Assembly (NCBI GenBank): GCA_030699545.1
Contig: JAUYMC010000375.1
Coordinates: forward strand, 1-48,556
Source: Gemmatimonadales bacterium
Lineage (GTDB): Bacteria; Gemmatimonadota; Gemmatimonadetes; Gemmatimonadales; GWC2-71-9
Direction: 5' to 3'
DNA length: 48,556 bases
Shown here: positions 1 through 48,556 of the stretch, piece after piece
How positions within the stretch are numbered: position 1 is the stretch's first letter
Layout: each line of letters opens with the position of its first letter
Program-made: the position numbers and the translations under genes
Notes under the pieces: generated by a model
Databases searched by the model: none
Seen by the model: only the letters and a program-made list of their open reading frames with translations
Told to the model about the DNA's origin: nothing

Positions 1-26
1 GGGCCGCCGGCGCCGGCGCGGCGCAA

Positions 27-2435
27 TTGAGCCCGCCCGGCACCGGCGGCGTCGCCGCGCTGGCCCAGACCCTCGCGCAGCTCGGCGCGAACAAGCGGGT
101 CCTCGTCATCGGAGCGCATCCCGATGACGAGGACACCCAGCTGCTGGTGCTGCTGACGCGCGGCATGGGCGCCCAGGCCGCCTATCTCTCGCTCACCCGC
201 GGCGAAGGCGGGCAAAACCTGATCGGACCCGAGCTCGGACCCGAGCTCGGCATCATCCGCACCGAAGAGCTGCTCGCGGCCCGGGAGCTGGACGGCGCCC
301 GCCAGTACTTCACGCGCGCGTACGATTTCGGCTTCTCCAAATCGGCCGAGGAGACGTTCCGGTTCTGGCCGCGCGATTCGATTCTCCAGGACGTGCTCGA
401 CGTCATCCGGCAATTTCGCCCGCAGATCGTCGTCGCCCTGTTTTCGGGGACGCCGCGCGACGGACACGGCCAGCACCAGGCGTCCGGCCTCCTCGCGCGC
501 CAGGCCTTCGACCTGCTGCGCGACGCCGCGGGGGGACCCGTCAAGCTGTACCGCTCCACCCGCTCCGACACGGCCGCGACGACGGTGGCCCTGCAGGCGG
601 GAACGCTCGACCCGGTGCTCGGCCACTCCTATTTCCAGGTGGCGATGGCCAGCCGCAGCCGGCATCGCTCGCAGGACATGGGTCAGCTGCAGCGCGCGGG
701 TCCGAGCACCGCCCGGCTCGGCCTCGTCGCGGCGAACACCGCGGGCGCGGGGCTGTTTGCCGGCGTGGATACCACCGTGCGCGCCGGCGCCGGATACGGG
801 GCCGCGATCGACTCCGCCCGGCGCGCGCTGAATCCGTGGAAGCCGGCGGCGGTGCTGCCGTACCTGACCCGCGCCGCGCGGCTGCTCGGGAGCGGCGACG
901 CCGAGCAGCAGGCGTTGCTCCAGCGCGCGATTGCGATTGCCGGCGGCGTCGCCGTCGACGGTACGGTGGACGACGGCATCGTCGTACAGGGCCAGCGGCT
1001 GCAGGTCGAGATCAGCGTCTGGAACACCGGCGACACCGCGGTGCAGCTCGACAGCATCGAGATTCGCACCGCGGGCGCGGGCTGGCTGGTCGAGCGCCTC
1101 GACCCCGTGACCGGCAGCGTCGCGCCCGGCGCCGTGGCCACGCGGCGCTTCGTGGTGACGGTCGCCCGCGATGCCGAGCGGACGCAGCCGTATTTCCTCC
1201 GGCGCCCGCGCGTGAGCAACGGCGGGTTGTACGACTGGTCGGGGATCCCGGCGACCACGCGAGGGCAGCCCTTCGAGCCGCCGCCGATCGAGGCGCGCGT
1301 GCGGCTGACGATTGCGGGGACGGCGGTGACGGTGACGCGGGAAGTCGTGTATCGCTATCGCGATCAGGCGATCGGAGAGATCCGCCGGCCGATCGTCGTC
1401 ACGCAGGCATTCGACGTCGCGCTCGCGCCCGAAGAGCTGCTGTGGCCCGTCGATGGCGGGAGGAACGAGCCGCGGCAGTTTACGGTGACGGTCACGAGCC
1501 GCAGCCGCGACGCGTCGGGAGCGGCGCGCGCCGTCGTCACGGCGCCCTCCGGCTGGCCGCCCGTCCCCGCGGAGAGCCTGCGGTTCACCCGGGAAGACGA
1601 GACGAAGAGTCTGACGGTCGCGCTCGCGCCGCCGGTCTCGCTCACGCCGGGCAGCTATGCCGTGCGCGCCACCGCGCAGGGGGCCGCTCGGCGCAGCGAC
1701 GGGGGGCTCGTGATCATCGACTATCCGCACATCCGGCCGCGCGCGCTCGCGCGCCCGTCCGGATCACAGATTCGCGCGGCGCGGATCACGTTGCCCGCAC
1801 TCTCGCGCGTGGGCTACGTGCGCGGCGCGGCCGATCGTGTGCCGGAGGCGCTGCTGCCGGCGGGCGTGCCGCTCGAGCTGCTCGACGCCGCCGCTCTGGC
1901 GCAGGCCGACCTCTCGCGCTACGACGCCATCGTCATCGGCAGCCGCGCGTACGAGACGGACCCGGCGCTGGTCGCCAACAACGGGCGGTTGCTCGACTAC
2001 GCGCGCGGCGGGGGCCTCGTGATCGTGCAGTACCAGCAGTACCCCTTCATTGCGGGGGGCTTCGCGCCGTATCCGCTGCGGATCGGCCGGCCGCACGATC
2101 GCGTGACCGATGAGACGGCACCGGTCACCGCGCTCGATCCCGCGCACCCCGTCTTCAATTATCCGAATGCCATTGGGCCGGACGACTGGCGCGGCTGGGT
2201 GCAGGAACGGGGGCTGTACTTCGCGCGCGACTGGGATTCGACGTACACGCCGCTGCTCGAAACGCACGATCCGGGGGGACCGGAGCTGAAGGGTGGCCTG
2301 CTGGTGGCGCCGCTCGGCCGCGGGACCTACGTGTACACCGGCCTGAGCTTTTTCCGCCAGCTCTCGGCCGGCGTGCCGGGGGCGTATCGCCTGTTCGCGA
2401 ACCTGCTGGGATTGAGGCGCACGAATGTTCCGTAG
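27..2435 (+). CDS. PIG-L/LmbE-family deacetylase with long C-terminal extension (ThuA / class-I amidotransferase-like end)
   Basis: 802-aa ORF. N-terminal VLVIGAHPDDED...LTRGEGG is the LmbE/PIG-L metal-site pattern. The C-terminal part (YDAIVIGSRAYE...GGGLVIVQYQQ) resembles ThuA-like domains. TTG at 27, and there is no in-frame stop between base 1 and 27, so the true start may lie upstream of the window. Confidence 0.8.
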   Translation: MSPPGTGGVAALAQTLAQLGANKRVLVIGAHPDDEDTQLLVLLTRGMGAQAAYLSLTRGEGGQNLIGPELGPELGIIRTEELLAARELDGARQYFTRAYDFGFSKSAEETFRFWPRDSILQDVLDVIRQFRPQIVVALFSGTPRDGHGQHQASGLLARQAFDLLRDAAGGPVKLYRSTRSDTAATTVALQAGTLDPVLGHSYFQVAMASRSRHRSQDMGQLQRAGPSTARLGLVAANTAGAGLFAGVDTTVRAGAGYGAAIDSARRALNPWKPAAVLPYLTRAARLLGSGDAEQQALLQRAIAIAGGVAVDGTVDDGIVVQGQRLQVEISVWNTGDTAVQLDSIEIRTAGAGWLVERLDPVTGSVAPGAVATRRFVVTVARDAERTQPYFLRRPRVSNGGLYDWSGIPATTRGQPFEPPPIEARVRLTIAGTAVTVTREVVYRYRDQAIGEIRRPIVVTQAFDVALAPEELLWPVDGGRNEPRQFTVTVTSRSRDASGAARAVVTAPSGWPPVPAESLRFTREDETKSLTVALAPPVSLTPGSYAVRATAQGAARRSDGGLVIIDYPHIRPRALARPSGSQIRAARITLPALSRVGYVRGAADRVPEALLPAGVPLELLDAAALAQADLSRYDAIVIGSRAYETDPALVANNGRLLDYARGGGLVIVQYQQYPFIAGGFAPYPLRIGRPHDRVTDETAPVTALDPAHPVFNYPNAIGPDDWRGWVQERGLYFARDWDSTYTPLLETHDPGGPELKGGLLVAPLGRGTYVYTGLSFFRQLSAGVPGAYRLFANLLGLRRTNVP

Positions 2436-3447
2436 CCTATGTGTAATCGGCGTTCTCCTCGCGGCCGGATGCCGCGGGGATTCCCGAACGCCATTGGTCA
2501 TCTACAGTCCCCACGGCCGCGACTTGCTGACGCTCTTCGAGCGGCGGTTCGAGGCGGTGCGTCCCGACGTGGACGTCCGCTGGCTCGACATGGGCTCGCA
2601 GGAGGTCTACGACCGCGTGCGCTCCGAGCGCGCCAATCCGCAGGCGGACGTCTGGTTCGGCGGGCCGTCGCTGATTTTCGCCTCGGCGGCGCGCGACTCG
2701 CTGCTCGACTGCGGCGCGGCGCCGACGTGGATGGACGCGATTGCCCCGCGCGGGCGTGGCGCGGGGCGCTGTTACCTGGCCGCGTACGAAACGCCGGCCG
2801 TGCTGCTGTATCCGGAGGAGGCGCTGAGCGCCGCGGAGGCGCCGCAGGACTGGGATGACCTGCTCGACCCGCGCTGGCGCGGCCAGGTGATCATTCGCGA
2901 TCCGCTGGCGAGCGGGACGATGCGCGCCGTGTGGGGGTTGATCATCAGCCGCGGCCTCGCCGCCACGGGCGACACCGGAGCGGGCTTCGCCTGGCTGCGC
3001 CGTCTCGATGGGCAGACGAAGGAGTACGTGCAGAACCCCGCGCTCGTGAGCGAGAAGATCGCCCGTCAGGAGGCGCTGGTCACCGTCTGGGATCTGCCCG
3101 ACGTCCTGATCAGCCGCCGGCGCGGGATGCGGATCGGCTACGTCTTTCCGCGCAGCGGGACGGTGGCGATCGAAGACGGCATCGGCGTGGTGCGCGGCAC
3201 CAAACGGCTCGCCGCGGCCCGCGCCTTCGTGGAGTTCGTCGGCGGCACGGAGATGCAGCTCGCCGCCGCGCGCGACGTGTTCCGGCTGCCCGCCCGGCTC
3301 GATCTCCCCGCCGATTCGCTGCCCGACTGGGTGCGCGACGTGCGGCGCCGCATGGTCGTCGCGGATGTGGACTGGTCGCTCATCGCCGAGCGCGGGCCCG
3401 ACTGGATGCGCTGGTGGGACCAACACGTGCGCGGCACGGGGCGGTGA
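2425..3447 (+). CDS. ABC transporter substrate-binding lipoprotein, ferric (AfuA/FbpA)-type family-1 SBP
   Basis: 340 aa. Lipobox LLAAGC. The VIYSPHG...ANPQADVWFGG pattern is typical of the Fe3+/thiamine/2-AEP SBP class. Overlaps the upstream gene by 11 nt. Confidence 0.8.
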   Translation: MFRSLCVIGVLLAAGCRGDSRTPLVIYSPHGRDLLTLFERRFEAVRPDVDVRWLDMGSQEVYDRVRSERANPQADVWFGGPSLIFASAARDSLLDCGAAPTWMDAIAPRGRGAGRCYLAAYETPAVLLYPEEALSAAEAPQDWDDLLDPRWRGQVIIRDPLASGTMRAVWGLIISRGLAATGDTGAGFAWLRRLDGQTKEYVQNPALVSEKIARQEALVTVWDLPDVLISRRRGMRIGYVFPRSGTVAIEDGIGVVRGTKRLAAARAFVEFVGGTEMQLAAARDVFRLPARLDLPADSLPDWVRDVRRRMVVADVDWSLIAERGPDWMRWWDQHVRGTGR

Positions 3448-4424
3448 CCGGCTTCCTCGCGGTTCAGGCGATCACGAAACAGTGGGCGCACACCGTCACG
3501 GTCGGGCCGATCTCCCTCGACATCGCCCGCGGCGAAATCGTCGCGCTCCTCGGCCCCTCGGGCAGCGGCAAGACGACCATGCTGCGGCTCCTCGCCGGAT
3601 TCGAGACGGCCGACAGCGGCCGGATCGTCGTGGACGGGGAGGACGTCACGGCGGCGCCGCCGGCGCGGCGCCGCTTCGGGATGGTGTTCCAACACTACGC
3701 CCTCTTTCCGCACCTCGACGTCGGTGAGAATGTCGGGTTTGGATTGACCGGGAGCCGGGAGCGGGGAGCCGCTGCGGCGAAGGTGGCGGAGGCCCTGGCG
3801 CTCGTGGACCTCGCCGGCTTCGAGCGGCGCAAAGTCCACGAGCTGTCGGGCGGACAGCAGCAGCGCGTCGCGCTGGCGCGCGCGCTCGCGCCGGAACCGC
3901 GGGTCCTGCTGCTCGACGAGCCGCTGTCGAATCTCGATCCCGCGCTGCGCGAGCGCACGCGCCGCGAGCTGCGCCAGCTGATCCAGCGCGTCGCCATCAC
4001 CACCGTCTTCGTCACGCACGAGCAGGAAGAGGCGTTCGACTTGGGAGACCGCGTGGCGGTCCTGAACGCGGGCCGGCTCGAGCAGGCCGGCGTGGCCGAC
4101 GAGCTGTATGAGCATCCGGCGTCGCTCTTTGTCGCTTCGTTCGTGGGCCGGGCGAACGTGTTTCACGGTGCGGCGGCCCGTGCGCTGGGGGGCCGGGACG
4201 GGCAGCTCGTGGTCGCCCGTCCGGAACGGCTGCGCTTCGCGGCGAGCGGGCTCGCCGGCGTCGTGCGCGAGCGGCGGTACACGGGACCGGCCGCCTTCTA
4301 TCTGGTGGAGAGCGGCGACGGCGCGCGGTTCGAGGTCATGGCGGAGCCCGGCGCGGCGCGCGTGGGCGACCCGGTGCACGTGACGGCGAGCAGCCTGCTG
4401 ACGTTTCCGGACGGCGCGCCGTGA
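3444..4424 (+). CDS. ABC transporter ATP-binding protein (FbpC/PotA-like with C-terminal TOBE-like region)
   Basis: Walker A GPSGSGKT, signature LSGGQQQR, Walker B LLLDEP. GTG at 3444 overlaps the SBP stop (GTGA). The track ORF 2931..4424 is an in-frame upstream extension lying inside the SBP gene. Confidence 0.85.
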   Translation: MTGFLAVQAITKQWAHTVTVGPISLDIARGEIVALLGPSGSGKTTMLRLLAGFETADSGRIVVDGEDVTAAPPARRRFGMVFQHYALFPHLDVGENVGFGLTGSRERGAAAAKVAEALALVDLAGFERRKVHELSGGQQQRVALARALAPEPRVLLLDEPLSNLDPALRERTRRELRQLIQRVAITTVFVTHEQEEAFDLGDRVAVLNAGRLEQAGVADELYEHPASLFVASFVGRANVFHGAAARALGGRDGQLVVARPERLRFAASGLAGVVRERRYTGPAAFYLVESGDGARFEVMAEPGAARVGDPVHVTASSLLTFPDGAP

Positions 4425-6046
4425 GCCGGCGCGCCGCGGAGCTGACGGCGCTCGCGCTCACGCTGCTGCTCGCCTGGATCGTGCTGTATCCGATTCTCAT
4501 CGTGGCGACGGACGCCGCCGACGCGAGCGCGCTCCGCGCCTTCGTGTCCCGACCCGGGGAATGGGCCGCCCTCTGGGCGAGCATCTGGATCTCGCTCGCG
4601 AGCGTCGCGCTGGCCGCCGCCATCGGCATCCCGCTGGCCTTCCTCTTCGAGTGGTTCGAATTCCCGGGACGCAAGACGCTGGGGTCGCTCGTCGCGCTCC
4701 CCGTGGTGCTGCCGCCGCTGGTGGGCGTGATCGCCTTCCTCTTCTTGTACGGCGAGTCCGGATTCATCGCCCGGGCGGTGCAGGCGCTGCTCGGGCTCGA
4801 GCGTGCGCCGTGGCGGCTGCAGGGGCCGGGCGCGATTCTCCTCGTCCACGCCTATTCGATGTACGTGTACTTCTACCTGTTCACGCGCGCGGGGCTGGCC
4901 CGCCTCGACGTCTCGATGCTGGAAGCGGCGCAGGCGCTCGGCGCCGGGCGCCGGGCCACCCTGAGGCGCGTGGTCCTCCCCCTCGTGCGGCCCGCCCTCG
5001 TCGGGGCGGCGATCCTGACGTTCATGACCGCGCTCGGCTCCTTCAGCGCACCGTACATCTTCGGCGGCGGCTTTCGCGTCATGACGACGCAAATCGTCGC
5101 CACCAAACTGAACGGCGATCTGCCCCTCGCGATGGTCGAGACGCTCGCGCTCGCGCTCGTGGCGATCGTGGGCCTCGTGCTGCTGCGCCGCACCGAGGGC
5201 GACGCCATTCTCGTGGCCTTGGGGAAGGGGACCGCACCCCGTCCGCGGCCGATCCGGCGGCGCGGGATCCGCCTCGCGGCCGCGGCGGCGGGATGGGGAC
5301 TCGCCGTGGTGTTGTTGCTGCCCCATCTCACGTTGGGGTTGGTGTCGCTCGTCCCCTACGGCGCCTGGACCACCGAGATCATTCCGCCGGTCCTGAACTT
5401 CGAGAATTACCGCCGCCTGTTCAGCGAGGCCGAGCGGCTGCGGCCGCTGCTCAACTCGGTCTGGATGGCGGCCGTCAGCACGGCGGCGGCGGTGATCCTG
5501 GCGCTCCTCGCCGGCTGGCTCATCGTCCGCCGGCGCGTGGCGGTGCGGCGGGCGATCGAGGGCCTGCTGGCACTGCCGTGGGCACTGCCGGGAACCGTGT
5601 TCGCGATCGCGCTCGCCACGACGTTCAGTGTGAACGCCCCCGCCCGGTTGCGCCTCGTGCTGGTCGGCACGGCGGTGATCCTCCCCCTCGCCTATCTCGT
5701 GCGCGCGCTGCCCCTCGCCGGCCGCGGGCTGCTCGCCGCCTATCGCCAGATGGATCCCGCGCTCGAAGAGGCCGCCGCGAGTCTGGGCGCCGGCCGCTGG
5801 CGCACCGTGACCCGCGTGACGTTGCCGCAGCTCAAGCCGGGGCTCGCCGCCGGCGCGAGCCTCGCCTTCGTCGCGGCGCTCGGCGACATCGTCGCCTCGA
5901 TCGTGCTCTACACCTACGAGACCCGTCCCATCGCGATCGAGATCCTGTCGAGTCTGCGCCTCTCGGAAACGGGCGTCGCCGCCGCGTTCGGCGTCGTGCT
6001 GATGGTCGTGAGCGCGCTCGTGCTCGGCGTCGGAGCGAGACGATGA
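4421..6046 (+). CDS. ABC transporter permease, fused double-TMD (FbpB-like)
   Basis: 541 aa and highly hydrophobic, with two repeated permease halves (each with an EAA-like loop: LEAAQALGAGR and LEEAAASLGAGR). The start overlaps the ATPase stop. Confidence 0.85.
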   Translation: MSRRAAELTALALTLLLAWIVLYPILIVATDAADASALRAFVSRPGEWAALWASIWISLASVALAAAIGIPLAFLFEWFEFPGRKTLGSLVALPVVLPPLVGVIAFLFLYGESGFIARAVQALLGLERAPWRLQGPGAILLVHAYSMYVYFYLFTRAGLARLDVSMLEAAQALGAGRRATLRRVVLPLVRPALVGAAILTFMTALGSFSAPYIFGGGFRVMTTQIVATKLNGDLPLAMVETLALALVAIVGLVLLRRTEGDAILVALGKGTAPRPRPIRRRGIRLAAAAAGWGLAVVLLLPHLTLGLVSLVPYGAWTTEIIPPVLNFENYRRLFSEAERLRPLLNSVWMAAVSTAAAVILALLAGWLIVRRRVAVRRAIEGLLALPWALPGTVFAIALATTFSVNAPARLRLVLVGTAVILPLAYLVRALPLAGRGLLAAYRQMDPALEEAAASLGAGRWRTVTRVTLPQLKPGLAAGASLAFVAALGDIVASIVLYTYETRPIAIEILSSLRLSETGVAAAFGVVLMVVSALVLGVGARR

Positions 6047-7245
6047 GGCGGCTCGCGGTGCTGATGGCGGTCTGCTTCCTCGACATGCTCGGGCTGATGC
6101 TCGTGGCGCCGCTGATGCCGTTCTACGCCACACGCATGCAGGCCGCCGAGTGGATGGTGGGCCCGCTGATCGCCTCCTTCGCGGTCGCGCAGCTCGTTTC
6201 CTCCCCCATCTGGGGAAAGTTTTCCGATCGCTATGGACGGCGGCCGGCGATGCTCATCGGCCTCGCCGCCTCCGCGTTCGCCTACATCATCTTCGGATTT
6301 GCGAACAGTCTCGTGCTCCTCTTCGCCTCACGCATCGTGCAGGGGTTGGGGGGCGGGACGACCGGGGTGGCCCAGGCCTACGTGGCCGACACGATGGCCC
6401 CGGCGGAGCGCGCCAAGGCGCTGGGCTGGATCTCCGCCGCGACGAGCGCCGGAGTGATGATCGGCCCCGTCATCGGCTCGGTGGCGCGGCGGTTCGGCAC
6501 CGAAGTGCCCGGTCTGGTCGCCGCCGTCCTCATGTTGCTGTGTGTGGCGTTCGCCTGGCGCTGGCTGCCGGAGTCACGCGTCCGCCACACGCATTCGCCG
6601 AGCGGCCAGCAGCTGCCGCCGGGGGGGGGCCGCTCCGTCCGGCGCGCGCTGTGGGAGATCATCGCCCACCCCGCGACGCCGGCGCACCGCGTGATCTGGA
6701 TTTACGTGGTCGGCATGCTCGCGCTCAACGTGGTCATCGGCGTGTTGGCGCTGTATCTCATGAACGTCTACTTCGTCACGGAGGAGACGATCGGCTACTT
6801 CTTCACGGTGTTCGGCGTCGTGGGCGTCCTGATGCGCATCTCGCTCGTGGGGTGGTTCAACGCCCGATTCGGCGAGATCCGGACGATGCAGATCGGCACC
6901 GTCTGTCTGATGCTCGGGCTCGCCTTGATGCCGCTGCCCGCGGCGCTGTTCGGGGGCGCGGCGGCGCTGTCGCTGTTCATCGTGTTCATGATGCTCGTGC
7001 CCATCGGCACGGCGCTGCTGTTCCCGGCGTCGACGTCGCTCGTGAGCCAGCGCGTCGAGCGGCACGAGCAGGGGCTGGTGATGGGCGCGCAGCAGACGTT
7101 CCGGGGCATCATGAGCATCGTCGGCCCCATCGGCGCGACGGTCACCTTCGCGGCGTGGGGCCACGGCGTGCCGTTCCTGCTGGCGGCGGCGATCGTGGGG
7201 ATCGCGGCCGCGCTGGCGTTCCGCGAACGCTCGCCGCTACTTTGA
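6043..7245 (+). CDS. MFS transporter (DHA1 drug/H+ antiporter-like)
   Basis: ATG at 6043 overlaps the permease stop (ATGA). MFS motif A GKFSDRYGRRP, about 12 hydrophobic segments. The track ORF 4561..7245 is an in-frame upstream shadow extension. Confidence 0.85.
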   Translation: MRRLAVLMAVCFLDMLGLMLVAPLMPFYATRMQAAEWMVGPLIASFAVAQLVSSPIWGKFSDRYGRRPAMLIGLAASAFAYIIFGFANSLVLLFASRIVQGLGGGTTGVAQAYVADTMAPAERAKALGWISAATSAGVMIGPVIGSVARRFGTEVPGLVAAVLMLLCVAFAWRWLPESRVRHTHSPSGQQLPPGGGRSVRRALWEIIAHPATPAHRVIWIYVVGMLALNVVIGVLALYLMNVYFVTEETIGYFFTVFGVVGVLMRISLVGWFNARFGEIRTMQIGTVCLMLGLALMPLPAALFGGAAALSLFIVFMMLVPIGTALLFPASTSLVSQRVERHEQGLVMGAQQTFRGIMSIVGPIGATVTFAAWGHGVPFLLAAAIVGIAAALAFRERSPLL

Positions 7246-7250
7246 AGGCC

Positions 7251-8843
7251 ATGACCCTCATTCCCTTGCTCGTGCTGTCCGCGCTGGGTGGCGGCGATGG
7301 CCGAGCGGCGCCGCCCCGCCCCAGGCTCGTCGTCGTGATCACGATCGATCAGTTCCGTCCCGATTACTTCGAGCGGTGGAAGCCGCAGATCACGGGCGGA
7401 CTGTTTCAACTCCTGAACGAAGGCGCGGTGTTCAGCGAGGGCTATCAGGACCACGCGGCCACCGAGACGGCGCCGGGCCACGCGACGATTCTCTCGGGTC
7501 TCTGGCCGGCCCATAACGGGATCCTCCGGAACAACGCAGGCGTGCAGGACTCGACCGCGCCGCTGCTGGTCGCGACCAACGGACCGGGCGCGTCCCCCCG
7601 GCGCTTTCGCGGCACTACGCTGTTCGACTGGCTCAAGGCGGTGGACCCGGCGGCGCGGGCGCTGTCGGTCAGCCGCAAGGACCGCGGCGCGATTCTGCCG
7701 ATCGGTCACGCGAAACAGCAGGTCTACTGGTATCAATCGGGCATTTTCACGACGAGCCGCTATTACGCCGACTCGCTGCCGGCCTGGGTGCGCGCGTTCA
7801 ACGCCCGCGGCCTCCCCTTCAAGGCCGCGGGAACGGCGTGGACCCTGCTGCTCCCCGACAGCGCGTACCAAGAGGAAGACAACGAACCCTGGGAGAACCG
7901 CGGACGCGATATCGTCTTTCCCCATCGCTATCCGGTGGATACGGCGCGCGCGGCGAGCATGGTTGCGAACACGCCGGCGATCGATTCGCTGACGCTGCTC
8001 TTCGCGCTGGAAGGGCTCGAGACTTTGCGGCTGGGCCACCGCAGCAACGGCACCGATCTGCTGGCGGTCAGCCTCTCGGCGACCGACGCCGTCGGGCACT
8101 CCTACGGTCCCGACTCCCGGGAAGTCCACGACCAGGTGCTCCGGCTCGATCGGTATCTCGGCTGGTTCCTGAAGCGCGTCACGGACCGCGTGGGACGCGA
8201 CAACGTCGTCATCGTGCTGACCGCCGACCATGGCGTGACGCCGCTGCCCGAGCGGGTGCGCGCCAAGACCGGCACGCAGGTCTATCGCGTGCTGCTGGAT
8301 ACGCTCGTCACCGCGGTAAACCGCGAGCTCGACCGCCTCGCCGGTGGGGGGGGCGCGTCGCGCGAGTGGCTGAGCTTCGACAGCGGGATGCTGTTTCTCC
8401 AGGACAACGGCCGCTTTGCGGCGATGAGCCTCAACACCGACAGCATCATCGACGCCGTCGCCGCGCGGATCCGCGCGGTGCCGGGCGTCGCGCGCGCGGA
8501 CCAGCCGGCGGATCTCGCGCGCGCCGATACGGTCTCCGATCCCGTGGCCCGCCGCTGGATCCACCATATCCCCGCGGACGCGGGCATCGTGCTGGCGGTG
8601 ACGCCGCACCCGGGGTCGATCTGGGACATCCCCAACGTCCCGATCGCGATGCACGGCCATCCCAGCGAGGACGATGCGCATGTCCCGATCATCCTCTGGG
8701 GCCGGGGCGTGAAGCGGGGGACGTACGCGGGCCGCATGAACACCGTGGACATCGCCCCCACGTTGGGGCAGCTGTTGGGGGTGACGCCGTTGTCGCTCAT
8801 CGATGGGCACGCGCGGACCGACGCCCTCGTGCCGAGGGATTAG
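7251..8843 (+). CDS. Secreted alkaline-phosphatase-superfamily enzyme, nucleotide pyrophosphatase/phosphodiesterase (NPP)-like
   Basis: ATG at 7251 and a signal-like N-terminus. ITIDQFRPDYF and TETAPGHATILSGLWPAHNGI match the NPP metal site and Thr-nucleophile motifs. LTADHGV lies near the C-terminal metal site. Confidence 0.8.
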   Translation: MTLIPLLVLSALGGGDGRAAPPRPRLVVVITIDQFRPDYFERWKPQITGGLFQLLNEGAVFSEGYQDHAATETAPGHATILSGLWPAHNGILRNNAGVQDSTAPLLVATNGPGASPRRFRGTTLFDWLKAVDPAARALSVSRKDRGAILPIGHAKQQVYWYQSGIFTTSRYYADSLPAWVRAFNARGLPFKAAGTAWTLLLPDSAYQEEDNEPWENRGRDIVFPHRYPVDTARAASMVANTPAIDSLTLLFALEGLETLRLGHRSNGTDLLAVSLSATDAVGHSYGPDSREVHDQVLRLDRYLGWFLKRVTDRVGRDNVVIVLTADHGVTPLPERVRAKTGTQVYRVLLDTLVTAVNRELDRLAGGGGASREWLSFDSGMLFLQDNGRFAAMSLNTDSIIDAVAARIRAVPGVARADQPADLARADTVSDPVARRWIHHIPADAGIVLAVTPHPGSIWDIPNVPIAMHGHPSEDDAHVPIILWGRGVKRGTYAGRMNTVDIAPTLGQLLGVTPLSLIDGHARTDALVPRD

Positions 8844-9227
8844 GTGACCGTTCACAAGCTCACCCCCAGTCAACTGCGCCGCATCGAGGAGATTCACCAA
8901 TTCATGCGATCCGTCGAGCACGTGAAAAAACTGGTGGACGAGCTCGAGTCGAGCCGGGCCGCGCGGCCGGTGATCATCAACAACCTCTGCGGCGCCATCG
9001 CGCGCGAGCTGTCGCAGATGCGGCAGCGGGCGCTCAGCGCCAATACCGGCACGCTGGCCGACGTCGCCGGCGGCCTCGCCGTCCTCGCGGCGCGCCAGGG
9101 CAGTGGGCTCGCCTTCAAGATCCGGGCGCTGCTCGAAGGCGTGAACAGTTTGACGATGCAGCTCGAACAGTCGCTCAAGGCCGCCTCACAACTGGAGCAG
9201 GCGACCCCGGACCAGAAGCCGACCTGA
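8844..9227 (+). CDS. Hypothetical all-helical protein (127 aa), coupled to the downstream ABC-2 exporter
   Basis: GTG start directly after the upstream stop. High third-position GC. No recognisable motif. Heptad-like Leu/Glu/Gln-rich ends. Confidence 0.6.
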   Translation: MTVHKLTPSQLRRIEEIHQFMRSVEHVKKLVDELESSRAARPVIINNLCGAIARELSQMRQRALSANTGTLADVAGGLAVLAARQGSGLAFKIRALLEGVNSLTMQLEQSLKAASQLEQATPDQKPT

Positions 9228-9256
9228 CGCTCACCGCTCCCGCAACCGCGGCCGCC

Positions 9257-10189
9257 GTGCTCTGCCGCGGTCTGACCAAGCGGTTCGGCGACGTCGTCGC
9301 CGTCGCAGGTCTCGACCTCACCATCGCCGCCGGCGAGTGCTTTGGCCTGCTCGGCCCCAACGGGGCCGGCAAGACCACCACCATCGAAATCCTCGAAGGT
9401 CTCACCGCGCCGGACGGCGGGGAGGTGGCGCTGCTCGGCCAGCCCTGGCGGGACGGCGCCGAGGGGCGGGCGCTGCGCGAGCGGCTGGGCATCCAGCTGC
9501 AGGACACGCAGCTCGCCGACAAGCTGACGGTGGAGGAGACGCTCGCCCTGTTCCGCTCGTTCTACCGGAATGCGCACGGCGTGGACGAGGTGCTGGCGCT
9601 CGTGGAGCTCGAGGAGAAGCGCGGGGCGCGCGTCGTGACGCTGTCGGGGGGGCAGAAGCAGCGGCTCGCGGTCGCCTGTGCGCTCGTGAGCCGTCCCGAT
9701 CTCCTGTTCCTCGACGAGCCCACGACCGGACTCGACCCCCAGTCGCGCCGCCAGCTGTGGGACATCATCCGGCGGTTCCGCGCCGCGGGCGGCACGGTGC
9801 TGCTCACGACCCACTATATGGAAGAAGCGGAGCGGCTGTGCGATCGCGTCGCGATCATGGATCATGGGCGGATCATCGCCCTCGGCACGCCCACGGCGCT
9901 GATCGCGTCACTCGGCGCCGACCATGTCGTGGAATTTGCGCTCGTCGAAGGCGCGGGGGGGGAGGGACTCGACGCCGACCTCCGCGGTCTCCCCGGCGTG
10001 AAGGTGGCCCGCGCGCGGGCGACCGGAGGCGGCCACTCGCTTACCGTGGCCGAAGTCCATCGTGCGGTGCCGGCGCTTCTCGCCCTGCTCGAGCGCCGCG
10101 GCGCGGAGCTGTCCCTCCTCACGACGCATCATGCGACGCTCGAGGACGTGTTCGTCTCCCTGACCGGCCGGCAGCTGCGTGATCCGTGA
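9257..10189 (+). CDS. ABC transporter ATP-binding protein (DrrA/ABC-2 exporter type)
   Basis: Walker A GPNGAGKTT, signature LSGGQKQR, Walker B LLFLDEPTTGLD. The start is uncertain: GTG at 9257, or CTG at 9224 overlapping the upstream stop. Confidence 0.85.
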   Translation: MLCRGLTKRFGDVVAVAGLDLTIAAGECFGLLGPNGAGKTTTIEILEGLTAPDGGEVALLGQPWRDGAEGRALRERLGIQLQDTQLADKLTVEETLALFRSFYRNAHGVDEVLALVELEEKRGARVVTLSGGQKQRLAVACALVSRPDLLFLDEPTTGLDPQSRRQLWDIIRRFRAAGGTVLLTTHYMEEAERLCDRVAIMDHGRIIALGTPTALIASLGADHVVEFALVEGAGGEGLDADLRGLPGVKVARARATGGGHSLTVAEVHRAVPALLALLERRGAELSLLTTHHATLEDVFVSLTGRQLRDP

Positions 10190-11216
10190 GCATCCGATGT
10201 TCCAGCTGGCGCTCGCGCGGATGCGCGAGTTCTACCGCGAGCCGGAGGCGGTCTTCTGGGTGTTCGGATTCCCGATCGTGCTGGCGTTCGCCCTCGGGCT
10301 CGCGTTCCGGAACGCGGGACCGGGGGAGCTGCAGGTCGGTGTGGCGGCCGGCGCGGCGGGAGACCGCGCGCTGGTGGCGTCGCTCGACTCCTCGCCGCGG
10401 CTCGCCGCCTCGGTGCTCGATACCGGCGAAGCGCGGCGGCGGCTGCGCACCGGCCGCATCGCGCTGCTCGTGGTGCCCGGCGACTCCCTCATCTATCGCT
10501 ACGACTCGACGCGCACGGAGAGCCGGCTGGCCCGGCTCGAAGTCGACGACATCGTGCAGCGCGCGCGCGGGCGGCGGGACCCCGCCGTCGTCCGCGATGA
10601 TCGGGTGGCGGCGGCAGGCTCACGGTATATCGACTTTCTGATCCCCGGCCTGCTGGGCATGAATCTCCTCGGCAGCGGGATCTGGGGCGTGGGCTTTTCG
10701 GTGGTGCAGGCGCGGCAGAAGAAGCTGCTCAAGCGCTTCATGGCGACCCCGATGCGGCGCAGCCACTACCTGCTGAGCTTCATTCTTTCCCGGCTCGTCT
10801 TTTTGATTCTCGAAGTCGCCGCGCTGGTGGGATTCGGCTGGCTGATGTTCGACGTCGGTGTGCGGGGCTCGTGGCTGACGCTGGCCGGCATCACCCTGCT
10901 CGGCGCGTTTGCGTTCGCCGGCCTGGGACTGCTGGTCGCGAGCCGCGCGCGCACCATCGAGGGGGTCTCGGGACTGATGAACCTCGTGATGCTGCCGATG
11001 TGGATTCTGTCGGGGACCTTCTTTTCGTACGCGCGCTTTCCCGACGCGATGATTCCGTTCGTCAAAGCGCTGCCCCTGACCGCCCTGAACGACGCGCTGC
11101 GCGCCGTCATGATCGACGGGACCGGCGTCGCCGCCCTGGGGGTGCCGCTGGCGATCGTCGCGGGGTGGGGCGCGCTGAGCTTCGTGATCGCGCTGCAGAT
11201 CTTCCGCTGGCGCTAG
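10179..11216 (+). CDS. ABC-2 type transporter permease
   Basis: 345 aa, with one N-terminal TM, an extracytoplasmic loop, then 5 TMs (ABC-2 topology). GTG at 10179 overlaps the ATPase end; the alternative start is ATG at 10197. Confidence 0.8.
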   Translation: MIREHPMFQLALARMREFYREPEAVFWVFGFPIVLAFALGLAFRNAGPGELQVGVAAGAAGDRALVASLDSSPRLAASVLDTGEARRRLRTGRIALLVVPGDSLIYRYDSTRTESRLARLEVDDIVQRARGRRDPAVVRDDRVAAAGSRYIDFLIPGLLGMNLLGSGIWGVGFSVVQARQKKLLKRFMATPMRRSHYLLSFILSRLVFLILEVAALVGFGWLMFDVGVRGSWLTLAGITLLGAFAFAGLGLLVASRARTIEGVSGLMNLVMLPMWILSGTFFSYARFPDAMIPFVKALPLTALNDALRAVMIDGTGVAALGVPLAIVAGWGALSFVIALQIFRWR

Positions 11217-13024
11217 GGCGCCGGGTCGCGAAACAGCGCGGCCAGGCGGCGGAAAAACCCTCCCAGCGCGCTGTTCACCGCCGCGCGGAACGCGCCCGCC
11301 GAGTGGAACCGCTCCGCCGGATCGCTGCGCAGCGCGCGGCGCAGGACGTCTTCGAGCTCGCGCGGGACGCCGTCGCGTCCGCGGGACAGCGGCGGGAGGT
11401 CGTCGGTCGTCTGGCGCGCGAGAATCTGCTCCGGCGTCGTGCCGGTGAAGGGCGGGCGGCCCAGCAGCGCGAAGTACGCCACCGCGCCGAGGGAATAGAG
11501 ATCGGCCCGCTGGTCCACCCGCTCCCCGAGCAGCTGCTCGGGCGCCGCGAACTGCGGCGTGCCGCTGCGGGAGGTCGCCCCGCCGAAGCGCGCGCCGGCG
11601 CGCAGCGCGAGCGCGAGCCCGAAGTCGGTGATGCGGAGCCGGCCGTCCGGCTCGATCAGCATGTTCTCCGGCTTCAGGTCGCGGTGCACGAGCCCCAGCG
11701 CGTGCGAGTGCTCCAGCGCCGACAGCGCTTCGTTCAGCAGGCGCTCGGTCTGCGGCAACGACAGCGGACCGTGGCGCTGCACGACCTGCGCGAGGTTCGC
11801 GCCCGGCACGAACTCCATGGTGTACCAGGTCAGCCCCGCGCGGCTCATGATGTCGTAGATGCTCACGATATTGGGGTGCCGCAGCCGCGCCGCGAGCTGC
11901 GCTTCCCGCCGGAAGCGCTCCATCACCGCCGGATCCGCCGTCAGGGACGGATGCAGGACCTTCATCGCGACGTCACGCTCGAGGCCCAGGTCCCGTGCGC
12001 GGTACACCCGGCCGAATCCGCCGACGCCGATGGCCTCCAGCAGCTCGTAGTCGTCGCCCAGCGCGCGGCGCAGCCGCCGCTCGAAGCCCGACTCGCTCAG
12101 CTCCGGCGCCGCCGCGGGGACGTGGAACGTCCCCGCGTCGCTGACGAAATCCTCGAGCATTTCGGTCGCCGTGAAGTAGCGAGCCTGGGGCTCGGCCGAC
12201 AGCCCGCGCATGATCACACGCTCGACCGCCGCCGGAATCGCGGGTCGCAGCTGCCGCGGCGCCACGATCCGCGCCGGATCGGCATCGGGCTCCTGGCCGG
12301 TCAGCGCGAAGTAGAGGTTCGCCGCCACCGTGTACACGTCGCTGGCGGGCTCTCCCGCCGAGCCGGCCCGTGCCTCGGGCGCCATGAAAGGAATGGCGGG
12401 GTCGCCAGCCGCGGTCGGCGGCACGTGGGGCAGACACCAGCTCGCGAACCGCAGATCCGCGATCACGCCGCGCCCCTCGAAGTTGATCATCAAGGTCGTC
12501 GGCACGACGCGCCGCAGGATGATGCCCCGGGCGTGCGCGTGCTCGAGGGCGGCGAGCAGGTTGCGGATGAGCGACAGGCTGGTGGGAATGGGGCGGGGCC
12601 CGCGACGCACCGCGTCGGCGAGACTCTCCCCGGCGATCCAGGTCGACGTGCGGTAGGCGAGCGTGCCCAGCTGCCCGGCGGAGTAGACGTGCCGGATCGA
12701 GGGATGGTCGAGCGCCGCGAGTGTTTCGTTCTCGCGCAGGAACCAGGCGCGTCCCGGCGTGTCCGGCAGGAGGTGCAGCCGCAGGGCGATGGGGCGCTTC
12801 AGGAGCCGGTCCCACGCCTGATACAGCGCGCGTTCGGGAGAGAACGCGACGAGGCTGTCGAACCGGTAGGACGGTTCGAGCGCGCGAACGGCCTCGTCGA
12901 GCAAGCCGACGGGCGCAGACGGAGGATTGCCCGACGTCGGGGTGACCGGCGTCACCGGTGTGGGGCGGACGAGAGCGGCACCGCGGGGAAATGTAATGCC
13001 ATCATGTCGCGTCGCGGCTGGCAC
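11213..13024 (-). CDS. Cytoplasmic Ser/Thr protein kinase with N-terminal pseudokinase domain (tandem pseudokinase-kinase)
   Basis: The C-terminal half has GVGGFGRVY, VAMKVL, HRDLKPENML, DFG and APE. The N-terminal half has a kinase-like layout with degenerate motifs (no Gly loop, PIALRL, ILRRVVPTTLMI, ADLRFA, FMAPEA). GTG start at 13024 is uncertain. Confidence 0.85.
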   Translation of the reverse strand: MPAATRHDGITFPRGAALVRPTPVTPVTPTSGNPPSAPVGLLDEAVRALEPSYRFDSLVAFSPERALYQAWDRLLKRPIALRLHLLPDTPGRAWFLRENETLAALDHPSIRHVYSAGQLGTLAYRTSTWIAGESLADAVRRGPRPIPTSLSLIRNLLAALEHAHARGIILRRVVPTTLMINFEGRGVIADLRFASWCLPHVPPTAAGDPAIPFMAPEARAGSAGEPASDVYTVAANLYFALTGQEPDADPARIVAPRQLRPAIPAAVERVIMRGLSAEPQARYFTATEMLEDFVSDAGTFHVPAAAPELSESGFERRLRRALGDDYELLEAIGVGGFGRVYRARDLGLERDVAMKVLHPSLTADPAVMERFRREAQLAARLRHPNIVSIYDIMSRAGLTWYTMEFVPGANLAQVVQRHGPLSLPQTERLLNEALSALEHSHALGLVHRDLKPENMLIEPDGRLRITDFGLALALRAGARFGGATSRSGTPQFAAPEQLLGERVDQRADLYSLGAVAYFALLGRPPFTGTTPEQILARQTTDDLPPLSRGRDGVPRELEDVLRRALRSDPAERFHSAGAFRAAVNSALGGFFRRLAALFRDPAP

Positions 13025-13053
13025 GAATCACCGGCCCGGCGCAGATTGATCGG

Positions 13054-13290
13054 GTGGACAGTGGGCACGAACTCCGGCATCGCGTCGAACGGCGCGTGCG
13101 GCCCGACCGCCGCAGCGGCCTCGACCGCCGGATCGCCGACCGCCGGCAGCGGTCCGTCACCATCCAGGTCGAGCGGCGCCGCAGGACGGAGCGGCGCGGT
13201 CTGGTCGAGCGCCGTTCCCCGCAGGAGCGCCGCAGCTGGATCGAGCGTCGGGGCTCGGGATTGACCGTCCGCGACCCTCATCCAAACTGA
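13054..13290 (+). CDS. Candidate small Arg-rich protein with [D/E]RR hexapeptide repeats (78 codons)
   Basis: Nine [D/E]RR triplets, mostly at a 6-residue period (ERRVRPDRRSGLDRRIADRR...ERRRRTERRGLVERRSPQERRSWIERR). By hand count 67 of 78 third codon positions are G/C. The overlapping tail of the convergent minus-strand gene has only about 24 of 38. No clear SD. GTG start. Confidence 0.45.
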   Translation: MDSGHELRHRVERRVRPDRRSGLDRRIADRRQRSVTIQVERRRRTERRGLVERRSPQERRSWIERRGSGLTVRDPHPN

Positions 13291-14338
13291 CGGCGACCCC
13301 CGCCCAGCTGTCCCGGCCGCCGCGCGAGTAGCGCGCGTCCCACAAGAACACCCGCAGGCCCCCTCCTTCGCGATGCACCGAATCGACGTCGGCGACCAGG
13401 AAGCGGGCGAAGTGCGCGATGGCGCGACCTTCCGGCGTCTCGCGAACGGCCCGCTGCACGGCGGGGGCATCGAGATGCCGCGGCAGGCGCCAGTCGTCCC
13501 CCGCGACGGTATCGCGGCTCGCAGACATCCCCTCCCACGTGAACGGCCACCCCGCGTCGGTGAGCGCGGCCCACGACGCGTCCGGTCCGAAGCGCCGCTG
13601 GGCCGTCTCGCGAATCTCCGCTTTGCGGAACTGCGCCACGATGCCCTGGCTGCCTGAGTAGAGCGCCAGCACGAGCAGCGCGAGTGCGGCGGCGCGGCGG
13701 CGGGCGACGGGACCGAACCAGTGGCGCACCCAGCCGACGAGCAGGAGCGCGATGATGGCGAAGTACAGCGCCACGATCCAGGGCGCGATGACGTTGGCCG
13801 TGCGCACCACCAGGTAGGTCATGAGTCCCACCGTGAGCAGCACGGCGGTCAGCGGACGCCAGTGGCGCTCACTGCCCCAGGCGAGCGCCGTCAAGGGCAG
13901 CACCCAGAAGAGCACGTCCACGATGGCCACCCAGTCGCCGTAGTACCAGCTGTCGTTCCACGGCAGGAACGGGCGTAACCCGTACGATCCCTGCCAATCC
14001 ATGAACGGATGACTGAAGACGGCGACCGCGATCGCGGTGGTGAGCGCTCCCCAGGGCGGGACGCGGCCGCCACCGCGCACCCGCGTCCACGCGCGCGCGC
14101 CCAGGCCGATCAGGAGCGTCAGCGCCACCGTTTCGACGACGGCGCCGAGCAGCGAATGGGTGATGCCGCGGTGCAGCATCAGGTACGCCGCACGCGGGCC
14201 CGGGAGTCCGATGAACAGCTCGGTCCAATCGGGCGCGTTCGCCGCGACGGCGCCGATCAACCCGGCGCGGGCGACGTGAGGATCGGCGGTCGCGCGGGCG
14301 AGCGCGGCGCCGACGAGTGCGTGGGCGAGGTTATCCAT
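13157..14338 (-). CDS. Membrane-bound metal-dependent hydrolase, YdjM/DUF457-like, with extra C-terminal domain
   Basis: N-terminal MDNLAHALVGAAL...HRGITHSLL and several TM helices fit the YdjM/DUF457 pattern. The last ~38 codons (13157-13273) are low-complexity with depressed GC3, so the functional C-terminus is doubtful. Confidence 0.7.
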   Translation of the reverse strand: MDNLAHALVGAALARATADPHVARAGLIGAVAANAPDWTELFIGLPGPRAAYLMLHRGITHSLLGAVVETVALTLLIGLGARAWTRVRGGGRVPPWGALTTAIAVAVFSHPFMDWQGSYGLRPFLPWNDSWYYGDWVAIVDVLFWVLPLTALAWGSERHWRPLTAVLLTVGLMTYLVVRTANVIAPWIVALYFAIIALLLVGWVRHWFGPVARRRAAALALLVLALYSGSQGIVAQFRKAEIRETAQRRFGPDASWAALTDAGWPFTWEGMSASRDTVAGDDWRLPRHLDAPAVQRAVRETPEGRAIAHFARFLVADVDSVHREGGGLRVFLWDARYSRGGRDSWAGVAVSLDEGRGRSIPSPDARSSCGAPAGNGARPDRAAPSCGAARPGW

Positions 14339-14395
14339 CGCTCCACGATCGCCTCACACCTCGCGGGCCGTCCAGGGCAACCGTACTTTGGAGCC

Positions 14396-16345
14396 GTGCC
14401 CTACCTGAAGCTGGTCGAGCCGGCACGCGGGCGAGTCACCGAAGCGCGCGACAGCGTGATTCGCTTCGGCCGCGATCCCGAGGCGAGGGTGCGCCCCGAC
14501 GGTGATGCGGCGCAGGTCGTGTCCACGCGCCACGCCGAGCTGCGCGCGGAGGCGGCCGGCTGGCTGCTGGTCGATCTCGGCAGCCGCAACGGCACCTATC
14601 TCAATGGAACGCGCGTCCCCGCTCCAGGGGCGCGCGTGGCTGTCGGCGACACGATTCGCCTCGGCGAATCAGGACCCGAGTACCAGGTGGCGGCGGTGAC
14701 GGAAGGGCCGGCCGCCACAGTTCCCGAGCAGCCGGCGATTCCCGACCGGCCGGCCGAAGTCCGGTCCTACGGCGTCACACTGCTCGCGACCACGACCGGG
14801 CGGCGCTATGAGGCGCGTGGCACCCGCATTCGGCTGGGCCGCGGTCGTGAGTGCGAGGTGCAGCCGGTCGAAGCGGACGACACGATCGTCTCGCGGGTCC
14901 ACGCCGAGCTGACGGTGGGTCCCGGCGGCGGGCTCGTCATTCGTGACGCCGAGAGCAAGAACGGCACGTTCCTGAACGGCGAGCGCATCACACGCGCGAT
15001 GCCCGTCCGCCTGGCCGACAAAATCATGCTCGGGCAGGGCGGGCCGGTACTGCTCGTCGAGGGCATGGGGACGGCCCCGCACAAGGTGGTCGCGCGGCCG
15101 CATGCCGGCCTGGGCCAGCAGACCGTCATCGGCCTCATCGGCCAGGCGCTGGCGAAAGCCAGGGAGGAGCGCCGGCGCGGCGGTCGCGGCTCGACCGCGT
15201 TCATGCGCGCGGTCGCCGACGAAGTGGGGAAGGACTCACGCCGCAAGATGCGCTGGCTGACCTCGCTCGTGATCGTGCTGGTGCTGCTGCTCGGCGGGGG
15301 GGTGTACGGCGTGTACTGGGCCCTGTCGCGCCAAGTGGCCGATACCGAGCGGGCGCTACGCTCGTCGGAAGACTCGGCGCGCGCCGAAACGGATCGGCTA
15401 CGGCGCGAGTTGGCGGAGGCGCGGGCGGCAGCGGCGCCGGCCTCCCAGGTCGAGCTGTTGCGCGGGCAGCTCGAGGCGGCGCAAACGCGCACCACCGCGC
15501 TGCAGGCCTCCCTGGAACGGGCGCAACAGGCGCTCGGCCAGCAACTCGCCGCGGGCGAAACGCGGCGCGAAGAGGCACGGCGCGATCTCGAGCGCATGCG
15601 CGAACAGCTCGCCGCCGCCGAGCAGCGGGCGCCGTCGCCGAGTCTCATCGACAGCCTGCGCCGAGCCGTCGCCGCGGCCGAGACCCGTACCGCGAGTCTC
15701 GACGCCAAGATGCGCGCGATCCGCGGCACGGACTTCGCCGGGCTGGCGCAGCAGCACCAGGGAGCGGTCGGGTTGATCACCGTGGCGCTGGACGGGAGCC
15801 GCTACGACGGCACCGGCTTCGTCATCAGCCCGGACGGCTACATGCTCACGAACTGGCATGTCGTCGCCGATTCGGCGCACGCGGGGCCGGATACGATGTG
15901 GGTGACGATGGCCGATCAGTCACAGGCCCGGGCCGCCGAAGTGATCGCCACCTCGCGCGAGCGCGACATCGCGCTGATCAGGATTCGCGGATACCAGGGA
16001 TCGCATCTGCCGTCGATCGATTGGGCGGGCACCAAGGCGCGGCAGGGCGAACCGGCGGCGCTCATCGGCTACCCGGCAGGGTCGGGATTCGCGCGCGACC
16101 GGGGCTCCGTGGTGCGCACGTCGATGACGGCCGGCATCCTGTCGCGCGTGACGCTGGACCTCATTCAGTTCGACGGCATGACGACAGGTGGCTCCTCAGG
16201 GAGCCCCGTGTTCAATGCGGATGGCGACGTGATCTCGGTGCATCGGGCGGGACTGCGGCAGGGACCGGGCTTTGCGCTCTCGGTTCCCGTGAAGTACGCG
16301 ATTCCCCTCATGCCGCCGGCGCTGCGCCAGCGGCTGGGGCTCTAG
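14396..16345 (+). CDS. Double-FHA / single-TM / coiled-coil / trypsin-like (S1C-type) serine protease
   Basis: GTG at 14396 preceded by GGAG. Two FHA cores (FGRD...STRHAEL...GSRNGTYLNG and LGRG...SRVHAEL...ESKNGTFLNG). TM WLTSLVIVLVLLLGGGVYGVYWAL. A long Ala/Glu/Arg/Gln coiled coil. Protease triad context TNWHVV, RDIALIRI, GGSSGSPVF. The track ORF 14009.. is an upstream extension. Confidence 0.85.
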   Translation: MPYLKLVEPARGRVTEARDSVIRFGRDPEARVRPDGDAAQVVSTRHAELRAEAAGWLLVDLGSRNGTYLNGTRVPAPGARVAVGDTIRLGESGPEYQVAAVTEGPAATVPEQPAIPDRPAEVRSYGVTLLATTTGRRYEARGTRIRLGRGRECEVQPVEADDTIVSRVHAELTVGPGGGLVIRDAESKNGTFLNGERITRAMPVRLADKIMLGQGGPVLLVEGMGTAPHKVVARPHAGLGQQTVIGLIGQALAKAREERRRGGRGSTAFMRAVADEVGKDSRRKMRWLTSLVIVLVLLLGGGVYGVYWALSRQVADTERALRSSEDSARAETDRLRRELAEARAAAAPASQVELLRGQLEAAQTRTTALQASLERAQQALGQQLAAGETRREEARRDLERMREQLAAAEQRAPSPSLIDSLRRAVAAAETRTASLDAKMRAIRGTDFAGLAQQHQGAVGLITVALDGSRYDGTGFVISPDGYMLTNWHVVADSAHAGPDTMWVTMADQSQARAAEVIATSRERDIALIRIRGYQGSHLPSIDWAGTKARQGEPAALIGYPAGSGFARDRGSVVRTSMTAGILSRVTLDLIQFDGMTTGGSSGSPVFNADGDVISVHRAGLRQGPGFALSVPVKYAIPLMPPALRQRLGL

Positions 16346-16361
16346 ACGGGTCGCGGGTCGG

Positions 16362-16664
16362 CTAGTTGCGGGAGTAGTCGATCGTCACGACCATCGCGGG
16401 CCGGTCGACGGGACGCGAGATCGAGACCTGCGCTACTGTCGTGACAGTAGTAGAAACAGTTGGCCGATCCGCGACCGCCTGAGTGATCGCGCCCCTGGCC
16501 GCCTGTAGGGCATTGGCACTGGTGCGGGTATCCACGACGGTGGCCGTTGCTTGCAGCGTGCCACGCGCTTGGGCTTCTGCGGTGCCCGGCGTCAGTGAGG
16601 CCACGACGAGGGCGACACTCAGGATCCCCGCGATTTTCAGAACCGGCCAGACATGAGCGTTCAT
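16362..16664 (-). CDS. Small secreted protein (100 aa) with pilin-like N-terminal strand
   Basis: ATG at 16664 (MNAHVWPVLKIAGILSVALVVASLTPGTAEAQA is signal-peptide-like). The mature N-terminus TLQATATVVDT resembles the N-terminus of the adjacent DUF4402-like subunit (NITATATVQTP). Ends ...MVVTIDYSRN. Confidence 0.6.
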   Translation of the reverse strand: MNAHVWPVLKIAGILSVALVVASLTPGTAEAQARGTLQATATVVDTRTSANALQAARGAITQAVADRPTVSTTVTTVAQVSISRPVDRPAMVVTIDYSRN

Positions 16665-16980
16665 GCCACTGCCTAGAGGCAGACGGCGTACCACGCTCCC
16701 ATCGATATCAAGTCGATGTAACAAAATAACTTACGACATTTGGGCGAACGTCGCGACGCGCCAGAAGTGTATAGACGCTTGACAGCCCTGCTCCATTGCG
16801 TTCCGTAAGTGCAAGTCCTATCTTCGCCTCCCCGTTTTTGGCCTATATCGTCTAATAATTTGACAATGACGGGGTATTGGAGGGGGGTGGCACGGGCCTT
16901 GCCACTAGAGGCATGCAGACGAGGAGGTGCTAAATGGCGCTTCCGTCTGACTAAAAGCTCGACACCCACAAGGGGACTAG
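16665..16980. promoter_or_regulatory. AT-rich divergent intergenic/promoter region of the fibre locus
   Basis: 316 nt, visibly much less GC-rich than the flanks. Lies between divergent starts at 16664 (-) and 16981 (+). TTGACA hexamers at 16779 and 16860. AAGGGGA SD 6 nt before ATG 16981. A 6-bp hairpin GTGGCA-N7-TGCCAC at 16887-16905. Confidence 0.55.
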
Positions 16981-17478
16981 ATGCGCAACGTCTCGAAGCT
17001 GACCCTGGCTGCTCTCGTGCTCGCCTTTGGCGTCACGACGCTCCAGGCCCAGACCAATAGCGCCAATATCACGGCGACGGCGACGGTCCAGACGCCGATC
17101 AACGTGGTGGGCGCCCAGCAGTTGAACTTTGGGAACGTGTTCCCCGGCGTAAACAAGTCCGTCGCCGCGACCGATCTGACGAATGGCGGTCGCTTCGATG
17201 TGACGGGCCAGGCCAGCGCCCCGGTCAGCGTTTCCTTTACCTTGCCTGCCACGCTTGCGTCGGGCGCCAACACCATGCCGATTGACACCTACACGGGTGT
17301 GCATGCCGATAACGCCGCGCAGACCGGCGGCGTCGCGTTCAACCCCGTGAGCGGCGCGAGCCCCACGCTGAGCGCGTCCGGCGAGCTGTTCGTCTGGGTG
17401 GGTGCGCGCGCGGTCCCGGCGACCAACCAGGCGCAGGGCGTGTACACGGCGAGCATCATCATGACGGTGGTCTACTAA
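16981..17478 (+). CDS. DUF4402-like secreted fibre subunit A (candidate major subunit)
   Basis: 165 aa with a signal peptide ending TLQA. N-terminal alternating strand ITATATVQTPINV, then LNFGNV, VSFTLP, FVWVG, and a C-terminal GVYTASIIMTVVY. The layout is as I recall it for DUF4402 / spore-coat-U-like pilins. Confidence 0.8.
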   Translation: MRNVSKLTLAALVLAFGVTTLQAQTNSANITATATVQTPINVVGAQQLNFGNVFPGVNKSVAATDLTNGGRFDVTGQASAPVSVSFTLPATLASGANTMPIDTYTGVHADNAAQTGGVAFNPVSGASPTLSASGELFVWVGARAVPATNQAQGVYTASIIMTVVY

Positions 17479-17505
17479 CCCCGTTCGTGGCGTCGAGCTG
17501 AGAGC

Positions 17506-17542
17506 GCGCCGGCAGAGGGATGACAGTTCCCTCTGCCGGCGC
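17506..17542 (+). promoter_or_regulatory. Perfect 15-bp GC-rich stem-loop between subunit genes A and B
   Basis: GCGCCGGCAGAGGGA (17506-17520), loop TGACAGT, then TCCCTCTGCCGGCGC (17528-17542). No U-tract follows. Lies in the only sizeable gap (84 nt) of the operon. Confidence 0.7.
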
Positions 17543-17562
17543 AGTCACAAGTGGAGGCGGCG

Positions 17563-18030
17563 ATGCGTGGGATGATCGGTCTCGTGGTAGGGGCAGGGTT
17601 GCTGGCAGCGCCGCTCGCGGCGCAGGGCCGGCCACTGACCACCTCGGGCGTTCGTGGCCTGACCTTCGGCGCGGTCCTGCCCGGGGTCCCCCTGGTCGTC
17701 ACCCGCACCGACCCCGCGTTGAGCGGGCAGCTGGACATTCGCGGCCCCAACCGCCAGCAGATCCTGTTGTCGTTTACGCTGCCCCTCGTCATGACGGGCC
17801 CCGCGGGTGCGCAGCTGCCGTTGGTGTTCGGCTCGAGTGACGCCGGCTACTCCGAATCACAGGCGATCGGCAGCCAGATCGGTTTCGATCCCAAACAGTC
17901 CTTCACCGCGACCCTGGCGAATAATGGCCGCGGCTCGGTGTTCATCGGCGGCACCGCCAACGCCGCGGCGAATCAGCGTGCCGGGGCCTATACCGCGACC
18001 CTCACGCTCACCGTGACGGTGCTGCCATGA
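17563..18030 (+). CDS. DUF4402-like secreted fibre subunit B (lacks N-terminal extension)
   Basis: ATG at 17563, 5 nt after GGAGG. Signal peptide ...PLAAQ. LTFGAV starts only ~10 residues after the predicted cleavage site. LSFTLP, FIGG, GAYTATLTLTVTVLP. Confidence 0.8.
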   Translation: MRGMIGLVVGAGLLAAPLAAQGRPLTTSGVRGLTFGAVLPGVPLVVTRTDPALSGQLDIRGPNRQQILLSFTLPLVMTGPAGAQLPLVFGSSDAGYSESQAIGSQIGFDPKQSFTATLANNGRGSVFIGGTANAAANQRAGAYTATLTLTVTVLP

Positions 18031-18863
18031 GGCGGGGCGTCTGGTTGCTCGCCGCCGGCATGGTGCTCGGTCGACCGGCGCCGGGGCAGGGCGTCATGGT
18101 CGCGCCGCACGCGGTGCACATCGATCACCGCGTGCGCAGCGGGTCCGTGCTCCTCTACAATCCGGGGACCGAGCCGGTCGAAGTCACGATCTCGACGCTC
18201 TTCGGATACCCGACGACCGACTCGACGGGGCGGATCATGCTGCACACGGTCGACGTCCCCGATTCGACGATGCCGTCGGCGCTGGCGTGGCTCCAGGCCT
18301 TCCCGCGCCGCCTCACCGTCGCGCCGCTCGAGCGCCAGACGATCCGGCTGCTCGCCCGTCCACCCGCCGCGCTCGCGGACGGCGAGTACTGGGTGCGCCT
18401 CGTGATCGCGGCCAAGGCCGGCCAGGTTCCCGTCACCGGGGTCCAGGACACGACCGCGATTCAGATCGGTCTCACCCTCGAAGTGCGGACGATCATCGGT
18501 GTGAACTACCGCAAGGGCCCCGTGTCGACCGGCGTGGGGATTTCCGATCTGCGCGCACAGGTGATCGGGGATTCTCTCATCACCTGGAGCCGGCTCGAGC
18601 GCCGCGGCAACGCCGCGTACGTGGGAATGGTGCGGGCGACCCTGGTGGACTCGACCGGAGCGACGCGGGCGGCCTTCCAGACACCGCTGGGCGTGTACTT
18701 CACGCTGCAGCCGCGCCTCGGCACGGCCCTCGGCGGCGGCAGTCTGCCACGCGGGCGTTATTGGCTGCGCTACGAAGTCGTGACGGAGCGCGAGGACCTC
18801 GATCCGGCGGTGGTGCTTCCCGCGCCGGCCGTCCGCGATTCCGTGCAGCTGGTGGTGCCCTGA
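18027..18863 (+). CDS. Periplasmic PapD-like (two Ig-domain) fibre chaperone
   Basis: 278 aa with a signal-like N-terminus. V.V.P..V.....RSGSVLLYNPGTEPVEV and AFPRRLTVAPLERQTIRLL...DGEYWVRLVI match the N-domain pattern of chaperone-usher chaperones. ATGA overlap with subunit B. Confidence 0.7.
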   Translation: MRRGVWLLAAGMVLGRPAPGQGVMVAPHAVHIDHRVRSGSVLLYNPGTEPVEVTISTLFGYPTTDSTGRIMLHTVDVPDSTMPSALAWLQAFPRRLTVAPLERQTIRLLARPPAALADGEYWVRLVIAAKAGQVPVTGVQDTTAIQIGLTLEVRTIIGVNYRKGPVSTGVGISDLRAQVIGDSLITWSRLERRGNAAYVGMVRATLVDSTGATRAAFQTPLGVYFTLQPRLGTALGGGSLPRGRYWLRYEVVTEREDLDPAVVLPAPAVRDSVQLVVP

Positions 18864-19384
18864 TGCGGCGTGCCACGCGCGCCTTCGCGGCGGTGCTGGG
18901 GCTGGCCTTGCCGGGGCGGGTCCTCGCGCAGGGCACGGCCGCGATTCCGGCCGAAGCCGTCGTGGTGACGGTCGGGATGGCCGTCACGACGCTACGCGAC
19001 CTGGGCTTCGGCAGCGTCGTGACCGGTGTGTCCACCACGGTCCAGCCCGTCGCGGCGGGCGCCGGCGCGTGGCAGGTCAGCGGCAATCCCAATGCGTTCG
19101 CGAGCATCACGTTCACGCTGCCGACGGAGCTGACGAACATCCAGGCGCTGCCGGGATCCACCATGCCCATTGCGTTCGGCGCCGGGGCCGCGCTGTGGCG
19201 GCGCGCGACGAACGATCCGGCGGGCGCGACCCCGTTCGATCCCGCGACGGGGGCGACGGGGCGGTTTGGCCCGCCGCCCAATCCCAACCTCTACATCTGG
19301 GTTGGCGGCACCGTGAGCCCCGCGGTGACGGCCAAGCCGGGGATCTATCAGGGCACGATCGTCGTGTCGCTGTCCTACCTCTAA
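18863..19384 (+). CDS. DUF4402-like secreted fibre subunit C
   Basis: ATG at 18863 overlaps the chaperone stop (TGATG). Signal peptide ...VLAQ. N-terminal strand AEAVVVTVGMAV, then LGFGSV, ITFTLP, YIWVGG, GIYQGTIVVSLSYL. The track ORF 18287.. is an upstream extension. Confidence 0.8.
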   Translation: MRRATRAFAAVLGLALPGRVLAQGTAAIPAEAVVVTVGMAVTTLRDLGFGSVVTGVSTTVQPVAAGAGAWQVSGNPNAFASITFTLPTELTNIQALPGSTMPIAFGAGAALWRRATNDPAGATPFDPATGATGRFGPPPNPNLYIWVGGTVSPAVTAKPGIYQGTIVVSLSYL

Positions 19385-19387
19385 GCG

Positions 19388-21940
19388 GTGAACGGGCACG
19401 CGCGACGGGCGCTGCTGTTCACCGTCCTCGTGAGCATCAGCATCCCCGAGGCGCGGGCCCAAGACATTTCCTCAGACAGCGCACCAGAGCCGATCCTGAT
19501 GGAGCTGCGCATCGGACGGCTGGCGCAGGCCACCGTCCAGGCGTTCCGCGTCCGGTCCGAAGTCCTGGTTCCCCTCACGCAGTTCTTCCAGCTCGCCGAA
19601 ATCCGCCATCGCGTGTCGCCTGAGGGGCGACTGGATGCCGCGGTGGACCCGGGGAACCGGCAGATTCTCATCGACGTGCGCAGTGACACGATGATTTTCG
19701 GCGCGCACCGGGTCCGGCTCGAGCCCGAGTTCCGTCTGTTCGCCGAGAACGAGCTGTATGTCGGGGCGGAGCGGCTCGGGGATCTGCTCGGGCTGCGCTT
19801 CGCCGTCGATTGGGCCGAGCTGAGCGTGACGATCGTGGACGCGACGTCGCTCCCGATCGCGCGACGGCTGCGCCGGGAAAGCGCGCGGGCGGCCTATCTC
19901 CGCCTGCCCAGCGCGGCGCGCGCCGACGTGGTCCTGGGGCTCGAGCGCCCCGCGTGGGACGGCGTGACCGTCGACTATTCGTTCTTCTCCCCCTCCGCCG
20001 ATCCCGTCGCGGGCGCGACGTATGCCTTTGGCCTCGGCGCGGACCTCGGCGGGGGCTCGCTGGAGGTGCTGGCGCAGAGCGTGGGCCCGGCGTCCGACGC
20101 ACGGGCCAACGTCGAAGGGTCGTGGACGGGCGTCTGGCGCGAGCAGCGGTGGGTGAAGCAGCTGCGGCTCGGCACGATCGCCGCGACCGGCCCGCGCGGG
20201 CGCATCGTGCGCGGCGCAGCGGTGACGAACGCGCCGTTCGTCCGTCCCTCGCTGGTGGGGGCGCTGCGCTATGCCGGCCGGTTGGACCCGGGGTGGTCGG
20301 TGGAGGCCTATCGCGGCGGCGACCTGGTGGCGTTCGATTCGGCCGACGCCGACGGCGGGTTCGCGATCGATCTGCCCGTACGCTACGGGGAAAATCCCGT
20401 GGACTTCATCGCGTACGGGCCGTTCGGAGAAATCCGCGAGTTCAACCGCACCTACCGGGTCCTGAGCGATCTCCTGCCCGCGGGGCAATTCGAGTACGCC
20501 CTTTCCGGCGGGCACTGTCCCGGCCGGTCGGCGGGGCCGTGCGCGGCGGCGGCGAACGCGGACCTGCGCTACGGCGTGTCGCGGCGCGCCACCCTGCAGG
20601 CGGGCGCTGAGCGATTCTGGCGCGACAGTCTGGCCGACCGGGTCCATCCGTATGCCGTGCTCACGGCCAATCCCAGCAATGCATGGGCGTTTCAGGGCGA
20701 GGTGGTCGGCGCGGCGTTCGCGCGCGGCGTGATGCGGTACGAGCCGTCGGTCGATCTCCGGCTCGAAGGGGAGTACACGCACTTCGCCCGCGATTCACAG
20801 CCGGTGCTGATCGTGCCGGGCCGGCGCGCGCAGTGGTCGGTGAGCGGGTTTCTCCGTCCCCTGCCGTCGCGCGGCTTCTTTTTTTTCGACGGACGCGTCG
20901 AGCGAATCACCACGGATGCGGGCGCGGTCACGCGCACCCGGGTGGGCGCGTCGCTGCAGACGGCCGCCATCCGGCTGCTCCCCTACGTCCGCACCGAGCA
21001 CGACGTCGCAACGCGCGCCTTCGCCGGCGCCAACGCGTTCATCCTGCCGCGCTTCCTGCCGCAGATGTTCCTGCGCACGACCACCGAGGTGGCTCGGCGC
21101 GCGGGAGTGATGTCGTGGTCGGTCGTCGCCGCGCGGTCGCTGGGGCGCGGCATCCGGATCGAGCTGGGAACGCAGTGGGTGCGAGGCGATGCCGGCGTGA
21201 CCTACAACCTGTCGGTGACGTCGTCCCTGCCGGCGGTGCGGGCCGTGACGTCCGTCTCGGCGCCGCCGGGCCGTGCGGTGAACGGCACGCAGTTCGTGCA
21301 GGGGTCGGTTCTCTGGGACCGTCAGGGCGGGCGGCTCGGGGTCGCGCCGGGGCCTGCATTGGAGCGCTCCGGACTCGCCGGTTCCGTCTTCATGGATGAG
21401 AACGCGAACGGCCGGCGCGACCTCGGAGAACCCGGGATCGCGCGCGTGCGCCTGCTCGTCGGCTCGCTGGGCACGATGACCGACTCCGGCGGCGCCTATC
21501 GCATCTGGGACCTCCTGCCCTTCGAGCCGGTCATCGTCGCGCTCGACTCCATGACGCTCGAGTCGCCGCTGCTGGTGCCGCTGTACGCGCGGGCGAGCAT
21601 CGTGCCCGGGCCCAACCGCTTTCGCACGCTCGATATCCCGGTGGTGCAGGCAGGCGTGATCGAAGGGCGCGTCGTCCGGGCCGGTACGACGCGAGGCGTC
21701 GGCGGCGTCACGCTGATCCTCACCGAGCGCCGCAGCGGCGTGCGGCGGACGCTGGTCACGTTCACCGACGGCGGGTTCTATTTGCTGGGTGTCAAACCGG
21801 GCGACTACGAGCTGGCGGTCCGGGAAGACGTCCTCGAGGCGCTTGCGGTCGATGCGGCGCCGCTGCGCTTCACGCTCGCCCCGACGCCCGAGGGCGTCGG
21901 GCGCTCGGATCTCGAGCTGCGGCTTACGCCGAGGTTCTAG
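19388..21940 (+). CDS. Outer-membrane usher-like protein with two C-terminal CarboxypepD_reg/SdrD-B-like beta-sandwich domains
   Basis: 850 aa. GTG 3 nt after subunit C. Signal peptide ...PEARAQ. Long middle region with alternating beta-strand-like pattern rich in G/Y/R/A. C-terminus GSVFMDENANGRRDLGEPGI...GGAYRIWDL and GVIEGRVV...GGFYLLGVKPGDYELAV. Confidence 0.65.
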   Translation: MNGHARRALLFTVLVSISIPEARAQDISSDSAPEPILMELRIGRLAQATVQAFRVRSEVLVPLTQFFQLAEIRHRVSPEGRLDAAVDPGNRQILIDVRSDTMIFGAHRVRLEPEFRLFAENELYVGAERLGDLLGLRFAVDWAELSVTIVDATSLPIARRLRRESARAAYLRLPSAARADVVLGLERPAWDGVTVDYSFFSPSADPVAGATYAFGLGADLGGGSLEVLAQSVGPASDARANVEGSWTGVWREQRWVKQLRLGTIAATGPRGRIVRGAAVTNAPFVRPSLVGALRYAGRLDPGWSVEAYRGGDLVAFDSADADGGFAIDLPVRYGENPVDFIAYGPFGEIREFNRTYRVLSDLLPAGQFEYALSGGHCPGRSAGPCAAAANADLRYGVSRRATLQAGAERFWRDSLADRVHPYAVLTANPSNAWAFQGEVVGAAFARGVMRYEPSVDLRLEGEYTHFARDSQPVLIVPGRRAQWSVSGFLRPLPSRGFFFFDGRVERITTDAGAVTRTRVGASLQTAAIRLLPYVRTEHDVATRAFAGANAFILPRFLPQMFLRTTTEVARRAGVMSWSVVAARSLGRGIRIELGTQWVRGDAGVTYNLSVTSSLPAVRAVTSVSAPPGRAVNGTQFVQGSVLWDRQGGRLGVAPGPALERSGLAGSVFMDENANGRRDLGEPGIARVRLLVGSLGTMTDSGGAYRIWDLLPFEPVIVALDSMTLESPLLVPLYARASIVPGPNRFRTLDIPVVQAGVIEGRVVRAGTTRGVGGVTLILTERRSGVRRTLVTFTDGGFYLLGVKPGDYELAVREDVLEALAVDAAPLRFTLAPTPEGVGRSDLELRLTPRF

Positions 21941-24482
21941 CGGCCTCGCCGGCGACTTCGTACAGCAGCGTTTCGAGCTTGGCGAAATCGTACGGCTTGA
22001 CGAGCGCGGGGACGCCGGCCTCGCGCAGCAGCGCCGCCGTATCGGGGGCGAATGTGTCGCCCGTCGAAAAAATGAGACGGTTGACCATCGCCGGGTACTC
22101 GCGGCGCAGGTGCTCGAGGAACTCGCGGCCGCTCATCCCCGGCATGCGGACATCCGAAACGATGACGTCGAAGTGCATGCTCCCGAGGGCTTTCAATCCG
22201 TCGGCGCCGTCGATGACCCCCATGGCATGCAGGCCGCGACGCTTCAGGAAGGTGAGGACCGCGCGGCGCAGCCCGTCCTCGTCGTCGATCAGCAATATGG
22301 ATAGCCGCTCCCCCGCCGCGGCCCCCGGGGCCGCCGTGGTCTCCGTCACCGCCGGCATCGGCGGGGGCGTGACGCGTTGGCGTGTGCGGGCGTCGCGCGG
22401 CAGCTCGACGCAGAACAGCGCGCCCCCCCTCGCGGGATCGCTGTCCAGCCAGACGCGCCCGCCGTGGTCGTTTGCAATTCCGTAACAGATGGACAGGCCG
22501 AGCCCGGTGCCGGCCCCTTCGGGTTTGGTCGTGAAAAACGGATCGAAGATCTTGTCGGCCATCTCCGCGGGCACGCCGGGACCCGAGTCGGCCAGCTCGA
22601 GCCGCACGCGATCGTCGAAGGTCGACGTCCGGATCGTGATCGTCCGGCGCGTGTCCACCGTGACCAGCGCCTGCTCGGCGTTGATGAGGAGATTCAGCAG
22701 CATCTGCTGCACCTCGGAGCCGTTGGCCCACGCTTTGGGATCGCCTTCCTCCAGCTCGAGATTCACGGTGATGTTGAGGGTCGTGAGGTGGTAGGAGCGG
22801 AGGGCGTAGGTGCGTCGGACGATGTCGTTCAGGTCGACGAGCGTGCGATCTGTGCCGCCCACGCGGGCGAACGCGAGCAGATTGCCGGTGATCCGTCCGA
22901 TGCGCGTGGCCTCGTCGTAGATCATCTGAATCGTGTCGCGCTGCTCGCCGGTGAGGGTGTCGAGGAGCAGCGTCTGGGCGAAGCCCGAGATGATGGCCGC
23001 CGGATTGTTGATCTCGTGCGCCACGCCGCTGACCAACTGCCCCAGCGCCGCGAGCTTCTCCGCCTGCTGCAGCTGCGATTGCGTGCGGCGCTGCTCGGTG
23101 ATGTCCCGCGCGAGGGCCAGCACCTTGGGGATGCTGCCCCCAACGCTCCCCCCATCACGCACCGGCGCGTAGAGCACCGCGCTCGTGCCGTCGCTGCCGT
23201 CGGCCCGGCGAAACGGCACCTCGAAGCGCTGCAGCTCCCCGGCGAACGCAGCCGCGAGGTTTTCGCGGGCGATACGCGCGGCCGCGGCATCGAGCCAGTC
23301 GAAGCCGCCCCCGCGCCCGCCGGAGATCAGATCCCGGCCGGCCGCGTTGTCGTCGAGGATGCGGCCGTCGCGGTCGAGCACGACGATCGCATCCGGCACC
23401 GACTCCATGACCAGGCGCAGGCTGCGCTCCGTCGACGCGGTGGCGGCCAGCGAGCTCATCAGCGAGCGGGTCTGATGCGCGACTTCGTCCTCGAGCAGAC
23501 GCGAATAGCGCCGGGCCGCGCCGAAGGAGTAGAGGACGCGCGCGCCGATGATCGCCATGCCGATCGCGATGATGACGGCGAGGTCGGGCGCGCCCGCCGG
23601 GTCGAGAATCGCGACGATCGCGAGGGCCGACATGCCCGTCAGGCCGACCAGGATCGCGACGATCCGCGCCGTGAGGCCCGAGATGGTCGCGGGCGAGTGG
23701 TGCGGCCGGAGCGCGCGGTCTCCGGCGATCGCGCCGGCCGCCCCGATCATCAGCAGGCCGGCGTCCCAGCTGAGGTCGAGCATGCCTCCGCTCGTGAAGG
23801 TCCCGCGCAGCGCCGCCGCGGCGTAGAACAGATCCCCGATCGCGAAGACGACGACCCCCGGCAGGATGAGCGACGCCGTCGCGGTCGGGAAGGCGGTGCG
23901 CCGGAGCAGCTGGATCAGCACCATCCACAGCACGGTCACACCGCCGATCGACCAGCCGATGCTGGTGAGCAGCGCGGCGAGCGGGGGAGGTCCGGCGGGA
24001 GCGAAGAGAGGATTGAGGAAAAACCGGTAGGCGAGCGCCCCGACGGTAAACGTCACCAGCACCGTGTCCAGCACCAGCTCCGGGTCGGCGCGGCGCGTCG
24101 GCTGCCCGCGCGCGAGCGACGCGAACCCGAGCAGGAAAAAGCCGTACATGCCGAGGTAGCCGACGTCGGCGAGCGACGGGTAGCCGGGCGACACGCCGCG
24201 CAGCACTTCGTGGTAAGACCACACGATCTGGCCGGCGAGAAAGGCCGCGCATCCCGCGCCGATCCAGATCCACGTGCGGCGTTCCTCGGGCACCGGCGTG
24301 CGCTGCGCCGCGCGGAAGCAGCAGAAGGCGCCGAAGGCCGATGCCCACAACCAGGCCATGTTGGCGAACAGCGTGCGGGTGTCGGGATCGAGGGGGGGGA
24401 ACGCGTACACCACGGCCATCGCCGCCAGCGACAGCGCGGCGACGCTCACCAGCACGCGGGCGGAGCGGCTCAGTCGAATCAT
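21924..24482 (-). CDS. Hybrid sensor histidine kinase (polytopic membrane sensor, PAS, HisKA, HATPase, receiver)
   Basis: 852 aa. About 9-10 N-terminal TM helices. PAS-like region. H-box [13 protein letters not shown] boxes ([24 protein letters not shown]). C-terminal receiver (LLIDDE...[13 protein letters not shown]). The 3' end overlaps the usher-like gene by 17 nt. Confidence 0.9.
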
Positions 24483-24513
24483 GCGGCGAATCCGCGCCTA
24501 ACCTAACCGCATT

Positions 24514-25851
24514 ATGTTTCGCCGGCCAATGAATCCGCTTGGTTGGATGCGCGCCCCGGAGGAATCGCTCGCGCAGTGGGATAGCTGGACGGCGCTGGCG
24601 GCGGCCGCCCGCGCCGACGGCCTCGACCGGGTGCTGGTCTGCGGGATGGGCGGCTCGAGCCTGGCGCCGCAGGTACTCGCGGTCAGCGCGGGAGCGCCGC
24701 CCACCTTTCGCGTCCTCGACAGCACCCACCCGGCGGCCGTGCTCGACAGCGAGCGCGCCCTCGACGTCCCCCGCACCCTGTTCGTGATCGCCAGCAAGTC
24801 GGGGACCACGGTCGAGACGCTGTCCGTCTATCGCTACTTCGCCGCCCGCGCCGAGCCGCGGCAGTTCGTCGCCATCACGGACCCCGGGACGCCGCTCGAG
24901 ACCCTCGCCCGCGGCCGCGGCTTCCGCGCGGTCGTTCCGCATCCGCCCGACGTCGGCGGCCGCTATGCCGCGCTCACGGCCGTCGGCATGCTGCCGGCCG
25001 CATTGCTCGGTCTCGACGGCCGCACGCTGCTCGAGCGCGCCCGGACGCTGCGGATCGCCGACGCGCAGTCGCTCGGCACGCGCATCGCGGACGCCGCGCG
25101 GAGCGGCCGGGACAAGCTGGTGCTCCAGCCCCCGGCGTCGTCCCGCCTCGCCGCGCTGCCGCAGTGGATCGAACAACTGGTCGCCGAGAGCTCGGGAAAA
25201 GACGGCCGCGGCGTCGTCCCCGTCGTCGATCATCAGGGCGCGCTCACGGCCGATGCCCAAATGGCTCCTCCCGCGGGCGCTCGTGACCCGCTCGATCTCG
25301 GGCTCGAGTTTCTGCGCTGGGAATACGCCACCGCCGCGCTGTGCGAGCGGCTCGGGGTGAACGCCTTCGATCAGCCCGACGTCGACGACGCGAAGCGGCT
25401 GGCGCGCGCCGAGCTCGAGCGCGACGCCGCGGCGGTCGAGCGGATCGCGACGCTCACGCCGGCCCAGCTCGCGCGCAGCGCGCAGCCGGGGCGGGGCGAC
25501 TACCTGGCCGTTCTCGCGTTTCTCGCGCCCACCGCGCCGATCGCCTCCCAGCTCCAGCGGCTGCGCGCCTCGTGGAGCGCGGCACTCGGCGTCATCAGTA
25601 CCGTCGGCTTCGGTCCCCGCTATCTCCACTCCACGGGCCAGCTGCACAAAGGCGGCTCCGGGACCGGGCTGTTCCTCGTGATCACGGCGGACATCGACCA
25701 AGACGCGGCGATTCCCGAGACCGGCCGCACGTTCGGGCAGCTGTTGCACGCGCAGGCGCGCGGCGACGTGCGCGCCCTGCTCGCGCGCGGCCGCCGCGTC
25801 GCGCACGTGCATCTCGCGCACACCGACGCGCTCGACGCGCTGCGGCCATGA
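24514..25851 (+). CDS. pgi: Glucose-6-phosphate isomerase-like SIS protein (short PGI, as in Tal-PGI fusions; possibly PGI/PMI)
   Basis: CGMGGSSLAPQVL, FVIASKSGTTVETL, EQLVAESSGKDGRGVVPV. Alternative starts at 24529 and 24547. Confidence 0.75.
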   Translation: MFRRPMNPLGWMRAPEESLAQWDSWTALAAAARADGLDRVLVCGMGGSSLAPQVLAVSAGAPPTFRVLDSTHPAAVLDSERALDVPRTLFVIASKSGTTVETLSVYRYFAARAEPRQFVAITDPGTPLETLARGRGFRAVVPHPPDVGGRYAALTAVGMLPAALLGLDGRTLLERARTLRIADAQSLGTRIADAARSGRDKLVLQPPASSRLAALPQWIEQLVAESSGKDGRGVVPVVDHQGALTADAQMAPPAGARDPLDLGLEFLRWEYATAALCERLGVNAFDQPDVDDAKRLARAELERDAAAVERIATLTPAQLARSAQPGRGDYLAVLAFLAPTAPIASQLQRLRASWSAALGVISTVGFGPRYLHSTGQLHKGGSGTGLFLVITADIDQDAAIPETGRTFGQLLHAQARGDVRALLARGRRVAHVHLAHTDALDALRP

Positions 25852-28508
25852 CGGCGTACATCTTTCATCTGATCCCGCACACGCATTGGGATCGGGAGTG
25901 GTATCTGCCGCGCGCGGCGTTTCAGGCGCGGCTGATCCCCATGATAGATGATCTGATCGCGCGGCTCCAAAACGACGGTGCGCTGCGCAGCTTCCTGCTG
26001 GATGGGCAGACCGTCCTCGTCGAGGATTACCTGCGTGCCCGGCCCGAGCGCGAATCGGACCTGAAGGCGCTCGTGAAGACGGGGCGGCTGCAAGTCGGGC
26101 CGTGGTACGTCCTCGTCGACGAGCTGATCCCATCCGGCGAATCGCTGCTGCGCAACCTGCTGCTGGGCGCGGCCGATGCCGAGCGATTGGGCGGCCGCCT
26201 CGACGTGCTCTATTCGCCCGACGCGTTCGGGCACCCGTCGGCGCTCCCCGCCGTGGCGCGCGAGCTCGGCATCAAGTTCGGCGTCGTGTGGCGCGGCCTC
26301 GGCGGCGGAGCCGGGACGAGCCGGGAGCGCGATCTCTACCGCTGGACCGGCCGCGGGGATCGTGATCTCCTCATCTGGCATTTCCCGCCCGACGGCTACG
26401 AGATCGGGGCGGCGCTCCCCGGCTCCGGCGCCGCGCTCCCCGACCGGTGGGCCCGGGTCCGCGCCGCGCTGGTCGCGCGGGCGAGCGGGAAGCACATCCC
26501 GCTGTTCATCGGCGCCGATCATCACGCCCTGCACCCCAATCTGACCGGGTTGCGCGACCTTCTGGCCGAGCTCGAGCCGGCGAGCGCGTTTCGGATTTCG
26601 CGCCTCGACGAATTCTTTCAAGCCGCCGACGCGCCGGCGACCGCGGGAACGGGCGGCGGCCGCCCCGCCGCCGTCGCGGGCGAGCTGCGGTGGTCGTACG
26701 GCTACACCTGGACGCTGCAGGGCGTGCACGGGACGCGCGCGCCGTTCAAGCGCCGCCACGGCGCCGTCGAGCTGTGCCTCGAGCGGTGCGCCGAGCCGCT
26801 GGCGGCGCTGGCGCGCCGCCACGGCGGCACGGATCGCCGCCCGCTGCTCGACCTCGCCTGGCGCACGCTCGTGCGCAGCCAGTTCCACGACACGCTGGCG
26901 GGAACGGTCATCGACTCGGTCGCCGCCGCGGCGACCCGGCGTCTCGAGGATGTGAGGGCCTACGCCCACGAGCTCGCCACCGGGTCGCTACACGAGCTGA
27001 CGGGCTACGATCCGGATGTCGCGCGTGAGCGTGCCGACGTGCCGTCACAGCTCGTGCTCTGGAACCCGGCCGCGCGGGCCCGCGGCGGCGTCGTCGTGGC
27101 CGACGTCAATTTCTTCCGGCGCGACGTCCGCGTGGGGCCGGGCGATGCGCGCGTGATTGCAGCAGGGAGCGGCGCCGTCTCCTTCTCGCTGCAAACGCAC
27201 GACGCTCCGGCGAAGCCGGTACCCGTGCAACTCCTCGCCCGGCAGGTGACGCACGACCGGCTCGACGCGGCGCGGCACTATCCCGATCTCGATGAAGTGG
27301 ACCAGGTCCGCGTGGCATTCCGCGCGCCCGCCGTTCCGGGACTCGGTCTCGCGGTTCTGGAAAGCGGCCCGCCGGTCGGACTCCCTGGAGGCGAGCTCGT
27401 GCGCGTTGCCGGGCGCACGCTGTCCAATCGTTGGGTCGACGTCACGCTGGAGCGGGGCGGCGGTCTGACGCTCGTGGACCGGCGAACGAAACAGCGCTAC
27501 GAGGGTCTGCTCGTGCTCGAGGACGAGGGCGACGCGGGCGATGCATACACGTTCTGTCCCGCGGTCCGCGGCCGCCAGACGCGGTCGCGGGACGGCGGAC
27601 CGATCCGCGTGCGACGCCTCGCCCCGGGGCCGCTCGTGGCCGCCCTCGAAGCCCGCTACGTCCTGATACGCGGCGTGGACGTGCGTCTGGTCGTCCAGCT
27701 CTACGCCGACAGTCCGTTGATCCGCTGCACGCTCGATCTCGACAACCAGCGCACGCATCATCGCCTGCGCGCGCGGGTGCCGATCGGCATCGCCGGCGTC
27801 GCGGCGACCGCCGGCGCGGCGTTCGGGACGGAGCAGCGCCCGGCCGTGGCCGCCGATCCGTCCGCCTATCCGCGCGAGACACCCGTGCGGACGGCGCCCG
27901 CCCAGCGGTTCGTCGCCGCGTGCCGGGAGACGCGTGGTCTCGCGGTGCTCGCGCCGGCGTTTTTCGAGTATGAGTGGACCACCGCCGGCGATTTTCTCAT
28001 CACCGTCCTGCGGGCGATCGGGGACCTCTCTCGGGATGACCTGCCCACGCGTCCGGGGCACGCCGCGTGGGTGGCGCCGATTCCCGCCGCGCAGTGCCGC
28101 GGCATGACGCGCCTCGAGCTTGCGGTGACTCCCGTATCGACCGTCGATCTCGAGCGCGGCGACCGGCTGCCGGAGCTGTGGGAAGACGCCTTCCTGCCGG
28201 TGCGCGGACGGTGGCTGCGGGCCGCCGGTGCGGTGACACCGGCCACGGCGGGGATCGCGCTCGAAGGCACGGGGCTCGTGCTGTCCGCGGTCAAGCCGGC
28301 GCAGACGGGATCGCCGCTGGTGCTGCGCTGCTACAACGCCACGGGACGCAAGACGGCGGGGGCGTGGCGGTTCGGCGACGGCGTCAAGACGGCGCACCGC
28401 GTTCGCGCGGACGAACGCGACGCGGTGCCGCTCGTGCTCGAGCATCGCGGCCGGACTGTCCGCTTCGTCGCGGAACCGTACGAGATCGTCAGCATCCTGA
28501 TCACCTGA
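25848..28508 (+). CDS. Glycoside hydrolase family 38 alpha-mannosidase / mannosylglycerate hydrolase-like
   Basis: ATG at 25848 overlaps the pgi stop (ATGA). N-terminal HLIPHTHWDREWY and SPDAFGHP are GH38 catalytic-domain motifs. 886 aa, no signal peptide. Confidence 0.85.
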   Translation: MTAYIFHLIPHTHWDREWYLPRAAFQARLIPMIDDLIARLQNDGALRSFLLDGQTVLVEDYLRARPERESDLKALVKTGRLQVGPWYVLVDELIPSGESLLRNLLLGAADAERLGGRLDVLYSPDAFGHPSALPAVARELGIKFGVVWRGLGGGAGTSRERDLYRWTGRGDRDLLIWHFPPDGYEIGAALPGSGAALPDRWARVRAALVARASGKHIPLFIGADHHALHPNLTGLRDLLAELEPASAFRISRLDEFFQAADAPATAGTGGGRPAAVAGELRWSYGYTWTLQGVHGTRAPFKRRHGAVELCLERCAEPLAALARRHGGTDRRPLLDLAWRTLVRSQFHDTLAGTVIDSVAAAATRRLEDVRAYAHELATGSLHELTGYDPDVARERADVPSQLVLWNPAARARGGVVVADVNFFRRDVRVGPGDARVIAAGSGAVSFSLQTHDAPAKPVPVQLLARQVTHDRLDAARHYPDLDEVDQVRVAFRAPAVPGLGLAVLESGPPVGLPGGELVRVAGRTLSNRWVDVTLERGGGLTLVDRRTKQRYEGLLVLEDEGDAGDAYTFCPAVRGRQTRSRDGGPIRVRRLAPGPLVAALEARYVLIRGVDVRLVVQLYADSPLIRCTLDLDNQRTHHRLRARVPIGIAGVAATAGAAFGTEQRPAVAADPSAYPRETPVRTAPAQRFVAACRETRGLAVLAPAFFEYEWTTAGDFLITVLRAIGDLSRDDLPTRPGHAAWVAPIPAAQCRGMTRLELAVTPVSTVDLERGDRLPELWEDAFLPVRGRWLRAAGAVTPATAGIALEGTGLVLSAVKPAQTGSPLVLRCYNATGRKTAGAWRFGDGVKTAHRVRADERDAVPLVLEHRGRTVRFVAEPYEIVSILIT

Positions 28509-29161
28509 TGCGCGAACAGCATCTCTCCGTCTCGCGCACGGCGCGCTACTTCACGCTCGGCACCCGGGAGCGGGCGCGCGAAGTGTGGATCGTCTGTCAC
28601 GGCTACGCGCAGCTCGCCGCGCGCTTTCTGGAGCGATTCCGCGCGCTGGACGACGGCGGTCGCTACATCGTGGCGCCGGAAGGCCTGTCCCGCTTCTATC
28701 TCACCGAGCGTCCCGCGGAGCGCCGGGTCGGCGCCAGCTGGATGACGCGCGAGGACCGGTTGCGCGAAATCGACGACTACATCGCCTACCTCGAGGCGGT
28801 GTGCCGAGCGGTCGCGGGACCGGGGATCCCGGTCACGGCGCTCGGGTTCTCGCAGGGCACGGCGACCGTCTGCCGGTGGGCGGCGCTGGGTGCCGCGCCG
28901 ATCCACCGGCTGGTCGTCTGGGGTGGCGAAGTGCCGCCCGATCTCGATCTCGGCGTCGCCCGGACGGCGGAGCGGCTGCGCGCCGCGCGTCTCACGCTCG
29001 TGTACGGGCACGCCGATCCGTACGTCACGCCCAAGATCGTCGCCGCGACCGAGGAGCGCCTGCGGTCGCACGCCATTCCGTACACCCGCGTCCCCTTCGA
29101 CGGCGGGCACGAGATCGCCGAGCCCGTGTTACGCGAGATTGCCGCGGCGTCTGGGATCTAG
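28508..29161 (+). CDS. Alpha/beta hydrolase (carboxylesterase/phospholipase family)
   Basis: ATG at 28508 overlaps the GH38 stop. VWIVCHGY, nucleophile elbow GFSQG, C-terminal GGHE. Confidence 0.7.
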   Translation: MREQHLSVSRTARYFTLGTRERAREVWIVCHGYAQLAARFLERFRALDDGGRYIVAPEGLSRFYLTERPAERRVGASWMTREDRLREIDDYIAYLEAVCRAVAGPGIPVTALGFSQGTATVCRWAALGAAPIHRLVVWGGEVPPDLDLGVARTAERLRAARLTLVYGHADPYVTPKIVAATEERLRSHAIPYTRVPFDGGHEIAEPVLREIAAASGI

Positions 29162-29980
29162 GGCGTCGCGGAGCGCGTCGCCGAGCAGCGTGCAGGCGAC
29201 CACGACCACCACCAGCGCGATGCCCGGCGCCGTCGCGACCCACGGCGCGTTGACGAGCGTATCGCGTCCCGACGCGATCATGTTGCCCCACGATGGCGTG
29301 GGCGGTTGGACCCCAAGGCCGAGATACGACAGTCCGGCTTCGAGCATGATCGCATTGCCGATGCCCAGCGCCGCCGCCACGATCACCGGCGTCAGCGCGT
29401 TGGGCAGCACGTGACGCGTCAGCACCCGCAGCCGGCGGGCGCCGATCGCGACCGCGCCATCGACGAACGGCTGCGCGGCGAGCGCCCGCACTTCGCCATG
29501 GACGAGCCGGGCGATACTCATCCATCCCGTCAGCCCCAACACCAGAATCACGAGGCCGGTGCTCGGCCGCCACAGGGCCGCCAGTAACAGCAACAGCACG
29601 ACGCGGGGCAGGGCGAGCGCAAAATCGGTCAGCCCGAGCAGCAGCGCGGAAAGGGGCCCCCGCCCATGGGCGGCCAGCGCGCCGACGGCCATCCCGACAG
29701 TCACCGACACCAGCACCGCGAGCAGACCGACGCCCATCGACACCCGCGCGCCGTAAATCAGTCGCGTCCAGACGTCGCGGCCAAAGCGATCGGTGCCGAA
29801 TGGGTGGAAGTCCCCGGCGCGATCGGTGGCGAGCGGCGGCAGGAAGCGCGTAGCGACGATATCGCCCTGGACGTTGGGATCACCGCTGGTGACGACCGGC
29901 GCGGCAAGCGCGCAGCCGATGACCACGACGAGCACCGCGAAGCCGACCAGACCGCGCCGGTCGCGCAGCACGACGCTCAT
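29129..29980 (-). CDS. ABC transporter permease, peptide/nickel (DppC/OppC)-type
   Basis: 283 aa. N-terminal TM, then FGTDRFGRDVWTRLIYGARVS, typical of DppC/OppC. The 3' end overlaps the esterase gene by 33 nt. Confidence 0.85.
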   Translation of the reverse strand: MSVVLRDRRGLVGFAVLVVVIGCALAAPVVTSGDPNVQGDIVATRFLPPLATDRAGDFHPFGTDRFGRDVWTRLIYGARVSMGVGLLAVLVSVTVGMAVGALAAHGRGPLSALLLGLTDFALALPRVVLLLLLAALWRPSTGLVILVLGLTGWMSIARLVHGEVRALAAQPFVDGAVAIGARRLRVLTRHVLPNALTPVIVAAALGIGNAIMLEAGLSYLGLGVQPPTPSWGNMIASGRDTLVNAPWVATAPGIALVVVVVACTLLGDALRDALDPRRRGNLA

Positions 29981-30954
29981 GAGGGGGCCGCTCCCTCCCG
30001 CACGCGCGGATCGAGCCAGGCCGCCAGCGCGTCGGCGAGGAGATTCCCCGCGACCACCAGCACAGCGCTGACGGCGGTCGCCGCCATGACGACAGGGTAG
30101 TCGCGTCCCTGAACCGCTTCGACCAGCACACGGCCCACCCCCGGCCAGGCGAACACCGCTTCGACGAACACCGCACCGGAGAAGAGGGCGGGGAGCGACA
30201 GACCCAGCAGCGTCACCACCGGCGTCGCCGCGTTGCGCAACGCATGGCGCCCGATGACCGCCGCCGGTCGCACGCCCTTGGCGCGCGCCGTCGTGATGAA
30301 CGGCTGGCTCAGGGTCTCGAGCATCGCGCCCCTCACAAAGCGGGCCGCGCCCCCGATGCCGACGAGGGTCAGCGTCGCGAGTGGGAGGGCGAGATGGCGG
30401 AGCTGATCGGCGAGCCAGGCGCTCCCGGTCAGATAGTCACTGTCGATTCCGGCGGCCCCGAAGGCGGGGAGCAGACGCGCCCAGTAGGTGAAGACCAGGA
30501 CGAGCATCAAGCCCAGCCAATAGCCCGGCAACGCGAACAGCGTCACGGACACGATGGAAAGCGCGGTATCGGTGCGGGAGCCGCTGCGCGCCGCCTGGAG
30601 CGCGCCCAGCGCGATCCCGAGCAGGTAGCTCAGCAACAGCGACAGCGCGACGAGCCGCACCGTCGCGGGCCAGGCGGCGCCCAACACCGCGGCGACCGGC
30701 AATCCTTTCGCGATGCTGACCCCCCAGTCGCCGCGCGCAAACCGTCCGAGCCATGCCGCGAACTGGAGCGGCAGCGGGCGATCGAGGCCGAGGGCGGTGC
30801 GTTGCGCGGCGAGCTGCTCGGCGGTGGCGGTCGGCCCGAGCAGCCGCTCCACGGGATCGCCGGGGGCGAGGTGCAGCAGGAAGAAGGTGAGCGTGACGAC
30901 GCCCAGCACGACGGCGAGACCGGTGAGGAGCCGGCGCCCCAGTGTGGCCAGCAT
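29977..30954 (-). CDS. ABC transporter permease, peptide/nickel (DppB/OppB)-type
   Basis: The start chosen at ATG 30954 (MLATLGRRLLTGLAVVLGVVTLTFFLLHLAPGDPV) is a typical DppB N-terminus. The track ORF extends to 31017. Confidence 0.85.
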   Translation of the reverse strand: MLATLGRRLLTGLAVVLGVVTLTFFLLHLAPGDPVERLLGPTATAEQLAAQRTALGLDRPLPLQFAAWLGRFARGDWGVSIAKGLPVAAVLGAAWPATVRLVALSLLLSYLLGIALGALQAARSGSRTDTALSIVSVTLFALPGYWLGLMLVLVFTYWARLLPAFGAAGIDSDYLTGSAWLADQLRHLALPLATLTLVGIGGAARFVRGAMLETLSQPFITTARAKGVRPAAVIGRHALRNAATPVVTLLGLSLPALFSGAVFVEAVFAWPGVGRVLVEAVQGRDYPVVMAATAVSAVLVVAGNLLADALAAWLDPRVREGAAPS

Positions 30955-31001
30955 CGCGGCTGAATCTCGCGCCGGCCATCTTCCGCCGCTAGAATGCGGG
31001 C

Positions 31002-32462
31002 GTGCCGCGCGCGCCACTCTTCCTGCTCGTCGCCGTGGCGTCGCTGTCCGCGTGCCGCGAAAGCACGGTGGGGGCGGCGCGGCGCGGCCGGACCGTCCTG
31101 TTTGCCTCCGGTGCCGACCTCCAGAGCATCAATCCGCTCCTCACCGTGCATCCGCTCGCGCGCCAGGTGCAGCGCTACGTGCTGCTCACCACCCTGGCGC
31201 GCTACGATTCCGCGCTGGTGCCACAGCCCTATCTCGCGCGCCGCTGGCGCTGGTCGAACGACCGGCGGACGCTGACGCTGCTGCTGCGGCCGGACGTGCA
31301 CTGGCACGACGGCCGGCGCACGACGGCGCACGACGTGGCCTGGACGATCGAGGCGGCGCGCGATCCCGCCACCGGCTATCCGCGCCAGAGCGACCTCGCG
31401 GCGCTCACCAGCGTCACGACGGGCGGCGATTCGGGCGTCGTCCTTCGGTTTGGCGCCCCCATCGCTGCATTTCCAGACGTGCTCACCGACCTCGCGATCC
31501 TGCCGGCCCATTTGCTCGAGAGCGTGCCGCGGGCGCGCCTGCGCGAGGCGGCCTGGAATCAGACGCCCGTGGGAAACGGGCCGTTCCGATTCGTGAGTCA
31601 CGAGCCGAACCGCCGCTGGGTGTTCGCGGCCAACGCCGATTTTCCCGCCGCGCTGGGCGGCCCGCCGGCGCTCGAGCGGCTCATCGTCGTCGTGGTCGAT
31701 GAGCCGATGATCAAGCTGTCCGCACTCGTCGCGGGGGAGCTGGATTTCGCCGGCATCAATCCCGCGCATGCGACCTTCGTCCGCCGCCACTCGGTCCTTA
31801 CCGTCACCGACTATCCGCTGATCCTGCCGTACGGACTCGTGCTCAACACGCGGCGCGAGCCGTTCAACGACCTCACGGTCCGTCAGGCCGCCTCCCTCGC
31901 GATCGACCGCCGCGAGATCGTGGACGGGTATCTCTTCGGCTTCGCGGCGGTGGCGGACGGTCCGGTGCCGCCGGAGCTGCCGCGCGCCGTTTCCGCCCCC
32001 ATGCTCCCCCCGCTGCCCGATTCGGCCCGGCGACTGCTTGCCGGCCGGCGCCCGCGCTTCGAGCTGCTGACCGTCGGCAGCGGCGAAGCGGCGCTCGAGC
32101 AGATGATTCAGGCGCGTCTCGCCACCGTCGGGTTCGCCGTCACCATTCGCCAGCTCGAGCTGTCGGCCTTCCTCGACCGGGTGTACGGGGCGCGGCACGA
32201 GTTCACCGCCGCGGTCATGGGCATCCCGGGTGATCCGGGGCTGGGGTTCCTGCAGCCGCTCGGCGACATCACCGGCGTCGCCCTCCCGCCCGATCCGGTG
32301 GCTGCGCAGCGGGTCCTGGCCGAACGCGTGCCGGTGGTGTGGCTGTACCATGCGCGCGGCGTGCAGGGCGTGAACCGTCGTGTGCGGGGCGTCCGGATGG
32401 ACATGCGCGGCGAGCTCCCCACGGTCGCGTCGTGGCACGTCGCCGCGGGGGCGACGCATTGA
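31002..32462 (+). CDS. ABC transporter substrate-binding protein, family 5 (peptide/nickel/oligosaccharide type), lipoprotein
   Basis: 486 aa. LSAC lipobox. Family-5 SBP layout (DLQSINPLL..., HWHDGRRTTAHDVAWT). Divergent from the two permease genes. Confidence 0.8.
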   Translation: MPRAPLFLLVAVASLSACRESTVGAARRGRTVLFASGADLQSINPLLTVHPLARQVQRYVLLTTLARYDSALVPQPYLARRWRWSNDRRTLTLLLRPDVHWHDGRRTTAHDVAWTIEAARDPATGYPRQSDLAALTSVTTGGDSGVVLRFGAPIAAFPDVLTDLAILPAHLLESVPRARLREAAWNQTPVGNGPFRFVSHEPNRRWVFAANADFPAALGGPPALERLIVVVVDEPMIKLSALVAGELDFAGINPAHATFVRRHSVLTVTDYPLILPYGLVLNTRREPFNDLTVRQAASLAIDRREIVDGYLFGFAAVADGPVPPELPRAVSAPMLPPLPDSARRLLAGRRPRFELLTVGSGEAALEQMIQARLATVGFAVTIRQLELSAFLDRVYGARHEFTAAVMGIPGDPGLGFLQPLGDITGVALPPDPVAAQRVLAERVPVVWLYHARGVQGVNRRVRGVRMDMRGELPTVASWHVAAGATH

Positions 32463-33478
32463 TGAGACGCCGCGAGCTGCCCACCGAGTTCCAGAGTACC
32501 GCGCCGCTGCGACTCGACTTCGCCGGCGCCTGGACCGACGTGCCGCCGTTTTCCGCGCGCGAAGGCGGTGCCGTGGTCAATGCGGCGATCGGACTGCGCG
32601 CGCACGTGCGGCTCACCCTCGGCGGCACCGGTGGCCTGCTGCGGCTCGTGTCCGAAGAGCTTGGCGAAACGCTCGAGTGCGCGAATGCCGGCGGCCTCGA
32701 GCCCGGCGGGAAGCTCGCATTGCTCAAGGGCGCCGTGCGCATGTTTCCCGTCCTCGGCGGCTTCACGCTCACCACCCGCTGCGATGCTCCGCCGGGATCG
32801 GGTCTCGGAAGCTCGGGGGCGTTGGGCGTCGCGCTTGTCGCGGCGCTCGCGCGCGCGCGTCAGGACCGCCTCGCCGAGCGGGATCTCGCCGACCAGGCCT
32901 GGCAGGTGGAGACGGTGGAAGCGGGAATCCCCGGCGGGAAACAGGATCAGTACGCCGCCGCACTCGGAGGATTTCAGAAGCTGACGTTTCGCGATCCCGA
33001 CGTGGGCGTCGAACCGCTGACTCTGGACGCCGCCTTTGCGGAGGCGCTGCAGCGGCACACGCTGCTCTGCTACACGAATACGACCCGCGTGTCGGGGAAG
33101 ACCATCGCGCGCGTGATGCAGGCATACGAGGACGGCGATCGCGACGTCGCCGGCGCGCTGCGCGCTCTCCGGGAGATCGCCGAGCGCATGGCGGACGCGC
33201 TGCGCGCGGCCGACCTCGCCCGCGTTGGCGCGCTGCTGGCCGACAACTGGGCCCAGCAGCTGGCGCTCGATGCCGGGATGCGGACCGCGGACATGGCCCG
33301 GCTCGAGCAGGCGGTCGCCGCGGCCGGTGGCATGGGTGGGAAGGCGGCCGGCGCGGGAGCCGGCGGGTGCATGTTCTTCATCGCGCGGGATGCGACCGCG
33401 GCCGCGGACGCCGCGCGGGACGTGGGCGCCACGGTGCTGCCCGTGGCGTGGGCCAGTGAAGGGGCGCGCGCATGGTGA
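32462..33478 (+). CDS. GHMP-family sugar kinase (fucokinase / heptose-phosphate kinase-like)
   Basis: ATG at 32462 overlaps the SBP stop. GHMP motif II PPGSGLGSSGALGVALVAAL. C-terminal GGKAAGAGAGGCMFF. Confidence 0.8.
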   Translation: MRRRELPTEFQSTAPLRLDFAGAWTDVPPFSAREGGAVVNAAIGLRAHVRLTLGGTGGLLRLVSEELGETLECANAGGLEPGGKLALLKGAVRMFPVLGGFTLTTRCDAPPGSGLGSSGALGVALVAALARARQDRLAERDLADQAWQVETVEAGIPGGKQDQYAAALGGFQKLTFRDPDVGVEPLTLDAAFAEALQRHTLLCYTNTTRVSGKTIARVMQAYEDGDRDVAGALRALREIAERMADALRAADLARVGALLADNWAQQLALDAGMRTADMARLEQAVAAAGGMGGKAAGAGAGGCMFFIARDATAAADAARDVGATVLPVAWASEGARAW

Positions 33479-36219
33479 CCGCCGAAGAGATCGCGGCCCG
33501 GCGCGCCGTTATCGGTGATGCCCCCGCATTGCGGGCGCTGCGCGATCATCTGCGAACCCGCGCGCAGCCGCTACTGGAGCGGCTGCCCCCTATTCCGGAG
33601 CAGAAGGCGTTGCTCTCGGTCGACGGCGGCGTCTGCGCCGACGACGGGACCGCGCTCGCATTCGACCCGTGGAGTCCCTCGAGCCATCAGTGCCCGCGTT
33701 GCGGCCGGCACTGGACGGGGGAACGGCATGACCGCCACTGGGCCCGCTATCAGCACCTGTGGCTCGTCGAGCGCGCCGCTCACCTCGCGGCGTTGGGGGC
33801 ACTGGACGGTCAGGCGCCGGCCGCCGTCCGGGCGGGGGAGATTCTTACGGGATACGCCGAGCGCTACTGGCGATATCCCAACCGCGACAACGTGCTCGGC
33901 CCGAGCCGGCTGTTTTTTTCTACGTACCTCGAGTCCATCTGGACCACCAATTACCTCGCGGCCGCCGCCTTGCTGCGCGCCGGCGGGCGGCTCGACGCCG
34001 CCGTCGAGCGCGCCGTCCATCAGGTCGCCGACGAAGCGGCGACGCTCATCGGTGATTACGACGAAGGCTTCTCCAATCGGCAGACGTGGAACAACGCCGC
34101 GCTGGCGGCGGTCGCCGTCTGGTTCGAGGACGAGGAGCTGGCGCGGCGGGCCATCGAAGGCCCGACGGGCCTGCTCGCGCACCTGATCCGCGGCTACGGG
34201 CGCGACGGCATGTGGCATGAGGGAGAGAACTACCACCTGTTCGCGATCCGGGGACTCCTCACCGGACTCGGCTGGGCGCGGCTCGCCGGCGTGGACGTGG
34301 CCGCCGAATCGCGGCTCGCCGAGAAACTCGCCCAGGCGCTGCTCGCCCCCGCCCTCAGCGCGCTCCCCGACTTTACGTACCCCGCGCGGAAAGACTCACG
34401 CTACGGCATCTCGCTCGCGCAGCCGGCACATGTGGAGCTGTGGGAGATCGGTCTGGCGCAGCTGGTGCGCGGTGAGCGGTACGCGGTGAGCGGGAACCAC
34501 GTCACCGCCTGGCTCACCGCGCTCTACGAAGTGCCTCCATCCGAACCGGAGCTCCTCGAATCGTACTTGCACGATGCCGGCACGAGCGACCGCGCACCGC
34601 GCACCGCTCACCGCGGACGTAGTGCATTGTCCTGGTGGTCGCTGCTGGAGATGCTTCCCGAGGTTCCGGCGCCCGCCGAGCCGTGGACACCCCCGACGGT
34701 GTTGCTGGAAAGCCAGGGCCTCGCCGTGCTGCGCGCGGCCGATCGCTATGCGAGCCTCGAGTGCGGGCCGTACACCGGCGGTCACGGGCATCCCGACCGG
34801 CTGCACCTGACCCTGCACGCGAACGGCGTGCACTGGCTGCCCGATCCCGGCGCTGGATCGTATGTATCGCGCGATCTGTTCTGGTACCGGTCCCCGCTCG
34901 CCCACAATGCGCCGCGACTCGATGACGTCTCGCAGGCGCCGGCGGAGACGGGGTGCGACCGGTTCGACGATCAGGGCGCCTGGGCGTGGGCCCGCGGCCG
35001 TCTGGGCCCGCTCACGCGCACGCTCGTCGCCGGTCCGCGGTACCTGGTGGATGTTCTCGATCTGACCGGAACCGAGGAGCGGCTGCTCGATCTGCCGTGG
35101 CACCTCGCGGGATCGGGTGACGTGGACGCTCCTGAGGCGGGGCGGTGGCAGGACGCGGTGCTGGACGAGCCGTTTCTGACGAAGGTCGAGCGGTTCGTCG
35201 CGCCGCAGGCGGGCGGCGGCGTCTACCGGATCACGCACGAGAGTTCGGGGGCGCGCCTCCAGCTGCATGTCGTGGGAGGGAAGGGCGTGGAGCTGTGGCG
35301 CGCCGAGGGCCCGGGTCTGCCGGGCCGCACGGAGCGCCGCCGGTTCTATCTGCTGCGCACGCGCGCGCGCAACGCGCGTCTCGTCGCGGTGCTCTCGGAC
35401 GATCACGTCCGGGGTGTTCGGGTGGCGGGTGAAATGATCGAGATCGACACCGCGGCCGGAACTGAGACGCACCGCTACACCGGGGACGAATGGACCACGG
35501 GTGACATCACCCTGCGCGGCACGCGGGACGACGAGGCGGGGGTCGCGCCGCTGCTCGAGCTCGAGCGCCCGACGCCGGCGCTCGCCCCCGCGTTCCGGGT
35601 CGGCGGCGCGCCCGACCTCGACGGCACGCGCGCCGGGTTCGACGTGTCGGAGCCGCTGCGACTCGCGATCGAGGACCAGTACCGGCGGAGCGAGGAGCCC
35701 TATCCGGGGCCCGCCGAGCTGTCCGCCACCGCCTTCGTGGCGTGGGACGACGACGCGCTGTACGTCGCGGTGGAGATCACCAAACCGGATCTCTGCTTCC
35801 GGGCTCCCGACGCGCCGCCGCAGCGACTCGACAACGAGCCGGAGGACATTCACTCCGATGGGTTGCAGATCTATCTGCGCGGAGAAGGCGCGCCCGTCGG
35901 GTTCCTCGTCGTGCCCGAGCCCGGGAGCGGGCTCCGGGTTTCTGCGGTGAGCGACCTGAACGGCGATCCCTCCGGTGTGCACGGCCGGTGGCGCCAGACC
36001 GCCACGGGGTACGCCGTGACGGTGGCGGTTCCGTGGCCGACCGGTTTGCGCCCGCACGTCGGCGCGCGGGTGCGCTTCGACCTTATCATTAATGAAATGC
36101 TCCCCGGCCGGACGCGGCGCGCGGGTCAGCTCGTCTGGAGCGGCGGCAACGGCTGGGTGTGGCTGCGCGGGGACCGGCAAAGCCCGGCCCGCTTCGGCGT
36201 CCTGGAGCTCGTGACATGA
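33472..36219 (+). CDS. Heparinase II/III-family (polysaccharide lyase-like) protein with C-terminal CBM9/DOMON-like domain
   Basis: 915 aa, no signal peptide. GGHGHPDRLHLTLHANG matches the heparinase II/III-like motif. The tail (APDLDGTRAGFD...AFVAWDDDALYVAVEI...IHSDGLQIYL) resembles CBM9-type modules. Confidence 0.7.
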   Translation: MVTAEEIAARRAVIGDAPALRALRDHLRTRAQPLLERLPPIPEQKALLSVDGGVCADDGTALAFDPWSPSSHQCPRCGRHWTGERHDRHWARYQHLWLVERAAHLAALGALDGQAPAAVRAGEILTGYAERYWRYPNRDNVLGPSRLFFSTYLESIWTTNYLAAAALLRAGGRLDAAVERAVHQVADEAATLIGDYDEGFSNRQTWNNAALAAVAVWFEDEELARRAIEGPTGLLAHLIRGYGRDGMWHEGENYHLFAIRGLLTGLGWARLAGVDVAAESRLAEKLAQALLAPALSALPDFTYPARKDSRYGISLAQPAHVELWEIGLAQLVRGERYAVSGNHVTAWLTALYEVPPSEPELLESYLHDAGTSDRAPRTAHRGRSALSWWSLLEMLPEVPAPAEPWTPPTVLLESQGLAVLRAADRYASLECGPYTGGHGHPDRLHLTLHANGVHWLPDPGAGSYVSRDLFWYRSPLAHNAPRLDDVSQAPAETGCDRFDDQGAWAWARGRLGPLTRTLVAGPRYLVDVLDLTGTEERLLDLPWHLAGSGDVDAPEAGRWQDAVLDEPFLTKVERFVAPQAGGGVYRITHESSGARLQLHVVGGKGVELWRAEGPGLPGRTERRRFYLLRTRARNARLVAVLSDDHVRGVRVAGEMIEIDTAAGTETHRYTGDEWTTGDITLRGTRDDEAGVAPLLELERPTPALAPAFRVGGAPDLDGTRAGFDVSEPLRLAIEDQYRRSEEPYPGPAELSATAFVAWDDDALYVAVEITKPDLCFRAPDAPPQRLDNEPEDIHSDGLQIYLRGEGAPVGFLVVPEPGSGLRVSAVSDLNGDPSGVHGRWRQTATGYAVTVAVPWPTGLRPHVGARVRFDLIINEMLPGRTRRAGQLVWSGGNGWVWLRGDRQSPARFGVLELVT

Positions 36220-36962
36220 TTACCGTCGTGCTCCACGAGCCGCAGGATCTGGTGAACATCGCGCACGTCGTCCGCGTCATGAAAAACTTTGGCGTGCGCG
36301 ATCTCCGGCTCGTGAATCCCCGCGAATACGATGCGTATCGTGTCGAAGGCATCGCCCATCAGACCCAGGACCTGCTCGCACGGGTGAAGACATTCGAGTC
36401 TCTCGGCGCGGCGCTCGCGGATTGCGTGCATGTGGTGGGGTTCACCGCACGGGGGCGCACCGCCAAACGCAACGTCCGGCGGCCGCGGGATGCCGCCGCC
36501 GAAGTGACCGCGCTGTCGCAGGGAGGACCCGTCGCCCTGCTGTTCGGCCGCGAAGACCGCGGCCTGGCGAACGAGGCCCTCGACCGGTGTCATCGCATCG
36601 TGACGATTCCCAGCGATCCCGGCTATGCGTCGCTCAATTTGGCCCATGCCGTCGTGGTGATGCTGTACGAGCTGGCGCTCGCCCGCGGCGCCGACGACCA
36701 GCCCTTCAAAGCGCCGCGCCGTCCCGCCGAGCCCGCCGTCGCCGAGGATCTGGAGCGGCTGTTCGCCGACGTGGCGCGGATGCTCGAGACGATCGATTTC
36801 TTCAAGACCCGGAATGCCGACGGCGTCATGCGGACGGTGCGGGAGATCGGGCACCGGACGCCGCTCGACGCCCGCGAGGTGAAGCTGCTCCGCGCCATGG
36901 CCATCGAAGTGGTCAAGTACGGTGAACGAATCGCGCGTTCCGGGCTTCACGTCGACCGGTAG
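36216..36962 (+). CDS. SpoU/TrmH-class RNA 2'-O-methyltransferase (TrmJ-like)
   Basis: ATG at 36216 overlaps the upstream stop (ATGA). MITVVLHEPQDLVNIAHVVRVMKNFG, LLFGREDRGL, IPSDPGYASLNLAHAV (SPOUT knot motifs). Confidence 0.8.
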   Translation: MITVVLHEPQDLVNIAHVVRVMKNFGVRDLRLVNPREYDAYRVEGIAHQTQDLLARVKTFESLGAALADCVHVVGFTARGRTAKRNVRRPRDAAAEVTALSQGGPVALLFGREDRGLANEALDRCHRIVTIPSDPGYASLNLAHAVVVMLYELALARGADDQPFKAPRRPAEPAVAEDLERLFADVARMLETIDFFKTRNADGVMRTVREIGHRTPLDAREVKLLRAMAIEVVKYGERIARSGLHVDR

Positions 36963-38091
36963 CAAGCGGCCCGAGGCCCTCTTCGGCCCCGACGCGGGGA
37001 CCGCTGTGCCCGCGCGCCTCACGCGCTCGGCCGGCTGCCGGGTGTGGGACGCCGACGGGCGCGAGTACGTCGACTACGTCATGGGACTCGGCGCGGTCGC
37101 CCTCGGCTACGGGCATCCGGCGGTCACGGCGGCCGCGCGGCGCGCGGTCGAGGCGGGCGTCGTGGGCCCGCTGCCGCCGGTTCAGGAAGAAGAGCTGGCC
37201 GAAGCGCTCGCCGCCCACATCCCCTGGCTCGAGCGGGTGCGCTTCCTCAAGACTGGGGCGGAAGCCGTCGCCGCCGCGGTCCGGCTGGCGCGCGTGGCGA
37301 CCGGACGCGACCACGTCCTGGGGTGCGGCTACCATGGGTGGCTCGATTGGTGTCAAGGGAGCGCGGAGGGGGCGGGAATCCCCGCGGCGGTGCGCAGCCT
37401 GTTCGCCGAGCTGCCGTTCAACGACGTGGCGGGCACGCGCGCCCTGATCCGCGAGCGCGGGCACCAGCTCGCCGCCGTCGTCGTCGAGCCGGTCGTGGTC
37501 GCCGAGCCGCGGCGGGAATGGCTGGAGACCTTGCGCGCCGAGACGACGCGCGCCGGCGCGGTGCTGATCTTCGACGAGATCAAGACGGCGTTCCGGCTCG
37601 CGATCGGCGGCGCGGCCGAGCGCTACGGAGTGCGCCCCGATCTCGCCGTATTAGGGAAGGCGCTGGCGAACGGCTTTCCGCTGGCCGCGGTCGGGGGGCG
37701 GGCGGAGCTGATGGCGGGGGCGGAGCGGACGTGGATCTCGTCCACCCTGGCCACCGAGGGCGTCGCGCTCGCGGCGGCGCGCGCGACGCTCGACGTCTTC
37801 GTGCGCGAGCGCGTCTGCGAGCACTTGCACCGCGTGGGTACGCGGCTGCTGCATGGGCTGCACGATGTGCAGCGCCGCCACGCCGCGGCCGTCACGGGCG
37901 TGGCGGGCCTCGCGGAGATGTGCTTCCTGCACTACGCGACCGACGAGCTGTCGTGCGCCGTGGCGGTGCGCTGCGCCCGGCGCGGCCTGCTGTTCAAGCG
38001 GACCGCCTATAACTTCGTCTCGCTCGCGCACGACGAGGGCACCATCGATCACACTCTGGCGACACTCGATGCGGCGCTGCACGAAATCTAG
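36922..38091 (+). CDS. Class-III PLP aminotransferase, glutamate-1-semialdehyde aminomutase-like
   Basis: 389 aa. GLGAVALGYGHP, FDEIKTAFR, and LGKALANGFP (PLP lysine context). The GTG start overlaps the upstream gene by 41 nt, so the start is uncertain. Confidence 0.75.
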   Translation: MNESRVPGFTSTGSKRPEALFGPDAGTAVPARLTRSAGCRVWDADGREYVDYVMGLGAVALGYGHPAVTAAARRAVEAGVVGPLPPVQEEELAEALAAHIPWLERVRFLKTGAEAVAAAVRLARVATGRDHVLGCGYHGWLDWCQGSAEGAGIPAAVRSLFAELPFNDVAGTRALIRERGHQLAAVVVEPVVVAEPRREWLETLRAETTRAGAVLIFDEIKTAFRLAIGGAAERYGVRPDLAVLGKALANGFPLAAVGGRAELMAGAERTWISSTLATEGVALAAARATLDVFVRERVCEHLHRVGTRLLHGLHDVQRRHAAAVTGVAGLAEMCFLHYATDELSCAVAVRCARRGLLFKRTAYNFVSLAHDEGTIDHTLATLDAALHEI

Positions 38092-38654
38092 AATGCCGTG
38101 ATCAGAGCGCCGACGATGAGGAAGACCACGATCGTCACGATGATCACGACGGCGGTGTAGCCCATCGCGCGATCCTGCGGGACTTTCATGACGATCGGCA
38201 GCCCGACGTACAGCAGGTAGAGGCTGTACAGCGCAAACAGCAGGCTGACGAGCGCCAGCGCGGGGATGAGCGCGAACACGCCGCCGATCCACGCCGCCGT
38301 GCTGGAGTAGGCCGCCGCCTTCAGCGCCTGCACGTCGTTCTTCTGCCCGCCGAAGTTCGGCGCCAGCAGGCTGATGATCTGCATGATGATGAACACGCTC
38401 ACGAGGGCGAGCACGTACGCGGCCACGCCGCGGGTGATCGCGGTCGAGACCGGCACGGGATTGGTGAGGCTCGTGAAGGCGATGCGCTGCCCGAAGATCA
38501 GCATGCTGATCGTGCCGCAGATCGGGCCGATGGCCGCTAGCGGCATGATGTACTTGCCCCAGATCTCGCCGGGTTTGGTGAATTCCGCGTCGATTTCCCG
38601 CCACGTGCTGCGCGGCTGGAGGAGGATGGACTTGGCGCGATCGATGAGCTGCAT
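38088..38654 (-). CDS. Yip1-domain integral membrane protein
   Basis: Start at ATG 38654 (MQLIDRAKSILLQPRSTWREI...), followed by 5 TM helices. The stop shares a CTAG with the convergent aminotransferase stop. Confidence 0.7.
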   Translation of the reverse strand: MQLIDRAKSILLQPRSTWREIDAEFTKPGEIWGKYIMPLAAIGPICGTISMLIFGQRIAFTSLTNPVPVSTAITRGVAAYVLALVSVFIIMQIISLLAPNFGGQKNDVQALKAAAYSSTAAWIGGVFALIPALALVSLLFALYSLYLLYVGLPIVMKVPQDRAMGYTAVVIIVTIVVFLIVGALITAF

Positions 38655-38699
38655 GCAGGCTCCAGGATGGCGATTGGGTGCCACAAGATATCAAATTGA

Positions 38700-39503
38700 G
38701 TGATGCTCGTCGACATCCACGCGCATTTCCTCTATGGCCGGACCCCCCGGGCGGACTGGCGCGAGCGCAACGCCAGCCGCCTCGCCGCCGGGGAGCGGAT
38801 CGGCATTTCCGTGCACGTCGCGTCGATCCTGGGCAGCTGGGGCCTCACCTCCCCCCTCTACTTCCCCTCACCGGCCGACGTGACGGCGGGGAACGACGCC
38901 CTCCTCGAGCTGCAACGGGCCCATCCCAACCGGATCCGCGGCTACGCCTGCGTGAACCCCAACTTCACCGAGCACGCCCGCCGCGAGATCGCGCGCTGCC
39001 TCGATGCGGGGATGGTGGGGATCAAGCTGGCGGCAAGCCGCCGGGCGAACGACCCGCTGCTCGATCCCGTGTGCGCGCTGGCGCGCGAGCGCCGCGTCCC
39101 GGTGTTGCACCACATCTGGCAGCACCGCCGCCGGGACTGGCCGGGGCAGGAGGCCTCCGACGCACCGGAGCTGTGCGCCCTCGCGCTGCGCCACCCCGAG
39201 GTGTCGTTCATCCTGGCGCACATCGGCGGCGGCGGCGACTGGCGGCATTCGCTGCGCGCCGTGGCCGATGTCGGCAACGTCTATGTCGATCTGTCCGGGA
39301 GCGGCGTGGACGGCGGCATGCTCGAGGCGTGCGTCGCGGCTGTCGGCGTGAGCCGGCTGCTCTGGGGCACCGATCTGACGATGGACACGGGATGGGCCAA
39401 GCTGCGCTACCTCGAGTCGCTGCTCGGCAAGGAAGAGCTGGTGTTCGTCCGGTGGAAAAACGCCGCCCGGATATTTCCCCCCGGCGCCTTCCCCGCGGAT
39501 TGA
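38700..39503 (+). CDS. Amidohydrolase-2 (TIM-barrel metal-dependent hydrolase) family protein, catalytic motifs intact
   Basis: N-terminal VDIHAHF (HxH), internal HHIW/AHIGGG, and C-terminal LLWGTDLTMD (Asp). Start at GTG 38700 or ATG 38703. Confidence 0.8.
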   Translation: MMLVDIHAHFLYGRTPRADWRERNASRLAAGERIGISVHVASILGSWGLTSPLYFPSPADVTAGNDALLELQRAHPNRIRGYACVNPNFTEHARREIARCLDAGMVGIKLAASRRANDPLLDPVCALARERRVPVLHHIWQHRRRDWPGQEASDAPELCALALRHPEVSFILAHIGGGGDWRHSLRAVADVGNVYVDLSGSGVDGGMLEACVAAVGVSRLLWGTDLTMDTGWAKLRYLESLLGKEELVFVRWKNAARIFPPGAFPAD

Positions 39504-40270
39504 TGCGGATCGACGTCAACGCCTTCGTGGGCGCCTATCCATGGCGCAAAGTGCCGGGAACCTCCCCCGACGCGCTGCTCCGCGCGCTCGATCGCAGCGC
39601 GATCGACGAAGCCTGGATCAGCCATCTGCCGGGACTGTTCTGGCGGGATCCGACCGAGGGGAACGCCTGGCTGTACGAGACCGCGCGCGCGCAGCAGCGC
39701 TTCAAACCCGTCCCCATCGTGCACCCCGGACTCGCCGGATGGGAGGACGTCGTGGCGAACGCGGTGAATGCCGGTGCGCCCGCCGTCCGCTGCGATCCCC
39801 TCTACCTCGGTCTCGATCCGGCCGGCGGCGCCATGCGCGTCTGCGCCGCGGCGTGCGGTGCGGCGCGTCTTCCGCTGCTGCTCGCGGTGCGCCTGGAGGA
39901 CGGACGCCAGCGTCATCCCAACGACGGCGTGCCCGAGCTGCCCGCGGCGGCTGTGCGCGCGTTGCTCCGCAGCGACCAGGACGCGCGGCTCATCGTCACG
40001 CACGCCGACCGCGCGTTCATCGAGGAAGTGCACTTCGGATCGACCCCCGAGGAGTCGCGGCGCGTCTGGTGGGACATCTGCTGGATCTGGGGACCGCCCG
40101 AAGACCACCTGGCGACGCTGCTCACGACGATCGGCCACGAGCGGTTCGTGTTCGGGACGGGACAGCCGCTGCGCATTCCGGAAACCAGCGTGGCCAAGCT
40201 CGATCTGCTCGAGCTGCCGCCGGGCGCGCGGCAGGCGATCGAGTGTGACAACGCGCGGCGCATTGCCTGA
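39503..40270 (+). CDS. Amidohydrolase-2-like paralogue with degenerate metal site (candidate non-catalytic partner)
   Basis: ATG at 39503 overlaps the upstream stop. The same overall layout, but N-terminal IDVNAF replaces HxH and FVFGTGQPL replaces the GTD motif. Confidence 0.7.
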   Translation: MRIDVNAFVGAYPWRKVPGTSPDALLRALDRSAIDEAWISHLPGLFWRDPTEGNAWLYETARAQQRFKPVPIVHPGLAGWEDVVANAVNAGAPAVRCDPLYLGLDPAGGAMRVCAAACGAARLPLLLAVRLEDGRQRHPNDGVPELPAAAVRALLRSDQDARLIVTHADRAFIEEVHFGSTPEESRRVWWDICWIWGPPEDHLATLLTTIGHERFVFGTGQPLRIPETSVAKLDLLELPPGARQAIECDNARRIA

Positions 40271-41129
40271 GCTCGAGTGGGCCTTGATCCCGGCGGTGCC
40301 CGTCCCGTTTCGCGGGACGACGCTCGCGCGCGATGCGCAGCACGCCTACGCGCAGTGGATGGCGCGCCAGCCGGTCGCCGGTGTCGCCGTCTGGGCCCAC
40401 ACGGGGCGGGGACCACACCTGTCGGCGGACCAGCGGCGCGACGTGCTGGCGGTCTGGCGCGCCGCCCTGCCGGGGAAGGTGCTCATCGCCGGGGTGAACA
40501 GCGCGGCGATGGCGCGCGAGGCGCGCCACGGCGGTGCCGACGGCCTGCTGGCCTTTCCGCGCCGGGACGAGGCGGTCGCGTATCATGCCGAGCTGGCGCG
40601 CGAGGGTCCCGTGATCGCCTTCTATCTGTATGAGGCCGCGGGCGGTGTCGGCTACGACGACGCCACGCTGCACCAGATTCTCGGCCTCCCCGGCGTGATC
40701 GGCATCAAGGTCGCCACCCTCGACTCGGTGATGACGTTTCAGCGCATCGCGGCGATCGTGCGGGAACACCCGAACACGGTGCTGATCACAGGGGAAGACC
40801 GCTTCCTCGGCTATTCGCTGATGATGGGCGCGCGCGCGGCATTGATCGGCATGGGGGCGGCGCTGACGGATCTCCAGGCCGATCTGCTCACGGCCCGCGC
40901 GGCCGAAAACCACCACGCCTTCCTCCGCCTCTCCACGCAGTTGGACGGTTTCAGCCAGACTACATTCCGCGACCCCATGGAAGGCTACATTCGCCGCATG
41001 CTCTGGACGCTGGCCTGTGAAGGCGTGATTCCTGAAGACGCCTGCGATGATCCGTGGGGTCCCCCCTTGCCGGCGGCGGAGCGCGAGGCGGTCTGCCGGG
41101 CCGTGCGCGAGGCTCGTCGCCTACGCTAG
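40245..41129 (+). CDS. DHDPS/N-acetylneuraminate-lyase-family (class I aldolase-like) protein
   Basis: VIGIKVATLDS contains the family Schiff-base Lys context. AFYLYE and GADGLLAF fit the barrel strands. Start uncertain: GTG at 40245 or TTG at 40263, both overlapping the upstream gene. Confidence 0.7.
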   Translation: MTTRGALPELEWALIPAVPVPFRGTTLARDAQHAYAQWMARQPVAGVAVWAHTGRGPHLSADQRRDVLAVWRAALPGKVLIAGVNSAAMAREARHGGADGLLAFPRRDEAVAYHAELAREGPVIAFYLYEAAGGVGYDDATLHQILGLPGVIGIKVATLDSVMTFQRIAAIVREHPNTVLITGEDRFLGYSLMMGARAALIGMGAALTDLQADLLTARAAENHHAFLRLSTQLDGFSQTTFRDPMEGYIRRMLWTLACEGVIPEDACDDPWGPPLPAAEREAVCRAVREARRLR

Positions 41130-42322
41130 CCCGGCGGTCGTTCCTGCAATCGTGCGCCGCGATGACGCTCGGAGGCTTCGTTCCCATGAACAGGCAACCG
41201 CATGTGGCCGTAATCGGCGCCGGCGCGTTCGGCGGCTGGACCGCCCTCTACCTGCGGCGGCAGGGAGCGCGGGTCACGCTGCTCGACGCCTGGGGACCGG
41301 GGAACGCGCGCGCCAGCTCGGGCGGCGAGACGCGCGTCATTCGCGCGACCTACGGTCCGCGCGCGGTCTATACGCGCATGGCGGCCCGCGCGCTCGATCT
41401 CTGGAAGGAGCACGACCGCCGCTGGCGCACGCAGCTCTACCGCGGCATCGGCGTGCTGTGGCTGGTCGAGACCGACGACGCGTACGAGCGCGCGGCGCTG
41501 CCGATTCTGCGCGACGCGAAGGTGGCCGTCGCCGAGCTGACGGGCGCCGAAGTCGCGCGCCGGTTTCCGCAGATCGCGGGCGACGGCATTCGCTGGGCGA
41601 TCTTCGAGCGGGATGGCGGTTATCTGTTGGCTCGGCGCGCCTGCGCCGCCGTGCTCGACGGCTTCCGCGCCGAGGGAGGAGAGTACCGGCAGCTGGCCGT
41701 GCACCAGCCGCCCGCGCCGCGCGGCGGCGAATTGACCGGGGTGCCGTTGAGCGACGGCACGACGCTCACCGCCGATCGCTTCGTGTTCGCCTGCGGTCCG
41801 TGGCTGGGAGCGCTGTTCCCCGACGTGATCGGCGAGCGGGTCCGGCCGACGCGCCAGGAGGTGTTCTTCTTCGGCACGCCGCCGGGCGACCGGCGGTACA
41901 CCGAGGACGCCATGCCCGTCTGGGCGCATCACGGCGCGCGCTTCATGTACGGCATCCCCGGCAACGAATGGCGCGGCTTCAAGGTCGCCGACGACACCCG
42001 CGGTCCCGTGTTCGATCCCACGCACGGTGAGCGCGTCGCGACGCCGGAGGGCGTGCGGACGGTGCGTGCCTACGTCGGCGAGCGGTTCCCCGGCCTGAAG
42101 GATGCGCCGTTGCTCGAGGCGCGAGTGTGCCAGTACGAGGACTCTCCCGACGAGCACCTGATCATCGACCGGCATCCCGCCGCGGCGAACGTTTGGCTGG
42201 TGGGTGGGGGCTCGGGGCATGGGTTCAAACACGGCCCGGCGGTGGGGGAGCTCGTGGCGCGCCTGGTCCTCACCGGGGAGGTGCCGGATGCGCAGTTCAG
42301 GCTCTCCCGCTTTACTCGCTAA
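41054..42322 (+). CDS. FAD-dependent oxidoreductase (DAO / sarcosine-oxidase-beta family) with probable Tat signal
   Basis: VAVIGAGAFGG Rossmann motif plus DAWGPGNARASSGGETRVIR. An upstream in-frame ARRSFLQSCAAMTLGG looks like a twin-arginine signal, which requires GTG 41054 (75-nt overlap with the upstream gene). Alternative starts are ATG 41162 and ATG 41186. Confidence 0.75.
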   Translation: MGSPLAGGGARGGLPGRARGSSPTLARRSFLQSCAAMTLGGFVPMNRQPHVAVIGAGAFGGWTALYLRRQGARVTLLDAWGPGNARASSGGETRVIRATYGPRAVYTRMAARALDLWKEHDRRWRTQLYRGIGVLWLVETDDAYERAALPILRDAKVAVAELTGAEVARRFPQIAGDGIRWAIFERDGGYLLARRACAAVLDGFRAEGGEYRQLAVHQPPAPRGGELTGVPLSDGTTLTADRFVFACGPWLGALFPDVIGERVRPTRQEVFFFGTPPGDRRYTEDAMPVWAHHGARFMYGIPGNEWRGFKVADDTRGPVFDPTHGERVATPEGVRTVRAYVGERFPGLKDAPLLEARVCQYEDSPDEHLIIDRHPAAANVWLVGGGSGHGFKHGPAVGELVARLVLTGEVPDAQFRLSRFTR

Positions 42323-43430
42323 GGACTTCGAGCGGTTCGGCCGCGAGCTTCCGCGCGACTTCGCCGGCCACGTGCGCGATGCGTATCGCATCGACCTGTC
42401 GGCGCGCTACCTCGGCCGCACGATCCCGCATCCCATCGGGAAGGGCTCGGGCCAGCTGTCGCTCAATCCGGGACAGCTCGAGACCGACGCCGACGCGGGG
42501 CTCGCGTTCGCGGTGCTCAAGACGGTCATCGCGCAGGACGCGGGTGGCGTCCAATCGATGGCGGCGTGGGCGATCCACGAGACCAAGATGAAAGTCGAGC
42601 GGCGCGGCGACGGCTGGACCGTCACCTGGAAGGGCAGGGGCTGGGACCGCTCCTTCGACGACTACCTCGCGCTGGTGCGCGCGGCGCGCGACCTCGGCCG
42701 CGCCGGACTCCTGCTCGCCGTGCCGTCGGTGAAGTACCATCTGCCGCGTCTGCACGAGCCGTTTCGCGACGCCGAGTACGCGTTCACGACGCGCGCATTG
42801 GCCGACGCGTGGGGCGAGTCGCCGCTCCTCGTCGAGCAGGATTTCTCGCCGACACTCGCGGGGGATCCGCTCGCTGATGAGCAGGCGCACATTCTGCGCT
42901 GGCTGCAGGAGGCGCCCGACCGCATCCGGGCGCAGGCGCCGGTTCGGCTGGCGATGAAGCTCATGAATGCGCGCTTCGACGATGCCTTTCAGCTCGAGAT
43001 GATGGAAGCCGCGCGCGGCGCCGACGCGCTCGTCGTCTTCAATCGACTATTCGATCCCGTCGCGAACGTGGCGTACGGGGGCGGGGAATTGAGCGATCGC
43101 AATCTGCGGGTGTTGCAGGCCGTCGGACCGTCAGGTCCTCGGGCCGTCGATCTGTGCGGCACCGGCAACATCCACACCGGCCGCCTGATCCTCGAGTACG
43201 CGCGGCGCCGCTGCTCGTCGGTCCAACTCCACACCTGCTTCCAGCTCCCGCTCGAGGAGTATCCCGCCGCGGCGGGATCGCGGACGCAGCGCGCCCTCCA
43301 CGCGCTCGTGTTCCATCCCCGCGACGGGCTCATCGCCGGCTTGCTCGCGCTCGAGGCGCAGGGTGTCGTGTCGCGCCGCGACGGGGAGCTGCACTTTCTC
43401 GATATCGTCGATGCACATCGCGCGCGCTGA
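42288..43430 (+). CDS. Dihydroorotate-dehydrogenase-family (flavin TIM-barrel)-like protein, divergent
   Basis: HPIGKGSGQ, VLKTV, PVRLAMKL, GGELSDRNL and LCGTGNIHTG...SSVQLHT follow the DHOD/DPD barrel order. ATG at 42288 overlaps the upstream gene by 35 nt. Confidence 0.6.
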   Translation: MRSSGSPALLAKDFERFGRELPRDFAGHVRDAYRIDLSARYLGRTIPHPIGKGSGQLSLNPGQLETDADAGLAFAVLKTVIAQDAGGVQSMAAWAIHETKMKVERRGDGWTVTWKGRGWDRSFDDYLALVRAARDLGRAGLLLAVPSVKYHLPRLHEPFRDAEYAFTTRALADAWGESPLLVEQDFSPTLAGDPLADEQAHILRWLQEAPDRIRAQAPVRLAMKLMNARFDDAFQLEMMEAARGADALVVFNRLFDPVANVAYGGGELSDRNLRVLQAVGPSGPRAVDLCGTGNIHTGRLILEYARRRCSSVQLHTCFQLPLEEYPAAAGSRTQRALHALVFHPRDGLIAGLLALEAQGVVSRRDGELHFLDIVDAHRAR

Positions 43431-44541
43431 GCTGCACGAGCTGGTGCTGCCGCTGGTCGAGCCGTTCGTCATCTCCGGCGGCGTGATCGAGGAACGCCGC
43501 TCGCTGATCGTCGTCCTGCACGACGACGCGGGACACAGCGGGTACGGCGAGTCACCGCCGTTTCACCTTCCGTTCTATTCAGAAGAGACGCTCGCCGGCG
43601 CGCGCGACCTGATCGCCCGCGTTCTCCTCCCGCGCGTAACCGGAAAGGAATTCGCCTCACCGGAGGCGGTGGACGCCGCGGTGCGGGAGGGCATCCGCGG
43701 GAACTGGTTTGCGCGCGCCGGGGTCGAGACCGCGGCCTGGGATCTCGAGGCGCACGCCCGCGGTTCGGGCCTCGCGACGCTCCTCGGTGAGCGGGTGGAC
43801 GTGACCCCGGCGGGCAGCGTGGACTGCGGCGTCGCGCTCGGCATCCCCCCCAACCGCGATGCGGCCGTCCTGACCCGCTGGGTCCGCGACGCGGTGGAAC
43901 GCGGGTACCGCCGGGTGAAGATCAAAGTGGCGCCCGGATGGGACCGCGCGGCGGTGGCCGCCGCGCGGGCGGGCCTCGGGCGCGCCGATCTCCCGCTCAC
44001 GGTCGACGCCAACGGCGCCTACGAGTGGCCCCGCGACGAAGCGGCGCTGCGCGCCCTCGACGACGCCGGCCTGCTCTACATCGAGCAGCCGCTCGCCCCC
44101 GACGAGCTGGTAGGCCATGCGCGCCTCAGCCAGGCGCTGCGGACGCCCGTCTGCCTCGATGAAACGCTGCGCGACGCCCGGGCGGCCCGTCAGGTCATGG
44201 CGCTGGGCGGCCCCAAGGTCTGGAACATCAAGGTGCACCGCGTCGGCGGGCTGACGGAGGTCTGTCGCATCTACCGCCTGGCCGAGGAGTATGGGGCCGA
44301 GCTGTGGGGCGGGACGATGCCCGAGTCGGGGATCGGCTCGCAGGCCGTGCTGGCGGCCGCCGCGTTGCCCCGCTTCGTCTACCCCTCCGATCTCGAGCCC
44401 TCCAGCCGCTGGTTCGGACGTAACGGCGACGTCATCAAGCTCACCATGGGACGGGACGGCCGGATGGCGGTGCCGCGACAGTCCTGCGCGCGGCTGCTGG
44501 ACCCGGGGCGGTTCCGGGTCTTGACCACACCTATACCTTAG
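43411..44541 (+). CDS. Enolase-superfamily racemase/epimerase (OSBS / N-acylamino-acid racemase / dipeptide epimerase-like)
   Basis: KIKV (KxK), DANGAY, YIEQPL, CLDETL and NIKVHRVGG supply the two Lys bases and three metal ligands. ATG at 43411 overlaps the upstream gene by 20 nt. Confidence 0.8.
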   Translation: MHIARAELHELVLPLVEPFVISGGVIEERRSLIVVLHDDAGHSGYGESPPFHLPFYSEETLAGARDLIARVLLPRVTGKEFASPEAVDAAVREGIRGNWFARAGVETAAWDLEAHARGSGLATLLGERVDVTPAGSVDCGVALGIPPNRDAAVLTRWVRDAVERGYRRVKIKVAPGWDRAAVAAARAGLGRADLPLTVDANGAYEWPRDEAALRALDDAGLLYIEQPLAPDELVGHARLSQALRTPVCLDETLRDARAARQVMALGGPKVWNIKVHRVGGLTEVCRIYRLAEEYGAELWGGTMPESGIGSQAVLAAAALPRFVYPSDLEPSSRWFGRNGDVIKLTMGRDGRMAVPRQSCARLLDPGRFRVLTTPIP

Positions 44542-44546
44542 GCGCG

Positions 44547-45008
44547 ATGACCCGACCTCCTGCCGACTACTGGGCCACGCACCTCTACCTCAGTCCGCGC
44601 CAGCGGCCCAAAGCGGATCAGCCGATCCGGGATTTGCCGACCCGGGCCGCGCAGCGGTTCAAGAAGGCCCGCGAAGAGATCCGCAGCCTGCGCCATGTCA
44701 CCGAGCAGGTCGTCTACCTCGGCACCGTCTGGAAGTGGGTGTGGATGTACGAGGTGGGGGGGCGCAAGCTCGGCTATCTCCATCCGATGTCGTCGGGCGT
44801 GAGCGGCACGTTCGTGCTGACGGATCTCGAGGAGCAGGAGATCAGCGCGACCAATGGACTGCCGCGCATCGTCAAACAAGCGGTGAAGGACGGCGTCATG
44901 TCGGGCGCCGTACGGCAGTGTTGGATGGAGTTTCCCGATTTGGACGCCGTCTCCGCATTTGTGGACGTCGTCCGCCTGAAATACCAGCTGCTCGCGCGGC
45001 CCGAATGA
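44547..45008 (+). CDS. Hypothetical protein (153 aa)
   Basis: ORF with high GC3 starting 5 nt after the enolase-family gene. No motif I can assign confidently. Confidence 0.55.
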   Translation: MTRPPADYWATHLYLSPRQRPKADQPIRDLPTRAAQRFKKAREEIRSLRHVTEQVVYLGTVWKWVWMYEVGGRKLGYLHPMSSGVSGTFVLTDLEEQEISATNGLPRIVKQAVKDGVMSGAVRQCWMEFPDLDAVSAFVDVVRLKYQLLARPE

Positions 45009-45114
45009 CGCCTTGTGCGGCCTTTGCCGCCCTGCATACATTCGGGGGCCCGGAAACAGCCCACAGCGCCGTACCAATACCAAGCCATCGAGGGACGATC
45101 TGCGTTTAGCCGGG

Positions 45115-45654
45115 ATGGTGGTGCCGCTGGTCCTCGCTCTCCCCGGGGCGGGAGCGCTCGCGGCGCAGACGGGCAATCAGCGCGCCCAGGCACCGGTCAT
45201 CAGTGACACGGCGGATCTCGACGGTCCCCGCCAGCCGATCTTTTTTCGCCACGACGTGCACAGCGGCCAGGATCAGATCCCCTGCATGTATTGCCACTAC
45301 TCGGTCGCCGTCTCCAGCGAGCCCGGCATTCCCTCGCTGCAGACCTGCATCGGGTGCCATCAGCTGATCGGCGGCTCCACGCCGTCGCATCAAGCCGAAA
45401 TCAAGAAAGTCCGCGACGCCTGGCGCGAGCGGAAACCGCCGGAATGGATCCGTATCCACGCCGTCCCCGGGTTCGTCCGGTTCCCGCATCAGCGTCACAT
45501 CAAGGCCCTCGGTCTCCAGTCCTGCACCAAGTGTCACGGCGACGTCCAGCGCATGCCGCAGGTCTACCAGGTGTCCACACTGCGCATGGGATGGTGCGTC
45601 CGCTGCCATGTCGAAAACAAAGTCAGCCGGGACTGCACGGTATGCCACTACTAG
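45115..45654 (+). CDS. actA: Alternative complex III subunit ActA, pentahaem cytochrome c
   Basis: Five CxxCH motifs (CMYCH, CIGCH, CTKCH, CVRCH, CTVCH). Signal-like N-terminus from ATG 45115. Directly upstream of an ActB-type gene. Confidence 0.8.
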   Translation: MVVPLVLALPGAGALAAQTGNQRAQAPVISDTADLDGPRQPIFFRHDVHSGQDQIPCMYCHYSVAVSSEPGIPSLQTCIGCHQLIGGSTPSHQAEIKKVRDAWRERKPPEWIRIHAVPGFVRFPHQRHIKALGLQSCTKCHGDVQRMPQVYQVSTLRMGWCVRCHVENKVSRDCTVCHY

Positions 45655-45670
45655 GCGGACGCGCACGGAC

Positions 45671-48556
45671 ATGACCCCCCCCGAGACGATCGATCGCCGG
45701 CGATTCCTCCAGGTGCTGGGCGTCACGGGGACGGGCGCCGCGGCGCTGTCGGCCTGCGGCATCGGCGCCGAGCCGACGGAAAAGCTGATCCCCTACCTGA
45801 TCCAACCCGAGGATCAGATCCCCGGCATCGCGACGTACTACGCCTCCACCTGCCGGGAATGCACGGCCGGCTGCGGCCTGCACGTCCGTGTTCGCGAAGG
45901 CCGCGCGGTCAAACTCGAAGGCAACCCCGACTCGCCGGTCAACCGCGGCCGGCTGTGCGCGCGCGGCCAGGCCGCGCTCCAGGGACTCTACAATCCCGAT
46001 CGCGTGCGTGCGCCGCTCGCGCGCAACGCCGCCGGCGGGTTCGACCCGATCACGTGGGACGAGGCGATCGGGCGGCTCCAGTCGCGCATCGCCGCGGCGC
46101 GCGGACGCGGGGTCGTCTTCCTGGCGGGCGCGGAAGCGTCGTCGCTCGGCGATCTCGTGGATGAATGGATGGCACAGGTCGGCGGCCGCCGCGTGAGCTA
46201 CGAGCCCTTTGGATTCGAAGCGCTCCGCGCCGGCAATCGCCTGGCGTTCGGCACGGCGGCCATTCCCTGGTACGACTTCGCCAACGCCAGATATGTGATG
46301 TCGTTCGGCGCGGACTTCCTCGATACGTGGGTCTCGCCCGTCGCCTTCCAGAACGGCTTCGCCCGCGCGCACGCCTTCGACGCCTCGCGCGCCGCCTCGA
46401 TGGCCAAGTTCGTCTACGTGGGGCCGCGCCAGTCGCTCACCGGCATGAATGCCGACGAGTGGATCGCCGCCACGCCGGGCACCGAAGGGCTGCTCGCCCT
46501 GGCCATGGCGCAGGTGATCGCGAGCCGGCGCCTCGCTCCCGCGGCCGCCGACGCCGGCCGTCTGAGCGACGTGCTCGGACGCCACACCCCGAACGCCGTC
46601 GCGGAAATGGTGGGCATCGAGCCGGCGGTGATCGTCCGCCTGGCGACGGAATTCGCCGCGGCGCGCGGCGGCCTGGCGGTGGCGGGCGGCATCGCGGCCC
46701 ACTACGCCAACGGCGCCGAGATCGTCGCCGCGGTCAACGTCCTGAACTACGTGGCGGGCGCGATCGGCTCCCTCATCCAGTTCGGCCAGGACGTCGCCGC
46801 CGGATCGAGCGGGAGCTTCGGGGACGTGGCGTCGCTCACGGCCGACATGGCCGCCGGCCGGTTGAGCGGCGGCGTCGTCCTGGTGCATGGCGCGAACCCG
46901 GCGCATTCTCTCCCCGGGGCGTTCACCCAGGCGCTCGCGAAAGTAGGCTTCACGGTCAGCTTCTCGTCGTACCTGGACGAGACCGCGGCGGCCTGCGATC
47001 TCGTGCTCCCCGATCACCACCCGCTCGAGCAGTGGGCCGACAGCCGCCCCCGCGCCGGCGTGCAGGCGCTGCAGCAACCCGTGGTGCAGGCGGTGTTCGA
47101 CACCCGCCATACGGGCGACGTGCTGCTGCGCGTGGCGGAGCGGCCCGGCACGTTCCTCGACTATCTCCAGGGGCAATGGCGTGAGGTCCAGCGCCGCGCC
47201 GGCGGTCCCGCGAGAAGCTTCGAGCTGTTCTGGCAGGAAGCGGTGCAGCGGGGCGGCGTGTTCAGCGATCCGCCTGCTCCGCCGCGCGGCATGCGCCTCA
47301 CCGATGCCGTCACCACCCTCGGCGTCGCCGCGCCCTCAGACCCCCGGGCCGGCGACGACGACCATACCGTCGTCGTCTTCCCGCATCCCGTGCTGCATGA
47401 TGGGCGCGGCGCCAACAAGCCGTGGCTCCAGGAGCTGCCCGATCCGGTGTCCAAGATCACCTGGCACGGCTGGGTCGAGGTGCATCCGGAGAGCGCCGCC
47501 GGTTGGGGCCTGGCGACCGGCGACTTCGTCTTGCTCAAGTCGCCCTACGGCGCCGTGAAGGCGCCCGTCTGGATTACGGCGACGGTCCGCCCCGACGTCC
47601 TCGCGGTCCCGACGGGGCAGGGGCACGCCGCCTACGGCCGCTATGCCAAGGACCGCTCGTTCAACGCCTTCGAGCTGCTGGGCGCGCAGACCAACGCGTA
47701 CGGCGGCCGCACGTTCGTCGTCCGCGCCAGCCTCACCAAGACCGGCGAGCACCGCCGCATGGCATCGACCGAAGGCAGTCCGCGCGAGCGCGGCAAGGGA
47801 TCGGTCGAAGTGCTGAGCGTAGCGCGGGCGGGGGCGCTCAAGCCGGGCGAGCATCCCTTCCATCATGAGGAGACACCGGAATACGCCGCCGAGGCGGTCG
47901 AGTGGTGGGCCGACCGGCAGTTCGAACAGGCGGAGCTGGGCGACTACGCGGGCCAGCAGCCGCGCTGGGGCATGGCGATCGATCTGTCCAAGTGCACGGG
48001 CTGCTCCGCCTGCGTCACCGCCTGCTACGCCGAGAACAACCTCGCGACCGTCGGTGAAGAGCTCGTGTCGCGCGGCCGCGAGATGTCGTGGATGCGGATC
48101 GAGCGCTACTGGCTCACCGACGATCACGGCACGCCGCAGGGCGCCGTCAGCTCGCCGATGTTATGCCAGCAGTGCGGCAACGCGCCGTGCGAGCCGGTTT
48201 GTCCGGTGTACGCGGCCTATCACACGCCCGACGGGCTGAACGGCCAGGTCTACAACCGCTGCGTCGGCACGCGCTATTGCGCGAACAACTGCCCCTACAA
48301 AGTTCGCTACTACAACTGGTTCAACTTCGCCGAGCCGGACGGCGCGTGGGAAGCGTGGCCCGAGCCGCTCCCCATGCTGCTCAATCCCGACGTCACGGTG
48401 CGCGAGAAGGGCGTGATGGAGAAGTGCACCTTCTGCGTGCAGCGGATCCGCGGCGCGCAAAATGACGCGCGCCTCGAGGACCGCAACGTGCGGGACGGCG
48501 AGATCGTCCCCGCCTGCGCGCAGTCGTGTCCCTCCGAGGCGATCGTGTTCGGCGAT
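45671..48556 (+). CDS. actB: Alternative complex III subunit ActB (molybdopterin-oxidoreductase-like domain fused to a 4Fe-4S ferredoxin-like domain), 3' partial
   Basis: Not in the ORF track because there is no stop before the window end; I translated it by hand from ATG 45671. Tat signal DRRRFLQVLG. CRECTAGCG...RGRLCARGQ. Downstream Fe-S motifs CTGCSACVTAC, CQQCGNAPCEPVCP, CVGTRYCANNCPY and CAQSCPSEAIVFGD, in frame to base 48556. Confidence 0.85.
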   Translation, partial: MTPPETIDRRRFLQVLGVTGTGAAALSACGIGAEPTEKLIPYLIQPEDQIPGIATYYASTCRECTAGCGLHVRVREGRAVKLEGNPDSPVNRGRLCARGQAALQGLYNPDRVRAPLARNAAGGFDPITWDEAIGRLQSRIAAARGRGVVFLAGAEASSLGDLVDEWMAQVGGRRVSYEPFGFEALRAGNRLAFGTAAIPWYDFANARYVMSFGADFLDTWVSPVAFQNGFARAHAFDASRAASMAKFVYVGPRQSLTGMNADEWIAATPGTEGLLALAMAQVIASRRLAPAAADAGRLSDVLGRHTPNAVAEMVGIEPAVIVRLATEFAAARGGLAVAGGIAAHYANGAEIVAAVNVLNYVAGAIGSLIQFGQDVAAGSSGSFGDVASLTADMAAGRLSGGVVLVHGANPAHSLPGAFTQALAKVGFTVSFSSYLDETAAACDLVLPDHHPLEQWADSRPRAGVQALQQPVVQAVFDTRHTGDVLLRVAERPGTFLDYLQGQWREVQRRAGGPARSFELFWQEAVQRGGVFSDPPAPPRGMRLTDAVTTLGVAAPSDPRAGDDDHTVVVFPHPVLHDGRGANKPWLQELPDPVSKITWHGWVEVHPESAAGWGLATGDFVLLKSPYGAVKAPVWITATVRPDVLAVPTGQGHAAYGRYAKDRSFNAFELLGAQTNAYGGRTFVVRASLTKTGEHRRMASTEGSPRERGKGSVEVLSVARAGALKPGEHPFHHEETPEYAAEAVEWWADRQFEQAELGDYAGQQPRWGMAIDLSKCTGCSACVTACYAENNLATVGEELVSRGREMSWMRIERYWLTDDHGTPQGAVSSPMLCQQCGNAPCEPVCPVYAAYHTPDGLNGQVYNRCVGTRYCANNCPYKVRYYNWFNFAEPDGAWEAWPEPLPMLLNPDVTVREKGVMEKCTFCVQRIRGAQNDARLEDRNVRDGEIVPACAQSCPSEAIVFGD

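Follow-up and report, generated by a model that had tools for sequence, protein, structure and literature searches.

Does a tightly packed five-gene cluster of a soil Gemmatimonadales bacterium encode the complete machinery of a chaperone-usher pilus? The window analysed is a 48,556-nucleotide stretch of DNA, and an earlier note, made from its letters, proposed a surface-fibre locus at positions 16981–21940 (+ strand). The analysis indicates that the cluster is most probably a complete chaperone-usher pilus operon, from a widespread branch of that pathway that has diverged deeply and has not been studied experimentally.

Gene organization and the DUF4402 subunits

The open reading frame listing and a reading of the junctions agree with the proposed close packing. 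The five genes are co-oriented and almost touching, with junctions of −4 nt (ATGA) between subunit 2 and the chaperone, −1 nt between the chaperone and subunit 3, and +3 nt between subunit 3 and the usher; a spacer of 84 nt lies 3′ of subunit 1. The features are:

14009–16345, FHA+trypsin protein (Pfam domains)
16362–16664, − strand, small secreted protein of ~100 aa, divergent from subunit 1 (start codon predicted)
16981–17478, + strand, subunit 1 (165 aa)
17506–17542, + strand, perfect 15-bp hairpin in the spacer between subunits 1 and 2
17563–18030 (ATG, 155 aa) or 17551–18030 (GTG, 159 aa), + strand, subunit 2
18027–18863, + strand, putative PapD-like chaperone (278 aa)
18863–19384, + strand, subunit 3 (173 aa)
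19388–21940, + strand, putative usher (850 aa)
21924–24482, − strand, hybrid histidine kinase, PAS-HisKA-HATPase-receiver (Pfam domains), convergent

The ATG at 17563 is the more likely start of subunit 2, because a GGAGG sits 5 nt upstream. All five products have leaders, read from the sequence, that are basic, then hydrophobic, and end in 'AQ'.

The three small proteins are mutually paralogous (BLASTP E-values of 2e-12, 1e-12 and 5e-7, far above chance), and their assignment to the DUF4402 type is borne out: Pfam DUF4402 matches all three across almost the full model at 22–23 bits, 2–3 bits short of its gathering score of 25.2 (E = 2.2e-4 for subunit 1, profile positions 9–129 of 129; 1.2e-4 for subunit 2; 1.7e-4 for subunit 3). 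Among 77 subunit sequences, Pfam finds DUF4402 in 77, weak SCPU in 16 and Caf1 in two; no protein of the window reaches the curated SCPU threshold. The quoted subunit motifs are all present, namely LxFG, (S/T)FTLP, hydrophobic-W/F-x-GG and a C-terminal G.Y..(T/S) strand, except that the third motif of subunit 1 is VWVGA and does not end in GG. The C-terminal strand of subunit 1 (G-x-Y-T...TVVY) aligns to that of E. coli fimbrial subunits, and the C-terminal Gly...Tyr strand of the subunits matches classical fimbrial subunits with E = 1.4e-4.

Subunits 1 and 3 begin with an alternating strand of 12–13 residues. In subunit 1 ('ANITATATVQT') hydrophobic or small residues alternate with Thr; in subunit 3 the segment is 'AIPAEAVVVTVG', with an AQ-to-FG spacing of 25–26 residues. 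In the subunit 1 family, 36/36 members have a spacing of 25 residues between the AQ cleavage site and the conserved FG; in the subunit 2 family all 27 members have a spacing of 10–14 residues and are without the strand. Presence or absence of the strand is strictly family-specific, and the split between strand-bearing and strand-less subunits recurs in Polaromonas and at two further loci (L091 and L092). Tip subunits of chaperone-usher fibres are without an N-terminal donor strand. Subunit 2, having no such strand, would therefore be the first to enter, ending up at the tip, and is a candidate tip or initiator pilin; subunit 1 is a candidate major, self-polymerising pilin. Subunit 3, whose gene is present in ~34 of 80 loci and missing from the more distant ones, would be a minor pilin, either adaptor or terminator, of a subclade only.

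The hairpin at 17506–17542, absent from the earlier note's account, occurs once within the window. The 80-nt stretch around it has a folding energy of −45 kcal/mol (z-score −4.85). Of 47 distinct intergenic sequences compared, 44 have a strong hairpin at the equivalent site, compensatory changes affect 3/14 pairs, and in the most distant loci the stem sequence is wholly different. The window hairpin has no U-tract and an Rfam search returned no match. It is a candidate attenuator or mRNA stabiliser, probably raising subunit 1 expression relative to the downstream products.

The predicted chaperone and usher proteins

Sequence searches with the 278-aa protein gave no match in Pfam, NCBIfam or the PDB. 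However, a profile of 50 orthologues aligns to seven E. coli chaperones over domain 1 (hhalign, probability 88.5%, E = 2.7e-6), with residues 12–187 corresponding to FimC 27–179 and the alignment taking in the A1 strand and an 'LYNPG' turn. The F1 segment reads 'DGEYWxRL' against 'DRESLFxxNV' in the E. coli chaperones, and the G1 segment 'LTLEVRTIIGVxYRKG' against 'LxLAxxxRIKLFYRPA'. The profile also matches a Sphingopyxis chaperone (E = 3.5e-12) and a Polaromonas "fimbria/pilus periplasmic chaperone" (E = 6e-12) that clears Pfam PapD_N, and two orthologues carry the JGI name 'P pilus assembly chaperone PapD'. In the AF2 model (pLDDT 66) the protein folds into two beta-sandwich domains, and chaperone-usher chaperones make up ~30 of its top 50 structural matches (among them PDB entries for Caf1M, YadV, CfaA, SafB, CsuC, PapD and FimC; E = 1e-5 to 5e-4); the best matches overall, WxLIP and RbmA, are Ig/Fn3-like proteins with two domains and not pilus chaperones. 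By alignment the classical Arg8/Lys112 pair is replaced by His28 and Gly158, and R124 is invariant in the strand aligned to F1. Profile and model comparisons support a highly diverged, periplasmic PapD-like chaperone.

No window protein reaches the curated Pfam threshold for Usher or PapD_N, and in the 850-aa protein Pfam finds only CarboxypepD_reg (residues 758–814) and SdrD_B (666–709). Its AF2 model (pLDDT 65.9) places a plug between a first set of 6 strands and a second of 18, with two sandwich domains at the C-terminus, predicted by residue as:

1–25, signal peptide
~34–150, N-terminal domain
180–265, strands 1–6
273–352, plug
368–638, strands 7–24
~660–750, C-terminal domain 1
755–850, C-terminal domain 2

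The top 15 Foldseek matches to this model in the PDB are all FimD or PapC (E = 2.2e-18 to 1.4e-8), after which comes LptD (6.5e-6), with porins also lower down. TM-scores of the usher and chaperone models to known ushers and chaperones are low (0.3–0.46). The usher profile aligns to six E. coli ushers over 591 columns (hhalign, probability 94%, E = 1.2e-7), residues 193–812 pairing with FimD 185–848 co-linearly through the barrel, the plug and both C-terminal domains. HtrE, YhcD and YehB each align singly at the plug region, unlike LptD, BamA and mismatched profile pairs, and one distant relative matches Pfam Usher (E = 0.0024). The N-terminal domain (34–150) gave no alignment to E. coli usher N-terminal domains in the profile comparison. 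An usher-type outer-membrane barrel, predicted to be plugged and 24-stranded, is supported. The description 'non-canonical' holds in that Pfam Usher misses the protein, but not for its architecture, which is canonical except for the unmatched N-terminal domain. On the two points tested on which the earlier note had staked its reading, a PapD-like 278-aa protein and a barrel-forming 850-aa protein, the results came out in its favour.

Distribution and neighbouring genes

The neighbourhood survey that the earlier note called for shows the order subunit-subunit-chaperone-(subunit)-usher in 80 species-level Gemmatimonadota genomes, down to 42% usher identity. The same core is present in other phyla, where contigs of the Krumholzibacteria type carry it, as do plasmids of Polaromonas and Sphingopyxis, and the usher-like family comprises 2263 clusters at 50% identity (counted at E ≤ 1e-3). 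The system is not particular to GC-rich lineages: proteobacterial plasmids carry it too.

Direct homologues of all three component types are encoded by plasmid 2 of Polaromonas sp. JS666 and pMC4 of Sphingopyxis indica. Their subunits match DUF4402 strongly (51–91 bits, against 22–23 for the window subunits), the usher-like protein is ~895 aa long with C-terminal domains as in the window usher, and the chaperone retains the 'TR' of the classical A1 strand, unlike that of the window. These loci contain one to three subunit genes (a single one in Sphingopyxis) in an order other than that of the window, and the plasmid-borne Polaromonas locus has IS6 elements on its flanks. They are known from pipeline annotation alone, in which the chaperone is already labelled fimbrial by NCBI. 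A literature search found no paper mentioning DUF4402 and no observed fibre for any DUF4402 system.

The neighbours named previously, an FHA+trypsin protein upstream and a hybrid histidine kinase overlapping the usher gene 3′ end by 17 nt, are both present. The kinase is found downstream in 47 related Gemmatimonadales loci, usually with the 17-nt overlap, but is absent from the Krumholzibacteria-type, Polaromonas and Sphingopyxis loci; the last two also have no FHA-protease neighbour. The link of both neighbours to the pilus genes is one of conserved gene order within Gemmatimonadales only, and a regulatory link is unproven.

The small secreted gene at 16362–16664 did not figure in the earlier note. 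Relatives occur at the same site and in the same orientation upstream of subunit 1 in >40 related loci, even in distant ones without the FHA-protease and kinase neighbours. Its product has a leader ending in AEAQ, a mature N-terminus 'ARGTLQATATVVDT' that resembles the N-terminal strand of subunit 1, and the C-terminus 'VVVTIDYSRN'. Pfam finds nothing in it, and comparison with the subunit profile gives E = 1.5e-4 but a probability of 25%. It is possibly an accessory of the pilus system.

Comparison with known pili and proposed assembly

Archaic (sigma) pili, represented by Csu of Acinetobacter baumannii (CsuA/B-A-B-C-D-E) and CupE of Pseudomonas aeruginosa, are like the window cluster in encoding the major subunit first, with minor subunits, chaperone and usher in one operon. 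Their SCPU subunits are small, as are those of the window, whose family is weakly SCPU-related (16/77). Their phylogenetic spread also extends past the beta- and gamma-proteobacteria: a published list of archaic systems covers alpha- to delta-proteobacteria, Cyanobacteria and Deinococcus-Thermus (PMC4654587), although Gemmatimonadota and Krumholzibacteria lie outside these listed host phyla. Archaic and alternative chaperones carry their anchoring Arg on domain-1 strand F (PMC4654587); in the window chaperone, as aligned, the classical Arg/Lys carboxylate anchor is missing and an invariant Arg (R124) stands in the F1-aligned strand. In contrast to archaic systems, the window subunits fall in Pfam DUF4402 and not SCPU, the usher and chaperone are missed by Pfam Usher and PapD_N, the usher C-terminal domains score SdrD_B and CarboxypepD_reg, and a two-domain tip adhesin like CsuE is missing, the strand-less subunit having a single domain.

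With type 1 and P pili (FimA-I-C-D-F-G-H; PapD/PapC) the modelled window usher shares a 24-strand barrel that is interrupted by a plug after strand 6 and followed by two C-terminal domains; the chaperone shares two Ig-like domains, F1/G1 motifs and the '...YR(P/K)' end of domain 1; and the subunits share the C-terminal Gly...Tyr strand. In type 1 pili, too, the operon opens with the major pilin gene and an RNA element follows it, the E. coli fimA 3′ region being annotated as the small RNA FimR2. However, sequence identity across the structural matches is 11–13%, the Gemmatimonadales chaperone is without the conserved Arg8/Lys112, and the window has neither the classical subunit disulfide nor a lectin-domain adhesin. 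Afa/Dr and Saf-type polyadhesins, which are classical (FGL) systems of enterobacteria, combine a single-domain cap subunit without a donor strand with one polymerising major subunit. The window likewise has a single-domain strand-less subunit, the proposed tip, and a putative polymerising one, but no sequence relationship was detected and the likeness is one of organization.

The proposed assembly route is as follows. All five products would be exported by Sec, having predicted cleavable leaders. In the periplasm the PapD-like chaperone would capture each DUF4402 subunit, lending it a strand, and hand it to the usher, for which profile homology and the moderate-confidence model suggest a plugged 24-strand barrel with two C-terminal sandwich domains. 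There, each newly arriving subunit would insert its N-terminal strand into the preceding one, in place of the strand lent by the chaperone, and this donor-strand exchange would extrude a non-covalent fibre. Subunit 2 would enter first and occupy the tip; subunit 1, strand-bearing, encoded first and followed by the hairpin, would form the shaft; and subunit 3, strand-bearing and restricted to a subclade, may act as a minor adaptor or terminator.

That the genes serve no chaperone-usher pathway at all, the 850-aa protein being another kind of outer-membrane barrel, such as an LptD-like one or a CarboxypepD_reg transporter, and the others Ig-like periplasmic or surface proteins of unrelated role, is very improbable. 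Such a reading could draw on the two Pfam domains of the 850-aa protein, on LptD and porins among the lower matches to its model, on WxLIP and RbmA as top matches to the chaperone model, and on the moderate confidence of both models. Against it, Foldseek usher matches exceed LptD by 12 orders of magnitude, the 591 co-linear columns to ushers compare with E = 0.081 over 24 columns for an LptD control and E = 0.69 for BamA (hhalign), the plug follows strand 6 as in FimD, the Polaromonas homologue ties the chaperone to PapD_N, and all three component types are inherited together across phyla.

Somewhat more room, although it too is unlikely, must be given to chaperone-usher machinery whose product is not a discrete pilus but a capsule- or coat-like mesh or displayed short oligomers. 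Yersinia Caf1 (F1 antigen) and the Myxococcus spore coat protein U system are examples of such polymers. The small, single-domain subunits with weak SCPU and Caf1 similarity would suit a mesh, as would the lack of any encoded two-domain lectin-type adhesin (subunit 2 being single-domain) and the loci with one subunit gene, e.g. in Sphingopyxis. The strict split between strand-bearing and strand-less subunits, and a hairpin favouring one subunit, point instead to a polar fibre, ordered and with a defined tip. The present data fit both a thin flexible fibre and a capsule-like tangle.

A chaperone-usher pilus thus remains the preferred reading; in soil, the fibre would probably serve in adhesion or biofilm formation. 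The pathway itself is well known, but its components in this branch have diverged beyond what standard annotation recognises.

Organization and conservation of the locus

The G+C content of the window is ~71%, and its nearest relatives are all Gemmatimonadales metagenome-assembled genomes. The locus contains five rightwards-transcribed genes, an intergenic hairpin and a small divergent gene:

16362–16664, minus strand: small secreted protein gene, divergent from subunit 1, about 100-aa precursor
16981–17478, plus strand: subunit 1, 165 aa
17506–17542, between subunits 1 and 2: perfect 15-bp, GC-rich hairpin
17563–18030, plus strand: subunit 2, 155 aa
18027–18863, plus strand: chaperone-like gene, 278 aa
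18863–19384, plus strand: subunit 3, 173 aa
19388–21940, plus strand: usher-like gene, 850 aa

All five rightwards products begin with a leader that is basic and then hydrophobic and has 'AQ' at its end. The junctions among the last four genes are a 4-nt overlap, a 1-nt overlap and a 3-nt gap, an arrangement that fits translational coupling of these genes. An alternative GTG start for subunit 2 (17551; 159 aa) falls within a GGAGG ribosome-binding site that precedes the ATG at 17563 by 5 nt, which makes the ATG the likelier start. The three subunits are paralogous (BLASTP E values of 2e-12, 1e-12 and 5e-7). The tight five-gene cluster, the paralogous small proteins and the shared motifs described in the earlier note are confirmed by the open reading frames, leaders, BLASTP comparisons and DUF4402 matches.

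A scan of one genome per species yielded 200 matching stretches, from which 80 loci were kept; all are in Gemmatimonadota and extend down to 42% usher identity. The gene order subunit 1–subunit 2–chaperone–(subunit 3)–usher is constant across these loci, with subunit 3 found in about 34 of them. The same four-gene core is present on the contigs of a relative named as Candidatus Krumholzibacteria and of two further relatives, and plasmid 2 of Polaromonas sp. JS666 and plasmid pMC4 of Sphingopyxis indica have between one and three genes for DUF4402 proteins, together with a chaperone gene and a gene for a ~895-aa protein annotated as 'carboxypeptidase regulatory-like domain-containing protein'. 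From the Gemmatimonadota, Krumholzibacteria and Polaromonas/Sphingopyxis loci, DUF4402 is therefore consistently tied to a chaperone and barrel pair in at least three phyla. The gene-neighbourhood survey proposed in the earlier note shows conserved order in the 80 Gemmatimonadota loci and a conserved core in other phyla. The usher-like family as a whole comprises 2263 clusters (50% identity) at E ≤ 1e-3 and 1172 at E ≤ 1e-10, one of which has Candidatus Krumholzibacteria as a named member. A Cetobacterium plasmid match to subunit 1 was dismissed, as no chaperone or usher gene adjoins it.

In the Polaromonas sp. JS666 locus (coordinates 903–8506) an IS6-family transposase gene lies on each side of the whole cluster, and the plasmid is conjugative; this suggests that the system is mobile in the manner of a composite transposon.

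The hybrid histidine kinase gene at the right side of the window locus is syntenic in 47 loci and the FHA-protease gene at its left in 26, in both cases within the Gemmatimonadales. Regulation by either flanking gene, as proposed in the earlier note, has no support beyond this lineage-level synteny, and it is unproven because the loci of other phyla have neither gene. The 3′ ends of the convergent usher and kinase genes share 17 nt (21924–21940), and this overlap recurs in most closely related loci (e.g. the related loci L001, L002 and L006–L016). The neighbours (14009–16345 and 24514 onward) encode an FHA-FHA-trypsin-like protease, a YdjM-family membrane protein, a PGI-like protein and a GH38-like alpha-mannosidase, and are found in the same order in many Gemmatimonadales genomes as well as in related locus L092.

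The usher-like and chaperone-like proteins

Pfam and NCBIfam searches with the 850-aa protein reveal only two C-terminal domains, one SdrD_B-like (residues 666–709) and one CarboxypepD_reg (758–814), and phmmer and hmmsearch find no match among PDB sequences. An AlphaFold2 model built on 66 orthologues (mean pLDDT 65.9, moderate confidence) runs from a signal peptide through a beta-rich N-terminal domain (34–150), six strands (180–265), a compact all-beta plug (273–352) and 18 strands (368–638) to two C-terminal beta-sandwich domains, with strands assigned by DSSP. The predicted architecture is that of an usher, with 24 strands and the plug between strands 6 and 7. In Foldseek searches of the PDB with this model, FimD and PapC structures take all of the top 15 places (E 2.2e-18 to 1.4e-8), and LptD is the next class (from E 6.5e-6). 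TM-scores to ushers are only about 0.3, a low value but one to be expected of a multi-domain, moderately confident model.

A family profile was constructed from 36 relatives (27–47% identity) found by searching 1.84 billion cluster representatives. Compared with six E. coli ushers by hhalign, it aligns with a probability of 94% and an E value of 1.2e-7 over 591 co-linear columns; residues 193–812 of the window protein correspond to FimD 185–848, a span that takes in the barrel with its plug and the two C-terminal domains. The segment that is most conserved across the family, 'LRLGD...GW.VE.YR.G.LV.FDS.D..G.F...LPV.YGENPVDFVAYGPFGE', aligns to the FimD strand-6-to-plug block 'LTLGD...A.VTI.QNGY.IY...VPPGPF.I.D......GDL.VTIKEADG', and three single E. 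coli ushers align to the profile at the plug region (E 5e-4 to 7e-3). The N-terminal domain, ~115 beta-rich and well-predicted residues before the barrel (pLDDT 74–87), has no alignment to E. coli usher N-terminal domains in the hhalign comparison with the six ushers.

LptD does appear among the structural matches, but identity of the 850-aa protein as an LptD-like or other barrel is rejected by the Foldseek ranking and by the hhalign controls, in which the usher profile matches LptD only at E 0.081 over 24 columns and BamA at E 0.69, and mismatched profile pairs give E values of 0.07–0.5 over 4–15 columns. The hhalign significance is seen only with diverse profiles on both sides, and comparisons of the shallow profiles A1 and A2 with single FimD and FimC sequences are not significant. 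The window proteins have no match at E ≤ 1 to Pfam Usher (PF00577) or PapD_N (PF00345) and lie outside the curated membership of both; among the 36 distant usher relatives, one matches Pfam Usher (E 0.0024).

Cysteines C377 and C385 of the usher form an invariant pair in the loop that immediately follows the plug ('G.C......C'). The pair is kept in all 36 distant relatives and all Gemmatimonadota orthologues and is probably a disulfide. Four of the 36 distant relatives (P0354 and three others in alignment A6) have an extra OmpA peptidoglycan-binding domain. To our knowledge, no such fusion occurs among characterised ushers.

Searches of Pfam, NCBIfam and PDB sequences with the 278-aa protein, and with a 48-sequence profile of it, give no match, and none of 48 orthologues matches Pfam PapD_N at E ≤ 1. 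However, a diverse profile of 50 orthologues (42–78% identity) aligns by hhalign to seven E. coli fimbrial chaperones with a probability of 88.5% and an E value of 2.7e-6 over 149 columns, in an alignment that covers domain 1 only; mismatched control pairs reach E values of 0.07–0.5. Aligned features include an A1 strand straight after the signal peptide, an 'LYNPG' turn, an F1 segment ('DGEYWxRL' aligned to 'DRESLFxxNV'), and a long G1 strand of alternating hydrophobics ending in 'YRKG' (versus 'YRPA'). Pro93 is invariant and at most one residue from the invariant proline of the chaperone superfamily, which is that superfamily's sole invariant residue (PMC4654587). The profile also matches the Polaromonas (E 6e-12) and Sphingopyxis (E 3.5e-12) plasmid chaperones, and the Polaromonas protein itself clears Pfam PapD_N (25.3 vs 23 bits) and is named 'fimbria/pilus periplasmic chaperone' at NCBI.

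An AlphaFold2 model of the 278-aa protein (mcf761e88985d; pLDDT 66) folds into two beta-sandwich domains. The PDB structures that match it best are those of two generic two-domain proteins, the Enterococcus WxL-interacting protein (WxLIP, E 2.4e-7) and Vibrio RbmA, which rank ahead of pilus chaperones, although this ranking may reflect only the generic two-sandwich shape of a moderate-confidence model. Pilus chaperones account for ~30 of the top 50 matches and include Caf1M, YadV, CfaA, SafB, CsuC, PapD, DraB, CupB2, FimC and EcpB.

The PapD-like nature claimed for the 278-aa protein in the earlier note is thus borne out by the hhalign alignment, the Polaromonas link to PapD_N and the structural matches, and the usher assignment by the modelled strand pattern, the Foldseek ranking and the hhalign alignment. 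Together these profile and structure tests uphold the earlier interpretation of the locus, and support it as a chaperone-usher operon of a diverged branch missed by curated models.

DUF4402-type subunits and their predicted roles

The three window subunits score 22.3, 23.2 and 22.6 bits against nearly the full Pfam DUF4402 model (PF14352), just below its gathering threshold of 25.2. All 77 subunits sampled from related loci match DUF4402 (best E 8.4e-9), in line with the DUF4402-type assignment proposed earlier. Separately, the subunits of homologous loci in Proteobacteria score 51–91 bits. SCPU (PF05229) is matched weakly by 16 of the 77 (best E 0.013) and Caf1 by two. An alignment with 14 E. 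coli fimbrial subunits extends over just the last 21 residues (E 1.4e-4), which correspond to the Gly...Tyr strand. In known pilins this C-terminal strand occupies the chaperone cleft. The incomplete Ig-like fold expected of pathway subunits, with its final strand missing and a groove left open, is a prediction here, with the weak SCPU and Caf1 matches and this common C-terminal motif as indirect evidence.

The subunits differ at their N-termini. The distance from the 'AQ' cleavage site to 'L.FG', the first domain strand, is 25 residues in subunit 1 and 25–26 in subunit 3 but 10–14 in subunit 2 (27/27 aligned sequences). Subunits 1 and 3 have an extra N-terminal segment of 12–13 residues, which none of the 27 subunit 2 sequences contains. 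Thr alternates in it with residues that are small or hydrophobic (subunit 1, 'SITATATVQ'; subunit 3, 'ADAVVVTVG'), so that at the sequence level the segment has the pattern of a putative donor strand. The split between strand-bearing and strand-less paralogues is also seen in Polaromonas and in related loci L091 and L092, and the second subunit of the Krumholzibacteria-type locus has a proline-rich, charged segment at the position of the N-terminal strand.

In chaperone-usher systems a subunit unable to donate a strand enters first, at the tip. Subunit 2 would therefore be the tip, since it has no donor strand; subunit 1 would form the shaft and subunit 3 would act as a minor adaptor or terminator. 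Donor-strand complementation and fibre formation are predictions of this scheme.

The hairpin between subunits 1 and 2 lies in an 80-nt region that folds at −45 kcal/mol (z-score −4.85), and of 47 distinct intergenic sequences from the related loci 44 have a strong hairpin here. The stem shows a few compensatory changes, and the remotest loci have a wholly different stem sequence. It has no U-tract and so is not a canonical terminator, it matches no Rfam family, and it is not a repeated element within the window. We interpret the hairpin as a putative attenuator or stabiliser that would raise the share of subunit 1 mRNA, as would suit a major subunit.

The position of the small secreted protein gene is conserved in over 40 related loci, including loci that have none of the other flanking genes. 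Its product has no Pfam match; the leader ends in AEAQ, the mature N-terminus 'ARGTLQATATVVDT' is similar to the N-terminal strand of subunit 1, and the C-terminus is 'VVVTIDYSRN'.

Links to the TLP-1 pond-water fibrils (CryoSeek study) and to the cyanobacterial tubular pilus were considered and rejected, as the gene sets described for these structures are different and the subunit profile matches no PDB sequence. A search of PDB sequences with the subunit N-terminal peptide also gave no match (phmmer/hmmsearch).

Relationship to chaperone-usher clades

The system resembles the chaperone-usher superfamily in having a two-Ig-domain PapD homologue and an usher, by profile and structure tests, and, at the sequence level, a putative donor-strand segment on the predicted polymerising subunits with none on the candidate tip subunit. 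It differs from the archaic (sigma) clade in that its subunits match DUF4402 (77/77) and do not fall in the SCPU family. Archaic chaperones lack the classical Arg/Lys pair and have a non-classical carboxylate anchor, made up of an Arg in strand F of domain 1 together with a Tyr and an Arg of domain 2 (PMC4654587). In the window chaperone the classical Arg8 and Lys112 positions are His28 and Gly158 in the hhalign alignment, and domain 2 has an invariant Tyr245 and Arg255; the invariant Arg124, in the strand aligned to F1, may by this alignment resemble the non-classical anchor of CsuC (PMC4654587). The proteobacterial relatives retain 'TR' in the aligned A1 strand. The hosts given for archaic systems do not include Gemmatimonadota or Krumholzibacteria (PMC4654587, PMC9452303), and no mention of DUF4402, PF14352 or IPR025514 was found in the literature searched. 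Membership of the archaic clade is not established.

A bolder reading, which taken as a whole we consider rather unlikely, is that the DUF4402 systems constitute a separate, seventh major clade outside alpha, beta, gamma, kappa, pi and sigma, with its own pilin family and with an usher whose C-terminal domains were recruited or remodelled and which, in some members, is fused to an OmpA peptidoglycan anchor. The Gemmatimonadales small secreted protein, through its donor-strand-like 'GTLQATATVVD', would then cap or regulate polymerisation, and the clade would be an overlooked major adhesin class of abundant soil phyla.

For the chaperone-usher operon of a diverged branch, the mechanism is expected, by analogy, to be the familiar one of archaic and classical systems, so the gain is in breadth and annotation and not in a new principle. 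Surveys that depend on the Pfam models Usher or PapD_N would overlook the whole of this branch. If the assignment is true, proteins called only 'carboxypeptidase regulatory-like domain-containing protein' would be ushers (2263 clusters at 50% identity), and the chaperone-usher pathway would extend to Gemmatimonadota and Krumholzibacteria. These phyla are abundant in soils and sediments but difficult to grow, and next to nothing is known of their surface structures. DUF4402 would gain a testable function as a pilin, a prediction open to direct test because the plasmid hosts Polaromonas sp. JS666 and Sphingopyxis indica are culturable.
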